DNA of 64,000 bases, taken from positions 14,858 through 78,857 of the forward strand of contig CAVWLH010000004.1 in assembly GCA_963755925.1 (NCBI GenBank), written 5' to 3'. The notes beneath the pieces are model-generated. The model saw only the letters and a list, made by a program, of their open reading frames with translations. It did no database searches and was not told where the DNA came from. Every line of letters begins with the position of its first letter. Position 1 is the first letter of the stretch. The translations under genes and the position numbers were made by a program. Of the stretch, positions 1 to 64,000 are shown piece by piece. The DNA comes from an uncultured Acidobacteriaceae bacterium. Lineage in GTDB: Bacteria > Acidobacteriota > Terriglobia > Terriglobales > Acidobacteriaceae.

Positions 1-33
1 ATGTCATTGTCGAATTTGTGCTACAGCCTCAGG

Positions 34-387
34 CTAAGAGATTAGTAGCGTCCCCAACCGCCGCCACCGCCACCACCGCCACCGCGGCCACCACGTCCGA
101 CCGCCGCGTCCGCCACCGCCGCCTTCGCGCCGCGGCCGGTCCGTCTTGGGACGGGCTTCGTTCACGGTCAGGTTGCGCCCGCTGAGGTTGGTGCCGTTCA
201 GCGCTTCCATCGCCTTGCCGGCCGAGTCATCGTCCGACATTTCGACAAATGCGAAGCCGCGCGATTGCCCGGTGTCGCGATCGGTCACAATGCTGACCCT
301 ATCGACTGGGCCATACGCTTCAAACATCGCGCGTACCTGGTCTTCAGTCGCATCGAAGCTTAGGTTCCCCACGTAGATGTTCTTCAT
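34..387 (-). CDS. RNA-binding protein with one RRM domain and a Gly-rich tail (the tail reads out of frame here)
   Basis: MKNIYVGNLSF...SRGFAFVEM carries the RNP-2/RNP-1 motifs. After GGGGGRGGR the ORF reads TWWPRWRWWRWRR. The adjacent frame reads GGRGGGGGGGGGWGRY-stop (TAA 42..44), which is the usual Gly-rich tail. A 1-nt indel near 95-105 is probable. Confidence 0.85.
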   Translation of the reverse strand: MKNIYVGNLSFDATEDQVRAMFEAYGPVDRVSIVTDRDTGQSRGFAFVEMSDDDSAGKAMEALNGTNLSGRNLTVNEARPKTDRPRREGGGGGRGGRTWWPRWRWWRWRRLGTLLIS

Positions 388-543
388 TGGTTCCTCGCTT
401 TCAGAGTAGGCCGCTTGCCGGCCGATCCTTTGGCAGCCCTACGCGGCATGAATTGGGGTGATTACGACCAAAGACTCAATCGCCTTCTCATCGTCGCAAA
501 TAGCAGAGGGCAGCGTCTGCCACCCTCGCTTCGTGCTTCTTGT

Positions 544-744
544 TTACAGAACCTGTACGTTCTCAGCCTGCCAACCCTTGGCGCCACGCTTCACGTCGAA
601 GCTCACGGCTTGACCTTCCTGCAGGGAGCGGAAGCCGTTCGACTGAATGGCGGAGAAATGGACGAAAACATCTTCGCCGTTCTGACGTGAAATAAAGCCA
701 AAGCCTTTGGCATCGTTAAACCACTTTACTGTTCCTTGTTCCAT
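544..744 (-). CDS. cold-shock protein, CspA family
   Basis: An internal Met of ORF 544..858 gives [34 protein letters not shown]..., 66 aa. This contains the canonical cold-shock-domain RNP motifs KGFGFI and VFVHF. Confidence 0.93.
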
Positions 745-794
745 TTGTTTCTTGATTTTCCTTAATGTTGATGTTGCGTTGGTGAATCGGAAGG

Positions 795-2359
795 TTACAG
801 GCAGGAATCGCTCGAAACAGAAGGAGGGATGGCTGCTAAACGCGCCGTTCGAACACACGCAAACTTATTATACAACAACTGCCGCCCTTGGTGCTCAGAA
901 AAGCAAGAAGCATGGGCATTGTCTGACATCAGACCGAGATTCTCGCTTCTAGCCCCGACGAAGGCTTCGGTTTCCTTCAGAATCTGCGACACCAGGTCGG
1001 CGGACGCCGCCTCGCAATAGATGCGCAGCAGCGGTTCGGTGCCCGAAGCGCGGACCAGCACCCAGGCCTCGGCTCCATTGCCGTAGGTGGGCGCGTCCAG
1101 AAAGAACTTCACGCCGTCCAACGTCTCCACCTTCTGCACGCCGAAGCTACCGATCGCTCCCAGGTCTGGCCTGGACGCGCCGCATGGCTTCATCCTTAAC
1201 GTCGTTGCTCAGATGAAGATCGATGCGGCCATAGTGATGCTCGCCGTATTCCTTTTGCAGATCGCGCACCAGTTGTCCCAGCGGCTTTTCTTCTTCCGCC
1301 ATGATGTTGGCCAGCAACAGCGAATTCAGAATGCCGTCGCGCTCCGGCAGATGGCGGCGTAATGCCGATGCCACCCGACTCCTCGCCGCCGATCAGAATG
1401 TCGCGTTCCAGCATAAGATCGCAAATGTACTTGAAGCCGATGCCGCACTCGTGCAGCCTGCGTCCGTATTTCGCGGCGATGCGGTCCAGCATCCGGGTGG
1501 TATTGAACGCCCGCACAATCTCGCCCGGCCATTGCTTGCGCTTCAGCAGCCACTCCAGGATCACGCAATAGATCTTGTGCGCATCCACAAAGCTGCCGTC
1601 TTCCGCGACCGCGCCAATGCGGTCTGCGTCGCCGTCCGTCGCCATCCCGGCCTGGCAGTGCGCATGCACGACCGTCTCCTGCAGCATCGCGATGTGCGGC
1701 TCGATCGGCTCAGGATTGATGCCGGGGAACAGCGGGTTGAGTTCGCCGCGAATCTCGAAGTGATGGATGCCGCTTTCGGTGAAGATGCCTTTCAGCACGC
1801 CGCGTCCGGCGCCGTACATCACGTCGATGGCGAACTTGAAGCCGGCTTTCTCAATCAGCTTCAGATCGACAAAGTTCTTGATGGCTGCGATGTACGGCGT
1901 CTTGAAATCGGTGACGGTCACGCTGCCGCCCTTGCGCTCCAGCCGCGGCGAATCCAACTCGCCCTCAATCGCCTTCATGATCGCCGGCGTGCCTGAGCCG
2001 CCATAGCCGGCCTTGTACTTCACTCCGTTCCAGTTGAAGGGATTATGGCTGGAGGTGATCATCACACCGCCGGCCGCGCCCAGGTTCTTCACCGCGTAGG
2101 AGAGCGCGGGAGTGGGCGTGTAGTCGTCGGAAAGACGCACCGCGATGCCCGCCGCCGCGAGAACTTCGGAGATGATCTGCGCCGCCCGCGGGGAAGCGAA
2201 GCGCGTATCGTAGCCGACGACCAGGCCTTTGCTGGCGTCCTCGTGTTCGTGGACGTAATGCGCCATCGCGTTGCCGACGCGGCGCACATTGTCGAAGGTG
2301 AAGTCGTCGGCAATGATGCCGCGCCATCCATCGGTGCCGAATTTGATTTCAGTGGCCAT
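795..2359 (-). pseudogene. phosphomannomutase/phosphoglucomutase (alpha-D-phosphohexomutase), frame-disrupted in this sequence
   Basis: Motifs seen: TSSHNPFNWNGVKY (catalytic Ser loop), ATDGDADR (Mg site), GGEESGG, and RASGTEPLLRIY. The protein is spread over three frames (ORFs 1196..2359, 1147..1374, 795..1193). Frame switches lie near 1360 and 1175. The last ~50 codons (ENLGLMSDNAH...) look non-protein, so the true stop is probably near 950-975. Confidence 0.85.
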
Positions 2360-2413
2360 TGAAGTTTGAAGGGACGCAGCTTTAGCTGCGCCGTAACCGC
2401 ACTCTAATTATGT

Positions 2414-2456
2414 GTCATCCCGAGGAGGCCTTCAGGCCGACGAGGGATCTGCTGTT
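2414..2456. repeat. dispersed repeat, GTCATCCCGAG...GAGGGATC family (copy 1)
   Basis: Sequence is gtcatcccgaggaggccttcaggccgacgagggatctg. An inverted copy lies at 22862..22897. Related copies lie at 20593..20632 and 29448..29486. Confidence 0.8.
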
Positions 2457-2633
2457 CCGGCGTCCGCATTCCGGCCATCTGCCGCCCTTAGAGGGACTCA
2501 ACCATATATAGCAGCAACCCAGCGCTGAAGCGCTGGGCTAATCGTCGTCCCGCAAGCGGGAGTCGCTTCGTCGCCCTTTGCAGCGATGTGAGCTATCAAC
2601 TTCGCGTCAGAGCACGAACCAACATGATTTGGC

Positions 2634-2668
2634 TGATTGCTAATTGCTAACTGCTAACTGCTAACTGC
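2634..2668. repeat. 7-bp-period tandem array (TGATTGC TAATTGC TAACTGC x3)
   Basis: Read directly from the sequence. It ends 4 nt from the manC stop codon. TAA/TGA occur on the plus strand and TAG on the minus strand, in all three frames. Confidence 0.95.
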
Positions 2669-2672
2669 TTCT

Positions 2673-3899
2673 TCACACCAGCCGCTTCAGTTTCTTCTCG
2701 TCCAGATACTTCACCACTTTGCCGACATCCTGCGCGTGCTCGCGGGTGGTAATCAGCAGCGCGTCGTCGGTCTCCACCACAACAAGGTCTTTCACGCCAA
2801 CGACGGCGACGAATTTGTCGGCCCGGCAATGGATGAAGTTTCCTTCTGCATTCAGGGTGAAGGATTGCTCGGCTGCGATGACATTGGCGCTGTCTTTCCC
2901 ACCGGCATTCCGATGCTCATAGAGCGCCGTCCACGAGCCCAGATCGTTCCATCCAAAGCCGGCTGGAATGCAATAGATGCCCGACTTGCCTTCGCCTTTC
3001 GCCGAGCGCGGCTCCAGCAATGCATAGTCCACGCTAATGTTTTCGCATTTGGGATAGAGCTTGGCGAAGGTCTTTTCGAACTTCCGCGTCCCGTAGCTCG
3101 CCGCAATTTCTTCCAGCAGCGGCGCAGTCTTGGGCAAGTGGTCGCGCAAGGCGTCGGCCAGAGTACGCGCTCCCCAGACGAACATGCCGCTATTCCAGAA
3201 GAAGTTGCCGGCCTTCACGAACTGCTCCGCGATCTTGGCCGTCGGCTTCTCGGTGAAGCGTCGCACATTGAGTGGATCGGCACCCGAACCGGTGAGCCTC
3301 GCATTGAGCCCTGCCTTGAAGGGGGCGGCCTTCAGGCCGTCCGTTACATCCGACCCAACGAGGCTGGCTTTAGCCGCTGAGGAACTGCCCCTTGACCAGG
3401 CCGGAGCCTGCTTAGCGCCAGCTTCGATGTAGCCGTAGCCGGTTTCAGCGCGCGTAGGCTTGATGCCGATCACGACGATGTTCGCTCCCTTTGCCGCGAT
3501 CTCGGCCGCACGCCGGATGTCGTCGCGAAAACGCTTCTCGTCGCCGATGACGTGATCGGAGGGGAACATGCCGATCACCGCGCTGGGGTCGCGCTTCTCC
3601 AGCAGAAAGGCTGTCAGCCCGATCGCAGGCGCGGTGTTTCGGCCAACGGGTTCGGCAATGATCTGCTGCTTGTCGAGCTTCTTGAGCTGACGAACAATCG
3701 GAGTGCGCAGGTCGTCATTGGTGATGACCCAGAAGCGCTTCGCCTTGGCCAAGGGCAGCAGCCGCTCGACCGTCTCCTGGATCATGCTTTTCTTGCTGTT
3801 CAGCGGAAGCAGTTGCTTGGCCAGGCGCTTGCGGCTCAGAGGCCAAAAGCGCGTGCCGCGTCCGCCCGCGAGGATGACTGGATAGAAGTTATTGGCCAA
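2673..3899 (-). CDS. manC: mannose-1-phosphate guanylyltransferase (GDP-mannose pyrophosphorylase)
   Basis: 408-aa ORF. The N-terminus YPVILAGGRGTRFWPLSR is the nucleotidyltransferase signature. FTEKP and FFWNSGMF motifs are typical of ManC/CpsB-type enzymes. It has a TTG start. Confidence 0.85.
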   Translation of the reverse strand: MANNFYPVILAGGRGTRFWPLSRKRLAKQLLPLNSKKSMIQETVERLLPLAKAKRFWVITNDDLRTPIVRQLKKLDKQQIIAEPVGRNTAPAIGLTAFLLEKRDPSAVIGMFPSDHVIGDEKRFRDDIRRAAEIAAKGANIVVIGIKPTRAETGYGYIEAGAKQAPAWSRGSSSAAKASLVGSDVTDGLKAAPFKAGLNARLTGSGADPLNVRRFTEKPTAKIAEQFVKAGNFFWNSGMFVWGARTLADALRDHLPKTAPLLEEIAASYGTRKFEKTFAKLYPKCENISVDYALLEPRSAKGEGKSGIYCIPAGFGWNDLGSWTALYEHRNAGGKDSANVIAAEQSFTLNAEGNFIHCRADKFVAVVGVKDLVVVETDDALLITTREHAQDVGKVVKYLDEKKLKRLV

Positions 3900-4103
3900 A
3901 TCGTTTCACCACAGAGACACCCTTCGGCTGCGCTGAGGGCAGGCTCCCGAACATAGAGAATGTTGAATGTTCGATTTTACCGAATGTCTGAATATGGTGC
4001 TCGTGAGATCATCTACCAATGTTTCCCCAGTTGTTGGTAGTCCAAAATACACTCGCCGGAGCCGGCGAAGTGGCGGGGATCCCCACCACGGAAGGATGAC
4101 TTG

Positions 4104-4676
4104 ATGCCAGCCTCGCGTTTCTCGCAGCTTCTATGTCGCGCTTTGTGGTTGTTTGTCCTGGCGGGGTTGGTTGTGCTCACGGCCCACGCGCAGAAGATCA
4201 AGGTGGCCTATGACCCTAACCTCGATTTTGCCAAGTTCAAGACCTTCGCCTGGGGCGCGCATGATGCGGTCTCTCGTCCAATGCTGGCTGCCGCCATTGC
4301 CGGTGCTATCGAAGAGGAGCTCACCAAGCGCGGCTTGCAGAAGACCGACGGCCACCCGGACCTGTATGTCCAAATGTACGGTTCATCGGATTCGGATATG
4401 GCGGTGAGTTACTCCGACCTCTACAGCGGATATGCTGGCATTCCGCCATTCGATCAGAACTTTCTGATGTGGGGTGCGGTGCCCGGCTCGACCACGACAG
4501 TGGTTGTACACAAGGGGCAACTCGTGGTCGATCTTATCGATGCAGCTCACAGGAAAATCGCATGGCGAGGCATAGCAAAAGAGAACCTCAGCGACAACAG
4601 AGGGAAGCTGGTGGACCAAGTCAATACAGCGGTAGAAAAGATGTTTAAGAAGTATCCGGTCGGCATTGCTCGCTGA
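4104..4676 (+). CDS. DUF4136-like secreted/lipoprotein
   Basis: A signal peptide (LWLFVLAGLVVLTAHA) is followed by KIKVAYDPNLDFAKFKTFAW...LVVDLIDAAHRKIAWRG, a pattern I recognise as DUF4136. The ATG at 4104 is preceded by GGAAGGA. Confidence 0.7.
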   Translation: MPASRFSQLLCRALWLFVLAGLVVLTAHAQKIKVAYDPNLDFAKFKTFAWGAHDAVSRPMLAAAIAGAIEEELTKRGLQKTDGHPDLYVQMYGSSDSDMAVSYSDLYSGYAGIPPFDQNFLMWGAVPGSTTTVVVHKGQLVVDLIDAAHRKIAWRGIAKENLSDNRGKLVDQVNTAVEKMFKKYPVGIAR

Positions 4677-4688
4677 GGACGCAAGCGA

Positions 4689-4830
4689 GCAGGCCGCTGA
4701 AAAATTCGTTGTTGTCGCGTTTTGAAGGGGCGCAGCTTTAGCTGCGCCGTCATAAGGCTTTTATTTTTGTCTTTCCGAGCGGGCTTCAGCCCGCGAGCAA
4801 TCCGCTCTTCGGACTTTTTCAGCGGCCTGC
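4689..4830. repeat. composite inverted-repeat element (16-bp perfect terminal IR enclosing two tetraloop hairpins)
   Basis: GCAGGCCGCTGAAAAA at 4689..4704 pairs with TTTTTCAGCGGCCTGC at 4815..4830. Inner hairpins are ggcgcagc-ttta-gctgcgcc (4729..4748) and gcgggc-ttca-gcccgc (4779..4794). It lies between the convergent genes DUF4136 and manA. Confidence 0.85.
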
Positions 4831-4872
4831 GAAGGCGTGCTCTAGCCGAAGGCTGCCTCTGTGGTGGGAAAA

Positions 4873-5769
4873 CTATTTTGCGCTGACCGATTGCGGCAGT
4901 TCGGTCTGCGGCTCCGCGACTGCTCCTGTGGGCAGCGACATTCGCATCACTTCCAGCTCCCACTGCGGCCGCACCGTGTATTCACCAACGCAGGCCGGAA
5001 CCACCACGGCATCGCCAGTGGCAAAGCTGATCGGCTCCATCCCTTGCGATTCCACGATCCCCGAGCCGCTCACCGCGACCAGGATGTGTGGCGAATCGCG
5101 TGACACCTCGGAGCGCAAGGCATCGCGCAACCGCATCTTTTCCACCTTAAAAAACGGCGAGCGCACCAGAACGTCGGACTCGTCGCTCGGCCGCCGCACA
5201 ACTTTGCCGGCATTGGTGTGCAGCCTGGTCGCGGCCAATCCTTCTGCGATGTGAAGTTCGCGCGGACGGCCGTAATCATACAAGCGATAGGTAATGTCCG
5301 AGGTCTGTTGCGTCTCCACCAGCACCATCCCGCCGCCAATGGTGTGCACCGTTCCGGCGGCGACGTAGAGCATGTCGCCGGCGTAGACATCGACCCAGTT
5401 CAGCAGCTTCTCCGCGCGGGTGTCCTGGATCGCCTGCTCGAAATCCGCGAGCGTCGCTCCCGCTTTCAAACCCAGCGCCACTTGCGCGCCAGGATTCGCC
5501 CGCAGCACGTACCAACATTCGGTTTTGCCGCAGGGCTGGCCGTTCTTGCGCGCTTGCTCATCATCGGGATGAACCTGCACCGACAGCTTGTCGCCAGGAA
5601 ATAGAAACTTCACCAGCAGCGGAAAGCGATTGTCGTAAACGGCGGCTTGCCCCACCAGATCGCGCCCAAACTTCTTCGCCAGATCGCCCAGGCTTTGTCC
5701 GGCGAGCGGCCCGTTGGCGACGCGATTGTCTTCCCAGGTCAGCCAGCTTTCGCCGATCGGCTCCTTCAC
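4873..5769 (-). CDS. manA: mannose-6-phosphate isomerase, class I
   Basis: 298-aa ORF with LSVQVHPDD, GKTECWYVL and YVAAGTVHTIGGG, the type I PMI cupin/zinc-ligand motifs. Confidence 0.85.
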   Translation of the reverse strand: MKEPIGESWLTWEDNRVANGPLAGQSLGDLAKKFGRDLVGQAAVYDNRFPLLVKFLFPGDKLSVQVHPDDEQARKNGQPCGKTECWYVLRANPGAQVALGLKAGATLADFEQAIQDTRAEKLLNWVDVYAGDMLYVAAGTVHTIGGGMVLVETQQTSDITYRLYDYGRPRELHIAEGLAATRLHTNAGKVVRRPSDESDVLVRSPFFKVEKMRLRDALRSEVSRDSPHILVAVSGSGIVESQGMEPISFATGDAVVVPACVGEYTVRPQWELEVMRMSLPTGAVAEPQTELPQSVSAK

Positions 5770-5864
5770 GATTCTGGTATAGATGGGGCGCAGATCGCAG
5801 GCTGCCCCACGGCCGCTCGTCGAAGATGGGGACCACCAGAGAATGGATAAAGTTGCGACATCGG

Positions 5865-7080
5865 TTACACGCTGGCGAAAAAGTCGCGCATGCGATCCAG
5901 CCCGCGCTGCAGATTCTCAGGCGAGGTCGCATACGAGATGCGGACGTGGTCTTGGGTGCCGAAGCCTTCGCCGGGAACGACCACGACGTGCGCCTCATGC
6001 AGCAACCGTGCGCGCACGTCGGACGCGGAGTTCATTCCGCCGCGTTCGAAATAATGGCTGACATTGGGATAAGCGTAAAACGCGCCATTCGGCGTAGCGC
6101 AGGTGATTCCGGGAATCGAGCGCAAGCCGGCGACAACCTGGTCGCGAAGAACGGATGTAGCCAGCCAGCATCTGCTTTACGCAATCCTGCGAGCCATTCA
6201 GCGCGGCCACCGCGGCCTTCTGCACAATCGACGTCGGGTTCGAGGTGCTCTGGCTTTGCAGCTTCTGCATTGCGCTGACTGATCGGCGCGGGTCCCAGCG
6301 CGTAACCCAGCCGCCAGCCCGTCATGGCGTAGGTCTTCGACAAGGAGCCGATGATGATGAGCCGCTCCTTGACCTCATGCACGCAGCCCGCCGAGAACCG
6401 CTGGCCAGTGTGGTTCAGGTAGACGTAACACTCGTCGGAGACAACATAGATACCGCGATCATGCGCCAGCGCAGCACTGCAGTCATGTCCTCGGGCTTCA
6501 TCACCGCGCCCGAAGGATTGTTGGGCGAATTCAGAATGATGACTTTGGTGCGCGGGGTGATCGCGCGCTCCACCATGTCGGCGGTCAGCGCGAAATCGTG
6601 CCGTTCGTCGGTGGCAATGTAGACCGGTTCGCCGCCGGCATAGCGCACGATGTCTTTGAAGGAAACCCAGTAGGGCACCGGCAGAATGACTTCGTCGCCG
6701 TGCTCGACCAGCACCTGGATGGCATTGAACAGCGCATGCTTGCCGCCGACGGAGGCGATGCAATCTTCGCGCTTGTAGTCGGAGCCGAAGTCGGCAGCGT
6801 GCCGCTGGATGATGGCATCGCGCAATTCGGCCGTGCCGCCTACCGCCGTGTACTTGGTGAAGTCGTTGCGAATGGCCGCGATGGCCGCTTCCTTGATGTG
6901 CTCGGGCGTGGGGAAGTGCGGCTCTCCCGCGCCCAGGTCGACCAGGTCCGCGCCCGTGGCGCGAAGTTTATCGGCTTCTCCCGCCACCGCCAGAGTGGCG
7001 GAAACTTCGATGCGTTGAATTCGGTCGGTGAGAAACGAGGCGAGCTGAGTTCCGGCAGCAGTCATGGTCTGGCCGTTCAT
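5865..7080 (-). pseudogene. PLP-dependent aspartate/aromatic aminotransferase (class I), frame-disrupted in this sequence
   Basis: Motifs seen: GEPHFPTP, ILNSPNNPSG, SLSKTYAMTGWRLGY (PLP Lys) and VVPGEGFG. They are spread over four frames (ORFs 6415..7080, 6032..6763, 5995..6270, 5865..6125), implying at least 3 frame switches (about 6480, 6270, 6125). Confidence 0.85.
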
Positions 7081-7598
7081 AAAAGATGTTTCCCTGTGGC
7101 TGAAATATGTCCCTGGGTGATTCTCTGGCGCACTCGCCGCTCTACCATCTCCGGCACCAGGCCGTTCAACGGGCCGCCGAGCTTGGCAATCTCGCGCACA
7201 ATCCGCGAGCTGAGATAGGAATACTGTTCCGCGGGCATCATGAACACGGTTTCCACGCGCGGTTCCATCTTGCGATTCATCAGCGCCATTTGCAGCTCGA
7301 ATTCGTAATCGCTGATGGCGCGGATGCCGCGCAGCACGGCGTTCGCGTTCTTCTGGATGCAGTAGCTCACCAGCAGGCCCTCGAAAACATCGACGCTGAC
7401 GTTGTCGAGCTGCGAGGTCATGGCCACCAGCATCTCCTTGCGCTCCTCCATGGAGAAGAGCGTCTCGCCCTTGTCGAGGTTGCGCGCGATGGCCACGATC
7501 AGTTTATCGAAGAGTTTGCTGCCCCGGTGAATCAGGTCGAGGTGGCCGTTGGTCACGGGATCGAACGATCCGGGATAGATGGCGACGATGTCCTTCAA
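7077..7598 (-). CDS. coaD: phosphopantetheine adenylyltransferase
   Basis: IAIYPGSFDPVTNGHLDLI ... LRGIRAISDYEFELQMALMN ... SSRIVREI. There is an ATGA overlap with the aminotransferase start. Confidence 0.93.
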   Translation of the reverse strand: MKDIVAIYPGSFDPVTNGHLDLIHRGSKLFDKLIVAIARNLDKGETLFSMEERKEMLVAMTSQLDNVSVDVFEGLLVSYCIQKNANAVLRGIRAISDYEFELQMALMNRKMEPRVETVFMMPAEQYSYLSSRIVREIAKLGGPLNGLVPEMVERRVRQRITQGHISATGKHLL

Positions 7599-7745
7599 GG
7601 GTCCTCGGAGGCGGGGATTTACGGCTGCATGATTTTATTCTGGCTGGCGTCGGCAGGCAAACAGGAACATGACGGGGAGCCCGACTTGGGCCGTGGCAGA
7701 TGCGCCGAACGATCGAAGGACCCGCCGTTGGCCAGCGGGTCGCAT

Positions 7746-8856
<1,111 letters not shown>

Positions 8857-9025
8857 GAGTGCCGCTCCTTGGCTGCTCCGTCCCGGCACGGCATTGGCGC
8901 GGGAGGACAGGTTGAAGATGAATGCTATGGGTCAGTGAGGCAGGCGCCGTGGAATGGGCGATTCGCAGTGAAGAGCGCATGGATACCTGACGTTGCAATT
9001 ATACATTGAGTTACGCCAAAAAAGC

Positions 9026-9051
9026 GAACAAATAGCGAAGTAGGGCGGAAC
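9026..9051 (-). promoter_or_regulatory. candidate LexA/SOS operator upstream of recA (GTTC-N7-CTTC-N7-GTTC on the recA strand)
   Basis: The plus strand reads GAAC aaatagc GAAG tagggcg GAAC. These are direct tetramer repeats at 11-bp phasing, about 170-195 nt upstream of the recA start. They resemble the GTTC-N7-GTTC LexA box I recall for Alphaproteobacteria and Acidobacterium capsulatum. Confidence 0.3.
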
Positions 9052-9224
9052 GAAAGTACTAGTACGTTCGTGTCTCACATCGCGCTTGTGACGGCGATTG
9101 CGGCAGGTCAGCTGGGCATTTCTGGCGGGATTTTCACAGAAGGCAGCTCAATAATTACTGTACGATATTAACATTCAAGTACAATTTCACCAGTGCACCG
9201 CAGTTCGCACAAATGGAGCAGGCT

Positions 9225-9756
9225 TCAATGCGCCTCAGGCAGCGTGTACGCGAAGTCGTAGGAATGCTTCCCATCGGCAATGGTGATGTTCATCTCGCCC
9301 GTTAAGGCCGACGAGCTGGCCTGTCCCCGAGTCGGGCACGACGGAGACGGTCAAATGTGGTGCTCCGCGAGTCATGATGCCGGTGTGATGCAGCAGGAAA
9401 GTACCCTTGTGTCCCGCCAACGTCCCGGTGAACTGTTCGATCGCGACGTATACCGCCGAGCCCTTCACGTCGGTGCCGGCGGTCAGCATCTCGACCCTGC
9501 TGGTGCCTTCGAGACCGCCGTGGAACTGCTTGTCGATGGACATTCGACTGACAGCAGCCGGCTTGGATTGATCGTCTGCGGCTTGAGGAACTACCTTCAC
9601 CTCAAATGTTCCGGTTGCATGTGCGGTCATCAACACATCCTTGTTGTTCGGCATTGGAGTCTTCGACGAGTCCTGCGCAGCTGCCGAATAGGACAGGGCG
9701 AAGAGCACACCCAGGGTCACGATGATGTAGCTTATGGTCCGAGATTCCGGTGTCAT
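9225..9756 (-). pseudogene. DUF3224-like secreted protein, C-terminus frame-shifted in this sequence
   Basis: ORF 9235..9756 has a signal peptide, then ATGTFEVKV...MSIDKQFHGGLEGTS...GTFLLHHTG. After GLNG the adjacent frame reads EMNITIADGKHSYDFAYTLPEAH-stop (TGA 9225..9227). The sequence aacggGcgag suggests one extra G. Confidence 0.65.
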
Positions 9757-9774
9757 ATTCGTTCCATAGCCTGG

Positions 9775-11356
9775 CTATCGTTTCAGCAAGTCCACCGGCT
9801 CGCGTACATCGGTCACGCGGAAATATTTCGCCAGCGAAGGATAGCGCTGCGCCACGGCTTCGTACATCGCGTAGGCCACATTGCGATAGGAAAAGTGACC
9901 GGCTGCACCCGTCCGCAGCTCGCTGATATAGATCGCCTCGGCCAGGTCCATCTTGAACAGCGTGCGCTTGCGGAAGGCCAGTGGGATGACGTATTGCGAC
10001 TGTGCTCCGCTTCGGGCTGATTCGCCGGCCGGCAACCTGCCCGGCGGTATCCCGCGCACGCTCCATCGCAACCTGATAGCGCTCGGCCAATCCTGCCGAA
10101 TCGATCTCTACCGGTTCGTCGTATCCGTGCGCCGTGGTGTAGTCCTGCACAATCTGCACGCAGCGGCGATGGCGATGCATGTCGCGAAAGCCGCCGATGT
10201 CCATCAGGATGTCGAAGCGGAATTGCTGTCCGGCGCAGAAGGCGCGCGAGACTTCATCGTGACGCCCGCGATGACGCAGGCCCATCTCGACGATCTCGCG
10301 GCGTTGCGCCTCCGGCAGCGCGCTAACGACGTCCGAATTTGCCGGTACGGATGATGCGAGTACTGATACAGCAACGTCGCTGCGAGCTCGATCTCCAGCG
10401 GATCGGCGTCGAGCAAATCAACGGTCGGGGCTGGTCTCAATCGCAACGCCAGCTAACAATTCCTGCGCCGCTACCTTCAGTTCGCGCCGGGTTTCGATCT
10501 CGTAGGCGTTAGGCTCGGCATACTTCATCAGCGTGGGCGCGACGCGGATTGGCCGCATCAGGAATTCGCCGGCACGTCCTGCCAGCTCAGGAGACTCGTG
10601 CGCAATCTCATCCAGCAATGCCCATGCTTTGGCATGGCTGACGTCGTACGCAGGCTCCTGAGCGGCGCGTCGCAACAGTTCGCCCAGATGGCGCACTTCG
10701 GCGTGGGTGTGCGACAGCAAACGCGAGACCTGATTCTCCAGCGTCCGCGCGCTGACGATCTGGCCCAGCGAGGTGTTGGTCGCCAGCGGCAGCAGATAGC
10801 GCGAGAGGTCGAAGGCGCGGGCGCGCAGGGTGCGCTCGTACGCCTCCTGCTTCATCTCCGCAGGCTTGGGCGTGCGCTCGCGAAGGTAGCCAAACATTTC
10901 CTCGGAGAAGTGGCGATACTCGGCGAAGAGGTGATCGACGGTGTCCCGATACAGGACGCGCGCCGCTGCGTCGTCGCCAAAATCAGGAACGTAGTATCCG
11001 CTCTTCTGGAAGTCCTGATAGCGGGTGGAACGCTCCTGGCCGTCCCAGCGCGGCTCATCGACGGCGACGGTCGCGGCCAGGATCGACAGCCGCTCGATGG
11101 CGAAGGCGATGTGCGCCAAATCCGCAATGCTGCGATGGCCGTACTGAAAGTAGAAGGTGTTGAGGAACTTTTCGGCTTTCTGGTCGTTGATCTCGGCCAG
11201 CGATTCGCGCATGGACAGCGCCGAGCGCGAATATTTGGCCATGCCGTACGCCTGCACCTCGGGATCGGCGCCGTGGACGGCGTAAACCTGGGTGCTGGGC
11301 TCGTGGTTGGAAGGAACTTCGCTGTTATCCGCGTCTGGTTTGTAACCGAGTGACAT
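9775..11356 (-). pseudogene. thyX: FAD-dependent thymidylate synthase ThyX, long two-domain form, frame-disrupted in this sequence
   Basis: ORF 10418..11356 has YGHRSIADLAH and QERSTRYQDF. It continues through ORFs 10204..10446 and 9602..10285 (GGFRDMHRHRR) and 9775..10071 (ELRTGAAGHFSYRNVAYAMY). At least 3 frame switches. Total length is about 525 aa. Confidence 0.8.
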
Positions 11357-11444
11357 TGCGGTGAATCATATGCGGTATGGGACAGGCGGGCAACCGTCGA
11401 AGCTGTGGGAATCGTGTAAAACTGGTGACATCCCATAAATTCTC

Positions 11445-12305
11445 TTGCGTAAACCTCCGCCTGAAGCCGATCTCGCCTCCGATAGCCGCACCCAGTGGGT
11501 GGGCGCGGACTCCATCCTGTTTGCCACGGCGCATCGGCCATGGCCCGCGCCCATGGCGCCGTGGATCATGACCCAGCGCTGGAACGATCTTCTGTTTATG
11601 CACTATTCGCTGGCGCCGGAAATGGTGCGGGCGCTGGTGCCGGAATCCCTCACGGTGGATACCTATCAGCAACGCGCGTGGGTGTCGGTGACGCCGTTCT
11701 GGATCAATCATCTGCGGCCGCCGGGAGTGCCTTCGCTGCCGTGGCTCTCGCATTTTTCCGAGATCAACGTGCGGACCTACGTCAGCTACAACGGCAAGCC
11801 CGGCATTTACTTCTTCAGCCTGGATGCCAGCAATCTGTCGGCCGTGTGGGGCGCGCGCGTCTTCTATCGGCTGCCGTACTGGCAGGCGTCGATGAAGGTG
11901 AAGGGCAAAGGCGGAGCGAGGATCGACTACCTCTCGAAGCGGCAGCATGGGCCGAAGCCTGCCGAGTTGAAGTGCTCGTACGGGCCGGCCAGTCGACAGA
12001 CGTTCCAGGCGCGACCGGGATCGATTCAGCACTTCCTCACCGAGCGATACTGCCTTTATTCCGTCAGCCGAAAGCACCTGTATCGCGGTGAGATTCACCA
12101 TCTGCCGTGGGATTTGCAGGAGGCGGTGGTTGATCTCGAAGTGAACACGATGGCGCAACCTGCGGGTCTGCAACTTCCTGCTCAGCCCGATCTGGCGTAC
12201 TTTTCGAGCGAGTTGAAAGTGCTGTTCTGGGCGCCGGAGCGGCTGTTGATAGCAAGAGTCGAGCAACGATTGAGTAGTGCACGCCTTCAGGCCGGCGTTG
12301 CATAG
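11445..12305 (+). CDS. DUF2071 (YqjF-like) family protein
   Basis: RPWPAPMAPWIMTQRWNDLLFMHYS...VTPFWINHLRPPG...EINVRTYV...GIYFFSLDA matches the DUF2071 pattern as I recall it. The start is uncertain (TTG 11445 or GTG 11499). Confidence 0.7.
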   Translation: MRKPPPEADLASDSRTQWVGADSILFATAHRPWPAPMAPWIMTQRWNDLLFMHYSLAPEMVRALVPESLTVDTYQQRAWVSVTPFWINHLRPPGVPSLPWLSHFSEINVRTYVSYNGKPGIYFFSLDASNLSAVWGARVFYRLPYWQASMKVKGKGGARIDYLSKRQHGPKPAELKCSYGPASRQTFQARPGSIQHFLTERYCLYSVSRKHLYRGEIHHLPWDLQEAVVDLEVNTMAQPAGLQLPAQPDLAYFSSELKVLFWAPERLLIARVEQRLSSARLQAGVA

Positions 12306-12328
12306 ACCCACTCACCAACGGATAGTTG

Positions 12329-12474
12329 CCTTGTATCAGGGCACGGCTTGAGCCGTGCCGTTCGGCTGCCAAAGAATTGGGCTTTAGCTCCTGAGGGATT
12401 CTGTTCGCAGGGGCTAAAGCCCAAAGACTCAACTACGCATTCGGCATCGACCAAGGTCGTGCCCTGATACAAGG
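12329..12474. repeat. composite inverted-repeat element (17-bp perfect terminal IR enclosing hairpins)
   Basis: CCTTGTATCAGGGCACG at 12329..12345 pairs with CGTGCCCTGATACAAGG at 12458..12474. Inner hairpins are gggcacggcttgagccgtgcc and gggctttagctcctg...caggggctaaagccc (15-bp stem, 1 mismatch). Confidence 0.85.
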
Positions 12475-12611
12475 CGGAGTGATTTTTCAGATGGGAAGCC
12501 TAACGCGAGCATGAAGGTCCGCACTACCCGAACAGCACATCCGGCCAAGACGCTCCACTCTGATTCGCTGGCGCTGGTTATAATCCAGCTTGCTTCATGC
12601 GGGAGGGATTC

Positions 12612-13360
12612 ATGGCAGGAGTGGAAGGCCGGGTCGCGCTGGTTACGGGAGCGTCGCAGGGCATAGGCCGGGCGTGCGCGCTGGTTCTGGCTGAGTCGGG
12701 AGCGAAGCTGGCGTTGTGCGCGCGCAATCAGGAGAAGCTGGAGCAATTGGCCGGCGAGATCAACGGCAAGGGCGGCGAGGCTGCCGCGTTCAAGCTCGAC
12801 GTCGCCAGCGAAGACGAAATCAAGGCCGTCGTAAAGGCGGTGATCGCGCGCTTCGGCAAAATCGACATTCTGGTCAACAATGCCGGCATCACCCGCGATC
12901 AGCTGGTCATGCGCATGAAGCGCGCCGACTGGGACGACGTCCTCGCCACCAACCTGACCGCGCCATTCCTGCTGATCACAGGCCGTCATCGGCTCCATGC
13001 TGAAGCAGCGCTGGGGGAGAATCATCAACATCACCAGCATCTTTGGACAGATCGGCCAGGTCGGGCCAGGCCAACTACTCGTCGTCGAAGGCCGGGCTGA
13101 TCGGCCTTACCATGTCGGTGGCGCGCGAGGTTGGATCGCGCAACATCACCGTCAACGCGGTTGCGCCGGGCTTCATCGAGACGGCGATGACCGAGGTCCT
13201 TCCGGCTGAGTTGAAGGAGAACATCCTGAAGAACATTCCGCTGGGACGGGCGGGCAGCGATATGGACGTGGCCCACGCCGTGAAGTTTCTGGCGTCGGAG
13301 GAAGCGGGCTACGTTACGGGGCATGTGCTGAATGTGAATGGCGGGATTCTGATGGGATAG
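12612..13360 (+). pseudogene. fabG: 3-oxoacyl-[ACP] reductase FabG, frame-disrupted in this sequence
   Basis: The ATG at 12612 follows GGGAGGG. Motifs: VALVTGASQGIGRA and LVNNAGI. It continues in ORFs 12997..13209 ([23 protein letters not shown]) and 13043..13360 ([13 protein letters not shown]...GHVLNVNGG). Switches lie near 12975 and 13065 (gggCcaggcc suggests one extra C). Confidence 0.9.
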
Positions 13361-13650
13361 CAGCGGATTTACATCTGTTGCATTTTCGGGTGGGGCACGC
13401 CTTTCATGTTGCACAAGTGCCGAAGATTCTCGAGGGTGGCTTTGCGTGAGGAACTCTTCGCTGGATTTGCCTCAGCGGCTGAAGCCGGATTGATGAACAT
13501 CGAGCATCTGATGCACGCCGGAAGCGGTTGCTGAAAAAGTTGCAGTTCGTGGCGTGAGTCGCCGGGTAAAGCGGCTCGGGAAAAAATACGGAGCCTCGGC
13601 AGCGGTCGGCAGGGTTACGCCACAGCGAGCACACGTAAGGTCCGCTCCCC

Positions 13651-14379
13651 GTGATCGAGGATACATCGATCGTGAATTGGGATAGCCCAGCAGGATTGGT
13701 GCAGCATGAGTCTGAAATTGTCGAAGCCACAACGCCGGAGCAGATCGAGCAGGTGCGAAACCTGTTCGCCGAATATCGCGCGCAGTTGCCGGTGGAATAT
13801 TGTTTTCGAACGTTCGATGCTGAAATTGCCGGACTGCCGGGCGCGTATTCTCCGCCGCAAGGAACGCTGTTGCTGGCGATGGTCATAGGGCAGCCGGTGG
13901 GATGCGTCGGTCTGCGTCCGTTCCCGCTCGAGGGGCGCTGCGAGATGAAGCGGCTTTACATACGTCCGGCATTTCGCGGCGACAAGCTGGGGAAAAAGCT
14001 GGTGGAGCGGTTGCTGCGGGAGGCGCGGCGTCTGGGCTATTCGTCCATGCGGCTGGATTCGCATCCGCCGACAATGCAGGCCGCAGTGGAGATGTACCGG
14101 AAGCTTGGTTTCCGCGAAGTCAGTCCTGATCCGCTGGAACCGGTGGAAGGACTGATCTATATGGAGTTGGCAGTTGATCTAAAACCGTTGTCAGTTGCCG
14201 GTTATCAGTTGTCAGTCGCACTCAATTTCATTTGTGCGAGAATTCACTTGCCAGCCTTCCCGGCAATGGTTACTATGCAGTCAACCCCATGGCCACTCCC
14301 CCACAGGACGAAAACCCCTCATGAACATCGGCGAGACGATCCGCAATTTCCGCCTGCAAAAAAGTATGTCGCAAGGTGA
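13651..14379 (+). CDS. GNAT family N-acetyltransferase (3' end uncertain; probable read-through)
   Basis: VGCVGLRPF...CEMKRLYIRPAFRGDKLGKKLVERLLREARRLGYSSMRLDS...AVEMYRKLGF is an acetyl-CoA-binding GNAT core. After IYMELAV the ORF runs through a 7-bp-period array (14171..14219) and 59 nt into the next gene. The real stop is probably the TGA/TAA at 14175-14182, in another frame. Confidence 0.7.
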   Translation: MIEDTSIVNWDSPAGLVQHESEIVEATTPEQIEQVRNLFAEYRAQLPVEYCFRTFDAEIAGLPGAYSPPQGTLLLAMVIGQPVGCVGLRPFPLEGRCEMKRLYIRPAFRGDKLGKKLVERLLREARRLGYSSMRLDSHPPTMQAAVEMYRKLGFREVSPDPLEPVEGLIYMELAVDLKPLSVAGYQLSVALNFICARIHLPAFPAMVTMQSTPWPLPHRTKTPHEHRRDDPQFPPAKKYVAR

Positions 14380-14668
14380 CATCGAAAAGCGCACCGGTCT
14401 GCTGCGCTGTTATCTGTCGCGGGTGGAGAATGGCCACACCATTCCCTCGCTGGATACGCTGGCCAGAATTGCGACGGCGATGGATCTTCCGCTGTCCAGA
14501 TTCTTTACCGACGGCGCCAGCGACAATGGGAGCAAGACGCCGCAACTGGCCGAAGATGAAGTACGCTTCCTGACGCAGATTCGCCGCTATTCGCCCAACC
14601 TGAACGACAGCGACCGCAAGCTGGTGATTGCGATGGTCAAGAAGATGGCCGCGACCGCCGGCAAGTAG
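14321..14668 (+). CDS. XRE-family helix-turn-helix transcriptional regulator
   Basis: MNIGETIRNFRLQKSMSQGDIEKRTGLLRCYLSRVENGHTIPSLDTLARIATAMD is an HTH_3/Cro-C1-type motif. 115 aa from the ATG at 14321. Confidence 0.85.
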   Translation: MNIGETIRNFRLQKSMSQGDIEKRTGLLRCYLSRVENGHTIPSLDTLARIATAMDLPLSRFFTDGASDNGSKTPQLAEDEVRFLTQIRRYSPNLNDSDRKLVIAMVKKMAATAGK

Positions 14669-14878
14669 TGAACCACGAAACCGAGACACAGTTCAGTGAA
14701 TCACAGGCACTGGGCGTCCAGATCTTGATGTGCGTCTGCGCGAATGTCGCGCATCCGCCCATCGCTCGGCATGCAAAATGAACCGTTATGCGGAGATCTG
14801 ATCGGCCACGCTAAATGCCATCTAGAATGACGTTGTCTCGCAGCCTCAGTGCAACGGAAGATAAGGGAAAGGGAATTC

Positions 14879-16448
14879 ATGGGAAAAATTCAACGGGCAA
14901 TCTTAAGTGTTACCGACAAGACAGGGCTGGTGGAATTTGCGCGCAGGCTGGCGAAGATGGGCGTGGAACTGGTCTCTACCGGAGGCACGGCCAAGCTGCT
15001 GCGCGATTCCGGCATCGCGGTGAAGGACATCTCCGATCTCACCGGCTTTCCGGAGATGCTGGATGGCCGGGTGAAGACGCTTCACCCCAAGGTGCACGGC
15101 GGCATCCTGCACGTGCGCGGCAAGGCGGAACATCGCGCTGCCGTCAGCGAGCATGGCATTGAGCCCATCGACATGGTGGTGGTGAACCTCTACGCCTTCG
15201 AGAAGACCGCAGGCAAGCCCGGCGTGGAGTTCGAAGACATCATCGAGAACATCGACATCGGCGGGCCGTCGATGGTGCGCTCGGCGGCGAAGAACTTTCA
15301 GGATGTTGCCATCGTGACTTCGCCGTCAGACTACGAGGCCATCGCCGGCGAGATGGAGAGCGGCGGCGGATCGCTGTCGTTGAAGACGAAGTGGCGGCTG
15401 GCGCAAAAGGCGTTTGCGACGACGGCGGCATATGATTCGGCGATTGCGTCCACTCTGGAGCGCATCGGCGCGCCCGAGAGCGATGCCGGGAAATTCGCAC
15501 TCGGTAACGCAGACGTTTTTCCTGAGACGCTTGCGGCTCAGCTTTCGCAAAGCATTCGATCTTCGCTACGGCGAGAATCCGCACCAGAAAGCTGCGCTGT
15601 ACTCCGACGGCTCAGGTAAAGGCGTAGCGAATGGCAAACAGCTTCAGGGCAAGGAACTCAGCTACAACAATATTGTCGATCTGCAAGCGGCATGGGACCT
15701 GGCGCAGGAGTTCGAGGAGCCAGTCTGCGCGATCATCAAGCACACCAATCCCTGCGGAACGGCAGTGGCAACCACGCTGGCCGAAGCCTACAAGCGCGCG
15801 CTGGAGTGCGATCCGGTATCGGCGTTCGGCGGCGTGATCGGGGTCAATCGCGCCATTGATCGCGAGACGGCGACGGAAATGGCCAAGCTGTTCGTCGAGG
15901 CAATCGCCGCGCCGGGATTCGACGACGCGGCGCGCGAGATCTTTGCCACCAAGAAGAATCTGCGGCTGGTGGAAGTTGTGCCGATGGAGCAGAAGTGGGT
16001 GCTGAAGAATGTTTCCGGCGGCGTGCTGCTGCAGGACAACGACATGCGGCCGCTCACCGAAGCCGACCTGAAGATCGTCAGCGAGCGCAAGCCGACGGAG
16101 CAGGAGATGCGCGATCTGCTGTTCGCGTGGAAGGTGTGCAAGCACGTGAAATCGAATGCGATTCTCTATGCCCGCAACGGCCAGAGCACCGGCGTGGGTG
16201 CGGGCCAGATGAGCCGCGTGGATTCGGCGAAGATCGGCGCGATGAAGTCGGTGCTGGGGATCAAAGGCTCGGTTGCGGCGTCCGACGCGTTCTTCCCGTT
16301 TCCCGATGGGGTTGAGGAGATTGCGAAGGCGGGCGCGACCGCGATTATCCAGCCCGGCGGTTCGGTGCGCGATCAGGAAGTGATTGACGCAGCCAATCGA
16401 CTTGGTCTGGCGATGGTGCTGACCGGCGTGCGGCATTTCCGGCACTAG
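14879..16448 (+). pseudogene. purH: bifunctional AICAR transformylase/IMP cyclohydrolase PurH, frame-disrupted in this sequence
   Basis: [25 protein letters not shown] and [15 protein letters not shown] in ORF 14849..15619. LRYGENPHQ...IIKHTNPCG...GQMSRVDS...IQPGGSVRD in ORF 15414..16448. One switch near 15530 (acgctTgcgg suggests one extra T). Confidence 0.92.
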
Positions 16449-16536
16449 GGACCCGATACTGACGGACGGCGGTCCTATCGTGAACGCGGTCGTAAGACCA
16501 GGACCGGGGTGCGGTGTTACTTTCGAGAAACGACCT

Positions 16537-18180
16537 ATGGCCCGTTCCCAAACCAGCCACCAACTTGGCCGTTTCCTCTCCCCGGGAATACGGCTCGCCC
16601 TTCTGGGATTCGTGCTGGTGGCTTTGACGCTGGCGGTGTATGCGCCGGTGACGCGGCATCCCTTCCTTCACATCGACGACTACGGCTATGTGGTCAACAA
16701 CCTCCACATCCAGCATCTGGACTGGGAGACCGTCAAGTGGTCCTTCACTAGCTTCCCATACGCCAACTGGGACCCGTTGACCTGGCTATCGCACGCCCTG
16801 GACATCCAGCTCTTTGGCCTCGACCCGGGGCGGCATCACGAAACCAGTCTGCTGCTGCATTCACTGAATGCCCTGCTGCTGTTCTGGCTGCTGTGGCAAG
16901 CGACCGGCTATGTGGGGCGCAGCTTTGTGGCGGCGGCGCTGTTTGCGCTGCATCCCTGCAATGTTGAGGCGGTCGCCTGGGTTGCCGAACGCAAGACCGT
17001 GCTGAGCATGGTTTTCTTTCTGCTGACGTTGATCGCCTATCGCTGGTACGCGCGCCAGCCGGCGGTGGGACGCTACTTGGTGGTGGCAATGTTGTTCGCG
17101 CTGGGCTTGATGTCGAAACCTCAGATCGTCACCCTGCCGTTTGTGCTGCTGCTGTGGGACTACTGGCCGCTGGGGCGAATGTTTCCCAGCGCCGACTCAT
17201 CTTTGGCCGGGGAGACCCCGGGCCACGTTGTTCCGGGAAAGAGTTTGTCCTGGTTGTTGCTGGAGAAAGTGCCTCTGCTGGGGCTTTCCGCCGGCAGCGC
17301 CTTTCTAACGATGAAAGCGCAGTGGGCGAATCGCACGCTGGGCGGCTTGAACTCGTATTCCTTTGCGGTACGCCTGAGCAGCGTCATCGTCACGTATGTG
17401 CGATACCTTGCCCATGCTTTCTGGCCAGCGCACCTGTCATTCTTCTATCCGCACGCGCGGACGACGGCGCCCGCCGGGCAGCTTGCCGCGGCATTGCTCC
17501 TGTTGCTGCTCATCGCCTGGCTGGCGCTTATCAGCCGTAATCGTCGTTACTTGGCTGTCGGATGGCTGTGGTTCCTCGGCACGCTGGTTCCCATGATTGG
17601 GCTGGTGCAACTGGGCAACGGAGAGGCCATGACCGATCGTTTCGGTTATGTGCCGTTCGTTGGATTGTTCATCGCCATCGGTTGGGGCGTGGCCGATTGG
17701 GCAGAACGATGGCGTTATTCGGAGGTCTGGCTCCCCGCCGGCACCATTGCCATTCTGCTGTTAATGGCCTCCGCGACACGTCGCCAGCTCAGTTATTGGA
17801 CCGACGACCTGAGCCTATGGACGCATGCCGCCGAGGCCGTAAGCAATAACGCGATGGCCGAGAACATGATTGGCGAAACCTTGCAGCAGAGAGGAGATCG
17901 GGACGCCGCTATGGCGCATTTCCAAGCCGCGGCGGCGATGGATCCACTTTTCCCCTATCCCCGCCTCCACCTCGGTATCTACGACGAAGAGCATGGTCAC
18001 CCACGCGAGGCGATCGAGCAGTTGCAGAAAGTCATTGAGCTGACCCAGAGCGTTGCCGACCATGTGCCGGCCATCAGAAATGAAGCCTTCGTCCATATGA
18101 GCTTTGCCTATGCCCAGCTTGGCGACCGTGCCAATCAGGAAAAGTACCTCAGCCTGGCCGCCCAGCAGATCCAACCCTAG
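16537..18180 (+). CDS. polytopic membrane protein with C-terminal TPR repeats (TMTC/PMT-like GT-C glycosyltransferase candidate)
   Basis: About 11 hydrophobic segments. The first-loop motif is FLHIDDYGYVVNN. HPCNVEAVAWVAERK resembles the DUF1736/TMTC signature. The C-terminal ~130 aa are TPR-like (AMAHFQAAAAMDPLFPY...). Confidence 0.6.
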   Translation: MARSQTSHQLGRFLSPGIRLALLGFVLVALTLAVYAPVTRHPFLHIDDYGYVVNNLHIQHLDWETVKWSFTSFPYANWDPLTWLSHALDIQLFGLDPGRHHETSLLLHSLNALLLFWLLWQATGYVGRSFVAAALFALHPCNVEAVAWVAERKTVLSMVFFLLTLIAYRWYARQPAVGRYLVVAMLFALGLMSKPQIVTLPFVLLLWDYWPLGRMFPSADSSLAGETPGHVVPGKSLSWLLLEKVPLLGLSAGSAFLTMKAQWANRTLGGLNSYSFAVRLSSVIVTYVRYLAHAFWPAHLSFFYPHARTTAPAGQLAAALLLLLLIAWLALISRNRRYLAVGWLWFLGTLVPMIGLVQLGNGEAMTDRFGYVPFVGLFIAIGWGVADWAERWRYSEVWLPAGTIAILLLMASATRRQLSYWTDDLSLWTHAAEAVSNNAMAENMIGETLQQRGDRDAAMAHFQAAAAMDPLFPYPRLHLGIYDEEHGHPREAIEQLQKVIELTQSVADHVPAIRNEAFVHMSFAYAQLGDRANQEKYLSLAAQQIQP

Positions 18181-18226
18181 GGAATTTTGTGCCAAGTTTT
18201 TGTGCTAGGATTCCAGCCATCCGGCC

Positions 18227-20540
18227 ATGACGTTTTCCCTCGCAGTGGAAAATCCTGATCCCCAACAGCTCTCAGGCGGCGAAGCCTCTTTCCAGCGGCG
18301 GCTCTATCTCATCCTGACGTTCCTCGCGTTGATCTACGCTTTTTTGGCGGGTCTGAGGACGGTGCAGGATTTCGATCTCGGGTGGCAGATGGCGACTGGC
18401 CGCTGGGTGATTCAGCATCATCACGTTCCCTCAGTGGATGTGCTGTCGTACACCATGCATGGGCAGCCGTGGATGTATCCCGTAGGCTGCGGAATTGTTT
18501 TCTACCTGGCCTATCTGCTGGGAGGCTATGCGCTGATTTCATGGATCGGCGCGGCAGCCTGCGTGGGCAGCGTTGCCTTGCTGTTGCGGCGCGGCTCGGC
18601 TGCCGGCGCAGCCATCGCGATTCTCGCGGTGCCGTTGATTGCGGCCCGTACCACGCCGCGCGCCGACATGTTCACCATCGTTCTTTTTGCGGCGTTCCTC
18701 TCGCTGCTATGGGAGAACTACCGGACGGGCAAGGCTCGCCTGTGGCTATTGCCGCTGTTGATGGTGGCTTGGGTAAATCTGCACTTCGGTTTTGCTTCGG
18801 GACTGGCGCTGGTTGTGGCTTATGTGGCGGCGGAGTTGCTGGAAGCGAATCTTCGGGCGGAGCGCCGCCAAGCAGCTTTGCAGAGGCTGCGTCGCGCGTC
18901 GCCGTGGCTGTCTGGCGACGGGGCTGGCCACGCTGGTGAATCCGTGGGGCTGGGGTATCTACCACGGCCTGTTGGTGGAACAGCGCGCCTATGCCCAGGG
19001 GCAATTATGGATCAATGAATGGGCGCCGGTGCGGATCAACTGGGCCAACATCGGCCGGTCGTTGTTGTTGCGGCAAACCACCGCCACAATTTACCTGTTG
19101 TTCGCCATTTGTCTGGTGGCAGCCGCAGCGGCGTTGCTGCGCGGACATTGGGCGGCGGCGGTGCTGCTGTTGGGAGCAATGTATCCGGCGATGCATGCCG
19201 TCCGCATGGGAGCGCTGTTCGCTTGTGTGTTGGTTATCGCCGGCGGGCCGGAATTGGCGTGGGTATTGGGCGGAGTGGGCCTGCGGATCCGTCCGGCACA
19301 CACGCGCCGGTTGGTCGCGGGAGCCGCGGCCGCATGCCTCGCAGTGCTCGCCGGAGTGCGTTCGTTCGACCTGGTAACCAATCGCCACTACTATTCGACT
19401 GCCGATGAAGCTGTCTTTGGCGCAGGGTTGTGTTCGTGGTTTCCGCAGCGCGCCACGGAGTTCATCGTGCAACAGAAGTTGCCGGGCGAGATTCTCAACA
19501 CCTACGCGGCCGGCGGATTCCTTGCCTGGAAGCTTGGTCCGGAGCGCGGCGTGTACATTGACGGCCGCGACACACTGTACGGCCCTCCACGGCTGGCGCG
19601 TCAGAGCGAATTGATGTTCGGCTCTCCCGATTCTGCGACGTGGCAGGACGAGGCCAGCCGTTACAACATCAACACCGTCGTCATCGCGCTGGCACGCTAT
19701 GACGGGCTGAAGCCTGCGCTGTTACGTGGCCTGTGCAGCAGCACTATGTGGCGTCCGGTTTACCTGGATGAAAAGTCGGCGGTGTTCGTGCGCCAGTCGC
19801 CGGAGAACGAGGAAGTGATCCAGCGCTCTACGGTGGATTGCGGAACTGCGCCGCTGCCCGCGCCAGCGGCAGACGAGAGTCACGCGGAAGCCTTCAATAC
19901 CTGGAGCGATGCTGCCATCACGCTGGCTGCGCTGGGACGCAATCCGGAGGCGTTGAGCGCCTATCAGAAGGCATTCGCTATTTTTCCAGACTCGGCTTTC
20001 CTGCATCGCAATTATGCCGACCTTCTATTCGCCATGGGACGGATGGACGACTCGGAAAAGGAATATCTGCTGGCGATCAAGCTGGAACCGAGTGCCGATA
20101 CCTGGGGCGCTCTGGCGCGTTCCTACTTGCAGCGCGACCGCATGCTGGCGGGCGCAGAGGCAATGGAACACGAGGCTCAGTTTTCGCCGCGGCCGTTCCT
20201 GACGCTGAATGATCTGGGGTACTTGTATCTCAGCTTGAATCAGCCCGAGAAGGCGCTGCGAGCATTCGATGGAGCGGCGCGCAGCACGCCCGGTGGACTG
20301 CGAGCCGCGGACCATGGCTTCTTCGAATTCAAAGTGGCACAGGGGCAGTCGGCGGCATGGAATGCGCTGGGCAATCTGGAGAAGGCGACGACTTACCAGG
20401 AAGAAGCCGCCAATCTTCAGCCGAATGTGCCGCAGCCGTGGCGACGGCTGGCCCAGTTATATGAGTTGCAAGGACGGAGCGCGGATGCGAGTCGTGCCCG
20501 CGAACACGCGGCGGAGTTGAGCGGACACGTGGCTAACTGA
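18227..20540 (+). pseudogene. second polytopic membrane protein with a long C-terminal TPR domain, frame-disrupted in this sequence
   Basis: ORF 18227..19018 has TM segments and WVNLHFGFASGL. It continues in ORF 18792..20540 (LATLVNPWGWGIYHGLL..., more TMs, then about 6 TPR-like units). One switch near 18900. Confidence 0.6.
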
Positions 20541-20592
20541 AGACGGTGTCGGCTCTCAACTGTCCCGTCCGAGCCAAGAGAGTAGAGAAAAG

Positions 20593-38818: not shown

Positions 38819-39592
38819 ATGGCCGCTGCACTCCAACTCGAAGACATGGTCACGGCGGTGGCCGCGGTGGGCGCGCGCGTCTCCGGCCTGCTGGTGTTTA
38901 CCCCGTTTCTGGGAAGCAACGCGATTGCCCCGCGCATCAAGGTGGGCTTCGTGGTGCTGCTGACGGCGGTGCTTTATCCCGTGTGCGGGCCGCGCGGCAT
39001 GACGCTGACTGCGGGCGGGGCGCTGCGCATGATGCTGTCGGAGGCGCTGATCGGAATCCTGTTGGGGCTGGCGGTGCAATTCGTCTTCGAGGCGGCCGAG
39101 CTGGCCGGACAGGTTATGGGTACGCAGGTGGGCTATGGGTTGGTCAACATCCTCGACCCCAACACCCAGGTCGATACCCCGGTGCTGTCGGTCTTTTCCC
39201 AGACCCTCGCCCTGCTGATTTTTCTTCAGCTGGGGGTACACCGCTGGCTGGTGCGGGCGCTGGCGGCGAGCTTCCGCTATCTGCCTGCCGGCGCGGCGCT
39301 GGCCACGGGCGCGATGACCCATGAACTTCTGCATGCGGCCGGCGGCATCTGGCTGGCGGGAGTGCAACTGGCGGCGCCGGTGCTGCTGGCCACCTTGATG
39401 GTCGATCTGGTGCTGGGCTTTCTGGGCAAGTCCTCGCCCCAGCTGCCGGTACTGTTTCTGGGACTTTCGGTGAAGAGCATGGTCGGGCTTTCGCTGCTGG
39501 GGCTGTCGCTCGGCTACTGGCCGGGGATCTTCGAGCGCTACTTCACCAGCGCCATTCATTCCGGAGAGCGGTTGTTGCAACTGGCCCACTGA
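38819..39592 (+). CDS. fliR: flagellar export apparatus protein FliR
   Basis: 257 aa and polytopic. VSGLLVFTPFLGSNAIAPRIKVGF...AAELAGQVMGTQVGYG is FliR-like. It follows fliQ. Confidence 0.9.
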   Translation: MAAALQLEDMVTAVAAVGARVSGLLVFTPFLGSNAIAPRIKVGFVVLLTAVLYPVCGPRGMTLTAGGALRMMLSEALIGILLGLAVQFVFEAAELAGQVMGTQVGYGLVNILDPNTQVDTPVLSVFSQTLALLIFLQLGVHRWLVRALAASFRYLPAGAALATGAMTHELLHAAGGIWLAGVQLAAPVLLATLMVDLVLGFLGKSSPQLPVLFLGLSVKSMVGLSLLGLSLGYWPGIFERYFTSAIHSGERLLQLAH

Positions 39593-39599
39593 TTTCGCC

Positions 39600-40677
39600 A
39601 TGGCAAACGACGACAAGACCGAACGAGCAACTCCGCGGCGCCGCGACAAGGCGCGCGAGCAGGGACGGGTGGCGCGCAGCCGCGAGCTGGCGGGAGCGCT
39701 GATCGGCTTTGCCGGAGTGCTGGTAGTGCTGTGGGTCTCAGGCGGCGAGTTGCAGCGCTGGCGCAGCAGTTGGCGGCTGTGGACCGATTTGGCCTGGCAA
39801 AGCGACTTCAACCCCGGGACACCGATTTTGCTTTGGGTAGGGACGGCGGCGATGCGCTGGATCCTGGCGCCGCTCAGCCTGGTCTGGGTGCTGGCCGTAG
39901 CCAGCAGCGTGGCCCAGGGCGGCCTGGTCTTTTCGGCAGAAGCCTTGACCCCGAATATCGAGCGCATGAGCCCGGCGAAAAAACTGGGGCAGATGTTCTC
40001 GGTCTCCGGGCTGGCGCCGGCAGGCAAGTCGCTGGTTCCCTTTTCGGTGCTGCTGTATCTGGGCATCTCCATCCTGGCGCGCGACTGGGGGCTGCTGATG
40101 CGCGCCGCCCAGATGCCGGCCGCGGTGCTGGCCCATGTGGCCTACGACCGCGCCTTGGAGATTTGCTGGAAGTCGACCCTGGTGCTGCTGCTGTGGGCGG
40201 CGATCGACTACCTGCTGCAGCGGCAGAAGCTGGAGCACGAGCTGCGCATGTCGAAGCAGGAGCTGAGGGACGAATACAAGGAGACCGACGGCAATCCCAC
40301 GGTGAAATCGCGGCTGCGGCGGCTTGCAGCGCCAGATGCGGCGGCGGCGCATGTTGAAGGAAGTGGAGCGCGCCACCCTGGTCATCACCAACCCTACACA
40401 CTTTGCCGTCGCCCTGGAATACGGGCCCCTGATGCCGGCGCCGGTGGTGGTCGCCAAGGGCCTGAACGCGCTGGCCGAGCAGATCAAGGAGATCGCGCGC
40501 TGGCACGAAATCCCCATTGCGGAAAATCCGCCGCTGGCCCAGGCGCTCTATCGCAGCGTCGAGATCGGACAGGCGATTCCGGCGAAGTTATATGCCGCCG
40601 TGGCCGAGATTCTGGCCTTCATCCTGCGCGCGCAGATGCGGGCGCGGGCGCAGGCACGGCAGGCGGGCAGGGCATAA
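39600..40677 (+). pseudogene. flhB: flagellar export switch protein FlhB, frame-disrupted in this sequence
   Basis: The N-terminus DDKTERATPRRRDKAREQGRVARSRE...ELRMSKQELRDEYKETDGNPTVKSRLRR lies in the 39600 frame. The C-terminus with the autocleavage motif LVITNPTHFAVAL lies in ORF 40324..40677 and has its own stop. One switch near 40320. Confidence 0.9.
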
Positions 40678-40680
40678 GCC

Positions 40681-42770
40681 ATGGCCAATGCGATCGACAA
40701 ACCGCAGACCGGGCTGAGATCAGTAAGCGGGCCTCGGAGTGGATCATTCCGGTGGCGGCGGTGGCGCTGGTGTTCGTGATGCTGGTGCCGCTGCCGGCCT
40801 TCATGCTCGATCTGCTGCTGGCCATCAGCATTACCGCCTCGGTGCTGGTGCTGCTGTCGGCGGTGCACATCCTGCGGCCGGTACAGTTCTCGGTGTTTCC
40901 CAGCTTGCTGCTGTTGCTGACGCTCTTCCGCCTGTCGCTGAACCTGGCCAGCAGCCGCCGCATTCTGCTGCACGGCAACGAAGGCGCGGGCGCCGCCGGC
41001 AATGTGATTGAGGCCTTCGGGCAGTTCGTCGTCGGCGGCAACTATGTTGTGGGCTTCGTGCTCTTCCTCGCCTTGATCGCCATTCAGTACATGGTGATCA
41101 GCCACGGCGCGGTGCGCACTGCCGAGGTCACGGCGCGCTTCACCCTGGACGCCATGCCGGGCAAGCAGATGGCGATCGACGCCGACCTGAACGCCGGCAT
41201 CATCGACGAAAAACAGGCGCGCTCGCGCCGCGAGGAGGTCAGCCGCGAAGCCGAGTTCCACGGCGCCATGGACGGAGCGGCGCGCTTCAATCAGCGCGAC
41301 TCGCTGGCCACGGTGCTGATTACCGCCATCAACATCATTGCCGGCTTCCTGATCGGCGTCTTCCAGCTGGATGTGCCTTTTCGCGAGGCGCTGAAGACCT
41401 ACACCATCCTGACCGTGGGCGATGGCCTGGTGACCATCATCCCGGCGCTGCTGGTTTCGGTGGCCGGCGGCATCGTGGTCACGCGCTCTTCGTCGGACAG
41501 CAGCCTGGGCGCCGATGTCGGCAAGCAACTGTTCTCGCGCAGCCGCCCCCTGTGGATCGCCGCCGGCGCCATGGCGGCGCTGGCGCTGGTCCCCGGACTG
41601 CCCAAGATTTCCTTTCTGCTGATCGCCGTGGCCGCGGGCTGGGGAGCGCGGCGGGCCAAGCGCGAATTCGAGAAGCCGGCGGCCTTGTCCCCGGAGAACG
41701 CCGCCGGGCGCTGCCGGCGCGGCCGGTGCGGCCAAGCAGGATGCCCTGGAAGGTCTGCTGAAGCTGGACGACATCAGCCTGGAAGTGGGCTATGCGCTGG
41801 TTCCGCTGGTCGATGCCAAACAAGGCGGCCAACTGTTGCAGCGGATCAAAGCTTTGCGCCGGCATCTGGCGCTGCAGCTGGGCTTCATCGTGCCGCCGGT
41901 GCATATCACCGACAACCTGAAGTTGAAGCCGCGCGAGTATGTGGTCTTTCTGCGCGGGGTGGAGATTGCGCGCTGGGAGCTGCGCGACGATTGCCTGCTG
42001 GCCATCAGCTCGGAGAGCGAGCCGCCCCAGTTGCAGGGCCTGGCTACCAGGAGCCGGCCTTCGGGGTGGCGGCGCTGTGGATCGTTCCCGGCCTGCGCGA
42101 GCAGGCGCTGGCCCGCGGTTATGCCGTGGTGGACCAGACCTCGGTGATTGCCACTCATATGGCCGAGGTCATCAAGCAGCACGCCTACGAACTGTTGAGC
42201 CGCCAGGAGACCAAGCGCCTGCTGGACCGGCTGGCCGAAAGCCAGCCCAAGCTGGGCGAAGAGCTGGTGCCCAAGCTGATGAGCCTGGGCGAGGTGCAGA
42301 AGGTGTTGCAGCAACTGCTGCGCGAGCAGGTCTCGATTCGCGATCTGCCCACCATCCTGGAAAGCCTGCTGGACACCTCGGCCGTGGGCAAGAACCCGGT
42401 GCTGATGGTGGAAGGCGCGCGCCAGGCGCTGGGCCGGGCGCTGGTGCATCCGCTGTTGTCCGACGATGGCGGGCTGCGGGTGGTGACCCTCGATCCCGGC
42501 ATCGAGGAGGAGCTGACGCGCGCCTTTTCGGGACAGGCGCCGGCGGGCAACACCAGCCTTGAGCCTTCGTTTGTCCGCCGCGTGCTTGAGGGTCTGAAGA
42601 AGCTGGCGGGGGAGCAGGTACGCATGGCCACGCCGGTGGTTTTCTGCAGCACTCCGGCGCGCTTTCATCTGCGCCGCCTGCTGGAACCGTTTTTGCCCAA
42701 GCTGGTGGTGCTGTCGCCGGGAGAGATTCCGCCGGTAGTTCAGGTGCAGTCGCTGGGAATGATTCGCTGA
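40681..42770 (+). pseudogene. flhA: flagellar export gate protein FlhA, frame-disrupted in this sequence
   Basis: ATG at 40681. GNYVVGFVLFLALIAIQYMVISHGAVRTAEVTARFTLDAMPGKQMAIDADL is the FHIPEP signature. The segment LKLDDISLEVGYALVPLVD...FIVPPVHITDN lies in another frame (ORF 41785..42147). About 3 switches (near 40.72, 41.69 and 42.05 kb). Confidence 0.9.
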
Positions 42771-42789
42771 AGACGATTTCGGCGAGAGC

Positions 42790-42860
42790 GAAGAACCAAG
42801 AATGAAGAACCAAGAATGAAGAACCAAGAATGAAGAAACCAAGAATGAACAATGAAGAAC
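42790..42860. repeat. tandem repeat, 14-bp unit GAAGAACCAAGAAT x4 plus partial units, immediately upstream of the fliA RBS
   Basis: Units at 42790, 42804, 42818 and 42832 (the last has one extra A), then gaacaatgaagaacg. It is flanked by the near-direct repeats gaagacgatttcg and gaagaacgattcg. Confidence 0.95.
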
Positions 42861-42879
42861 GATTCGATAAGGAGGCAGC

Positions 42880-43715
42880 ATGAGTGCCGCGCAGGCCTAC
42901 GAACAGATGCAGCAGACAGACGAAATGAACCGGCGGCGGAGAACTCCGAGCAGCTCTTGCTGGAGCAGTTGCCGCAGGTGAAGTACATCGCGCGCCGTAT
43001 CCACGAGCGGCTGCCGCAGCACGTTCCCTTCGACGACCTGCTGCACGCCGGCATCGTGGGGCTGATCGACGCCATGCACAAGTACGACGCCAGCAAGAAT
43101 GTGCGCTTCGCTTCCTACGCCAAGTTCCGCATTCGCGGGGCGATTCTCGACAGCCTGCGCGACATGGACTGGAGCCCGCGCGACCTGCGCCGCAAGGCGC
43201 GCCGCCTGGAAGCCGCCATGCAGAAGCTGCAAACCGAGCTGGGGCACTCGGCCACCGAGCCCGAGCTGGCCGAGGCCATGGGCATGACCCTGGAAGAATT
43301 TCAGCACATGCTGAACGAGATTCGCGGCCTCGAGGTGGGCAGCCTGCAGATCGAGTCGCTGGAGGATGGGCGGGAAACCGATCTGAGCGAGAGTATAGCC
43401 GGGCCCCCGGACCAGGACCCGCTGTCGCTGTACATGCGGACGGAGCGCAAGCAGATGCTGGCCGCCGCCATCGCCGTATTGCCGGAGCGGGAGCAGCAGG
43501 TGCTGGCCCTCTACTACCAGGAAGAGCTGACCATGAAGGAAGTGGGCGCGGTGCTGGGGGTAGGCGAGTCGCGGGTATCGCAGATCCATTCGGTGGCCGT
43601 GGCCCGTCTGCGCGCCATGCTGGCCAATGCCCAGCAAAGTCAGAGACGGGCGGCCGCGTTGCCCGCCCTCGGCGGCGAGGATGCAGAGGAAGCGGAGTCA
43701 TGGAAAAGGTCTTAA
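42880..43715 (+). pseudogene. fliA: flagellar sigma factor FliA (sigma28), 5' end frame-shifted in this sequence
   Basis: AGGAGGcagcATG at 42880 gives MSAAQAYEQMQQTDEMN. The conserved body lies in ORF 42852..43715: region 2 is DLLHAGIVGLIDAMHKYD and the region 4 HTH is LTMKEVGAVLGVGESRVSQIH. One switch near 42935. Confidence 0.88.
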
Positions 43716-44686
43716 GCCAGGGAGAGATCGACGCTCTGTTCCGCGCCGCCAGCGGCGACGCCACCGCCGCCCGGGGAGCTGCCGCCGGGGCCGGGGCCCA
43801 GATCGAGTCGTGGGACCTGCACCAGGCGGGGCTGCTGGGCAAGGAGCAGCTGCGCAGCGTCAGCCAGCTGCATGAAAGTTTCGCCCGCAACCTGACCAGC
43901 GCCATCGGCGGCTATCTGCGCGACACCTTTCAGGTTGCCCTGGTGGCGGTGGAACAGCTGGCCTACCGCGACTTTCTCGCCCGCTTTCCTGATCCCACCT
44001 ATTACGGCACCTTTCTGCTTCCCCCCAACCACGCCAGCGGCATCCTGCACCTCGACCTGAGCCTCGCCTTCCCGCTGGTGGACCTGCTGCTGGGCGGGCA
44101 GGGACAGATGCCGCAAAGCCAGGTTACGCGCGAGGTCACCGACATAGAAGAAAGCGTGCTGGAAGGCATTGGCCAGTCTATCTGCGGCGAGCTGCAGGTG
44201 GTGTGGCAGCCCCTCGGTCTCGAGGTCGCGTTCGAGCGGCGGCAGCCGGTCTCGCAGATGCTGCGCATCATGCCGCCGGAGGAGAAGACCCTGACCCTGA
44301 CCTTCGAGGTCACGATGAGCGACTCCAAAGGCATGTTGAACATCGCTTTTCCCTCCGTGGTCTCCAGCGCCCTGATGCGGCGGCTGCGCTCCGAGCTGGT
44401 GTACCAGCGCGCCCGGGGGCCGGCGGCGAACCAGGAGAGCATTGGCAAGCGGCTGCTGGAGTCAGGGGTGGAGCTGGAGCTGGCGACGCCCGCCATTGCG
44501 GTGCGCCTGGGCGAGCTGCTGACCTTGGAGCGGGGAAGGGTTTTGCCCTTGCGCCGCCACATTGAAGAGCCGGCGGTGGTGCGCCTGGGGGGACGCGACT
44601 GCTGGCTGGCGCGGCCGGTAGGCAGCCGCAACTGCCGCGCCGCCCAGTTGCTGGAATACCTTCCCCCGGCGGAAGCAGAGACATAG
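43700..44686 (+). CDS. fliM: flagellar motor switch protein FliM
   Basis: MEKVLSQGEIDALF is the CheY-P-binding N-terminal motif. A CheC-like middle and a C-terminal SpoA-like segment follow. 328 aa. Confidence 0.9.
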   Translation: MEKVLSQGEIDALFRAASGDATAARGAAAGAGAQIESWDLHQAGLLGKEQLRSVSQLHESFARNLTSAIGGYLRDTFQVALVAVEQLAYRDFLARFPDPTYYGTFLLPPNHASGILHLDLSLAFPLVDLLLGGQGQMPQSQVTREVTDIEESVLEGIGQSICGELQVVWQPLGLEVAFERRQPVSQMLRIMPPEEKTLTLTFEVTMSDSKGMLNIAFPSVVSSALMRRLRSELVYQRARGPAANQESIGKRLLESGVELELATPAIAVRLGELLTLERGRVLPLRRHIEEPAVVRLGGRDCWLARPVGSRNCRAAQLLEYLPPAEAET

Positions 44687-44708
44687 CGGGGAGATAGAGG
44701 AATAAGCC

Positions 44709-45629
44709 ATGAGTCCACAGGGGCAAAGCCAAAACCAGCTTGAGATTTACCGGCGGGCGTGGAGCGATAGTCTGGCCCTGCTGCTTTCGCGGATGGCCGC
44801 GGGAGAATGGCACATTGCAGCCGAACCTCCGGCCGCCGCCGTCCATGCCGACGATGCCGCTGTCGCGCGGGTCCGGATCACGGCCGCAGGCGGGTTGGCG
44901 GGTTGCCAGTGCTGTAGCTTCGCCGCCGCCGATCTGGCGGCGCTGCTGGGAATCTTTCTGGGCGAGGAAGTCTCGCTTGCCGGCGAGCCTGACGCCACGC
45001 AAAAGGAAGCGCTGGAGGAGCTGATACGGCAGTGGGCCGGGCTGGCGGCCAGCGCGCTGAAGCCTGACTTTGGGGAAGTCACATTGGAGGTGGCGCTGGA
45101 GGCTCCTGGCCCAGTCCCAAGCGGCGCCCAGTGGCTGCGGGCCACTGACAGCACCCGCTCCATCGCCGCCGCGCTGGAGCTGGACGATGTTCTCCGGGGA
45201 GCGCTGCACCCCTCCGAAGCCGGAAGCACGGCTCCGCCCGAAGCCAATTCCAACTCCAATTCCGACTCCAATTCCAAAGCTGGTCCCAGCTCTGGACCTG
45301 CATCGGAGTCGCCGCCGCCGCCCGCTTCCCGGCCCAACCGGGCTACGCCGCAAATTGAGGAGCTTCTGCGCCAGGGCAATCTGGAGTTGCTGATGGATGT
45401 GGAGCTGGCGGTGATGTTGCGCTTTGGCAGCCGCCAGGCCAGCTTGCGCGAAGTGCTCGATCTGTCCACGGGCGCGGTGCTGGAGCTGGACCGCGAGCTT
45501 CAGGAGCCGGTGGACCTGGTGCTGAATGGCCGGGTGATCGCGCGCGGCGAGGTGGTGGTGGTCGACGGCAATTACGGTTTGCGGGTAGTGGAGGTGGCGT
45601 CGCCGCAGCAACGGGTCAATAGTTTGTAG
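44709..45629 (+). CDS. fliN: flagellar motor switch protein FliN with a long N-terminal extension (FliY-like architecture)
   Basis: The C-terminal 85 aa, LELLMDVELAVMLRFGSRQASLREVLDLSTGAVLELDRELQEPVDLVLNGRVIARGEVVVVDGNYGLRVVEV, form a SpoA/FliN domain. The ~220-aa N-terminal part and an SNSNSDSNS linker are unassigned. Confidence 0.85.
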   Translation: MSPQGQSQNQLEIYRRAWSDSLALLLSRMAAGEWHIAAEPPAAAVHADDAAVARVRITAAGGLAGCQCCSFAAADLAALLGIFLGEEVSLAGEPDATQKEALEELIRQWAGLAASALKPDFGEVTLEVALEAPGPVPSGAQWLRATDSTRSIAAALELDDVLRGALHPSEAGSTAPPEANSNSNSDSNSKAGPSSGPASESPPPPASRPNRATPQIEELLRQGNLELLMDVELAVMLRFGSRQASLREVLDLSTGAVLELDRELQEPVDLVLNGRVIARGEVVVVDGNYGLRVVEVASPQQRVNSL

Positions 45630-45637
45630 AAGATCGT

Positions 45638-45867
45638 ATTCACCACGGAAGCACGGAGGACACGGAGAAGAAAGAAAAAGGCTCGAAAAGAAAGAAAAAA
45701 GGAAGAAAAGAAAAGCAAGAAAAAAAAGAAGAAAGAAAAGGCAAGAAAGAAAAGAGAGAACGAAAAGCTGGAAAAAAAAGAAGGAAAACGGAATTCGGGA
45801 ATTGTCATCCGATTTTCTTGCTTCCCATTTTTTTCCTCTCCGTGTCCTCCGTGCCTCCGTGGTGAAT
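45638..45867. repeat. 30-bp inverted repeat (ATTCACCACGGARGCACGGAGGACACGGAG family) enclosing a ~170-nt almost pure A/G tract
   Basis: Left arm 45638..45667, right arm 45838..45867 (1 mismatch). The interior is gaagaaagaaaaagg...gaaggaaaacgg. It lies between the fliN stop (45629) and the ATG at 45889. Confidence 0.9.
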
Positions 45868-45888
45868 TCGCTCTAAGGAGCAACGAAA

Positions 45889-46755
45889 ATGTCTCTGTCT
45901 CTGCGTACGGTATTGCCCGGCAGCTCGCCGATGGCGGCGCTGGCGGCGCTGCCCACCTGCGCCAGTCCCTTTTGCCCGCGTCCTCCCACTTTGTGGCAGC
46001 GCTGGTGGGCCCGGCATCAGGGTATCCGGCTGCATGAGGCTTGGTATTGCTCGCTGCTGTGCTTTCAGCAGGGACTGTTTCGCCGTATGGAGCAGGCGGC
46101 GCTGGCCAGCCCGCACAGCCTTCCCCGGCCCAACCGCATGCCGCTGGGGCTGATCCTGTTGTCGCAGGGCGAGATTACCGGCCAGCAACTGCGTCTGGCG
46201 CTCAGCCGCCAGCGGGCTGCGGGCAGCGGCAAGCTGGGCGAGTGGCTGATCAGCATAGGAGCGGTCGGCGAAGCCGAGGTCACTTCCGCCCTGGCGGCGC
46301 AGCAGGGATGTCCGTTGTTTCCGCTGGAGGAGCCGCAAGCCGTTCCCCCCAGAATGTATTGGCCGGAGCTGCTGGTGGAACGCTATCGCGCGGTGCCGGC
46401 TTTCTATAACCGGGCGCAGTCCAGCCTCTATGTGGGATTTCTGGAGCGGGTAGACCATGCTTTTCTGCTGGCGCTGGAGCGGATGCTGGGTTGCCGCACC
46501 CAGCCCTGCATCCTGCCTTTGTCCGCCTACAACCGCCAACTGGAGCTCGGCGCCCTCAGCGTGGAAAGCGAGACCATCGTGATCCACCAGCGCCAGAGCG
46601 GGGTGGAGATGACCCGCACCATCGGCAACTACGCCGAGCAGGTGCATGCCGAGCGCTGCACCGTAGTGGCTTGCGACGATTGCCTGTGGACCAGGCTGGA
46701 GTCGGCTGCCGGCCGCCATGTTGACTTCCTCTTTCGCTTGCCCACGGTGAGTTAG
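45889..46755 (+). CDS. stand-alone T2SSE_N/MshEN-domain protein with an N-terminal Cys4 motif (putative c-di-GMP receptor)
   Basis: Residues 85-108 (PLGLILLSQGEITGQQLRLALSRQ) and 115-138 (KLGEWLISIGAVGEAEVTSALAAQ) fit the tandem MshEN 24-mer pattern. Then QQGCPLFPLEE...ERYRAVPAFYN...LYVGF continues a GspE-N fold. C24-x4-C29...C54-x3-C58. No ATPase domain. Confidence 0.6.
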   Translation: MSLSLRTVLPGSSPMAALAALPTCASPFCPRPPTLWQRWWARHQGIRLHEAWYCSLLCFQQGLFRRMEQAALASPHSLPRPNRMPLGLILLSQGEITGQQLRLALSRQRAAGSGKLGEWLISIGAVGEAEVTSALAAQQGCPLFPLEEPQAVPPRMYWPELLVERYRAVPAFYNRAQSSLYVGFLERVDHAFLLALERMLGCRTQPCILPLSAYNRQLELGALSVESETIVIHQRQSGVEMTRTIGNYAEQVHAERCTVVACDDCLWTRLESAAGRHVDFLFRLPTVS

Positions 46756-46802
46756 GCTGGGCTCGGGCCGGGATACTCGACCACGCCGCCGGACACCACC
46801 GC

Positions 46803-46827
46803 TAAAGCCTCGGCCTCTGCTGCCGAT
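46803..46827 (+). promoter_or_regulatory. sigma28-like promoter (TAAA-N15-GCCGAT)
   Basis: TAAA at 46803..46806 and GCCGAT at 46822..46827, with exact 15-nt spacing. The -10 element overlaps the first ATG (46826) of the next ORF, so ATG 46847 may be the real start. Confidence 0.4.
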
Positions 46828-47728
46828 GGAAACCACAGGTCCCAATATGAATCTTGCTGCTCCCGCCCGCCCCCTTGCCCGGCCTCCCGTCGCAATCGCC
46901 ACCGAAGTCGATGCCAGCGCAACTATCCGTTGCGGCAGGTCGCCTGCTCTGGTGCTGCCGCTGCTGACCCGCTCCATATCCTTGTTAACGCTTTTGCTGC
47001 AGGACAGCGCCGTCGATCTGGAACTGGCGGGGGCCGTCATTGGGCTCGATCCCGCACTGGCGTTCGGCACCTTGCAGCTGGCCAATCGCGATCGCGGCGA
47101 AGGCGAAGACGCTATCTGGCAACTTCCGCTGGCGGTGGTGGCCGCCGGCCGCGAAGGCCTGCAGCAATTGCTCCAGCGCGCTCCCCGCATCGAGTGCAGC
47201 GGCCATATGGGTAAGCAGACGCGATTGTGCCGGCTGGTGGCGAACGCTGCCACCCGGGCCGCGGTTGGGCACCTGCTGGCGCGCGAGCTGGGAAGCTCGA
47301 TTCCGCGCAAGGCCTATCTTTCCGGATTATTGTTTGAGCTGCCGGCCATGGTACGGCTGGCCGCGCCGGCGATCTCGCAGGCAGAGTTGCTGCCTGCCAT
47401 GTGTCATGCCCTGCCGGCTGCGATGGTGAGGGCGGCCATGGGATTGCCCGACGATGGCGAAGAGGCTCCCCGCGACCCCCTGCTGGCCATCGGCCTGATT
47501 GCCGATGCGGTGCTCGGGGCTGTAGCTGAGCCGTCCTCGCTGACGGTTGCGCTGGAGGAGTTAGCTGCCGGCCCGCTCTGGCATTGCTGGGAGGCAAGCA
47601 GCACGCAGCAGCGTGCTTTCCTGCTGGAACATGGTTGCGAGCTGGCAGGCTGGGTCCGGGCCAATCTCGAGGACATGGATCCGTGGGAATTCATGGCCCG
47701 GCTGGAACGCCGCAACGGGTGGGAGTAA
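46826..47728 (+). CDS. HDOD-like domain protein (degenerate; HD replaced)
   Basis: LVLPLLTRSISLLTLLLQDSAVDLELAGAVIGLDPALAFGTLQLAN ... AYLSGLLFELPAMV parallels the HDOD pattern LP.LP....LL.LL.D......LA..I..DPAL...LLRLAN...AFLAGLLHDIGKL. Confidence 0.45.
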   Translation: METTGPNMNLAAPARPLARPPVAIATEVDASATIRCGRSPALVLPLLTRSISLLTLLLQDSAVDLELAGAVIGLDPALAFGTLQLANRDRGEGEDAIWQLPLAVVAAGREGLQQLLQRAPRIECSGHMGKQTRLCRLVANAATRAAVGHLLARELGSSIPRKAYLSGLLFELPAMVRLAAPAISQAELLPAMCHALPAAMVRAAMGLPDDGEEAPRDPLLAIGLIADAVLGAVAEPSSLTVALEELAAGPLWHCWEASSTQQRAFLLEHGCELAGWVRANLEDMDPWEFMARLERRNGWE

Positions 47729-47746
47729 CCATCCCGCGAGAAACTT

Positions 47747-48136
47747 ATGGAAGGGGAAGGCTTGCGCACATTAATTGTGGATGACTCTTCGGTGATGCGA
47801 AAGATTGTGGCGCGCGCGCTGCAGCAGGGTGGAGTCTCCAGCGGCGAGATCCTGGAAGCGGGCAACGGCGCCGAGGCCCTGGAGATCCTGCGCAACCAGA
47901 AAGTGGACCTGGTGCTCAGCGACATCAATATGCCGGTGATGGATGGGCTGGAATTCGTACGCCAGTTGCAGAGCGTGGAAAATGCCAAAGGTACACCGGT
48001 GGTGATGATCACCACCGAAGGCAGCGAGTCGCATGTGATGCAGGCAATTTCGTTCGGGGCACGGGGGTACATTCGCAAACCCTTTACCCCGGACCAGATG
48101 AAGCAGCACGTGCTGCCCTTGCTGCAGAAGGGATAG
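47747..48136 (+). CDS. cheY: CheY-like single-domain response regulator
   Basis: LIVDDSSVMRKIV...DLVLSDINMPVMDG...VVMITTEG...YIRKPF. The Asp pocket, phospho-acceptor D, T and K are all present. 129 aa. Confidence 0.88.
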   Translation: MEGEGLRTLIVDDSSVMRKIVARALQQGGVSSGEILEAGNGAEALEILRNQKVDLVLSDINMPVMDGLEFVRQLQSVENAKGTPVVMITTEGSESHVMQAISFGARGYIRKPFTPDQMKQHVLPLLQKG

Positions 48137-48158
48137 AGCTTCGCCCGCGAAGAGCAAT

Positions 48159-48243
48159 ATTCACCACAGAGACACAGAGGACACGGAGTTTGGAGTTTAT
48201 TTCCTGGTCCTTTCTCCGCGTCCTCAGTGCCTCGGTGGTGAAT
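48159..48243. repeat. 30-bp inverted repeat of the ATTCACCACRGAG family with a 25-nt loop
   Basis: attcaccacagagacacagaggacacggag (48159..48188) pairs with ctccgcgtcctcagtgcctcggtggtgaat (48214..48243). It sits 23 nt after the cheY stop. Partial copies lie at 3904..3922, 4855..4872 and 58294..58324. Confidence 0.9.
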
Positions 48244-48465
48244 GGCGGTTGCTTTCTGTTCAATATTTCCATAAAGACAGATACACTGAATCAGAATGCC
48301 CATTGCGGGGCCTGGGAGGGCCCTACGATCGACTAGTGGGTGCCTGGAGGTATCTAGGGCTGCCTGAAGCCGTGAAACGCGCCAGAAGGGCTGCAAACGC
48401 CAGCACAGCGGTTTCCCGATATGGAACTGGATGCCGGCCAGTTTTTCCTCGAAAGTACGCATGGG

Positions 48466-48599
48466 CTAGTGGTCAGTGGCCAGTGATCAGGGACCAGAAG
48501 AAAGGCCTGGCGCGCTCTGGGCGAGAATTTGGGTATCCTCACAACGGGCCACTGGCCACTAACCCAGTCCCCAGTCCCCAGCCCCCAGTCCCCAGCCCC
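48466..48599. repeat. 7-bp-period arrays: CTAGTGG TCAGTGG CCAGTGA TCAGGGA (48466..48493) and CCACTGG CCACTAA CCCAGTC x2 CCCAGCC CCCAGTC CCCAGCC (48549..48599)
   Basis: Read directly from the sequence. The first array and the start of the second are reverse complements (TAGTGGtCAGTGGCC versus TAGTGGcCAGTGGCC). The C-rich part is equivalent to the CCCCAGT heptamer. Confidence 0.95.
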
Positions 48600-48666
48600 T
48601 TTCTTAACCCAATCTAATCTCCCTCCCTGCTAAGTGCTTGAATTCCGCTCTGCCGCCTCTTTGCTT

Positions 48667-48682
48667 TGGCCTCCTCATTGCA
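48667..48682 (+). promoter_or_regulatory. sigma54-type -24/-12 promoter candidate upstream of flgF
   Basis: TGGCCTCCTCATTGCA fits TGGC-N7-TTGCA with canonical GG-N10-GC spacing. It lies 24 nt upstream of the flgF ATG and just before GGAG (48694..48697). Confidence 0.45.
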
Positions 48683-48705
48683 TTCATATCCACGGAGCGC
48701 ATTTC

Positions 48706-49440
48706 ATGGACAGCGGACTTTATGCAGCCTGTGCCGGATTGGTGGCACGCACCCAGGCGCTGGATGTCGTGGCCAGTAATCTGGCCAACGTCAATACCAA
48801 CGGATACAAGGCGCAAGTTGCTACCTTTCGCTCGGTGCTGGCCAAGGCTGACGCCAGCGTAAGCACCAATCCCATTGCGCAGGCGGTCAACGATTTTGGC
48901 GTACTGGGAGGCACACGCACCAATCTGCTGCAAGGCAGTCTGGACCATACCGGCAGCGATCTGGATTTTGCCCTGCAAGGCGAGGGCTGGTTCGCAGTGC
49001 AGACCGGGAATGGCAAGCTTTATACCCGTAACGGAAACTTCCATGTCGACCCTACCGGACACCTGGTCACTGCCGACGGCAATACGGTGCTGGGGACGCA
49101 AGGGCCAATCACCATCCCGCCAGGCAAGCTGGATGTCAGCGATGACGGGACCATATCGGTGGACGGCGCGCTGGCCGGTCAAGTCCAGGTCGTCGACTTC
49201 GCTTCCGGGACCGCGTTGACCCTGGCCGGAAGCAGTTATTTTTCCGCTCCGGCGGGCAGCGAACATAACAGCAGGGCCAATATCGTGCAGGGTTCGCTGG
49301 AAAACAGCAACGTCAACCCTATCTCCGCGGCCGTGGACCTGGTGACCCTGCAGCGCCATGCCGACCTGCTGCAACAGGCGCTTACCGCCTTTCATTCCAA
49401 CTTCAACCGCATTGCGGCCCAGAACCTGCCGCAGATCTGA
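48706..49440 (+). CDS. flgF: flagellar basal-body rod protein FlgF
   Basis: MDSGLYAACAGLVARTQALDVVASNLANVNTNGYK ... GSLENSNVNPISAAVDLVTLQRH. These are the rod-family N- and C-terminal motifs. 244 aa. Confidence 0.88.
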   Translation: MDSGLYAACAGLVARTQALDVVASNLANVNTNGYKAQVATFRSVLAKADASVSTNPIAQAVNDFGVLGGTRTNLLQGSLDHTGSDLDFALQGEGWFAVQTGNGKLYTRNGNFHVDPTGHLVTADGNTVLGTQGPITIPPGKLDVSDDGTISVDGALAGQVQVVDFASGTALTLAGSSYFSAPAGSEHNSRANIVQGSLENSNVNPISAAVDLVTLQRHADLLQQALTAFHSNFNRIAAQNLPQI

Positions 49441-49449
49441 GGTCCGGAA

Positions 49450-50241
49450 ATGTTTCGCGCGCTCTATACCGCCGCTACCGGAATGATGGCCCAGCAACTG
49501 AACCTGGACAACGTGGCCAACAACCTGTCGAACTCCAGCACTGCCGGCTTTCGCAGCCGCCGGCTCCAGTTTGAGGACCTCATCTATCAGAACCTGGTGA
49601 CCCCGGGGGCAGCGGCCACGCAAAGCACCACGGTGGATTCCGGACTGCAGATCGGACTGGGCACGCGCACCGCCGCCTCGGAGGTGATCCAGACCCAGGG
49701 CGATTTCGATAACACCGGCAATCCCCTGGACATGGCCATCCAGGGTGCGGGCTTCTTTCAGATCAAAATGCCGGACGGGAGCACAGCCTACACCCGTTCC
49801 GGGATGTTCCATCTTGATAACCAGGGAAACATGGTGACGGCCGACGGCAATCCGCTCGATCCCCAGGTCACGATTCCGGCCGACGCCCTGACGGTGACGG
49901 TAGGCACCGACGGCACGGTCAGCGTCACCCAGCCCGGCCAGACCCAGGCGCAGCAGGTTGGCGCCATACAGCTGGCGACCTTTCAGAATCCCGGCGGGCT
50001 GAACAGCGTAGGCGGAAACATGTTTCTGCAAACCACCGCTTCCGGAGATCCCATTGTCGGCACCCCGGGTGGCGCTGACGGGTTAGGGACCCTGCAGCAG
50101 GGCATGCTGGAGCAGTCCAACGTGAACGTGGTGCAGGAGTTTATTCAGATGATCGTGGCCCAGCGCTCTTATGAGGCGAATTCGCGGGTGATCACCGCCG
50201 CCGATCAGATGCTGCAGGAACTCAACAACTTGTCCCACTAG
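49450..50241 (+). CDS. flgG: flagellar distal rod protein FlgG
   Basis: MFRALYTAATGMMAQQLNLDNVANNLSNSSTAGFR ... GMLEQSNVNVVQEFIQMIVAQRSYEANSRVI. 263 aa. Confidence 0.92.
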   Translation: MFRALYTAATGMMAQQLNLDNVANNLSNSSTAGFRSRRLQFEDLIYQNLVTPGAAATQSTTVDSGLQIGLGTRTAASEVIQTQGDFDNTGNPLDMAIQGAGFFQIKMPDGSTAYTRSGMFHLDNQGNMVTADGNPLDPQVTIPADALTVTVGTDGTVSVTQPGQTQAQQVGAIQLATFQNPGGLNSVGGNMFLQTTASGDPIVGTPGGADGLGTLQQGMLEQSNVNVVQEFIQMIVAQRSYEANSRVITAADQMLQELNNLSH

Positions 50242-50314
50242 GGACTGGGGACTTGGGGCTGGGGGCCAGTTGCTTTTGCTAATTGCTAACTGCTAATTGC
50301 TAATTGCTGATCTG
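50241..50314. repeat. 7-bp-period arrays: GGGACTG GGGACTT GGGGCTG GGGGCCA (50241..50268), then TAATTGC TAACTGC TAATTGC TAATTGC TGATCTG (50280..50314)
   Basis: Read directly from the sequence. The G-rich part is the reverse complement of the C-rich array at 48563..48599. It fills the gap between the flgG stop and the flgA RBS. Confidence 0.95.
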
Positions 50315-50322
50315 GAGGCCCG

Positions 50323-50940
50323 GTGCGGCACACAGAATATCCCGCCTGCAGGCTGGCGCAAAGTCTGCTGGTGCTGGTCGCACTGGCGGCCATGGCGCAA
50401 ATGGTATGGGCGCTGCCAAAGCCATCGCCCCTTCAGCAGCAGGCAGCCGAGGCGGTGGTCCGCGACATGAAATTGGAATCGGAAAGCACGCTGGTGGAGC
50501 AGAACCTCGAGGTGCTGGCGCCTTTCACTTCGCTGCCGGCAGGCTCGGCCCTGCACGTGATTTCCGCTCGCGCCGGTTTCACCCCTGGCACCTGGATATT
50601 GCGTCTGGACTGCGCTTCGCGGCGCGACTGCCTGCCCTTTCATGCGGTACTGCGCCTGCCGGAAGGCGAGCGTCTGCTTTCGCCCGACGGCGGCTCGCTT
50701 ACAGCGAAGCTTCCCACCATCCCGGCTGGCCGGGTATCAGGCCCTGGGGCTCTGGTCCGCCGCGGGGCTCAGATGGAACTGGTGGAGGAGCTGCCCGGAG
50801 TGCGGCTGCGGGCGACGGTAGTTTGTCTGGAGTCGGGCGGGCTGGGCGATCGCATTCGGGTCGAGAACCGCGACACCCATCGCGTGGTGCTGGCGACGGT
50901 CGCAGGCCCCGAGCTGGTGCTGGTGAAGGTGGCGCCATGA
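50323..50940 (+). CDS. flgA: flagellar P-ring assembly chaperone FlgA
   Basis: Signal peptide. The C-terminal SAF-like segment RRGAQMELVEELPGVRLRATVVCLESGGLGDRIRVENRDTHRVVLATV is FlgA-like. GTG start after GGAGG. Confidence 0.8.
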   Translation: MRHTEYPACRLAQSLLVLVALAAMAQMVWALPKPSPLQQQAAEAVVRDMKLESESTLVEQNLEVLAPFTSLPAGSALHVISARAGFTPGTWILRLDCASRRDCLPFHAVLRLPEGERLLSPDGGSLTAKLPTIPAGRVSGPGALVRRGAQMELVEELPGVRLRATVVCLESGGLGDRIRVENRDTHRVVLATVAGPELVLVKVAP

Positions 50941-51683
50941 GCCCGACAGTGAGGCAGACAAGGCCGGGAGCGAAAACGCTGTACCGGGCGCTGCTACTGG
51001 TTCTGGCGTTGAGTTGCAGCCTTGTCTTTGCCACCGCAAGCAATACCAAGAGCAAGAAGAGTCCCGCGCAGCCGCTGACCTCGCTGCAACAGTTTCTGAC
51101 CCGCGTCCAGGGACAGCCGGTACCGGTGACCACTTCTCCCGGCAGCCTGTGGCCGCTTCAGGGCAGCCTGCTTACCGACCTGGCGACGGACTACAAGGCG
51201 CGCCGGCTGAATGACCTCGTCATCATCAGCATTGTGGAGCAGACCCTGGCGCAGGCCGAGCACGATGTGACGGCGCAGCGGGCCTTTACCTCCAGCTCCG
51301 GTATGACCGCCATCGCCGGTCAAGTCAATACGGCGTCGTTTAATCCCCTCTATGGTCTGACTTCCAGCAGCAACCTGAAGGGCGGCGGCGCCGCCAACAG
51401 CACTACGCTATTGCAGGCCAATATTTCCGGGCGCGTAGTGGCCGTGCTGCCCAATGGCAATCTGGTGGTCGAGGCCGAACGCCAGGTCAGCTTCAATCAG
51501 GAGACCCAGACCATTATTCTGCGCGGCGTGGTGCGTCCCGGCGACATTCTCTCCAACAATTCGGTGCTTTCCACTTCGCTCAGCGATCTGGAACTGGAAG
51601 TGAAAGGCAAAGGCGTGGTCAGCGACGCCGTCCGCCAGCCCAACGTATTCGTCCGCCTGCTGATGAAGCTGTTGAACTTCTGA
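50937..51683 (+). CDS. flgH: flagellar L-ring lipoprotein FlgH
   Basis: The ATG overlaps the flgA stop. Lipobox is LALSC. GSLW......L..D.KARRLNDLVII.I.E and LRGVVRPGDI are FlgH motifs. Confidence 0.9.
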   Translation: MSPTVRQTRPGAKTLYRALLLVLALSCSLVFATASNTKSKKSPAQPLTSLQQFLTRVQGQPVPVTTSPGSLWPLQGSLLTDLATDYKARRLNDLVIISIVEQTLAQAEHDVTAQRAFTSSSGMTAIAGQVNTASFNPLYGLTSSSNLKGGGAANSTTLLQANISGRVVAVLPNGNLVVEAERQVSFNQETQTIILRGVVRPGDILSNNSVLSTSLSDLELEVKGKGVVSDAVRQPNVFVRLLMKLLNF

Positions 51684-52813
51684 TGCTGATGAGATCAAGC
51701 CTCAAACTCGGATTGACCCTGTGCTGGCTGCTCGGCGTTTTCGCCGCGCCGTTTCTCCTGGCGCAGGAGTCTACTACCCACCTTCCCATTCGTGATCTGG
51801 CGTCGATCGAAGGTGTGCGCGAGAATCCGCTGATCGGCTATGGCATGGTAGTTGGCCTGGCCGGCACCGGCGACCGCCAGCAGACCATGTTCAGCGTGCA
51901 GACCCTGGCCAACATCCTGCAAAAGATGGGAGTACAGATTCCGGTGGCGTCGGTGAGCGTGAAGAACGTGGCTGCGGTCTTCGTGACCGCTTCGCTGCCT
52001 GCCTTCGCGCGACCGGGAACGCAAATCGACGTTACGGTATCTTCCATCGGCGACGCCAAAAGTCTGGAAGGCGGCACCCTGCTGCTGGCCCCGCTCTATG
52101 CCGCCGATGGCCAGGTCTATGCCGAAGCCCAGGGCGCGGTCACGCTGGGGGGATACACCGCGGGCAAGTCCGGAGCAAATTCCAAGCAAGTCAATCATCC
52201 CACCGCGGGCCGGATCCCCAATGGCGCGCTGGTGGAACGCGATGCCTCCATCGACCTGCGTAAGCTGACCCAGATCTCGCTGCTGGTGCGCGATCCCGAC
52301 TTTCGCATTACCCGCGACATGGCGGCGGCCATCAATCAGGAAGTGGGACATCCCATGGCGACTGCCATCGACAGTGGGCGGGTGGAGTTGCAGGGGATGC
52401 CGTCGACCGGACTCCCGGAGTTGCTGGCGCGGTTGTTGAACCTGAGAGTTGAGATCCATCCCCGCGCCCGGGTGGTGGTCAGCGAACGTACTGGGACCAT
52501 CGTCATGGGCCGGGACGTGCGGCTGAGTGCGGTCTCCATCCTGCATGGCGATCTGTCGATCGAGATTGCCACGGAATACCAGGTCTCGCAGCCCTTGCCT
52601 TTCAGCAATACCGGGCAGACCACCGTCGTGCCCCAGACCACGGTGGAGAGCAAGGACGAGAAGGTCAAGCGCATCGAGTTGGGCGAAGGCGCCAGCGTGG
52701 AGCAACTGGTGAATGGGCTGCAAGCTATTGGAGCGACAGCGCGCGACGTGGTCGCCATCCTGCAAGCCATCAAGGCAGCGGGAGCGCTGGAAGCCGATCT
52801 GGAGGTGATCTGA
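51683..52813 (+). CDS. flgI: flagellar P-ring protein FlgI
   Basis: Signal peptide. IRDLASIEGVRENPLIGYGMVVGLAGTGD ... VNGLQAIGATARDVVAILQAIKAAGAL. 376 aa. Confidence 0.93.
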   Translation: MLMRSSLKLGLTLCWLLGVFAAPFLLAQESTTHLPIRDLASIEGVRENPLIGYGMVVGLAGTGDRQQTMFSVQTLANILQKMGVQIPVASVSVKNVAAVFVTASLPAFARPGTQIDVTVSSIGDAKSLEGGTLLLAPLYAADGQVYAEAQGAVTLGGYTAGKSGANSKQVNHPTAGRIPNGALVERDASIDLRKLTQISLLVRDPDFRITRDMAAAINQEVGHPMATAIDSGRVELQGMPSTGLPELLARLLNLRVEIHPRARVVVSERTGTIVMGRDVRLSAVSILHGDLSIEIATEYQVSQPLPFSNTGQTTVVPQTTVESKDEKVKRIELGEGASVEQLVNGLQAIGATARDVVAILQAIKAAGALEADLEVI

Positions 52814-52814
52814 C

Positions 52815-53187
52815 ATGCTACCTGCCATAACCGGGCAAAATCCGCTACCGTCGGCTAGCAGTAGTAGCGCGGCCGCGCCTTCTCCCGAAGCTGGTGAAGG
52901 CGGCACACGAGTTCGAGTCCATCCTGCTCCAGAGCTGGATGGAGAAGATGAATAAAAGCTTTCTGGGGACGGAAGAGAGCCAGGACCCGGCCCACGATAC
53001 GGTAAGCAGCCTGGGGACCCAGGCCATTGCCACCGCGCTTTCGGCGCGGGGAGGCATTGGCATTGCCACCATGATCCTGCGGCAGCTTCAGCGCCGAGCG
53101 CAGCCGGGCCCGGATCAGGATAAAGACAACGACGGGGAAGGAAAACTGCCGCATGCGGCTAATCTCATCGAAGGGACGGGCCGATAG
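52815..53187 (+). pseudogene. flgJ: rod-binding protein (FlgJ N-terminal-domain type, no muramidase), 5' end frame-shifted in this sequence
   Basis: The ATG at 52815 directly follows the flgI stop (MLPAITGQNPLPSASSSSAAAPSP). The conserved KAAHEFESILLQSWMEKM lies in ORF 52894..53187. One switch near 52885. Confidence 0.7.
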
Positions 53188-53227
53188 GGATGCCAGGGGG
53201 ATTGGGAAGAATTCGCCTGTCCGGCAT

Positions 53228-53254
53228 TAAAGTCTTGCCGCCAATTGCCGATCC
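53228..53254 (+). promoter_or_regulatory. sigma28 promoter candidate for flgM (TAAAG-N14-GCCGATCC)
   Basis: TAAA at 53228..53231 and GCCGAT at 53247..53252, with exact 15-nt spacing. It lies 40 nt upstream of the flgM ATG. Confidence 0.6.
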
Positions 53255-53292
53255 CATACTTGTAAGGCAATCCCGTGGAACGAGGTTCTGCA

Positions 53293-53601
53293 ATGAGAAT
53301 TGACTTAGATCCGTCTGCGATGCCAGAGCTGACGCGCAGCAACGGTTCGGCGGCCGCAGCCCCGGCCGGACAGCCGGCCGTCACCAATCCAGCCAGGACG
53401 CCTCCGACGATGTAGCCAGTCTGTCGACGGGCAGTGACTTCCGTGCAGAAATTGAAGGCGCAACTCGATGCCGTTCCCGATGTCCGGCAGCAGCTGGTGG
53501 AAGCGCTGCGCCAGACGGTCGCGGCAGGCAGCTATACCGCCTCTCCGCAGCATATTGCGCAAGCCATGCTGGAGGGCGAGAGCCTGACACCCGGGAAGTA
53601 A
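53293..53601 (+). pseudogene. flgM: anti-sigma28 factor FlgM, hidden by two compensating indels (absent from the ORF track)
   Basis: ATG 53293 gives MRIDLDPSAMPELTRSNGSAAAAPAGQPAVTNPA. The middle reads QDASDDVASLSTGSD in the -1 frame. The tail VQKLKAQLDAVPDVRQQLVEALRQTVAAGSYTASPQHIAQAMLEGESLTPGK-stop (TAA 53599) is back in the ATG frame. The tail is a textbook FlgM sigma28-binding region. Confidence 0.8.
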
Positions 53602-53895
53602 AGCCTAGCTTCCCTGAGTTGCAGGAGGTGTTCCTGTGGAGTTCAGCACCGGCCGCCTGGAAGCGTCGACGCGGATTGCAGAGCGTTCTTCCGGCCAGCC
53701 CGGCGAGGAAGGTCGGCAGCGTGCGCCCCGCCGTCACCGGGAAACCCGCTGGCGGACGATGAGGTATTGACGGAGGAAGAGACCGAGGGCCATCAACTGG
53801 ACGACCTGGCCTGAGGGAGGCGCAACCATGACCAGCCTTGCCGCGGCGGGAAACACAGCCGCAGTCAAGCCATCCCGCCACCCCCGCTGTCCCAG

Positions 53896-54258
53896 ATGGA
53901 TCGGCAACTGGTGCTGCTGGAGACCTTGAAGTCTTTGCTGGACGAGGCCATGCGCTCGCTCAGCGGTGGTGAAGCCTTGCCGCTGCTGGAGGTGAGCCGC
54001 CAGATCAAGCCTGACGGCGCAGGAACTGACCACGCTTTGTCCTGCACATGGGCTGTCTTCCCTGGACGCGCGGAAGCCCAACAGCGACGGCGAAAGCTGC
54101 TGGCGGAGCTGAGTCAGCAACGCGCCTTTTGCCGCGCCATGTTACGGCGCTGGCGTCGCTCCATTGTGTTGCGGCAGCAGCTGCTTGGGTTGCAAGACGA
54201 GCCTGTGCCTTATACCGAATCCTTGACCCTGGGTTCTTTGCCTACGGATTGGAGCTGA
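53896..54258 (+). CDS. flgN: FlgN-like flagellar export chaperone
   Basis: It lies directly upstream of flgK. MDRQLVLLETLKSLLDEAMRSL... is a helical FlgN-like N-terminus. An SD-preceded ATG at 53828 in another frame may be the true start if one more indel is present. Confidence 0.55.
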   Translation: MDRQLVLLETLKSLLDEAMRSLSGGEALPLLEVSRQIKPDGAGTDHALSCTWAVFPGRAEAQQRRRKLLAELSQQRAFCRAMLRRWRRSIVLRQQLLGLQDEPVPYTESLTLGSLPTDWS

Positions 54259-54259
54259 G

Positions 54260-55644
54260 ATGGGCGGACTCACCGGCACCATGTGGATTGCGCTGAATGC
54301 CCTGCAGGCGCAGCAGCTGGGAACGGAAACCAGCGCCAACAACGTCGCCAACCTGAATACGCCGGGTTACAGCCGGGAGGTGCCGGTGCTACAGGAAGCC
54401 GACCCTTTCGTCGAGGGCAATCTGGTATTGGGCGGCGGCGTCCAGGTCGAGGGCATCCAGAGTTTGCGCGACAGCCTGCTGGACCTTCAGATCAGCGAGG
54501 AAACTCAACAGCAGGGCAATTCGCAAGCCTACGTGAACGCCATGAACCAGGTGCAGACTCTTTTCCCCGACGACACTACCGGTATCGGCCAGCAGATCAG
54601 CGCCTTCTTCCAGAGCGTGAATAGTCTTTCCACCGATCCTTCCGACATCTACCTTGCGCCAGGGCGTGCTCACCGCGGCCCAGAACATGGCCACCTCCTT
54701 CAACGACACCGCCGGCCAGTTGACCGATATACGTCAGCAGCTCGACAGCCAGGTGCAGCAGCAGGTGCAGCAAGTCAATCAGATTACGCAGCAGATCGCG
54801 ACCATCAATGCCCAACTTACCAGTGTCGCCAGCGCCACCCAGGAATATGGGGCCTTCATCGACCAGCGCAGCGAGCTCATCCAGCAACTCTCCGGCCTCA
54901 TCGACGTTTCGCAATTAAGCGATGGCACCTCCCTGACCTTGACCACCAAACAAGGGACTGCGCTGGTGGTTGGCGGCCAGTCCTATGCCCTGAGCACGAC
55001 GCTGGGCACGGATGGTGTGCAGCACATTTTCTCCGAGCAAGGCCAGGACATCACCGGGGATATTTCCGGCGGCCAGCTCGGCGGCACCCTCGCGGCCCGC
55101 GATCAGACCATACCTTCCCTGCAAACCCAGCTGGATTCCTTGGCCGGCGGCATGGTGACGGCCTTGAACAACGCCCAGTCGCAGGGCACGGACATGTATG
55201 GCAATTCCGGCCAGGATTTGTCCAATCTGTTCGAACCGATTACCGGCACCGGCGCGGCCGCCGATATGGCGTTGGCCATCAGCGACCCTAACCTGATCGC
55301 CGCCAGCTCCGACGGCAGCCAGGGCAGCAACGGCAATCTGGCGAACTTCACGGCGGTGGCCAGTGCCGACGTCTCCAACGGCATGACGCCCAGTGGCGCT
55401 TACAGCAATCTGGTTTTTCAGGTAGGCACCGCGGTCAGCAATCAGACCAGCGAACTCGGAGCCAGCAATGCCATGCTGACGCAACTGACAACAGCAACAG
55501 TCGTCGGTCAGCGGGGTCTCGCTCGACCAGGAGGCATCCAGCCTGCTGCTGTATCAGCAGGCCTATCAGGCCTCGGCCCAGGTCATCACCACGATCAATC
55601 AGATGCTTGAAACCGTCCTCAACATGGGAGCCGGTTCTTCATGA
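54260..55644 (+). pseudogene. flgK: flagellar hook-associated protein 1 FlgK, frame-disrupted in this sequence
   Basis: N-terminus ALNALQAQQLGTETSANNVANLNTPGYSR (ORF 54260..55291). The middle lies in ORF 54654..55610. The C-terminus SGVSLDQEASSLLLYQQAYQASAQVITTINQMLETVLNM lies in a third frame and ends at TGA 55642..55644. Switches near 54650 and 55490. Confidence 0.88.
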
Positions 55645-56549
55645 TCAGCACTCTCCAGTTATCGAATCTGGTGCTCAACGCGCTGGAGACCTCAGACACT
55701 TCCGAACAGACTGCGCTCACCCAGTTGACCAGCGGACGGCGAGTGAACGCCGATTCCGACGATCCCGCCGCCGCCGCGCAGGAAGTCAACATTTCTTCGC
55801 AGATGAACGACTGCGATCAGTATCTGCGCAGCATCACCAGCCTCACTTCGGAGTTGCAGACCGCCGATTCGTCCCTGAACTCGGTGGTCACTGCGCTGCA
55901 ACAGGCCATCTCTCTGGGCACCGAGGGCGCTAACGGCACCTTGTCGGCGCAAAACTGCAGCACCATCGCGCAGCAGATCAAAGGCATCTCGCAGCAGGTG
56001 TTCAGCGTGGCTAACCTCAGCTACAACGGCACCTACGTTTTTGGTGGAACCGAGACCACGAAGCCGCCTTATGTGCTGGACAACTCCGTTGCCGGTGGAG
56101 TTTAGTATCAAGGCAACGACGATGTGAACTCAGTCGAGGTGGCGCAAGGAGAATCCGTAGCCGTGAACCAGCCCGGCAGCCAGTTGTTCTCCTCTCAGGA
56201 CGCCAACGTCTTCGTGGCCCTGGACGACCTGACCACGGCGCTCGAATCCAATAGCTCTACCGACGACATCGGCGACGCGGTCACGCAGTTGCGTAGCGCC
56301 TACGATCAGCTTACGTCGGCGCGCACCTTCTATGGCAGCACCGTCGACCAGATCGTCGGCACCCAGGTCTTTCTGGACAGCGAGAGCCTTCAGCTTGCCG
56401 CGCAGCAGAACAGCACCGTCGGCATCGACATGGACGTCGCCGTAACCGACCTGACCAATGCCGAGGAGTCGCGCGCCGCCACCGTACAGGCCGCCTCCAG
56501 CATGAATGGCACTACCTTGATGGATTACCTGGCTAACATGCAGCGTTAG
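55641..56549 (+). pseudogene. flgL: flagellar hook-associated protein 3 FlgL, frame-disrupted in this sequence
   Basis: ATGA overlap with flgK. N-terminus LTSGRRVNADSDDPAAAAQ (flagellin-N-like). It continues in ORF 56124..56549 (YQGNDDVNSVEV...FYGSTVDQIV...). One switch near 56100. Confidence 0.85.
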
Positions 56550-56627
56550 CTTAGCAGTCAGCAAAAGCGCGACAGGAAAGTTACCTGTTGAGAACTTTGA
56601 CGCGATATGTGGGCTAGAGCTGGGCGG

Positions 56628-56710
56628 TAAGCTAAGAGCTAAGTGCTGACTGCTGACTGCTGAGTGCTAAGTGCTAGCGAATGCTAAGCTGTGAGCTAAC
56701 TGCTAACCTG
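56628..56710. repeat. 7-bp-period array (TAAGAGC TAAGTGC TGACTGC TGACTGC TGAGTGC TAAGTGC ... TAACTGC TAACCTGC)
   Basis: Read directly from the sequence. It lies downstream of flgL and upstream of the cupin gene. TAA/TGA occur in all three frames. Confidence 0.95.
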
Positions 56711-56747
56711 CCCGGCTGCCGCGCGGGAATGATACCCTGTTGCGATC

Positions 56748-57249
56748 ATGACCGCCGATGAAGTCATACAACTGATGCAGCTGCAGCCGCTCTCCATCGA
56801 AGGCGGCTTCTTTCGCGAAACCTACCGCTCCCGCTGGGTGGTCTCGGCGGAGTATCTGCCCGACGGATTCCGTGGCTCGCGCTCCATTGGCACCGCGATC
56901 TACTACTTGATTACTCCGGAAACCTTTTCCGCGCTGCACCGCCTGCCGGGCACGGAGGTTTTTCATTTCTACCTGGGCGATCCCGTTCTTATGTTGCAGC
57001 TGCTGCCGGATGGCACCTCGCAGACCATCACGCTGGGTCCCGATCTGCTGAACGGGCAGCAGCCGCAAGTGGTGGTGCGAGGACAATATATGGCAGGGCA
57101 GCCGGCTGGCGCCAGGCGGGAAATGGGCGCTGATGGGGACGACCATGTCTCCCGGTTTCGACTACGCCGATTACGAAAACGCCGATCGCGAGCCCTTGCT
57201 CGCGCAATATCCCGGCGCGGCGGCGAAGATCAGGGAGTACACGCGGTAA
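56748..57249 (+). pseudogene. DUF985-type cupin protein, frame-disrupted in this sequence
   Basis: LQPLSIEGGFFRETYRS...GTAIYYLI...FSALHRL...EVFHFYLGDP in ORF 56748... After VVVRG the adjacent frame reads WQGSRLAPGGKWALMGTTMSPGFDYADYENADREPLLAQYPGAAAKIREYTR-stop (TAA 57247..57249). Confidence 0.75.
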
Positions 57250-57314
57250 GAGGCAATTTGGCTTTCGAGGCCGATGTAATACAAACGGTAAGTTGTAGTA
57301 CACTGAAAAGCGCC

Positions 57315-57545
57315 ATGAAAACCACGGTGCAGGCGCGATTGGATCGCCGCTCACAAGCGGCCCTGAACGATTTAGTGAAGCGTCTTGGCTGGAGTCCATC
57401 GCGGGCAGTGCGCGAAGGTCTGGTTATGCTGAACGCCTGTTACGGCAAGGCTTCCCACGCAAGGGTAGTCGGCGTTGGGCAGTTCGCTTCCGGAGTGGCT
57501 GATCTCGGATCAAACAAGAAGCACCTTGCGGGATTCGGCCGTTGA
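57315..57545 (+). CDS. vapB: VapB-type antitoxin (RHH-like)
   Basis: 76 aa from the ATG at 57315 (MKTTVQARLDRRSQAALNDLVKRLGWSPSRAVREGL). It overlaps the downstream PIN gene start by 4 nt. Confidence 0.65.
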   Translation: MKTTVQARLDRRSQAALNDLVKRLGWSPSRAVREGLVMLNACYGKASHARVVGVGQFASGVADLGSNKKHLAGFGR

Positions 57546-57958
57546 AGCCCGTCCTGCTGGACACAGGAGTGGTGGTTGCCCTGCTGGACCGAAGCGAGCG
57601 ATATCACGTTCAATGTGTTGCCGTCCTCGCAGAAATCGAACGGCCGCTCGTAACCTGCGAGGCCGTCATCGCGGAGAGTTGCTATTTGTTGCGCCGGCTT
57701 ACGGGAGCTTGCGAGACGGTGTTGGACAACATTGCAAAAGGCGCTTTCCTGGTGCCGTTTCAGCTTTCACCGTCTGCCTCGGCGGTGCGCAGCATCATGC
57801 GCAAATATAGGGACCTGCCGGCCGACTTCGCTGATGCCTGTCTTATTCAATTGGCCGAGCAGCTGAATACTGGAGATGTTCTTACCCTGGATCGGGATTT
57901 TGAGTTATACCGATGGAGCCGGAGCTACCGCTTTCATTTGCTCATCGACCTGAAGTAA
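57542..57958 (+). CDS. vapC: PIN-domain ribonuclease toxin VapC
   Basis: KPVLLDTGVVVALLDRSERYH...EAVIAESCYLL...DFADACLIQLAEQL...VLTLDRDF. The conserved PIN acidic residues are present. TTG start. Confidence 0.8.
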   Translation: MKPVLLDTGVVVALLDRSERYHVQCVAVLAEIERPLVTCEAVIAESCYLLRRLTGACETVLDNIAKGAFLVPFQLSPSASAVRSIMRKYRDLPADFADACLIQLAEQLNTGDVLTLDRDFELYRWSRSYRFHLLIDLK

Positions 57959-58133
57959 TCCGCCGACTTTTCCTTCGCGTGAACTCCTGCCTGCAGCTGT
58001 TGTGTTAAGAGCACGCCCAGGAATTTTGTTCACCACAGGGGCCCAGAGGGCATCGAGCAAATTAAAGCTGTCTGGAGTTTTCGGTCTCCAATTATTCAAT
58101 GTTGCTCATAATCGGCACTTCCGTTCCGCACCC

Positions 58134-58272
58134 GAGTTCAGCACTTCAGTTCAGCACTTCAGTTCAGCACTTAGCTCAGCGCTTCAGCTCACTTCAGTTC
58201 AGCACTTCAGTTCAGCACTTCAGTTCAGCACTTCAGTTCAGCTCAATTCAGGCTTAGATCAGCACTTCAGCG
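58134..58272. repeat. tandem array, ~13-bp unit GTTCAGCACTTCA (about 10 units, some degenerate)
   Basis: Read directly from the sequence: gttcagcacttcagttcagcacttcagttcagcacttagctcagcgcttcagctcacttcagttcagcacttcag... Confidence 0.95.
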
Positions 58273-58321
58273 GTTGAGATGACAACCCTACAACCTCTGT
58301 GATCTCCGTACCTCTGTGGTG

Positions 58322-58352
58322 AATAAAAACGCGGCTCCCCGAAGAGAGCCGC
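58322..58352 (-). terminator. rho-independent terminator of the cytochrome c gene
   Basis: The minus strand reads GCGGCTC-tcttcggg-GAGCCGC followed by GTTTTTATT. It lies 27 nt after the stop at 58379. Confidence 0.8.
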
Positions 58353-58378
58353 CTGGCTAGAACGCGAAATACGTTGAG

Positions 58379-58702
58379 CTACTGCTTCAAGGTGCGGATG
58401 TATCCGACCAGGTCTTTGATCTGGGCATCGGTCAGCTTGCCCTTGAAGCCCGTCATCTTGCCTTTGCCGTTGTTGATGACGCCGGTCAGGTCGGCATCGG
58501 ACATTCCCTGTACGGCAGCGCTGCCCAGCGGAGTCATCCCCATGGATTTCGCCATGCCGGCGCTGGGAACGCCGCCCGGACCATGACACATCTGGCATTT
58601 TGCTTTATAGGTATCGGCGCCCGCCTGCGCTGCCGCCATTGGCGGCAAGGCCAGGGCAAGTACCAAACTGAACAATGCGATTCGTACAAACCATCTCGTC
58701 AT
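58379..58702 (-). CDS. c-type cytochrome (class I, single haem)
   Basis: Internal Met of ORF 58379..58810: MTRWFVRIALFSLVLALALPPMAAA (signal peptide), the CQMCH haem motif, and a distal Met region GKMTGFKGKL. Confidence 0.85.
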   Translation of the reverse strand: MTRWFVRIALFSLVLALALPPMAAAQAGADTYKAKCQMCHGPGGVPSAGMAKSMGMTPLGSAAVQGMSDADLTGVINNGKGKMTGFKGKLTDAQIKDLVGYIRTLKQ

Positions 58703-59076
58703 TCGTCTTCTCTCCTTCAGCAGTCCCCTTAAAGGGGAAGTAGGGTAGAACAAAAGCGCCGCGATTGACGGCGAACCCAATCTACTCCTCGAACCCGCGT
58801 TCGCCAACAACTACTTCTGCTTCGCCTTCCGCCGGCGGAGCCATCACCGCCCAGCCCAAGCCACCGCGTCGCTCCGCCCGACCACCTACGTGCGAAAACC
58901 CACTCTCAGAAGGGTGATAAACCGCTAAATCCGCTTGCCGGCACAAATCCAACTGGTTTGGGAATAAACCTAACGTGCTGCCCTGGAACAACTTAACCGC
59001 ACTGCCCAGGAGGCTCGCGCTTTGGCATCCCCGGTGCCTCTATCCCTAACAGAACTCGTAGGACTGAGAGGCACCC

Positions 59077-60396
59077 GTGGAACCGACGCTGGCAATCATC
59101 GGACTCAACTTCCGCACTTCCCCTGTCGCCGTGCGCGAGCGTTTCTGGATCAGTCCCGCCCGCCGCTGCGAGACGTTGCTGCAACTGGTTCGTTCCGAGG
59201 GCATCGAGGAGATCATCGTACTGGCCACCTGCAACCGCACCGAGTTCATTATCTGGGCCAGCGATGTTCCCACTGCCGCCAATTCCGTGCTGCGTTTCCT
59301 TACCCAGGAATATCAACTGAAGCTCAGCGAGTGGTCGCATTTCTACCGCCTGATGGACGATGTAGCCTTGACTCATATCTTCCGCGTTACCTCCAGTTTG
59401 GATTCCATGGTGCTGGGCGAGCCGGAAATTACCGGACAAGTGAAGGACGCCTGGGCGCAAGCGCAAGAGTGTGGCACGACGGGACGTTTCCTGGATGCAG
59501 TCATGCAGAAAGCCCTCACCGTATCCAAGCGGATTCGCACCGAGACCGCGATCGGTACCTCGGCCGTTTCGGTTCCCTACGCGTCGGTGGAGCTCTCACG
59601 CGGCGTGCTGGGAGATCTTTCAGGCCGCGAAGTGCTGCTGATTGGTGCGGGCAAGATGAGCGAGCTGGCCGCCCATTACCTGATGAAGGCCGGCGCCAGC
59701 CAGGTCAAAGTGATGAACCGCACGGCGTGTCGCGGCGAAGAGCTGGCTACCAAATTAGGCGCGATCCCGGTTTCATTTGAAGACCGGTTCAAACATTTGA
59801 AGAAGGCGGACATCGTGGTTAGCAGCACCTCCTGCCCAGATGTCATTCTCAGCCGCCAGGACGCGGAGCAGATTGCGCAGGAACGGCAGCACCGGCCTAT
59901 GGTGATGATCGATATTGCCGTGCCGCGAGACATTGATCCGGCGGTGCGCGAAGTCGAAGGCATTCACCTGTTCGACATGGACGACCTGGAGCATGTGGTG
60001 CAACGCAACGCCGTTGGCCGCCAGACGGCGGCTGAAGCTGCGGAAAAAATTGTGCAGGCGGAGTTGCAGGGCTTTCGTCGCAAACTGATGGCGGAGCGAG
60101 TTGTGCCCACCATCGTAGCCCTGCGCCAGCGCCTCGATGAACTTTGCCGGCAGGAATTGGAAGCTCTGCGCAAGGAGTTCGGCCCTTTCACGGAAGACCA
60201 GGACCAGGCATTAACTGCACTGACTAGCCATATTACCCAGCGCATTGCTGGATCCCTGGCCCGTGAATTGAAGGAACTTCCAGAGAGGCAGGAACAGGAT
60301 GTGTTGACCGCAGCGGTCGGCCGCCTGTTTCACCTTGAACAGCCCATAAAGGCTGCCGCCGGCACCAAAGAACAGCAATTAGCGATTAGCAATTAG
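59077..60396 (+). CDS. hemA: glutamyl-tRNA reductase
   Basis: [15 protein letters not shown]...[11 protein letters not shown] (catalytic Cys)...[10 protein letters not shown]...[13 protein letters not shown]. 439 aa. GTG start. Confidence 0.92.
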
Positions 60397-60423
60397 CTGC
60401 GAGCCGCGAGCTTCGAGCTAGCG
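60375..60423. repeat. 7-bp-period array (GCAATTA GCGATTA GCAATTA GCTGCGA GCCGCGA GCTTCGA GCTAGCG) overlapping the last 7 codons of hemA
   Basis: Read directly from the sequence. The hemA stop TAG (60394..60396) lies inside the array. Confidence 0.9.
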
Positions 60424-60509
60424 GAAATAATAACACTGGTCAAACTAGCGAAGGGTCGTAGCCTTGATTAGTAGTAGCCTCTTTAAGCAGCAGCCGGTTT
60501 GGTAGCAAC

Positions 60510-60540
60510 ACGAAGCTCGCAGCTCGTACCTCGAAGCTAA
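60510..60540. repeat. 7-bp-period array (ACGAAGC TCGCAGC TCGTACC TCGAAGC TAA), inverted partner of 60396..60423
   Basis: gaagctcgcagctcg is complementary to cgagcttc/gctgcgagc in the left array. It runs into the RBS AAGGAG of the next gene. Confidence 0.8.
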
Positions 60541-60552
60541 AAGGAGTACCCA

Positions 60553-61245
60553 ATGTCATCCCCTGCGCAAGACAACAAGAACACCATCGCCGGTTTCACT
60601 ACGGTGCAAGCCTATACGCTGGCGGTCATCACCCTGGCCATCGGAATCGCAGTAGGCTACTTTGCCCGCGGCTCCGCTGCCCCAGCATCTCCCGCTGCTG
60701 AGAGCGCGCAAACTGCCGCCCCCGGCGCCATGGGAAGCGCTCCGGTGGGAGCAGCCCAGCTTCCCGGAATCGGCTCGGCTCAACAACAGCAACCTGTTCC
60801 GCCTCAGGAGCTGGCGAAAGCTGCTCAGCCGCTGCTCACCCAACTGCAAAGCAATCCCAAAGATTTCGATACTCTGGCCAAGCTCGCGAACCTGTACTAC
60901 GACAGCCAGGCCTACCCCCAAGCCATCGAATATTACGAGAAGGCCGTGGTCATTCAGCCTGACAACGCCGATGTCCGTACCGACCTGGGGACTTCGTACT
61001 GGTACACCGGCGATGCAGATAAAGCCATCGCGAGCTTCCAAAAGGCGCTTGCCATTCGCCCCAACCATCCGGGAACTCTATTTAATCTCGGCATCGTAAT
61101 GTGGCAGGGCAAGAAGGATCCCAAGGGCGCGGTGATAGTTTGGGAAAAACTACTGCAAACCAATCCCGATTATCCGCAGAAGGAGCAAGTTCAGATGTTG
61201 ATTGAGCGCGCGAAAATGCACGGAGCTGGCGTTACCAAAGGTTAA
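60553..61245 (+). CDS. membrane-anchored TPR-repeat protein
   Basis: One N-terminal TM (AYTLAVITLAIGIAVGYF), an Ala/Pro/Gln linker, then 3-4 TPR units (LANLYYDSQAYPQAIEYYEKAVVIQPDNADV...). Confidence 0.75.
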   Translation: MSSPAQDNKNTIAGFTTVQAYTLAVITLAIGIAVGYFARGSAAPASPAAESAQTAAPGAMGSAPVGAAQLPGIGSAQQQQPVPPQELAKAAQPLLTQLQSNPKDFDTLAKLANLYYDSQAYPQAIEYYEKAVVIQPDNADVRTDLGTSYWYTGDADKAIASFQKALAIRPNHPGTLFNLGIVMWQGKKDPKGAVIVWEKLLQTNPDYPQKEQVQMLIERAKMHGAGVTKG

Positions 61246-61277
61246 GTATCAGCTTGGTGCACAATCCAGTCGCTCAC

Positions 61278-61318
61278 CCCGGGACGATGCTGGCGCAGAG
61301 CTCGTTCCGGGTTTTTTT
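61278..61318 (+). terminator. rho-independent terminator after the TPR gene
   Basis: CCGGGACGA-14 nt loop-TCGTTCCGG (8 of 9 bp) followed by TTTTTTT (61312..61318). Confidence 0.7.
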
Positions 61319-61560
61319 GCGCGCGAGAGGTTGGCCCTGCATTGGCATAGCCCCTTATAAAGACGGCGCTGCAACCAGTTAAAGAATCTCGCTCTTAAAC
61401 ACGCCGCTCGATTAATGGATTGCACCAGACGCGCGATGGCAGCGCAGTGAGCCCGTGGCGTTCGCAAAACAAAATTACCAGTTCCAGCCCGGCAAGGCGC
61501 CGGGTGGTTACGACCCCTATGGCGCGAACTGTCTCAAAAGCAGGGGCAAGTCGTACTGCT

Positions 61561-63369
61561 TTACGCCTCAGGTGGGGCAGCGCTCACGTCCAGCAATCCG
61601 CGCTCTTGCTCAAAAGGAAGGAATACTGAAAACGCCGTCCCGCTGCGCCCAGTACCGATGCGGCTGCTGACGTGGATCGTGCCTTCGTGTTTTTCGGTGA
61701 TGCCGCGGCTGATCCAAAGTCCCAGGCCGGTGCCCTTCTCGCCTTTGGTGGTGTAGAACGGGGCAAACAGATTTCGGCGAACACCTTTAGGAATGCCGAT
61801 GCCGTTGTCGAGCACGGTCACCCGTACGCCCTTGCGTGCCGGATCGGAAGCCAGGCTGGACTCGCGCGTATGCAGCACCAGTTGCACCTCCTCGGGCCAT
61901 GGCTTCCATCGCATTGCCCACCAGATTGGAGAAAACCTGGCGCAACTCGCCGGGAAATCCTCGCACGCAGCGATCGGTGTCGAAGCGGCACTGCACCACA
62001 ATGTGGTTTTGCTTGATCTGCGGAGCGAACACCGTCAGCACGCTTTCCAGAACTTCCGTCAGGCTCACCGCTGACCGGACTTCTTGCCTCGCGATGGAAG
62101 GTCAATAGTTGCCCGGTGATTTGCGCGATGCGGACCAGTTCATCGCTGGCCATTTGCAGATATTGCGCCGAGGTTGGATTCGGCGCCTGTTCATACTGCA
62201 GCAGATAAACCAGGTTGGTGACCGTGTCTAGAGGATTGCGGATCTCATGCGCAATGGTCGCCGACAATCTTCCCGCCAAAGTCAGCCGCTCGCTGGTGCG
62301 CAGGATTTGTTCGGTCTGGCGCCGCTGGGTCACGTCGCGGAACACTACCACCACGCCCACAATGCTGCCCTGGTCATTGAGGATGGGCGATCCCGGTCAA
62401 CTCGATGGGATACTCCTGGCCGCTGCGGCTGGTCAACAACAGGCTGTTGGAGAAGCCAACCACCTTCTGCGCTCGCCGCACCGTCTCAATCGGGTCGTCC
62501 TCAACATTCAACCTGGTGCGCTCGTCGTTCAGTCGCATGACCTCGCCGAAGGGCCGGCCCGTCGCGATGGTGTATTCCCATCCCGTAAGCTGCTGCGCTA
62601 CCGGATTGATGAACAAGACATTGCCTTCCTGATCGGTAGAGACCACCGCCTCGCCCAGGCTCTTGAGGGTGATCTGAAACAGCTCGCGGCTTTCTTTCAG
62701 TTGCTGTTGTTGCGCGGCTTCGGCTCGCAGGTGATCGTTCGTACGTGCTTGACAGCGCCAGCAATTCCCGCCGCGTAAGCGTAAACAGCAGCACCGCGAC
62801 CAACAGCAAAACTCCCACCGCGGAAGCCGATCACGCTGCCATTCAACACGTTGGCGCGATGCGACCGGAGGCGACGCAGACCATCTTCCGCGTTTATGAA
62901 GTCCCGCTGTTGGTTGCGAATTTCCGTCATCAATCGCTGGCCCGCCAGCAGTTCTTCGGGGGTTGGCGGGTTCTGATGACCGCGCTCGATCTGCCGCCCC
63001 GCCCACTGCATCCATCTGGCATACAGGTCCTGAAGCTGACGCAGTCGCGCCTGCTGCTCGGGATTATCGGCAGTCAGGTCCATCGTGGTGTCGAGTTGCT
63101 CCGGCAGCTTGGCTTTCAAGTCATTGTAGGAATCCAGAAAAGTCTGATCGCCGGTCAGGTAGTATCCCCGCAGCCCGGTGTCCATCTCCACCACGCTGCG
63201 CATTGCCGTGCGGGCCTGGCTCGTGACTTGGTCTGAATGCTCCACCCAGCGCAGCGACCACGAGAGCAACAGGATCTCCGCCAGCCAGGGTGGCGGCCAG
63301 CAACACCAGCAGCACTACCGGCAAGGCAACCGTGCGGCGCAGTAAGTTTTGGAAGCTGCGTTGGTCCAT
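61561..63369 (-). pseudogene. sensor histidine kinase (TM-CHASE3-TM-PAS-HisKA-HATPase_c), heavily frame-disrupted in this sequence
   Basis: The pieces lie in six ORFs. N-terminal TM (63121..63471 from MDQRSF). CHASE3 with LRGYYLTGDQTFLDSYN (62697..63269). PAS (62374..63015). HisKA with LSATIAHEIRNPL (61818..62360). N-box QVFSNLVGNAMEA (61787..62068). G-boxes DNGIGIP and GTGLGLWIS (61561..62001). At least 5 switches. Confidence 0.85.
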
Positions 63370-63606
63370 GGCGAGGGGGGTAGTCAACCGCTGACAGACG
63401 TTCGATGATATCGCAACTTCTGCAAGCCACGCGCGGCGGAACTGCGCCTGTTCAATTTCGGCTGGCGCCATTCCGCAACCGTCCCCGGCTCATCCTATTG
63501 CCCGCCGAGGTAAAATGCGCTCGGGGAAAGATGTTCGCCCATCCCATCCATCGCAGGCTCTTGCACATCGAATGCGCCGCTGCGACTAAATCTGCTGTCG
63601 TGGTAA

Positions 63607-64000
63607 GCGCTGCTGTTAGCCACCGCCGCGGCCGCCCCAGGTCCCACCCAGTTCAAGCCGGGCTTTAATCTCTTTACCAAACAGCAAGACATTCAACTCG
63701 GCCAGGAAGCGGCGGCGCAGATACGCGAGAATGTGACCATCGTCCACGATCCCGTGCTCACCGCCTATGTGAACTCCGTGACCAAACGACTCATGGCATC
63801 GCCCGAGGCGAAAGCCAGCGGATTCACCTTTACCTTCCAGATCGTTGCCGACCCTGCGCATCAACGCCTACGCTCTGCCGGGCGGTCCCATGTTCATCAA
63901 CACCGGGTTGCTGAGGGAGGTTGCCAATGAGGCGCAGTTCGCCGGCGCCATAGCCCACGAGATGTCGCACGTCATCCTGCGTCACGGCACCAATCAGGCC
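63607..64000 (+). pseudogene. M48-family (HExxH) metallopeptidase, 5' partial in the window and frame-disrupted; start uncertain
   Basis: ALLLATAAAAPGPTQFKPGFNLFTKQQDIQLGQEAAAQIRENVTIVHDP... (frame of ORF 63733..63930). After IVADP another frame reads INAYALPGGPMFINTGLLREVANEAQFAGAIAHEMSHVILRHG. It runs off the window end. Confidence 0.75.

Follow-up and report, generated by a model that had tools for sequence, protein, structure and literature searches.

Several bacterial phyla have heptanucleotide arrays as their most abundant class of long simple repeats, and to our knowledge neither their origin nor their function is known. A series of such arrays lies at gene boundaries in a 64,000-nt stretch of DNA from an uncultured Acidobacteriaceae bacterium (the window, hereafter), which carries a flagellar gene cluster. 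A preliminary description of the window proposed that these arrays act as translational insulators, with a slippage-generated or selfish repeat class resembling the cyanobacterial STRR as the fallback reading. Here, we ask which of these readings, or which other one, accounts for the arrays in the window and in related genomes. The fallback fits the data, and with somewhat better than even confidence we explain the arrays as a lineage-specific, fast-turnover heptanucleotide SSR class of the STRR/long SSR kind, made by slippage and tolerated only in harmless positions.

Heptanucleotide arrays in the window

At a TRF score of 30 or more, 12 period-7 and 4 period-14 arrays were called in the window. 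This total of 16 exceeds compositional expectation: the mean was 1.8 in 30 dinucleotide shuffles, none of which reached 16. The strict heptad register that had been claimed was evident at every coordinate listed, where register printing and TRF revealed head-to-tail runs of 7-nt units with 0% indels. The arrays were unequal in strength. Those at 2634, 48563, 50280 and 56628 were strong (TRF scores 50-67), whereas those at 14171, 20676, 48466, 60510 and 33252 were weak or degenerate and individually near the chance threshold, the last not being called by TRF. Window arrays were also present in independent assemblies (an ENA contig and two NCBI MAGs) and are therefore no assembly artefact. Runs of TAANTGC occurred at 7 window sites and at no fewer than 12 loci. 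Rfam 15 gave no matches to the 64-kb window at the gathering score.

The gene contacts reported in the preliminary description, at manC, the BI-1-like gene, lpxD, flgG/flgA and hemA, all proved correct. The solitary array at 2634..2668 (TGATTGC TAATTGC TAACTGC x3; TRF score 57, no indels) lies 4 nt downstream of the manC stop (manC 2673-3899, - strand; Pfam), reads GCAGTTA in the manC sense and has no inverted partner in 2300-2700. A degenerate CAGTTGY array at 14171..14219, the first two units of which are poor (TRF core 14187-14216, 73% matches, score 39), lies in the tail of an ORF with a GNAT domain (13651-14379; Pfam) upstream of an HTH gene (about 14321-14668; Pfam); no inverted partner was found for it. 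The weak array at 20676..20703 (GCTGAGA GCTGAAA GCTGACG GCTCTAC; TRF score 31, 2.7 copies) ends 2 nt short of the stop of the BI-1-like gene (20706-21128, - strand; Pfam BaxI_1), where the intergenic region is convergent.

All remaining features are given for the + strand. The array at 32459..32493 (TAGTTGC TGATTGC TAATTGC TCGTAGC TCGTAGC; TRF and register print) occupies the space separating the lpxD stop (32446-32448) from the ATG (32499) of a 204-aa gene, and three other assemblies carry it unchanged. Downstream of the flhA stop (42770) and ahead of the fliA ribosome-binding site lies (GAAGAAC CAAGAAT)5 at 42790..42859, with a period of 7/14 and a TRF score of 111 at period 14; no inverted partner was found. 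This array had been overlooked in the preliminary description, as had (GCACTTA)2.3 at 33092-33107 and the fact that several window arrays are the reverse complement of an adjacent array. Upstream of flgF, a stop-free (CCCAGTC)5 array at 48563..48599 (TRF score 60-67) immediately precedes a conserved block and a sigma54-type promoter (48667-48682) serving flgF. It is complementary to the (GGGACTG)4 array at 50241..50268, 1.64 kb away, which starts within the flgG stop codon, at its last base (TRF, gene calls). The interval that separates the flgG stop from the flgA ribosome-binding site (50241-50314) also holds (TAATTGC/TAACTGC)4-5 at 50280..50314 (TRF score 59), which extends up to the flgA Shine-Dalgarno (GGAGG); the flgA start is GTG at 50323.

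Four inverted pairs were found in the window. A 5' hairpin arm at 33092..33113 ((GCACTTA)2.3 plus extension; TRF score 32) overlaps the final codons of gene 32499-33113 and is 86% complementary over 22 nt to 33256-33277, within the 3' arm at 33252..33284 (..GCTAAATGCCAAGTGCTAAATGC; register print, inverted repeat, fold); the loop contains a dispersed element of ~90 nt (33139-33229). Upstream of flgF, a 5' arm of CCAGTGG-type heptamers at 48462..48491 is 80% complementary over 30 nt to a 3' arm at 48537..48566 (CCACTGG CCACTAA), and the two are paired in the MFE structure. The arm TTAGCTTAGCAGTCAGCA at 56546..56563 overlaps the flgL stop (56547-56549) and, in several registers, is complementary (14-15 nt, 87-93%; MFE pairing) to 56651-56671 and 56695-56709 in a long 3' arm array at 56628..56710 (TAAGCTA .. 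TGACTGC .. TAAGTGC ..; TRF score 50) upstream of a cupin_5 gene. Finally, (GCAATTA)3 covers the last ~7 codons of hemA (60375-60396; stop 60394-60396; Pfam match) and continues to 60419 as a 5' arm, GCTGCGA GCCGCGA GCTTCGA (60375..60419; TRF scores 41 and 36). The segment 60386-60415 is 77% complementary over 30 nt to the 3' arm at 60511..60540 (CGAAGCT CGCAGCT CGTACCT CGAAGCT AA; register print, inverted repeat, fold), which directly adjoins the Shine-Dalgarno AAGGAG (60541-60546) of a TPR gene (ATG 60553).

Distribution across related loci

The comparison set consisted of 81 related Terriglobales loci. Genes were called with our own codon-log-odds ORF caller, for which starts are approximate, some genes are missed and 76-81% of the DNA is called coding. 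This caller also covered window positions 1-19,682, as exact-protein look-ups for hemA, a 312-aa gene and a 445-aa gene gave no match. Period 7 was the most frequent tandem period in these loci, and 200 of 263 arrays were intergenic, though only ~18% of the DNA is. Where the intergenic region exceeded the array by at least 150 nt, 33% of arrays were within 10 nt of a stop codon, compared with 3.7% expected. The hugging of gene ends is real, and stronger than the preliminary description was able to establish. Across the loci, 92 distinct canonical units were present, and a few unit families recurred at many loci. A purely local origin is therefore insufficient, and this recurrence counts against a near-neutral slippage explanation. 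In a second, metagenome-derived data set we found 18 arrays in 322 kb, 3 of them paired, so array abundance and pairing frequency are patchy across lineages. A metagenome scan for same-species contigs found none above 96% FlgG identity.

Avoidance of start codons was considered and set aside: ATG/GTG depletion looked strong per array, but over distinct units ATG was not significantly depleted (z = -1.2) and only GTG/CAC stayed so (z = -3.5). The most deviant trinucleotides among distinct units were CAG/CTG and AGC/GCT (z = +3.5), and stop classes reached z = 1.2-1.9.

Stop codons and the insulator hypothesis

It had been claimed that many arrays stop all three frames on both strands. This is so for 4 of the 12 listed (2634, 50280, 56628 and 60375), and the claim was overstated for the remainder. 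Six of the 12 had stops in all three frames on the + strand only, the 50241-50268 array had none in any of the six frames, and 48549-48599 and 60510-60540 were almost stop-free. All-frame stops are a matter of arithmetic: any stop trinucleotide repeated every 7 nt, a spacing not divisible by 3, falls in each frame in turn.

We consider it very improbable that the arrays were selected as all-frame insulators, catching read-through or frameshifted ribosomes between genes. The six-frame stops of four window arrays agree with such a role, and stop-bearing units were modestly above base permutation, both per array (146 vs 114 +- 6) and among distinct units (47 vs 39.9 +- 3.4). However, where an insulator would be needed, in the first 10 nt after a stop codon, sense-strand stops were present in 25 of 76 arrays, with 27.8 +- 3.6 in permutations. 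The share lying within 10 nt of a stop codon was higher for stop-free units (43%) than for stop-bearing units (27%), and 96 of 242 arrays were stop-free on both strands. A three-frame stop within 45 nt occurred at only 14% of array-hugged gene ends, a metric confounded by downstream coding sequence. In TAANTGC arrays, T>C at position 1, which abolishes the stop, was seen in 14 units, about as often as the stop-preserving A>G changes (19 and 8); variants that lose the stop are thus not counter-selected.

Relatives without arrays also argue against insulation. The ancestral flgG|flgA junction is compact: it was array-free and 8-13 nt long in all relatives with 87% FlgG identity or less, and in locus L090 (94%). 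The arrays therefore loosened a once-tight junction rather than insulating it. There is no selection on stops, and the stop codons in the arrays appear to be incidental.

Inverted pairs and their possible functions

An inverted partner array was found within 400 nt for 124 of 231 arrays, compared with 7 direct partners and 4 in controls. Paired arrays form the arms of hairpins, which reach from a stop codon as far as the following ribosome-binding site. The 5' arms began a median of 6 nt past the stop codon, and the 3' arms ended 15-17 nt before the start codon at the 10th-25th percentile. In 23 of 66 co-directional pairs a Shine-Dalgarno-like motif followed within 12 nt, and 65 of the 66 lay between + strand genes, + being the flagellar-cluster strand in these loci. 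Intrinsic (Rho-independent) terminators were rejected as an explanation, since TTTT occurred within 12 nt after the 3' arm in 1 of the 66.

This geometry could suit a REP/BIME-like role, in which selection would act on paired arrays as RNA stem-loops between cistrons, with the 5' arm falling within the mRNA covered by the terminating ribosome and the 3' arm abutting the next Shine-Dalgarno. Such stem-loops could lower or uncouple downstream translation, stall upstream termination or block 3' exonucleases, with copy number tuning the effect. We regard this role as possible but rather unlikely. E. coli REPs less than 16 nt from a stop are reported to stall ribosomes and to lower expression of the upstream gene (Liang et al. 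2015, cited in PMC12306157). The flgG, flgI, fliN and flgL products are probably needed in more copies than those of their downstream neighbors, judging from flagellar biology. Both arms switch units jointly and remain complementary, a behavior that requires selection on pairing or some form of templating and counts against near-neutrality. So does arm polarity, which was moderate, with G+T-rich arms near stops and A+C-rich arms near starts (75:47 vs 24:51). In addition, the whole element between flgI and the next gene was kept across 7 genomes, with loop conservation of 0.83 vs 0.76 at 4-fold degenerate sites, again against a near-neutral explanation.

Other observations do not fit stem-loops selected at the RNA level. 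Mismatches between arms were symmetric (G:T 80 vs A:C 87), so the sense strand bears no sign of RNA-level wobble tolerance, as a DNA-level process predicts. In the four paired window regions the arms paired in MFE structures, but the z-scores of -0.9, -1.3, -1.7 and -4.2 (the last for 33092-33113 and its partner) were mostly unremarkable, and predicted thermodynamics alone is no proof of structure. Window arrays were often solitary (2634, 32459, 42790 and 50280), and arms and loops were replaced wholesale between species at ~85% nucleotide identity. Moreover, close relatives lack the element at the same junction, and hence it is dispensable.

A more specific proposal, which we hold to be unlikely, is that paired arrays are register-tolerant, slippable hairpins serving as tunable valves between cistrons. 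The number of units would set the coupling between upstream termination and downstream initiation, or the survival of the upstream mRNA. If this were true, replication slippage would let a population quickly retune operon stoichiometry, and a repeat class without a function since 1990 would have one.

Turnover between relatives

Copy number varied in unit steps. The array at 56628-56710 differed by a 28-nt (4-unit) indel from a 99%-identical ENA contig, and the hemA|TPR hairpin of L004 was the same as that of the window with one extra 7-nt unit; orthologous junctions varied likewise. In L005, the arms of the hemA|TPR hairpin consisted of different units that were still complementary. Units and copy numbers at flgG|flgA differed among the window, L004/L142, L005, L006/L091, L087/88 and L092. 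Upstream of flgF, sister species had wholly different units (CCCAGTC, CCACTAG and ACAACTG). In the flgL/cupin_5 element (56628..56710), loop and arms were inverted in L005 relative to the window, which suggests DNA-level exchange between arms.

Clean presence or absence at flgG|flgA could also be produced by a non-autonomous mobile element (REPIN/MITE-like), whose arm-loop-arm unit would be copied by a transposase encoded elsewhere, the arrays being its terminal inverted repeats. The inverted hairpin-forming doublets resemble those of REPINs (PMC3116915), unit families are common to many loci, and a direct duplication of ~15 nt (CTGGAGGTCATCT... and CTGGAGACAATCT) flanks the insert between flgI and the next gene. 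Other dispersed elements of ~90 nt shared intergenic regions with the arrays, and one was nested within the loop of an array. However, loops of different array elements had no common sequence, arm length and unit varied continuously without a fixed consensus, and solitary arrays were common. No transposase was seen beside any window array in a non-exhaustive look. A MITE was rejected after blastn of array-bearing intergenic regions recovered only orthologous loop copies, with the ~90-nt elements being separate. We therefore judge mobility an improbable account.

Rapid unit replacement also bears on the idea that the arrays are multivalent binding sites, either for an S1/Csp/CsrA-type regulator, as proposed for TAACTGA repeats, or for a ring-shaped RNA-binding protein. 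The 32459-32493 array ends 5 nt before its ATG with no visible Shine-Dalgarno motif, as in Beggiatoaceae (PMC4679880). Sense-strand stops (TAA-type) were present in 21 of 41 arrays within 25 nt of a start, compared with 12.3 +- 2.3, and a CAG/CTG and AGC/GCT core is enriched in units. However, the near-start excess came mostly from one homologous junction, and a single family occurred in both orientations relative to transcription. Given these facts, the diversity of units across loci and the complete difference between sister species upstream of flgF, binding sites seem a quite doubtful explanation.

A probable slippage-generated repeat class in tolerated positions

The arrays are thus real and enriched, are intergenic near stops, form inverted pairs, vary by indels in 7-nt steps and are present or absent among close relatives. 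We infer slippage and template switching as the generating mechanism, together with near-neutrality. In the slippage-made class that we favor, units would be gained and lost in 7-nt steps, probably by replication slippage, and variant units would spread along an array. About half of the arrays across related loci have a nearby reverse-complement partner, with which they may form an imperfect hairpin capable of multi-register pairing. Persistence would be expected mainly downstream of a stop codon, ahead of the promoter block or ribosome-binding site that serves the next gene. In this view, arrays hug gene ends because period 7 shifts the frame and most units would damage genes or regulatory sites, leaving only harmless positions. 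Stop proximity (33% vs 3.7%) is, however, tighter than a model of placement anywhere harmless predicts, which counts against near-neutrality.

The geometry is unusually clean: within well-understood flagellar operons, inverted arms bridge the interval that separates a stop codon from the ribosome-binding site of the following gene. Sister-species junctions that are empty or hold other units provide natural controls, and together these features open a REP-like regulatory role to direct tests. On the practical side, short-read assemblies break at such arrays, and ORF callers are misled by them near the ends of genes.

Comparison with known repeat systems

The CCCCAGT unit is common to cyanobacterial STRR and the window, and we know of neither a function nor a generating mechanism for STRR. 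STRR (Mazel et al. 1990, cited in PMC4692102) are dispersed non-coding tandem heptanucleotides like those analyzed here, and were defined in heterocystous cyanobacteria, unlike our acidobacterial host. STRR in the strict sense were thus rejected, as the host is not a cyanobacterium and the closest genomes are Terriglobales/Korobacteraceae MAGs.

The preliminary description was mistaken in suggesting that heptamer arrays had not been described outside cyanobacteria; they are known from Beggiatoaceae, Thiocystis and Bacteroidetes (PMC4679880), Xanthomonas (PMC4692102) and Geobacter (PMC2700814). The three-frame-stop property, which it likewise suggested to be new, was reported for TAACTGA arrays, whose stops in every frame were treated as a constraint on their placement (PMC4679880). 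Other heptamers behave likewise: they are biased toward non-coding DNA and co-directional intergenic regions, lie close to stop codons, form inverted pairs, and keep their position while varying in length (PMC4692102; PMC4679880). The literature therefore already covers heptamer arrays beyond cyanobacteria, together with the stop codons within them, stop proximity and inverted pairs.

Xanthomonas GGGAATC and Nostoc GGGGA(C/T)T repeats (Rehm et al. 2015, PMC4692102) share with the window dispersed 7-nt tandem units, strong non-coding bias, a preference for co-directional intergenic regions with rarity between divergent genes, and location 0-50 bp from, or overlapping, a stop codon. Their position is conserved between species, with variable length and sequence, and in Xanthomonas convergent inverted pairs are frequent (70-75 per genome). 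The Nostoc unit is identical to that of the window GGGACTG/CCCCAGT arrays, including 48563..48599. In contrast, most units from the acidobacterial loci lack G-richness and are unable to form G-quadruplexes, four units are not preferred, and a genome from another phylum (Acidobacteriota) mixes many unit families that swap at a given junction. The G-quadruplex heptamer class (a G3+ tract per unit, about four units) was rejected: only 50241-50268 and, on the other strand, 48563-48599 qualify, and TAAYTGC, GCTGCGA, CCAGTGG and GAAGAAC arrays have no G-tracts.

REP/BIME/REPIN sequences (PMC3116915; PMC12306157) are also extragenic, concentrated after stops and in co-directional and convergent regions, with a fraction within ~15 nt of a stop, and form inverted doublets that fold into ssDNA or mRNA hairpins. 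Inverted hairpin-forming extragenic doublets were likewise present here, both among the loci (124/231 arrays) and in the window (four pairs). REPs are, however, fixed imperfect palindromes of 20-40 nt tied to a RAYT transposase. Arm length here is variable, with many unit types that are not known to have an associated transposase, and a single conserved palindrome of 20-40 nt was rejected in view of variable arm copy number, 92 units and unrelated loops.

TAACTGA repeats (MacGregor 2015, PMC4679880), which occur in marine Beggiatoaceae, in Bacteroidetes and in some cyanobacteria, differ by one base from the window TAACTGC. They are intergenic, often just upstream of a start without a canonical Shine-Dalgarno (compare 32459-32493), and, as here, some reach into the final part of the upstream ORF. 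A single unit prevails in Beggiatoaceae, mostly forward and upstream of starts, with only one inverted repeat reported; in the loci analyzed here, units are diverse and in both orientations, stop proximity dominates and inverted pairs are common. The present arrays bring the STRR-type heptamer class to soil Terriglobales Acidobacteria, with units identical or nearly identical to cyanobacterial and Beggiatoaceae ones, which extends the puzzle of whether convergence, a common mechanism or horizontal transfer accounts for the likeness.

Heptamer arrays in the window and related loci

The window contained 12 period-7 and 4 period-14 arrays of tandem 7-nt units (TRF score >=30), compared to a mean of 1.8 in 30 dinucleotide-preserving shuffles, none of which reached 16. 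TRF detected strict-register units with no indels at every array of the preliminary description except 33252-33284, where the register was visible only in a direct sequence print. Two arrays, (GAAGAAC CAAGAAT)5 at 42790-42859 and (GCACTTA)2.3 at 33092-33107, were absent from that description, whose gene assignments and distances to arrays were correct. Arrays starting at 20676, 14171, 48466, 60510 and 33252 are individually weak; taken together, the family is far beyond chance. Four contigs from independent assemblies (a 481-kb contig from ENA, two from NCBI MAGs and one from Logan), with 99-99.9% identity to the window, contained the same arrays, which rules out an assembly artefact. The observation of heptamer arrays is real and robust.

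The window has a G+C content of ~60% and carries a flagellar cluster, lpxD, hemA and manC. With its FlgI as query, we identified 80 loci among GTDB species representatives; the closest, at 94% down to 59% FlgI identity, all came from peat and soil MAGs classed as Terriglobales or 'Candidatus Korobacteraceae'. The ~1.7 Mb of related sequence (81 loci) served in place of the genome-wide scan proposed earlier, and gene calls, with approximate start sites, came from an ORF caller that was trained on the codon usage of the window.

Seven was the commonest tandem-repeat period in the 81 loci, with 200 arrays and a further 74 of period 14; periods 6 and 8 accounted for ~70 arrays each. Period-7/14 arrays were mainly intergenic (200 of 263, vs. 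~18% of the DNA), and repeats of periods 6, 9 and 12 were mostly genic. Arrays nearer a gene boundary than under uniform placement in their own intergenic region numbered 151 (vs. 46), and it was stop codons that attracted them. Where the intergenic region exceeded the array length by 150 nt or more, a flanking stop lay within 10 nt of 33% of arrays, compared to 3.7% expected, so that the earlier remark that arrays hug gene ends was borne out and strengthened. The same proximity was seen by junction group (41/115), in solitary arrays (31%) and for stop-free units (44%). Co-directional intergenic regions were strongly preferred, and gaps between divergent genes rarely held arrays.

Inverted pairs

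Inverted pairing was missed in the preliminary description. An inverted partner (two tandem reverse-complement units within 400 nt) was detected for 124 of 231 arrays and a direct partner for only 7 of 231 (4 in a control with flanks of unrelated arrays); pairs occurred in 39 of the 57 array-holding loci. In the window, 5′ and 3′ arms were located at 60386-60415 and 60511-60540, 48462-48491 and 48537-48566, 33092-33113 and 33256-33277, and 56546-56563 and 56651-56671, and arrays starting at 2634, 32459, 42790 and 50280 were solitary. Among 71 distinct arm pairs, the median arm was 28.5 nt and the median loop 54 nt. The 5′ arm started a median of 6 nt past the stop codon, and the 3′ arm ended 15-17 nt ahead of the start codon at the 10th-25th percentile. 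A Shine-Dalgarno-like motif followed within 12 nt in 23 of 66 pairs, and a T-run in only one of 66. At the junction of flgI with the next gene in ~19 distant relatives, (GGTCGTT)n started 1-4 nt past the flgI stop and its reverse complement, (AACGACC)n, ended just 5′ of the next ribosome-binding site.

Arrays and arm pairs in the 81 loci were almost exclusively between + strand (flagellar-cluster) genes; 65 pairs were '++' and one was '--', the minus-strand share of co-directional intergenic DNA being ~19%. Flagellar-operon enrichment or a replication-strand effect could account for this bias. In addition, (CCCAGTC)5 at 48563-48599 is complementary to (GGGACTG)4 at 50241-50268; the two flank flgF-flgG, 1.64 kb apart. 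In the related locus L005, ACAACTG lies on the upstream side of these genes and TAGTTGT-type units on the downstream side (6/7 complementary). This bracketing may reflect long-range pairing, inversion potential or coincidence.

Turnover of units and arms

Between 99%-identical strains, 56628-56710 differed by exactly 28 nt, or four units, and the remaining arrays were identical. In species of ~85% nucleotide identity, array position was usually retained, with changed units and copy numbers. For example, the flgG-flgA junction contained GGGACTG and TAATTGC in the window, GCTAGTT and (GCTAATT)7 in L005, (CCAGTGG)5 in L006 and L091, (TTGCTAA)4 in L092, three TTACTAG-type units in L087 and L088, and no array in L090 (all related loci). 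The same spot upstream of flgF held CCCAGTC, CCACTAG or ACAACTG in three species.

Partner arms change units together. The hemA-TPR arms combined GCTGCGA-type with TCGCAGC-type units in the window and in L004, which differ by one 7-nt unit; in L005, GCAATTA was paired with TAATTGC. The flgL-cupin loop and arms (56550-56680) had the opposite orientation in L005 (14846-14972; minus-strand blastn, 85% over 129 nt), implying inversion by exchange between inverted heptamer arms. Sense-strand arm mismatches (80 G:T vs. 87 A:C) gave no sign of wobble-tolerant selection at the transcript level. A more persistent example, the flgI element, was kept across seven genomes, its loop being 83% identical compared to 76% at 4-fold degenerate sites.

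At one flgI locus (L033, 11118-11161), the terminal 14 nt of flgI, stop codon included, occur in three tandem copies. In other flgI-next-gene loci (L028-type), ~15 nt from the flgI end is directly duplicated on either side of an arm-loop-arm insert (CTGGAGGTCATCT / CTGGAGACAATCT). This duplication may be target-site-like, or may be needed to retain the flgI C-terminus together with the Shine-Dalgarno motif of the next gene.

Stop codons in the arrays

It had been proposed that stops in all frames, in many arrays on both strands, could make the arrays insulators, which catch read-through or frameshifted ribosomes between genes. Stops in all frames of both strands were found in only 4 of the 12 arrays initially listed, so that this statement was exaggerated: 6 of 12 had stops in all three + strand frames, and 50241-50268 had no stop whatever in any frame. 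All-frame stops are an arithmetic consequence of unit length, because they arise whenever a unit with a length not divisible by three contains a stop trinucleotide; MacGregor had earlier made this point for heptamer arrays (PMC4679880). Enrichment of stop-bearing units was modest (146 vs. 114 ± 6 by array; 47 vs. 39.9 ± 3.4 by distinct unit), and 96 of 242 arrays had no stop on either strand. Among 32 strand-symmetric trinucleotide classes, the outliers were CAG/CTG and AGC/GCT (z = +3.5) and GTG/CAC (z = -3.5), and did not include stop classes.

Several findings argue specifically against insulation, and this favoured reading of the preliminary description is not supported. Of 76 arrays located no more than 10 nt past a stop codon, 25 carried sense-strand stops, compared to 27.8 ± 3.6 expected when the bases of each unit are permuted, and stop-free units were closer to stop codons than stop-bearing ones. 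In the TAANTGC family (127 units), stop-destroying T>C changes (14 units) were as common as stop-keeping A>G changes (19 TGA-type, 8 TAG-type). The flgG-flgA junction is 8-13 nt (stop, GAGG, start) in one relative with 94% FlgG identity and in all those with <=87%, and reaches 70-82 nt, filled by arrays, only in the immediate clade of the window. Arrays opened up a compact and presumably translationally coupled arrangement and insulated none.

Other features of the window

Compared with the 99%-identical ENA contig, the window has flgK (459 aa) and flgL (302 aa) each broken into two ORFs (53896-56549), a BI-1 gene (20706-21128) of 140 rather than 255 aa, and flhB and flhA joined in a single 1056-aa ORF (39600-42770). 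Either assembly indels account for these differences, or the pseudogenes and fusions are real. A 13-nt-unit tandem array (GCACTTCAGTTCA, ~11 copies, 58115-58270) has a convergent PIN-domain gene on one side and a cytochrome c gene on the other, and shows indel differences from the 99%-identical contig. Two inverted repeats, 45631-45677/45828-45874 (47 nt, 89%) and 48159-48188/48214-48243 (30 nt, 87%), have arms made of 8-nt units (CACGGAGG, CACAGAGA); the former, also conserved in L005, brackets an A-rich tract (45685-45788) that separates fliN from the next gene.

A loop enclosed by heptamer arms holds a dispersed element of ~90 nt (33139-33229) that contains a hairpin of its own (GCGGACCGCCTGAAGGCGGTCC) and recurs in L004 (14996-15105, 86%), L006 and L022. 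A 76% copy within the manC ORF (3303-3386, minus strand) may have been inserted in frame; the Pfam NTP_transferase match of this ORF is divided into two parts. Copies of a second intergenic element of ~95 nt (2364-2458, 22862-22946 on the minus strand, and 4721-4810; 76-82% identical) are also present in L016. Upstream of flgF, a sigma54-type promoter (TGGCCTCCTCATTGCA, GG-N10-GC, 48667-48682) is preceded by a block (TTTCTTAACCCAATCTAATCTCC) that a heptamer array abuts; both are conserved in relatives.

Origin of the arrays and relationship to known repeats

Fast-turnover heptanucleotide simple repeats best fit the observations. Arrays would be resized by slippage, pair complementarity would be maintained at the DNA level, by template switching or by arms exchanging sequence, and selection would restrict arrays to harmless positions. 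Specific evidence speaks against three rivals, namely REPIN/MITE-like mobile elements, multivalent protein-binding sites and insulators. A weak point of the simple-repeat reading is that arrays sit very tightly against stop codons. Because only translation "knows" the position of a stop codon, a REP-like role, in which a hairpin in the footprint of the terminating ribosome acts on the upstream gene or on coupling with the one that follows, stays a live alternative, albeit an unlikely one. Such an effect was reported for E. coli REPs <16 nt from the stop (Liang et al. 2015, as cited in PMC12306157).

Heptamer repeats were initially thought to be undescribed outside cyanobacteria, and their all-frame stops to be unnoticed; both are already in print. 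Arrays are known in Xanthomonas, with the unit GGGAATC, and in Nostoc, whose GGGGA(C/T)T is identical to GGGACTG/CCCCAGT of the window (Rehm et al. 2015, PMC4692102), and four-unit elements were annotated in Geobacter (PMC2700814). TAACTGA arrays, one base different from TAACTGC of the window, occur in Beggiatoaceae, Thiocystis, cyanobacteria and Bacteroidetes, and their stops in all forward frames were pointed out (MacGregor 2015, PMC4679880). Heptanucleotides are described as the most abundant class of long simple repeats in many prokaryotes (Mrazek et al. 2007, as cited in PMC4679880). We found no description of heptamer arrays in Acidobacteria in the literature; given the published arrays in other groups, the acidobacterial ones belong to a known kind of repeat. 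As here, Xanthomonas and Nostoc arrays are biased towards non-coding DNA, favour co-directional intergenic regions, overlap a stop codon or lie no more than 50 bp from one, and keep their position while varying in length, and Xanthomonas has 70-75 convergent inverted pairs per genome (PMC4692102). To these systems, the present arrays add unit diversity, an arm geometry extending from stop codon to ribosome-binding site, joint unit switching of arms and empty junctions in sister species, offering clean natural controls for the decades-old question of heptamer-repeat function.

Follow-up and report, generated by a model that had tools for sequence, protein, structure and literature searches.

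We propose, with moderate confidence, that the 288-residue protein encoded at positions 45889..46755 of the forward strand of the DNA analyzed here (64,000 nucleotides in all, referred to below as the window) acts as a dedicated c-di-GMP receptor of the flagellum, that is, a three-part cytoplasmic signalling protein and a lineage-specific accessory of the flagellar operon of Terriglobia (Acidobacteriota). Since the MshEN-type domain of this protein, hereafter X, is well preserved and its gene occupies a constant place beside the switch genes of soil Acidobacteria, X probably represents an undescribed route from c-di-GMP to the control of swimming.

Architecture of the protein

The gene for X is an intact open reading frame with an ATG start and a TAG stop. 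A ribosome-binding site, AAGGAG, can be read from the sequence 8 nt before the ATG (45875..45880, forward strand) and is kept in the related locus L007. The reading frame given in an earlier note on this DNA was thus read back from the sequence with start, stop and ribosome-binding site in place. X aligns to its homologues over the full length, dN/dS against orthologues is 0.13-0.26, and the gene is under purifying selection. The conservation figures quoted below refer to 336 family members with a median identity to X of 34%. The full-length, three-domain architecture is kept in at least 336 collected sequences, and a clade-specific search for the family returned a further 2,312 clusters. The family amounts to thousands of sequences, which are annotated throughout as "hypothetical" or "T2SSE N-terminal domain." When searched against Pfam at full length, X matched no family at E<1. 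The AF2 model of the complete protein has a pLDDT of 84.4 and a pTM of 0.79. Whereas the earlier note described a free-standing MshEN protein, X consists of a putative zinc finger followed by MshEN_N and MshEN_C and then by an extra domain of 65 residues.

The N-terminal module, delineated by conservation and by the AF2 model, extends from approximately residue 22 to residue 60 (45952..46068, forward strand) and is zinc-finger-like, with the pattern C24-x4-C29 ... W52-Y-C54-S-x2-C58-F. The four cysteines, noticed earlier as C24-x4-C29 and C54-x3-C58 and found exactly as quoted, are 96-100% conserved among the 336 family members. In the model the module is formed by a knuckle, a β-hairpin and an α-helix, a topology compatible with treble-clef or FCS/MYND-like fingers. 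Searches of Pfam with the corresponding fragments from several family members gave nothing significant; the sub-threshold matches were to zf-MYND, zf-C6H2 (0.02) and Metallothio_Pro (0.0025), the latter two on relatives only. On the basis of its sequence and its model, the module is a putative zinc finger that may bind zinc. Further cysteines are present at C141, C202, C207 and C262, where a second metal or a redox site is conceivable.

The MshEN_N domain, a predicted four-helix bundle with two tandem 24-residue motifs of the c-di-GMP-binding type, is formed by residues 83-139 (46135..46305, forward strand) and starts with R83 and P85-L86-G87; its limits follow from NCBIfam model NF053729 and residue conservation, and the roles of the motifs from published work (PMC5013675). 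It is followed by an α/β subdomain of the MshEN_C or T2SSE_N1 type that extends from approximately residue 140 to residue 224 (46306..46560, forward strand), as delimited by the Foldseek match to 5HTL and by the PilF and PilB HMM alignments. NF053729, named "c-di-GMP_motif, MshE-related," matches residues 85-138 of X over 53 of its 53 positions with an E-value of 8.2e-10. The NCBIfam model for the NfrB C-terminus also matches (E 1.4e-7), as does that for the PilB N-terminus. A profile of the X family searched against the PDB retrieved MshE (1.1e-8), Geobacter PilB (3e-12) and Thermus PilF (4e-29), and the HMM alignments of the family to PilF and PilB reach residue ~215-218. Pfam model PF05157 did not match X at E<1, although weak precomputed matches to it exist on some relatives. 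The profile check suggested in the earlier note was favorable, as were the other computational checks suggested there; the significant match is to NF053729, with none to PF05157.

The predicted fold tells the same story as NF053729. The AF2 model of X shows α-helices at residues 86-92, 98-111, 116-122 and 128-139 and an α/β unit at residues 160-224, and thus the order expected of the fold, a four-helix MshEN_N followed by an α/β MshEN_C (T2SSE_N1). Its best Foldseek match is MshE with bound c-di-GMP (5HTL), with an E-value of 7.7e-7 over 146 columns and a TM-score of 0.75 on the target, and the c-di-GMP-bound GSPII-B domain of Thermus PilF is also among the best PDB matches. The assignment of an MshEN-type domain in the earlier note is borne out by this fold and by the NF053729 match. 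Its view that the rest of X continues a GspE-N fold holds up to about residue 225, but not for the extra domain beyond.

That last domain, residues 225-288 (46561..46752, forward strand), displays a β-α-β-β-β topology with a near-invariant W267, and its domain-only AF2 model has a pLDDT of 90.8. A Foldseek comparison of this model with the PDB gave no match at E<0.01, and none below E 0.017, with a weak resemblance to half-modules of the glyoxalase/bleomycin-resistance type. A PDB sequence profile search with the domain returned nothing meaningful, and C-terminal fragments of several family members gave only sub-threshold matches in Pfam. The protein ends at residue 288, and no ATPase domain was detected in it with Pfam or NCBIfam, in agreement with what had been noted earlier. 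PilZ (RxxxR, D/NxSxxG) gave no Pfam match at E<1, and the predicted fold is unrelated to it; a REC domain was likewise not found in Pfam.

The predicted ligand site and related receptors

The two motif copies comprise residues 85-108 (PLGLILLSQGEITGQQLRLALSRQ) and, after a spacer of six residues, residues 115-138 (KLGEWLISIGAVGEAEVTSALAAQ), precisely where the earlier note had placed them. X carries L86, G87, L101, L105, Q108, K115, L116, G117, V131, L135 and Q138, and these positions are 83-100% conserved in the 336 relatives. In terms of MshE numbering, L10 corresponds to L86 (Leu, Ile or Val in 99% of the 336), G11 to G87 (99.7%), L25 to L101 (96%), L29 to L105 (94%) and Q32 to Q108 (90%) in the first copy. 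The counterparts in the second copy are K/R115 for R38 (83% of the 336), G117 for G40 (99%), V/I/L131 for L54 (100%), L/V/I135 for L58 (94%) and Q138 for Q61 (100%). Both 24-residue copies and the four cysteines are thus kept across a family of low median identity, which answers the orthologue check proposed with the earlier note. In MshE, changing each conserved hydrophobic residue singly lowers the affinity more than 10-fold, the G11L and G40I variants bind little or no ligand, and substitutions of R9, D12 and Q32 cost less than 5-fold (PMC5013675).

Two departures from the canonical pattern, both seen already in the earlier note, concern motif 1 and the spacer. The arginine that opens motif 1 (MshE R9) is replaced by P85, a proline that is invariant in the family; R83, two residues before it, is 97% conserved. 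Note that the C-terminal MshEN domain of Escherichia coli NfrB (R488-P489-L490-G491) and Pseudomonas aeruginosa PA14_29490 (WIPLGQ) are proven c-di-GMP binders with a proline at this very position, directly before the L-G of motif 1, and thus the substitution is not disqualifying. The spacer of X has six residues rather than five, as it does in 74% of the family; in 24% the length is five. Its length also varies among the aligned MshEN domains of PilB and PilF, so that the six-residue spacer is a deviation and not an exclusion. Taken from the motifs and the model, c-di-GMP binding by X appears likely.

The domain order predicted for X, four-helix MshEN_N and α/β MshEN_C, is that of Vibrio cholerae MshE (5HTL) and the GSPII-B domain of Thermus thermophilus PilF, and all share the tandem 24-residue motifs, in which the Leu, Gly and Gln residues that contact the ligand are conserved. 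X differs from these proteins in lacking the T2SSE ATPase domain, in starting motif 1 with R-x-P-L-G rather than R-L-G, in its usual six-residue spacer rather than one of five, and in adding a Cys4 finger before the MshEN region and a further domain after it. Moreover, its gene lies in a flagellar operon, whereas theirs lie in pilus or secretion operons. The contexts of the two proline-bearing binders are likewise not flagellar: NfrB, a membrane glycosyltransferase, produces an exopolysaccharide, and PA14_29490 belongs to the type II secretion ATPases. Closer in one respect is P. aeruginosa PA3740 (MshEN followed by a diverged T2SSE_N1), which, like X, has no ATPase domain, binds c-di-GMP and affects swarming motility. 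In PA3740, however, the MshEN domain lies at the extreme N-terminus without a zinc finger, and the C-terminal part is by description a diverged T2SSE_N1, whereas X begins with its Cys4 finger and ends with a β-α-β-β-β module of another topology. PA3740 occurs in beta- and gamma-proteobacteria, and the description consulted lists no flagellar-operon location for it.

Precedents for MshEN domains linking c-di-GMP to chemotaxis or motility are the (MshEN_N)2-CheX and the MshEN_N-containing CheA architectures (Wang et al. 2016). These are fusions to chemotaxis enzymes, whereas X is a separate protein encoded beside fliN, with cheY and cheX as separate neighboring genes. A functional analogy may be drawn with the PilZ brakes and clutches YcgR, FlgZ and MotI and with Caulobacter Cle, in that X, too, could be a small soluble c-di-GMP receptor that curbs swimming at the motor or switch. 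The gene for FlgZ is reported to lie within flagellar genes (PMC3913639), as does that for X. The receptor folds of YcgR, FlgZ, MotI and Cle are unrelated to that of X.

The flagellar operon and its palindromes

The forward-strand genes around X are fliA, of the sigma-28 family (42852..43715; Pfam Sigma70 r2/r3/r4), fliM (43700..44686; Pfam FliM, E 1.7e-35), fliN (44709..45629) immediately 5' of X, and, 3' of X, an HDOD-domain gene (46826..47728; Pfam HDOD, E 6.8e-7) and a cheY-type single-domain response regulator (47747..48136; Pfam Response_reg, E 1.3e-30; NCBIfam CheY, E 6e-24). FliN is a protein of 306 residues with a long N-terminal extension, the FliMN_C match (E 3.3e-20) falling at residues 227-297. 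The placement of X in the earlier note, between fliM-fliN and an HDOD/CheY pair, thus agrees with Pfam matches for all four neighbors. As a side observation, the Terriglobia operon carrying X is without flhF and flhG.

Synteny was compared in 65 loci, 53 from GTDB species representatives and 12 from contigs encoding family members, at 28-93% identity. X lies inside a flagellar operon in all 65 and directly after fliN in 64; in the remaining one, L062, it directly follows fliA. The position of fliA is kept in all loci, two genes 5' of X except in L062. The labelled genomes are all from the Terriglobia except one, in a scan that used an alignment of closer homologues and is biased towards close relatives. 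The link to fliN and cheY proposed in the earlier note holds in all relatives examined. The HDOD gene, cheY and cheX occur 3' of X in varying combinations, and these variable partners are all switch or signalling inputs. The HDOD gene comes after X in many loci, close as well as distant, and at times the stop codon of one gene overlaps the start codon of the next; such overlaps were seen at L061 and L063. In some genomes X is translationally coupled to fliN and to the HDOD gene. Published work ties HDOD proteins to flagellar regulation, and one of them, SadB, binds c-di-GMP (PMC6543031). In this window flhB, flhA and flgK contain apparent frameshifts, the positions in question being 40325, 41770-42080, 54647 and 55490; if they are genuine and not assembly errors, this flagellar system may be in decay.

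X and its two 3' neighbors are flanked by palindromic intergenic elements. In IR1 (45631..45874), 47-nt arms with 89% complementarity enclose an A/G-rich loop of 150 nt; the element occurs in L007 but not in the related locus L006. IR2 (48159..48243), in which 30-nt arms flank a loop of 25 nt, is recognizable in both L006 and L007, and its RNA hairpin has a folding energy of -49.7 kcal/mol (z = -6.4). The two belong to one family, of which they are the sole copies in the window, and the core of this family gave 4 matches where 0.1 were expected. They are lineage-specific intergenic palindromes. An Rfam scan of the whole window found no family; the window thus contains no c-di-GMP riboswitch, nor do the palindromes correspond to any known RNA. 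Between 45500 and 48700, a promoter scan found no sigma-70-like promoter, and a terminator scan gave a single weak terminator-like candidate, which falls in the loop of IR1 and below shuffle expectation. A mobile cassette delimited by the repeats was considered and rejected in view of the synteny. The bracketing of X by two inverted repeats reported in the earlier note is real, but the same gene position is found in relatives without them.

Function and significance

We envisage that the MshEN_N bundle of X would bind one c-di-GMP, as in MshE, NfrB and PilF, and that the bound ligand would alter the engagement of a flagellar partner by the zinc finger and/or the C-terminal domain. Candidate targets suggested by the gene neighborhood are the switch complex, FliA and the export apparatus. 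Of these, the FliM/FliN switch complex would be the likeliest, because X follows fliM and fliN and because CheY and CheX are encoded alongside. At high c-di-GMP the motor would be slowed, biased or stopped, or its assembly blocked, and the adjacent HDOD protein probably acts in the same module. Against a motor receptor it can be said that operon membership names no target and that FliA and the export apparatus lie just as near. A bolder version, which we offer tentatively as a possibility, is that X is an unrecognized accessory subunit of the Terriglobia flagellar switch, docking on FliN/FliM through the zinc finger or the C-terminal domain, acting as a brake or clutch gated by c-di-GMP, and forming with the HDOD protein a dedicated second-messenger module.

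It appears unlikely that X is instead a structural flagellar accessory, for example a C-ring tether, whose MshEN-like domain has lost c-di-GMP binding and serves protein-protein interaction only, in the manner of the XpsE/GspE N1 domain with GspL. The points weighing against ligand binding are the NF053729 score of 38.3 bits, a margin of 0.3 bits over the cutoff of 38, together with the absent PF05157 match, the proline in motif 1 and the six-residue spacer; some MshEN domains are degenerate and fail to bind c-di-GMP, XpsE being an example, and the operon context would fit such a protein equally well. The loss of binding in XpsE, however, is due to changes at G11, L29, R38, G40, L54, L58 and Q61, all of which are retained in the X family at the frequencies given above, and the proline is shared with the proven binders. 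The selective retention of ligand-contact residues at so low a median identity is hard to explain without a ligand.

The MshEN evidence applies equally to a regulator that would respond to c-di-GMP by controlling the expression of flagellar genes and not the motor, either an anti-sigma-like partner of FliA or a zinc-finger protein that binds nucleic acid on flagellar mRNAs or promoters. Streptomyces RsiG, an anti-sigma factor armed by c-di-GMP against the FliA-family sigma factor WhiG, follows an analogous logic; fliA is never far from X, and the Cys4 finger could bind nucleic acid. Nevertheless, FlgM, the canonical anti-sigma-28 factor, is already encoded in the same clusters, X shows no likeness in sequence or fold to known anti-sigma factors or DNA-binding domains (Pfam, Foldseek), and it is fliN that X adjoins in nearly every locus. 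We therefore regard a regulator of this kind as unlikely. That X might be left over from an ATPase of type II secretion or of a type IV pilus, or be a cassette carried by the flanking inverted repeats, with no flagellar role, is brought to mind by its closest characterized homologues, the N-termini of PilB, PilF and MshE, and by the two related palindromes around the X-HDOD-cheY block. Such an origin is extremely improbable and effectively refuted by synteny and conservation, given the architecture kept throughout the family, the purifying selection, and the unchanged operon position in relatives without palindromes.

In searches of the open-access literature on MshEN and flagella or the switch, and on Acidobacteria, flagella and c-di-GMP, no such protein was encountered. 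The earlier claim that a stand-alone MshEN protein in a flagellar operon is undescribed stands to that extent, but MshEN proteins without an ATPase domain, some of them linked to motility or chemotaxis, were catalogued in 2016 (PA3740, (MshEN_N)2-CheX and CheA with MshEN_N). The novelty of X is its architecture and its flagellar-operon context, and not the missing ATPase.

As a c-di-GMP receptor dedicated to the flagellum, X would take MshEN receptors beyond pili, secretion and polysaccharide synthesis and into a flagellar motor operon. If X proved to be a switch subunit, it would represent a third independent evolutionary solution, built on the MshEN fold, after the PilZ proteins and the CheY-like Cle proteins. 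A dedicated family model would allow this conserved flagellar-operon gene to be named correctly. Terriglobia belong to the most abundant bacteria in soil, with a scarcely described control of motility; the X family offers a candidate, open to testing, for how c-di-GMP is linked to the flagellum in these organisms.

Gene X and its operon

The reading frame for X extends from 45889 to 46755 on the plus strand, with an ATG start, a TAG stop, and the ribosome-binding site AAGGAG positioned 8 nt 5' of the ATG. The 288-aa protein proposed in the earlier note is real, and the residues quoted there are correct: 24-residue segments at 85-108 and 115-138, a 6-residue spacer, and C24-x4-C29 ... C54-x3-C58. 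Its placement was likewise borne out by Pfam, which names fliA (42852-43715), fliM (43700-44686), and fliN (44709-45629) before X and genes for an HDOD protein (46826-47728) and a CheY-type receiver (47747-48136) after it. The receiver gene is followed by flgF and flgG, and the operon spans fliO (37421) to flgK and flgL (∼56.5 kb). FliN (44709-45629) is unusually long at 306 aa; its FliMN_C match is confined to residues 227-297, and the N-terminal ∼220 residues, which include an Asn/Ser-rich low-complexity stretch (NSNSNSDSNS), display no Pfam match. In many bacteria the number and placement regulators flhF/flhG are encoded between flhA and fliA. Here fliA directly follows flhA (39600-43715) with neither gene in between, as it does at all related loci compared. 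Elsewhere in the window, an 803-aa reading frame (26647-29058, minus strand) contains a Thaumatin-family domain (E = 3.5e-13), a domain known mostly from eukaryotes.

Comparison with intact orthologues reveals apparent frameshifts in flhB (∼40325), flhA (∼41770 and ∼42080), and flgK (54647 and ∼55490), and an apparent split in flgL (56105-56124). X itself is intact. The lesions could mean that the organism's flagellar genes are undergoing pseudogenisation. Assembly indels are the likelier cause, however, because other long-read metagenome-assembled genomes of the set show similar gene fragmentation (locus L004 versus L005; L059).

Metagenome-assembled genomes of Korobacteraceae and Terriglobales supplied the 152 relatives returned by the initial homology search; each is either nameless or annotated as hypothetical. 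An exhaustive profile search yielded 339 cluster representatives with full-length matches at E < 1e-30, and another search, which started from a Terracidiphilus sequence of the family, added 2,312 further 90%-identity clusters. Gene order was compared at 65 loci, namely 53 from GTDB species representatives and 12 contigs encoding family members, including the most divergent that could be looked up (28-40% identity). Every one of them is the flagellar operon, in the order fliPQR-flhB-flhA-fliA-fliM-fliN-X-...-flgF-flgG-flgA-flgH-flgI, with X directly after fliN in 64 of the 65 and after fliA in L062; membership of X in this switch operon is obligate. The genes 3' of X vary: HDOD then cheY, cheY then cheX, HDOD alone, all three, or none. 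The fliN stop is overlapped by the X start in L061 and L063, and the X stop by the HDOD start in L063, which indicates translational coupling. The dN/dS values for X against three orthologues are 0.13, 0.26, and 0.24. HDOD (46826-47728) is the most frequent 3' partner in divergent lineages (L059-L063, L065), often with an additional HD (PF01966) match and in some cases with overlapping stop and start codons. Database entries that seem to fuse X to FliN or FliR (P0085, P0097, P0426) were dismissed as gene-calling read-throughs or frameshifts; the N-terminal X part of these entries does not keep the reading frame of the family consensus.

The inverted repeats that the earlier note described as bracketing X, IR1 (45631-45874) and IR2 (48159-48243), are real and flank the X-HDOD-cheY block, but they do not define X: IR1 occupies the same place in L007 (an 81%-identity relative) and is missing from the closer relative L006, whereas IR2 is recognisable in both. 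They constitute one element family, with arms ATTCACCAC.GA..CAC.GAGGACACGGAG, and are its sole copies in the window. The IR2 hairpin is very stable (-49.7 kcal/mol, z = -6.4). Neither matched an Rfam family, and both resemble intergenic palindromes of the REP or MITE kind. IR1 has a 150-nt loop (45661-45786) of low complexity, made up almost wholly of A and G and carrying nine overlapping copies of 8-13-nt quasi-repeats, and its minus strand gives a spurious Phe/Ser-rich reading frame (45572..45883).

Domain architecture of X

The earlier note looked to a profile match for its MshEN assignment, and one was found. Residues 85-138 cover 53 of 53 positions of NCBIfam NF053729 ("c-di-GMP_motif, MshE-related") with E = 8.2e-10 and 38.3 bits, just over the cutoff of 38; the Pfam search gave no family at E < 1. 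NCBIfam models for the NfrB C-terminus (E = 1.4e-7) and the PilB N-terminus (residues 86-247, E = 2e-4) also match. A profile built from 40 family members retrieved Thermus PilF (4e-29), Geobacter PilB (3e-12), and V. cholerae MshE (1.1e-8) from the PDB, with alignments extending to about residue 215. The AlphaFold2 model, based on the 40-member alignment, is confident (pLDDT 84.4, pTM 0.79); its best structural match is c-di-GMP-bound MshE (5HTL; E = 7.7e-7, TM 0.75 on target), and c-di-GMP-bound PilF GSPII-B is likewise among the best. On the basis of these profile and predicted-fold matches, residues ∼83-224 constitute a full MshEN domain, MshEN_N plus MshEN_C.

X is not the free-standing MshEN protein originally envisaged, because two further domains accompany it; the architecture is a new, three-domain one. 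The N-terminal cysteines C24, C29, C54, and C58 are 96-100% conserved among 336 members, and the model places them in a knuckle, β-hairpin, and helix, an arrangement typical of treble-clef zinc fingers. This module is a putative treble-clef-type zinc finger; no curated family matches the region. Residues 225-288 are modelled as a separate β-α-β-β-β domain (pLDDT 90.8 when modelled alone) with a near-invariant W267. Neither sequence nor fold comparison gave it a significant counterpart in the PDB, the closest being a weak resemblance to glyoxalase/bleomycin-resistance half-modules. Four other cysteines, C141, C202, C207, and C262 (46309-46311, 46492-46494, 46507-46509, 46672-46674), are 75-95% conserved, which hints at a possible further site for metal binding or redox chemistry.

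Ligand site and possible signalling role

In MshE, c-di-GMP is held chiefly by L10, L25, L29, L39, L54, and L58, the backbone of G11/G40, and Q32 and Q61 (PMC5013675). Affinity falls >10-fold when a single one of the conserved hydrophobic residues is substituted, G11L and G40I show little or no binding, and changes at R9, D12, or Q32 cost <5-fold; the non-binding homologue XpsE departs from MshE at G11, L29, R38, G40, L54, L58, and Q61 (PMC5013675). Among the 336 members (median 34% identity to X), the equivalent positions of both motifs are 83-100% conserved: L86 (L/I/V, 99%), G87 (99.7%), L101 (96%), L105 (94%), Q108 (90%), K/R115 (83%), 116 (hydrophobic, ∼100%), G117 (99%), V/I/L131 (100%), L/V/I135 (94%), and Q138 (100%). 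Neither loss of the motif in orthologues nor unrelated loci in relatives, which the earlier note had set against its own reading, was encountered among these members and the 65 loci. The Arg-to-Pro change in motif 1 is family-wide (P85, 99%), with R83 two residues upstream conserved in 97%. E. coli NfrB (R488-P489-L490-G491) and P. aeruginosa PA14_29490 (WIPLGQ), both c-di-GMP binders by experiment, likewise have a proline directly ahead of L-G. A 6-residue spacer is the commoner form (74% of the family) and a 5-residue one occurs in 24%; the aligned PilB and PilF domains likewise differ in spacer length.

X is an MshEN homologue in which the ligand site is preserved and the Cys4 module conserved. 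Given that conservation and the shared proline in proven binders, c-di-GMP binding is likely, and a ligand-blind scaffold is an improbable description of X. X would sense c-di-GMP and pass the signal to a flagellar component, with the FliM/FliN switch as the favoured target because X is encoded beside fliM/fliN, as are CheY and CheX, which also feed into the switch. Such logic would resemble that of the PilZ brakes YcgR and FlgZ. That X instead controls FliA or the expression of flagellar genes in a c-di-GMP-dependent way is rather doubtful. Conservation and synteny rule out both a secretion-ATPase remnant and a cassette borne by IR1 and IR2. The GsmR literature, like that on SadB, ties HDOD proteins to flagellar control. 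Given the published link between HDOD proteins and the regulation of flagella, and the binding of c-di-GMP by SadB of Pseudomonas (PMC6543031), X and its HDOD neighbour may form a shared module.

The earlier claim of novelty holds in part. MshEN domains without an ATPase were already catalogued in 2016, among them PA3740 (MshEN followed by a diverged T2SSE_N1 domain; swarming phenotype), (MshEN_N)2-CheX, CheA with MshEN_N, and REC and HD-GYP fusions. Unlike X, none has a zinc finger, comes from Acidobacteria, or is encoded in a flagellar operon, and no MshEN protein tied to the flagellar switch was found in the open-access literature. Because the catalogued proteins lack both the zinc finger and the flagellar-operon location, what is new in X is the architecture and the cellular system in which a known receptor domain is placed.
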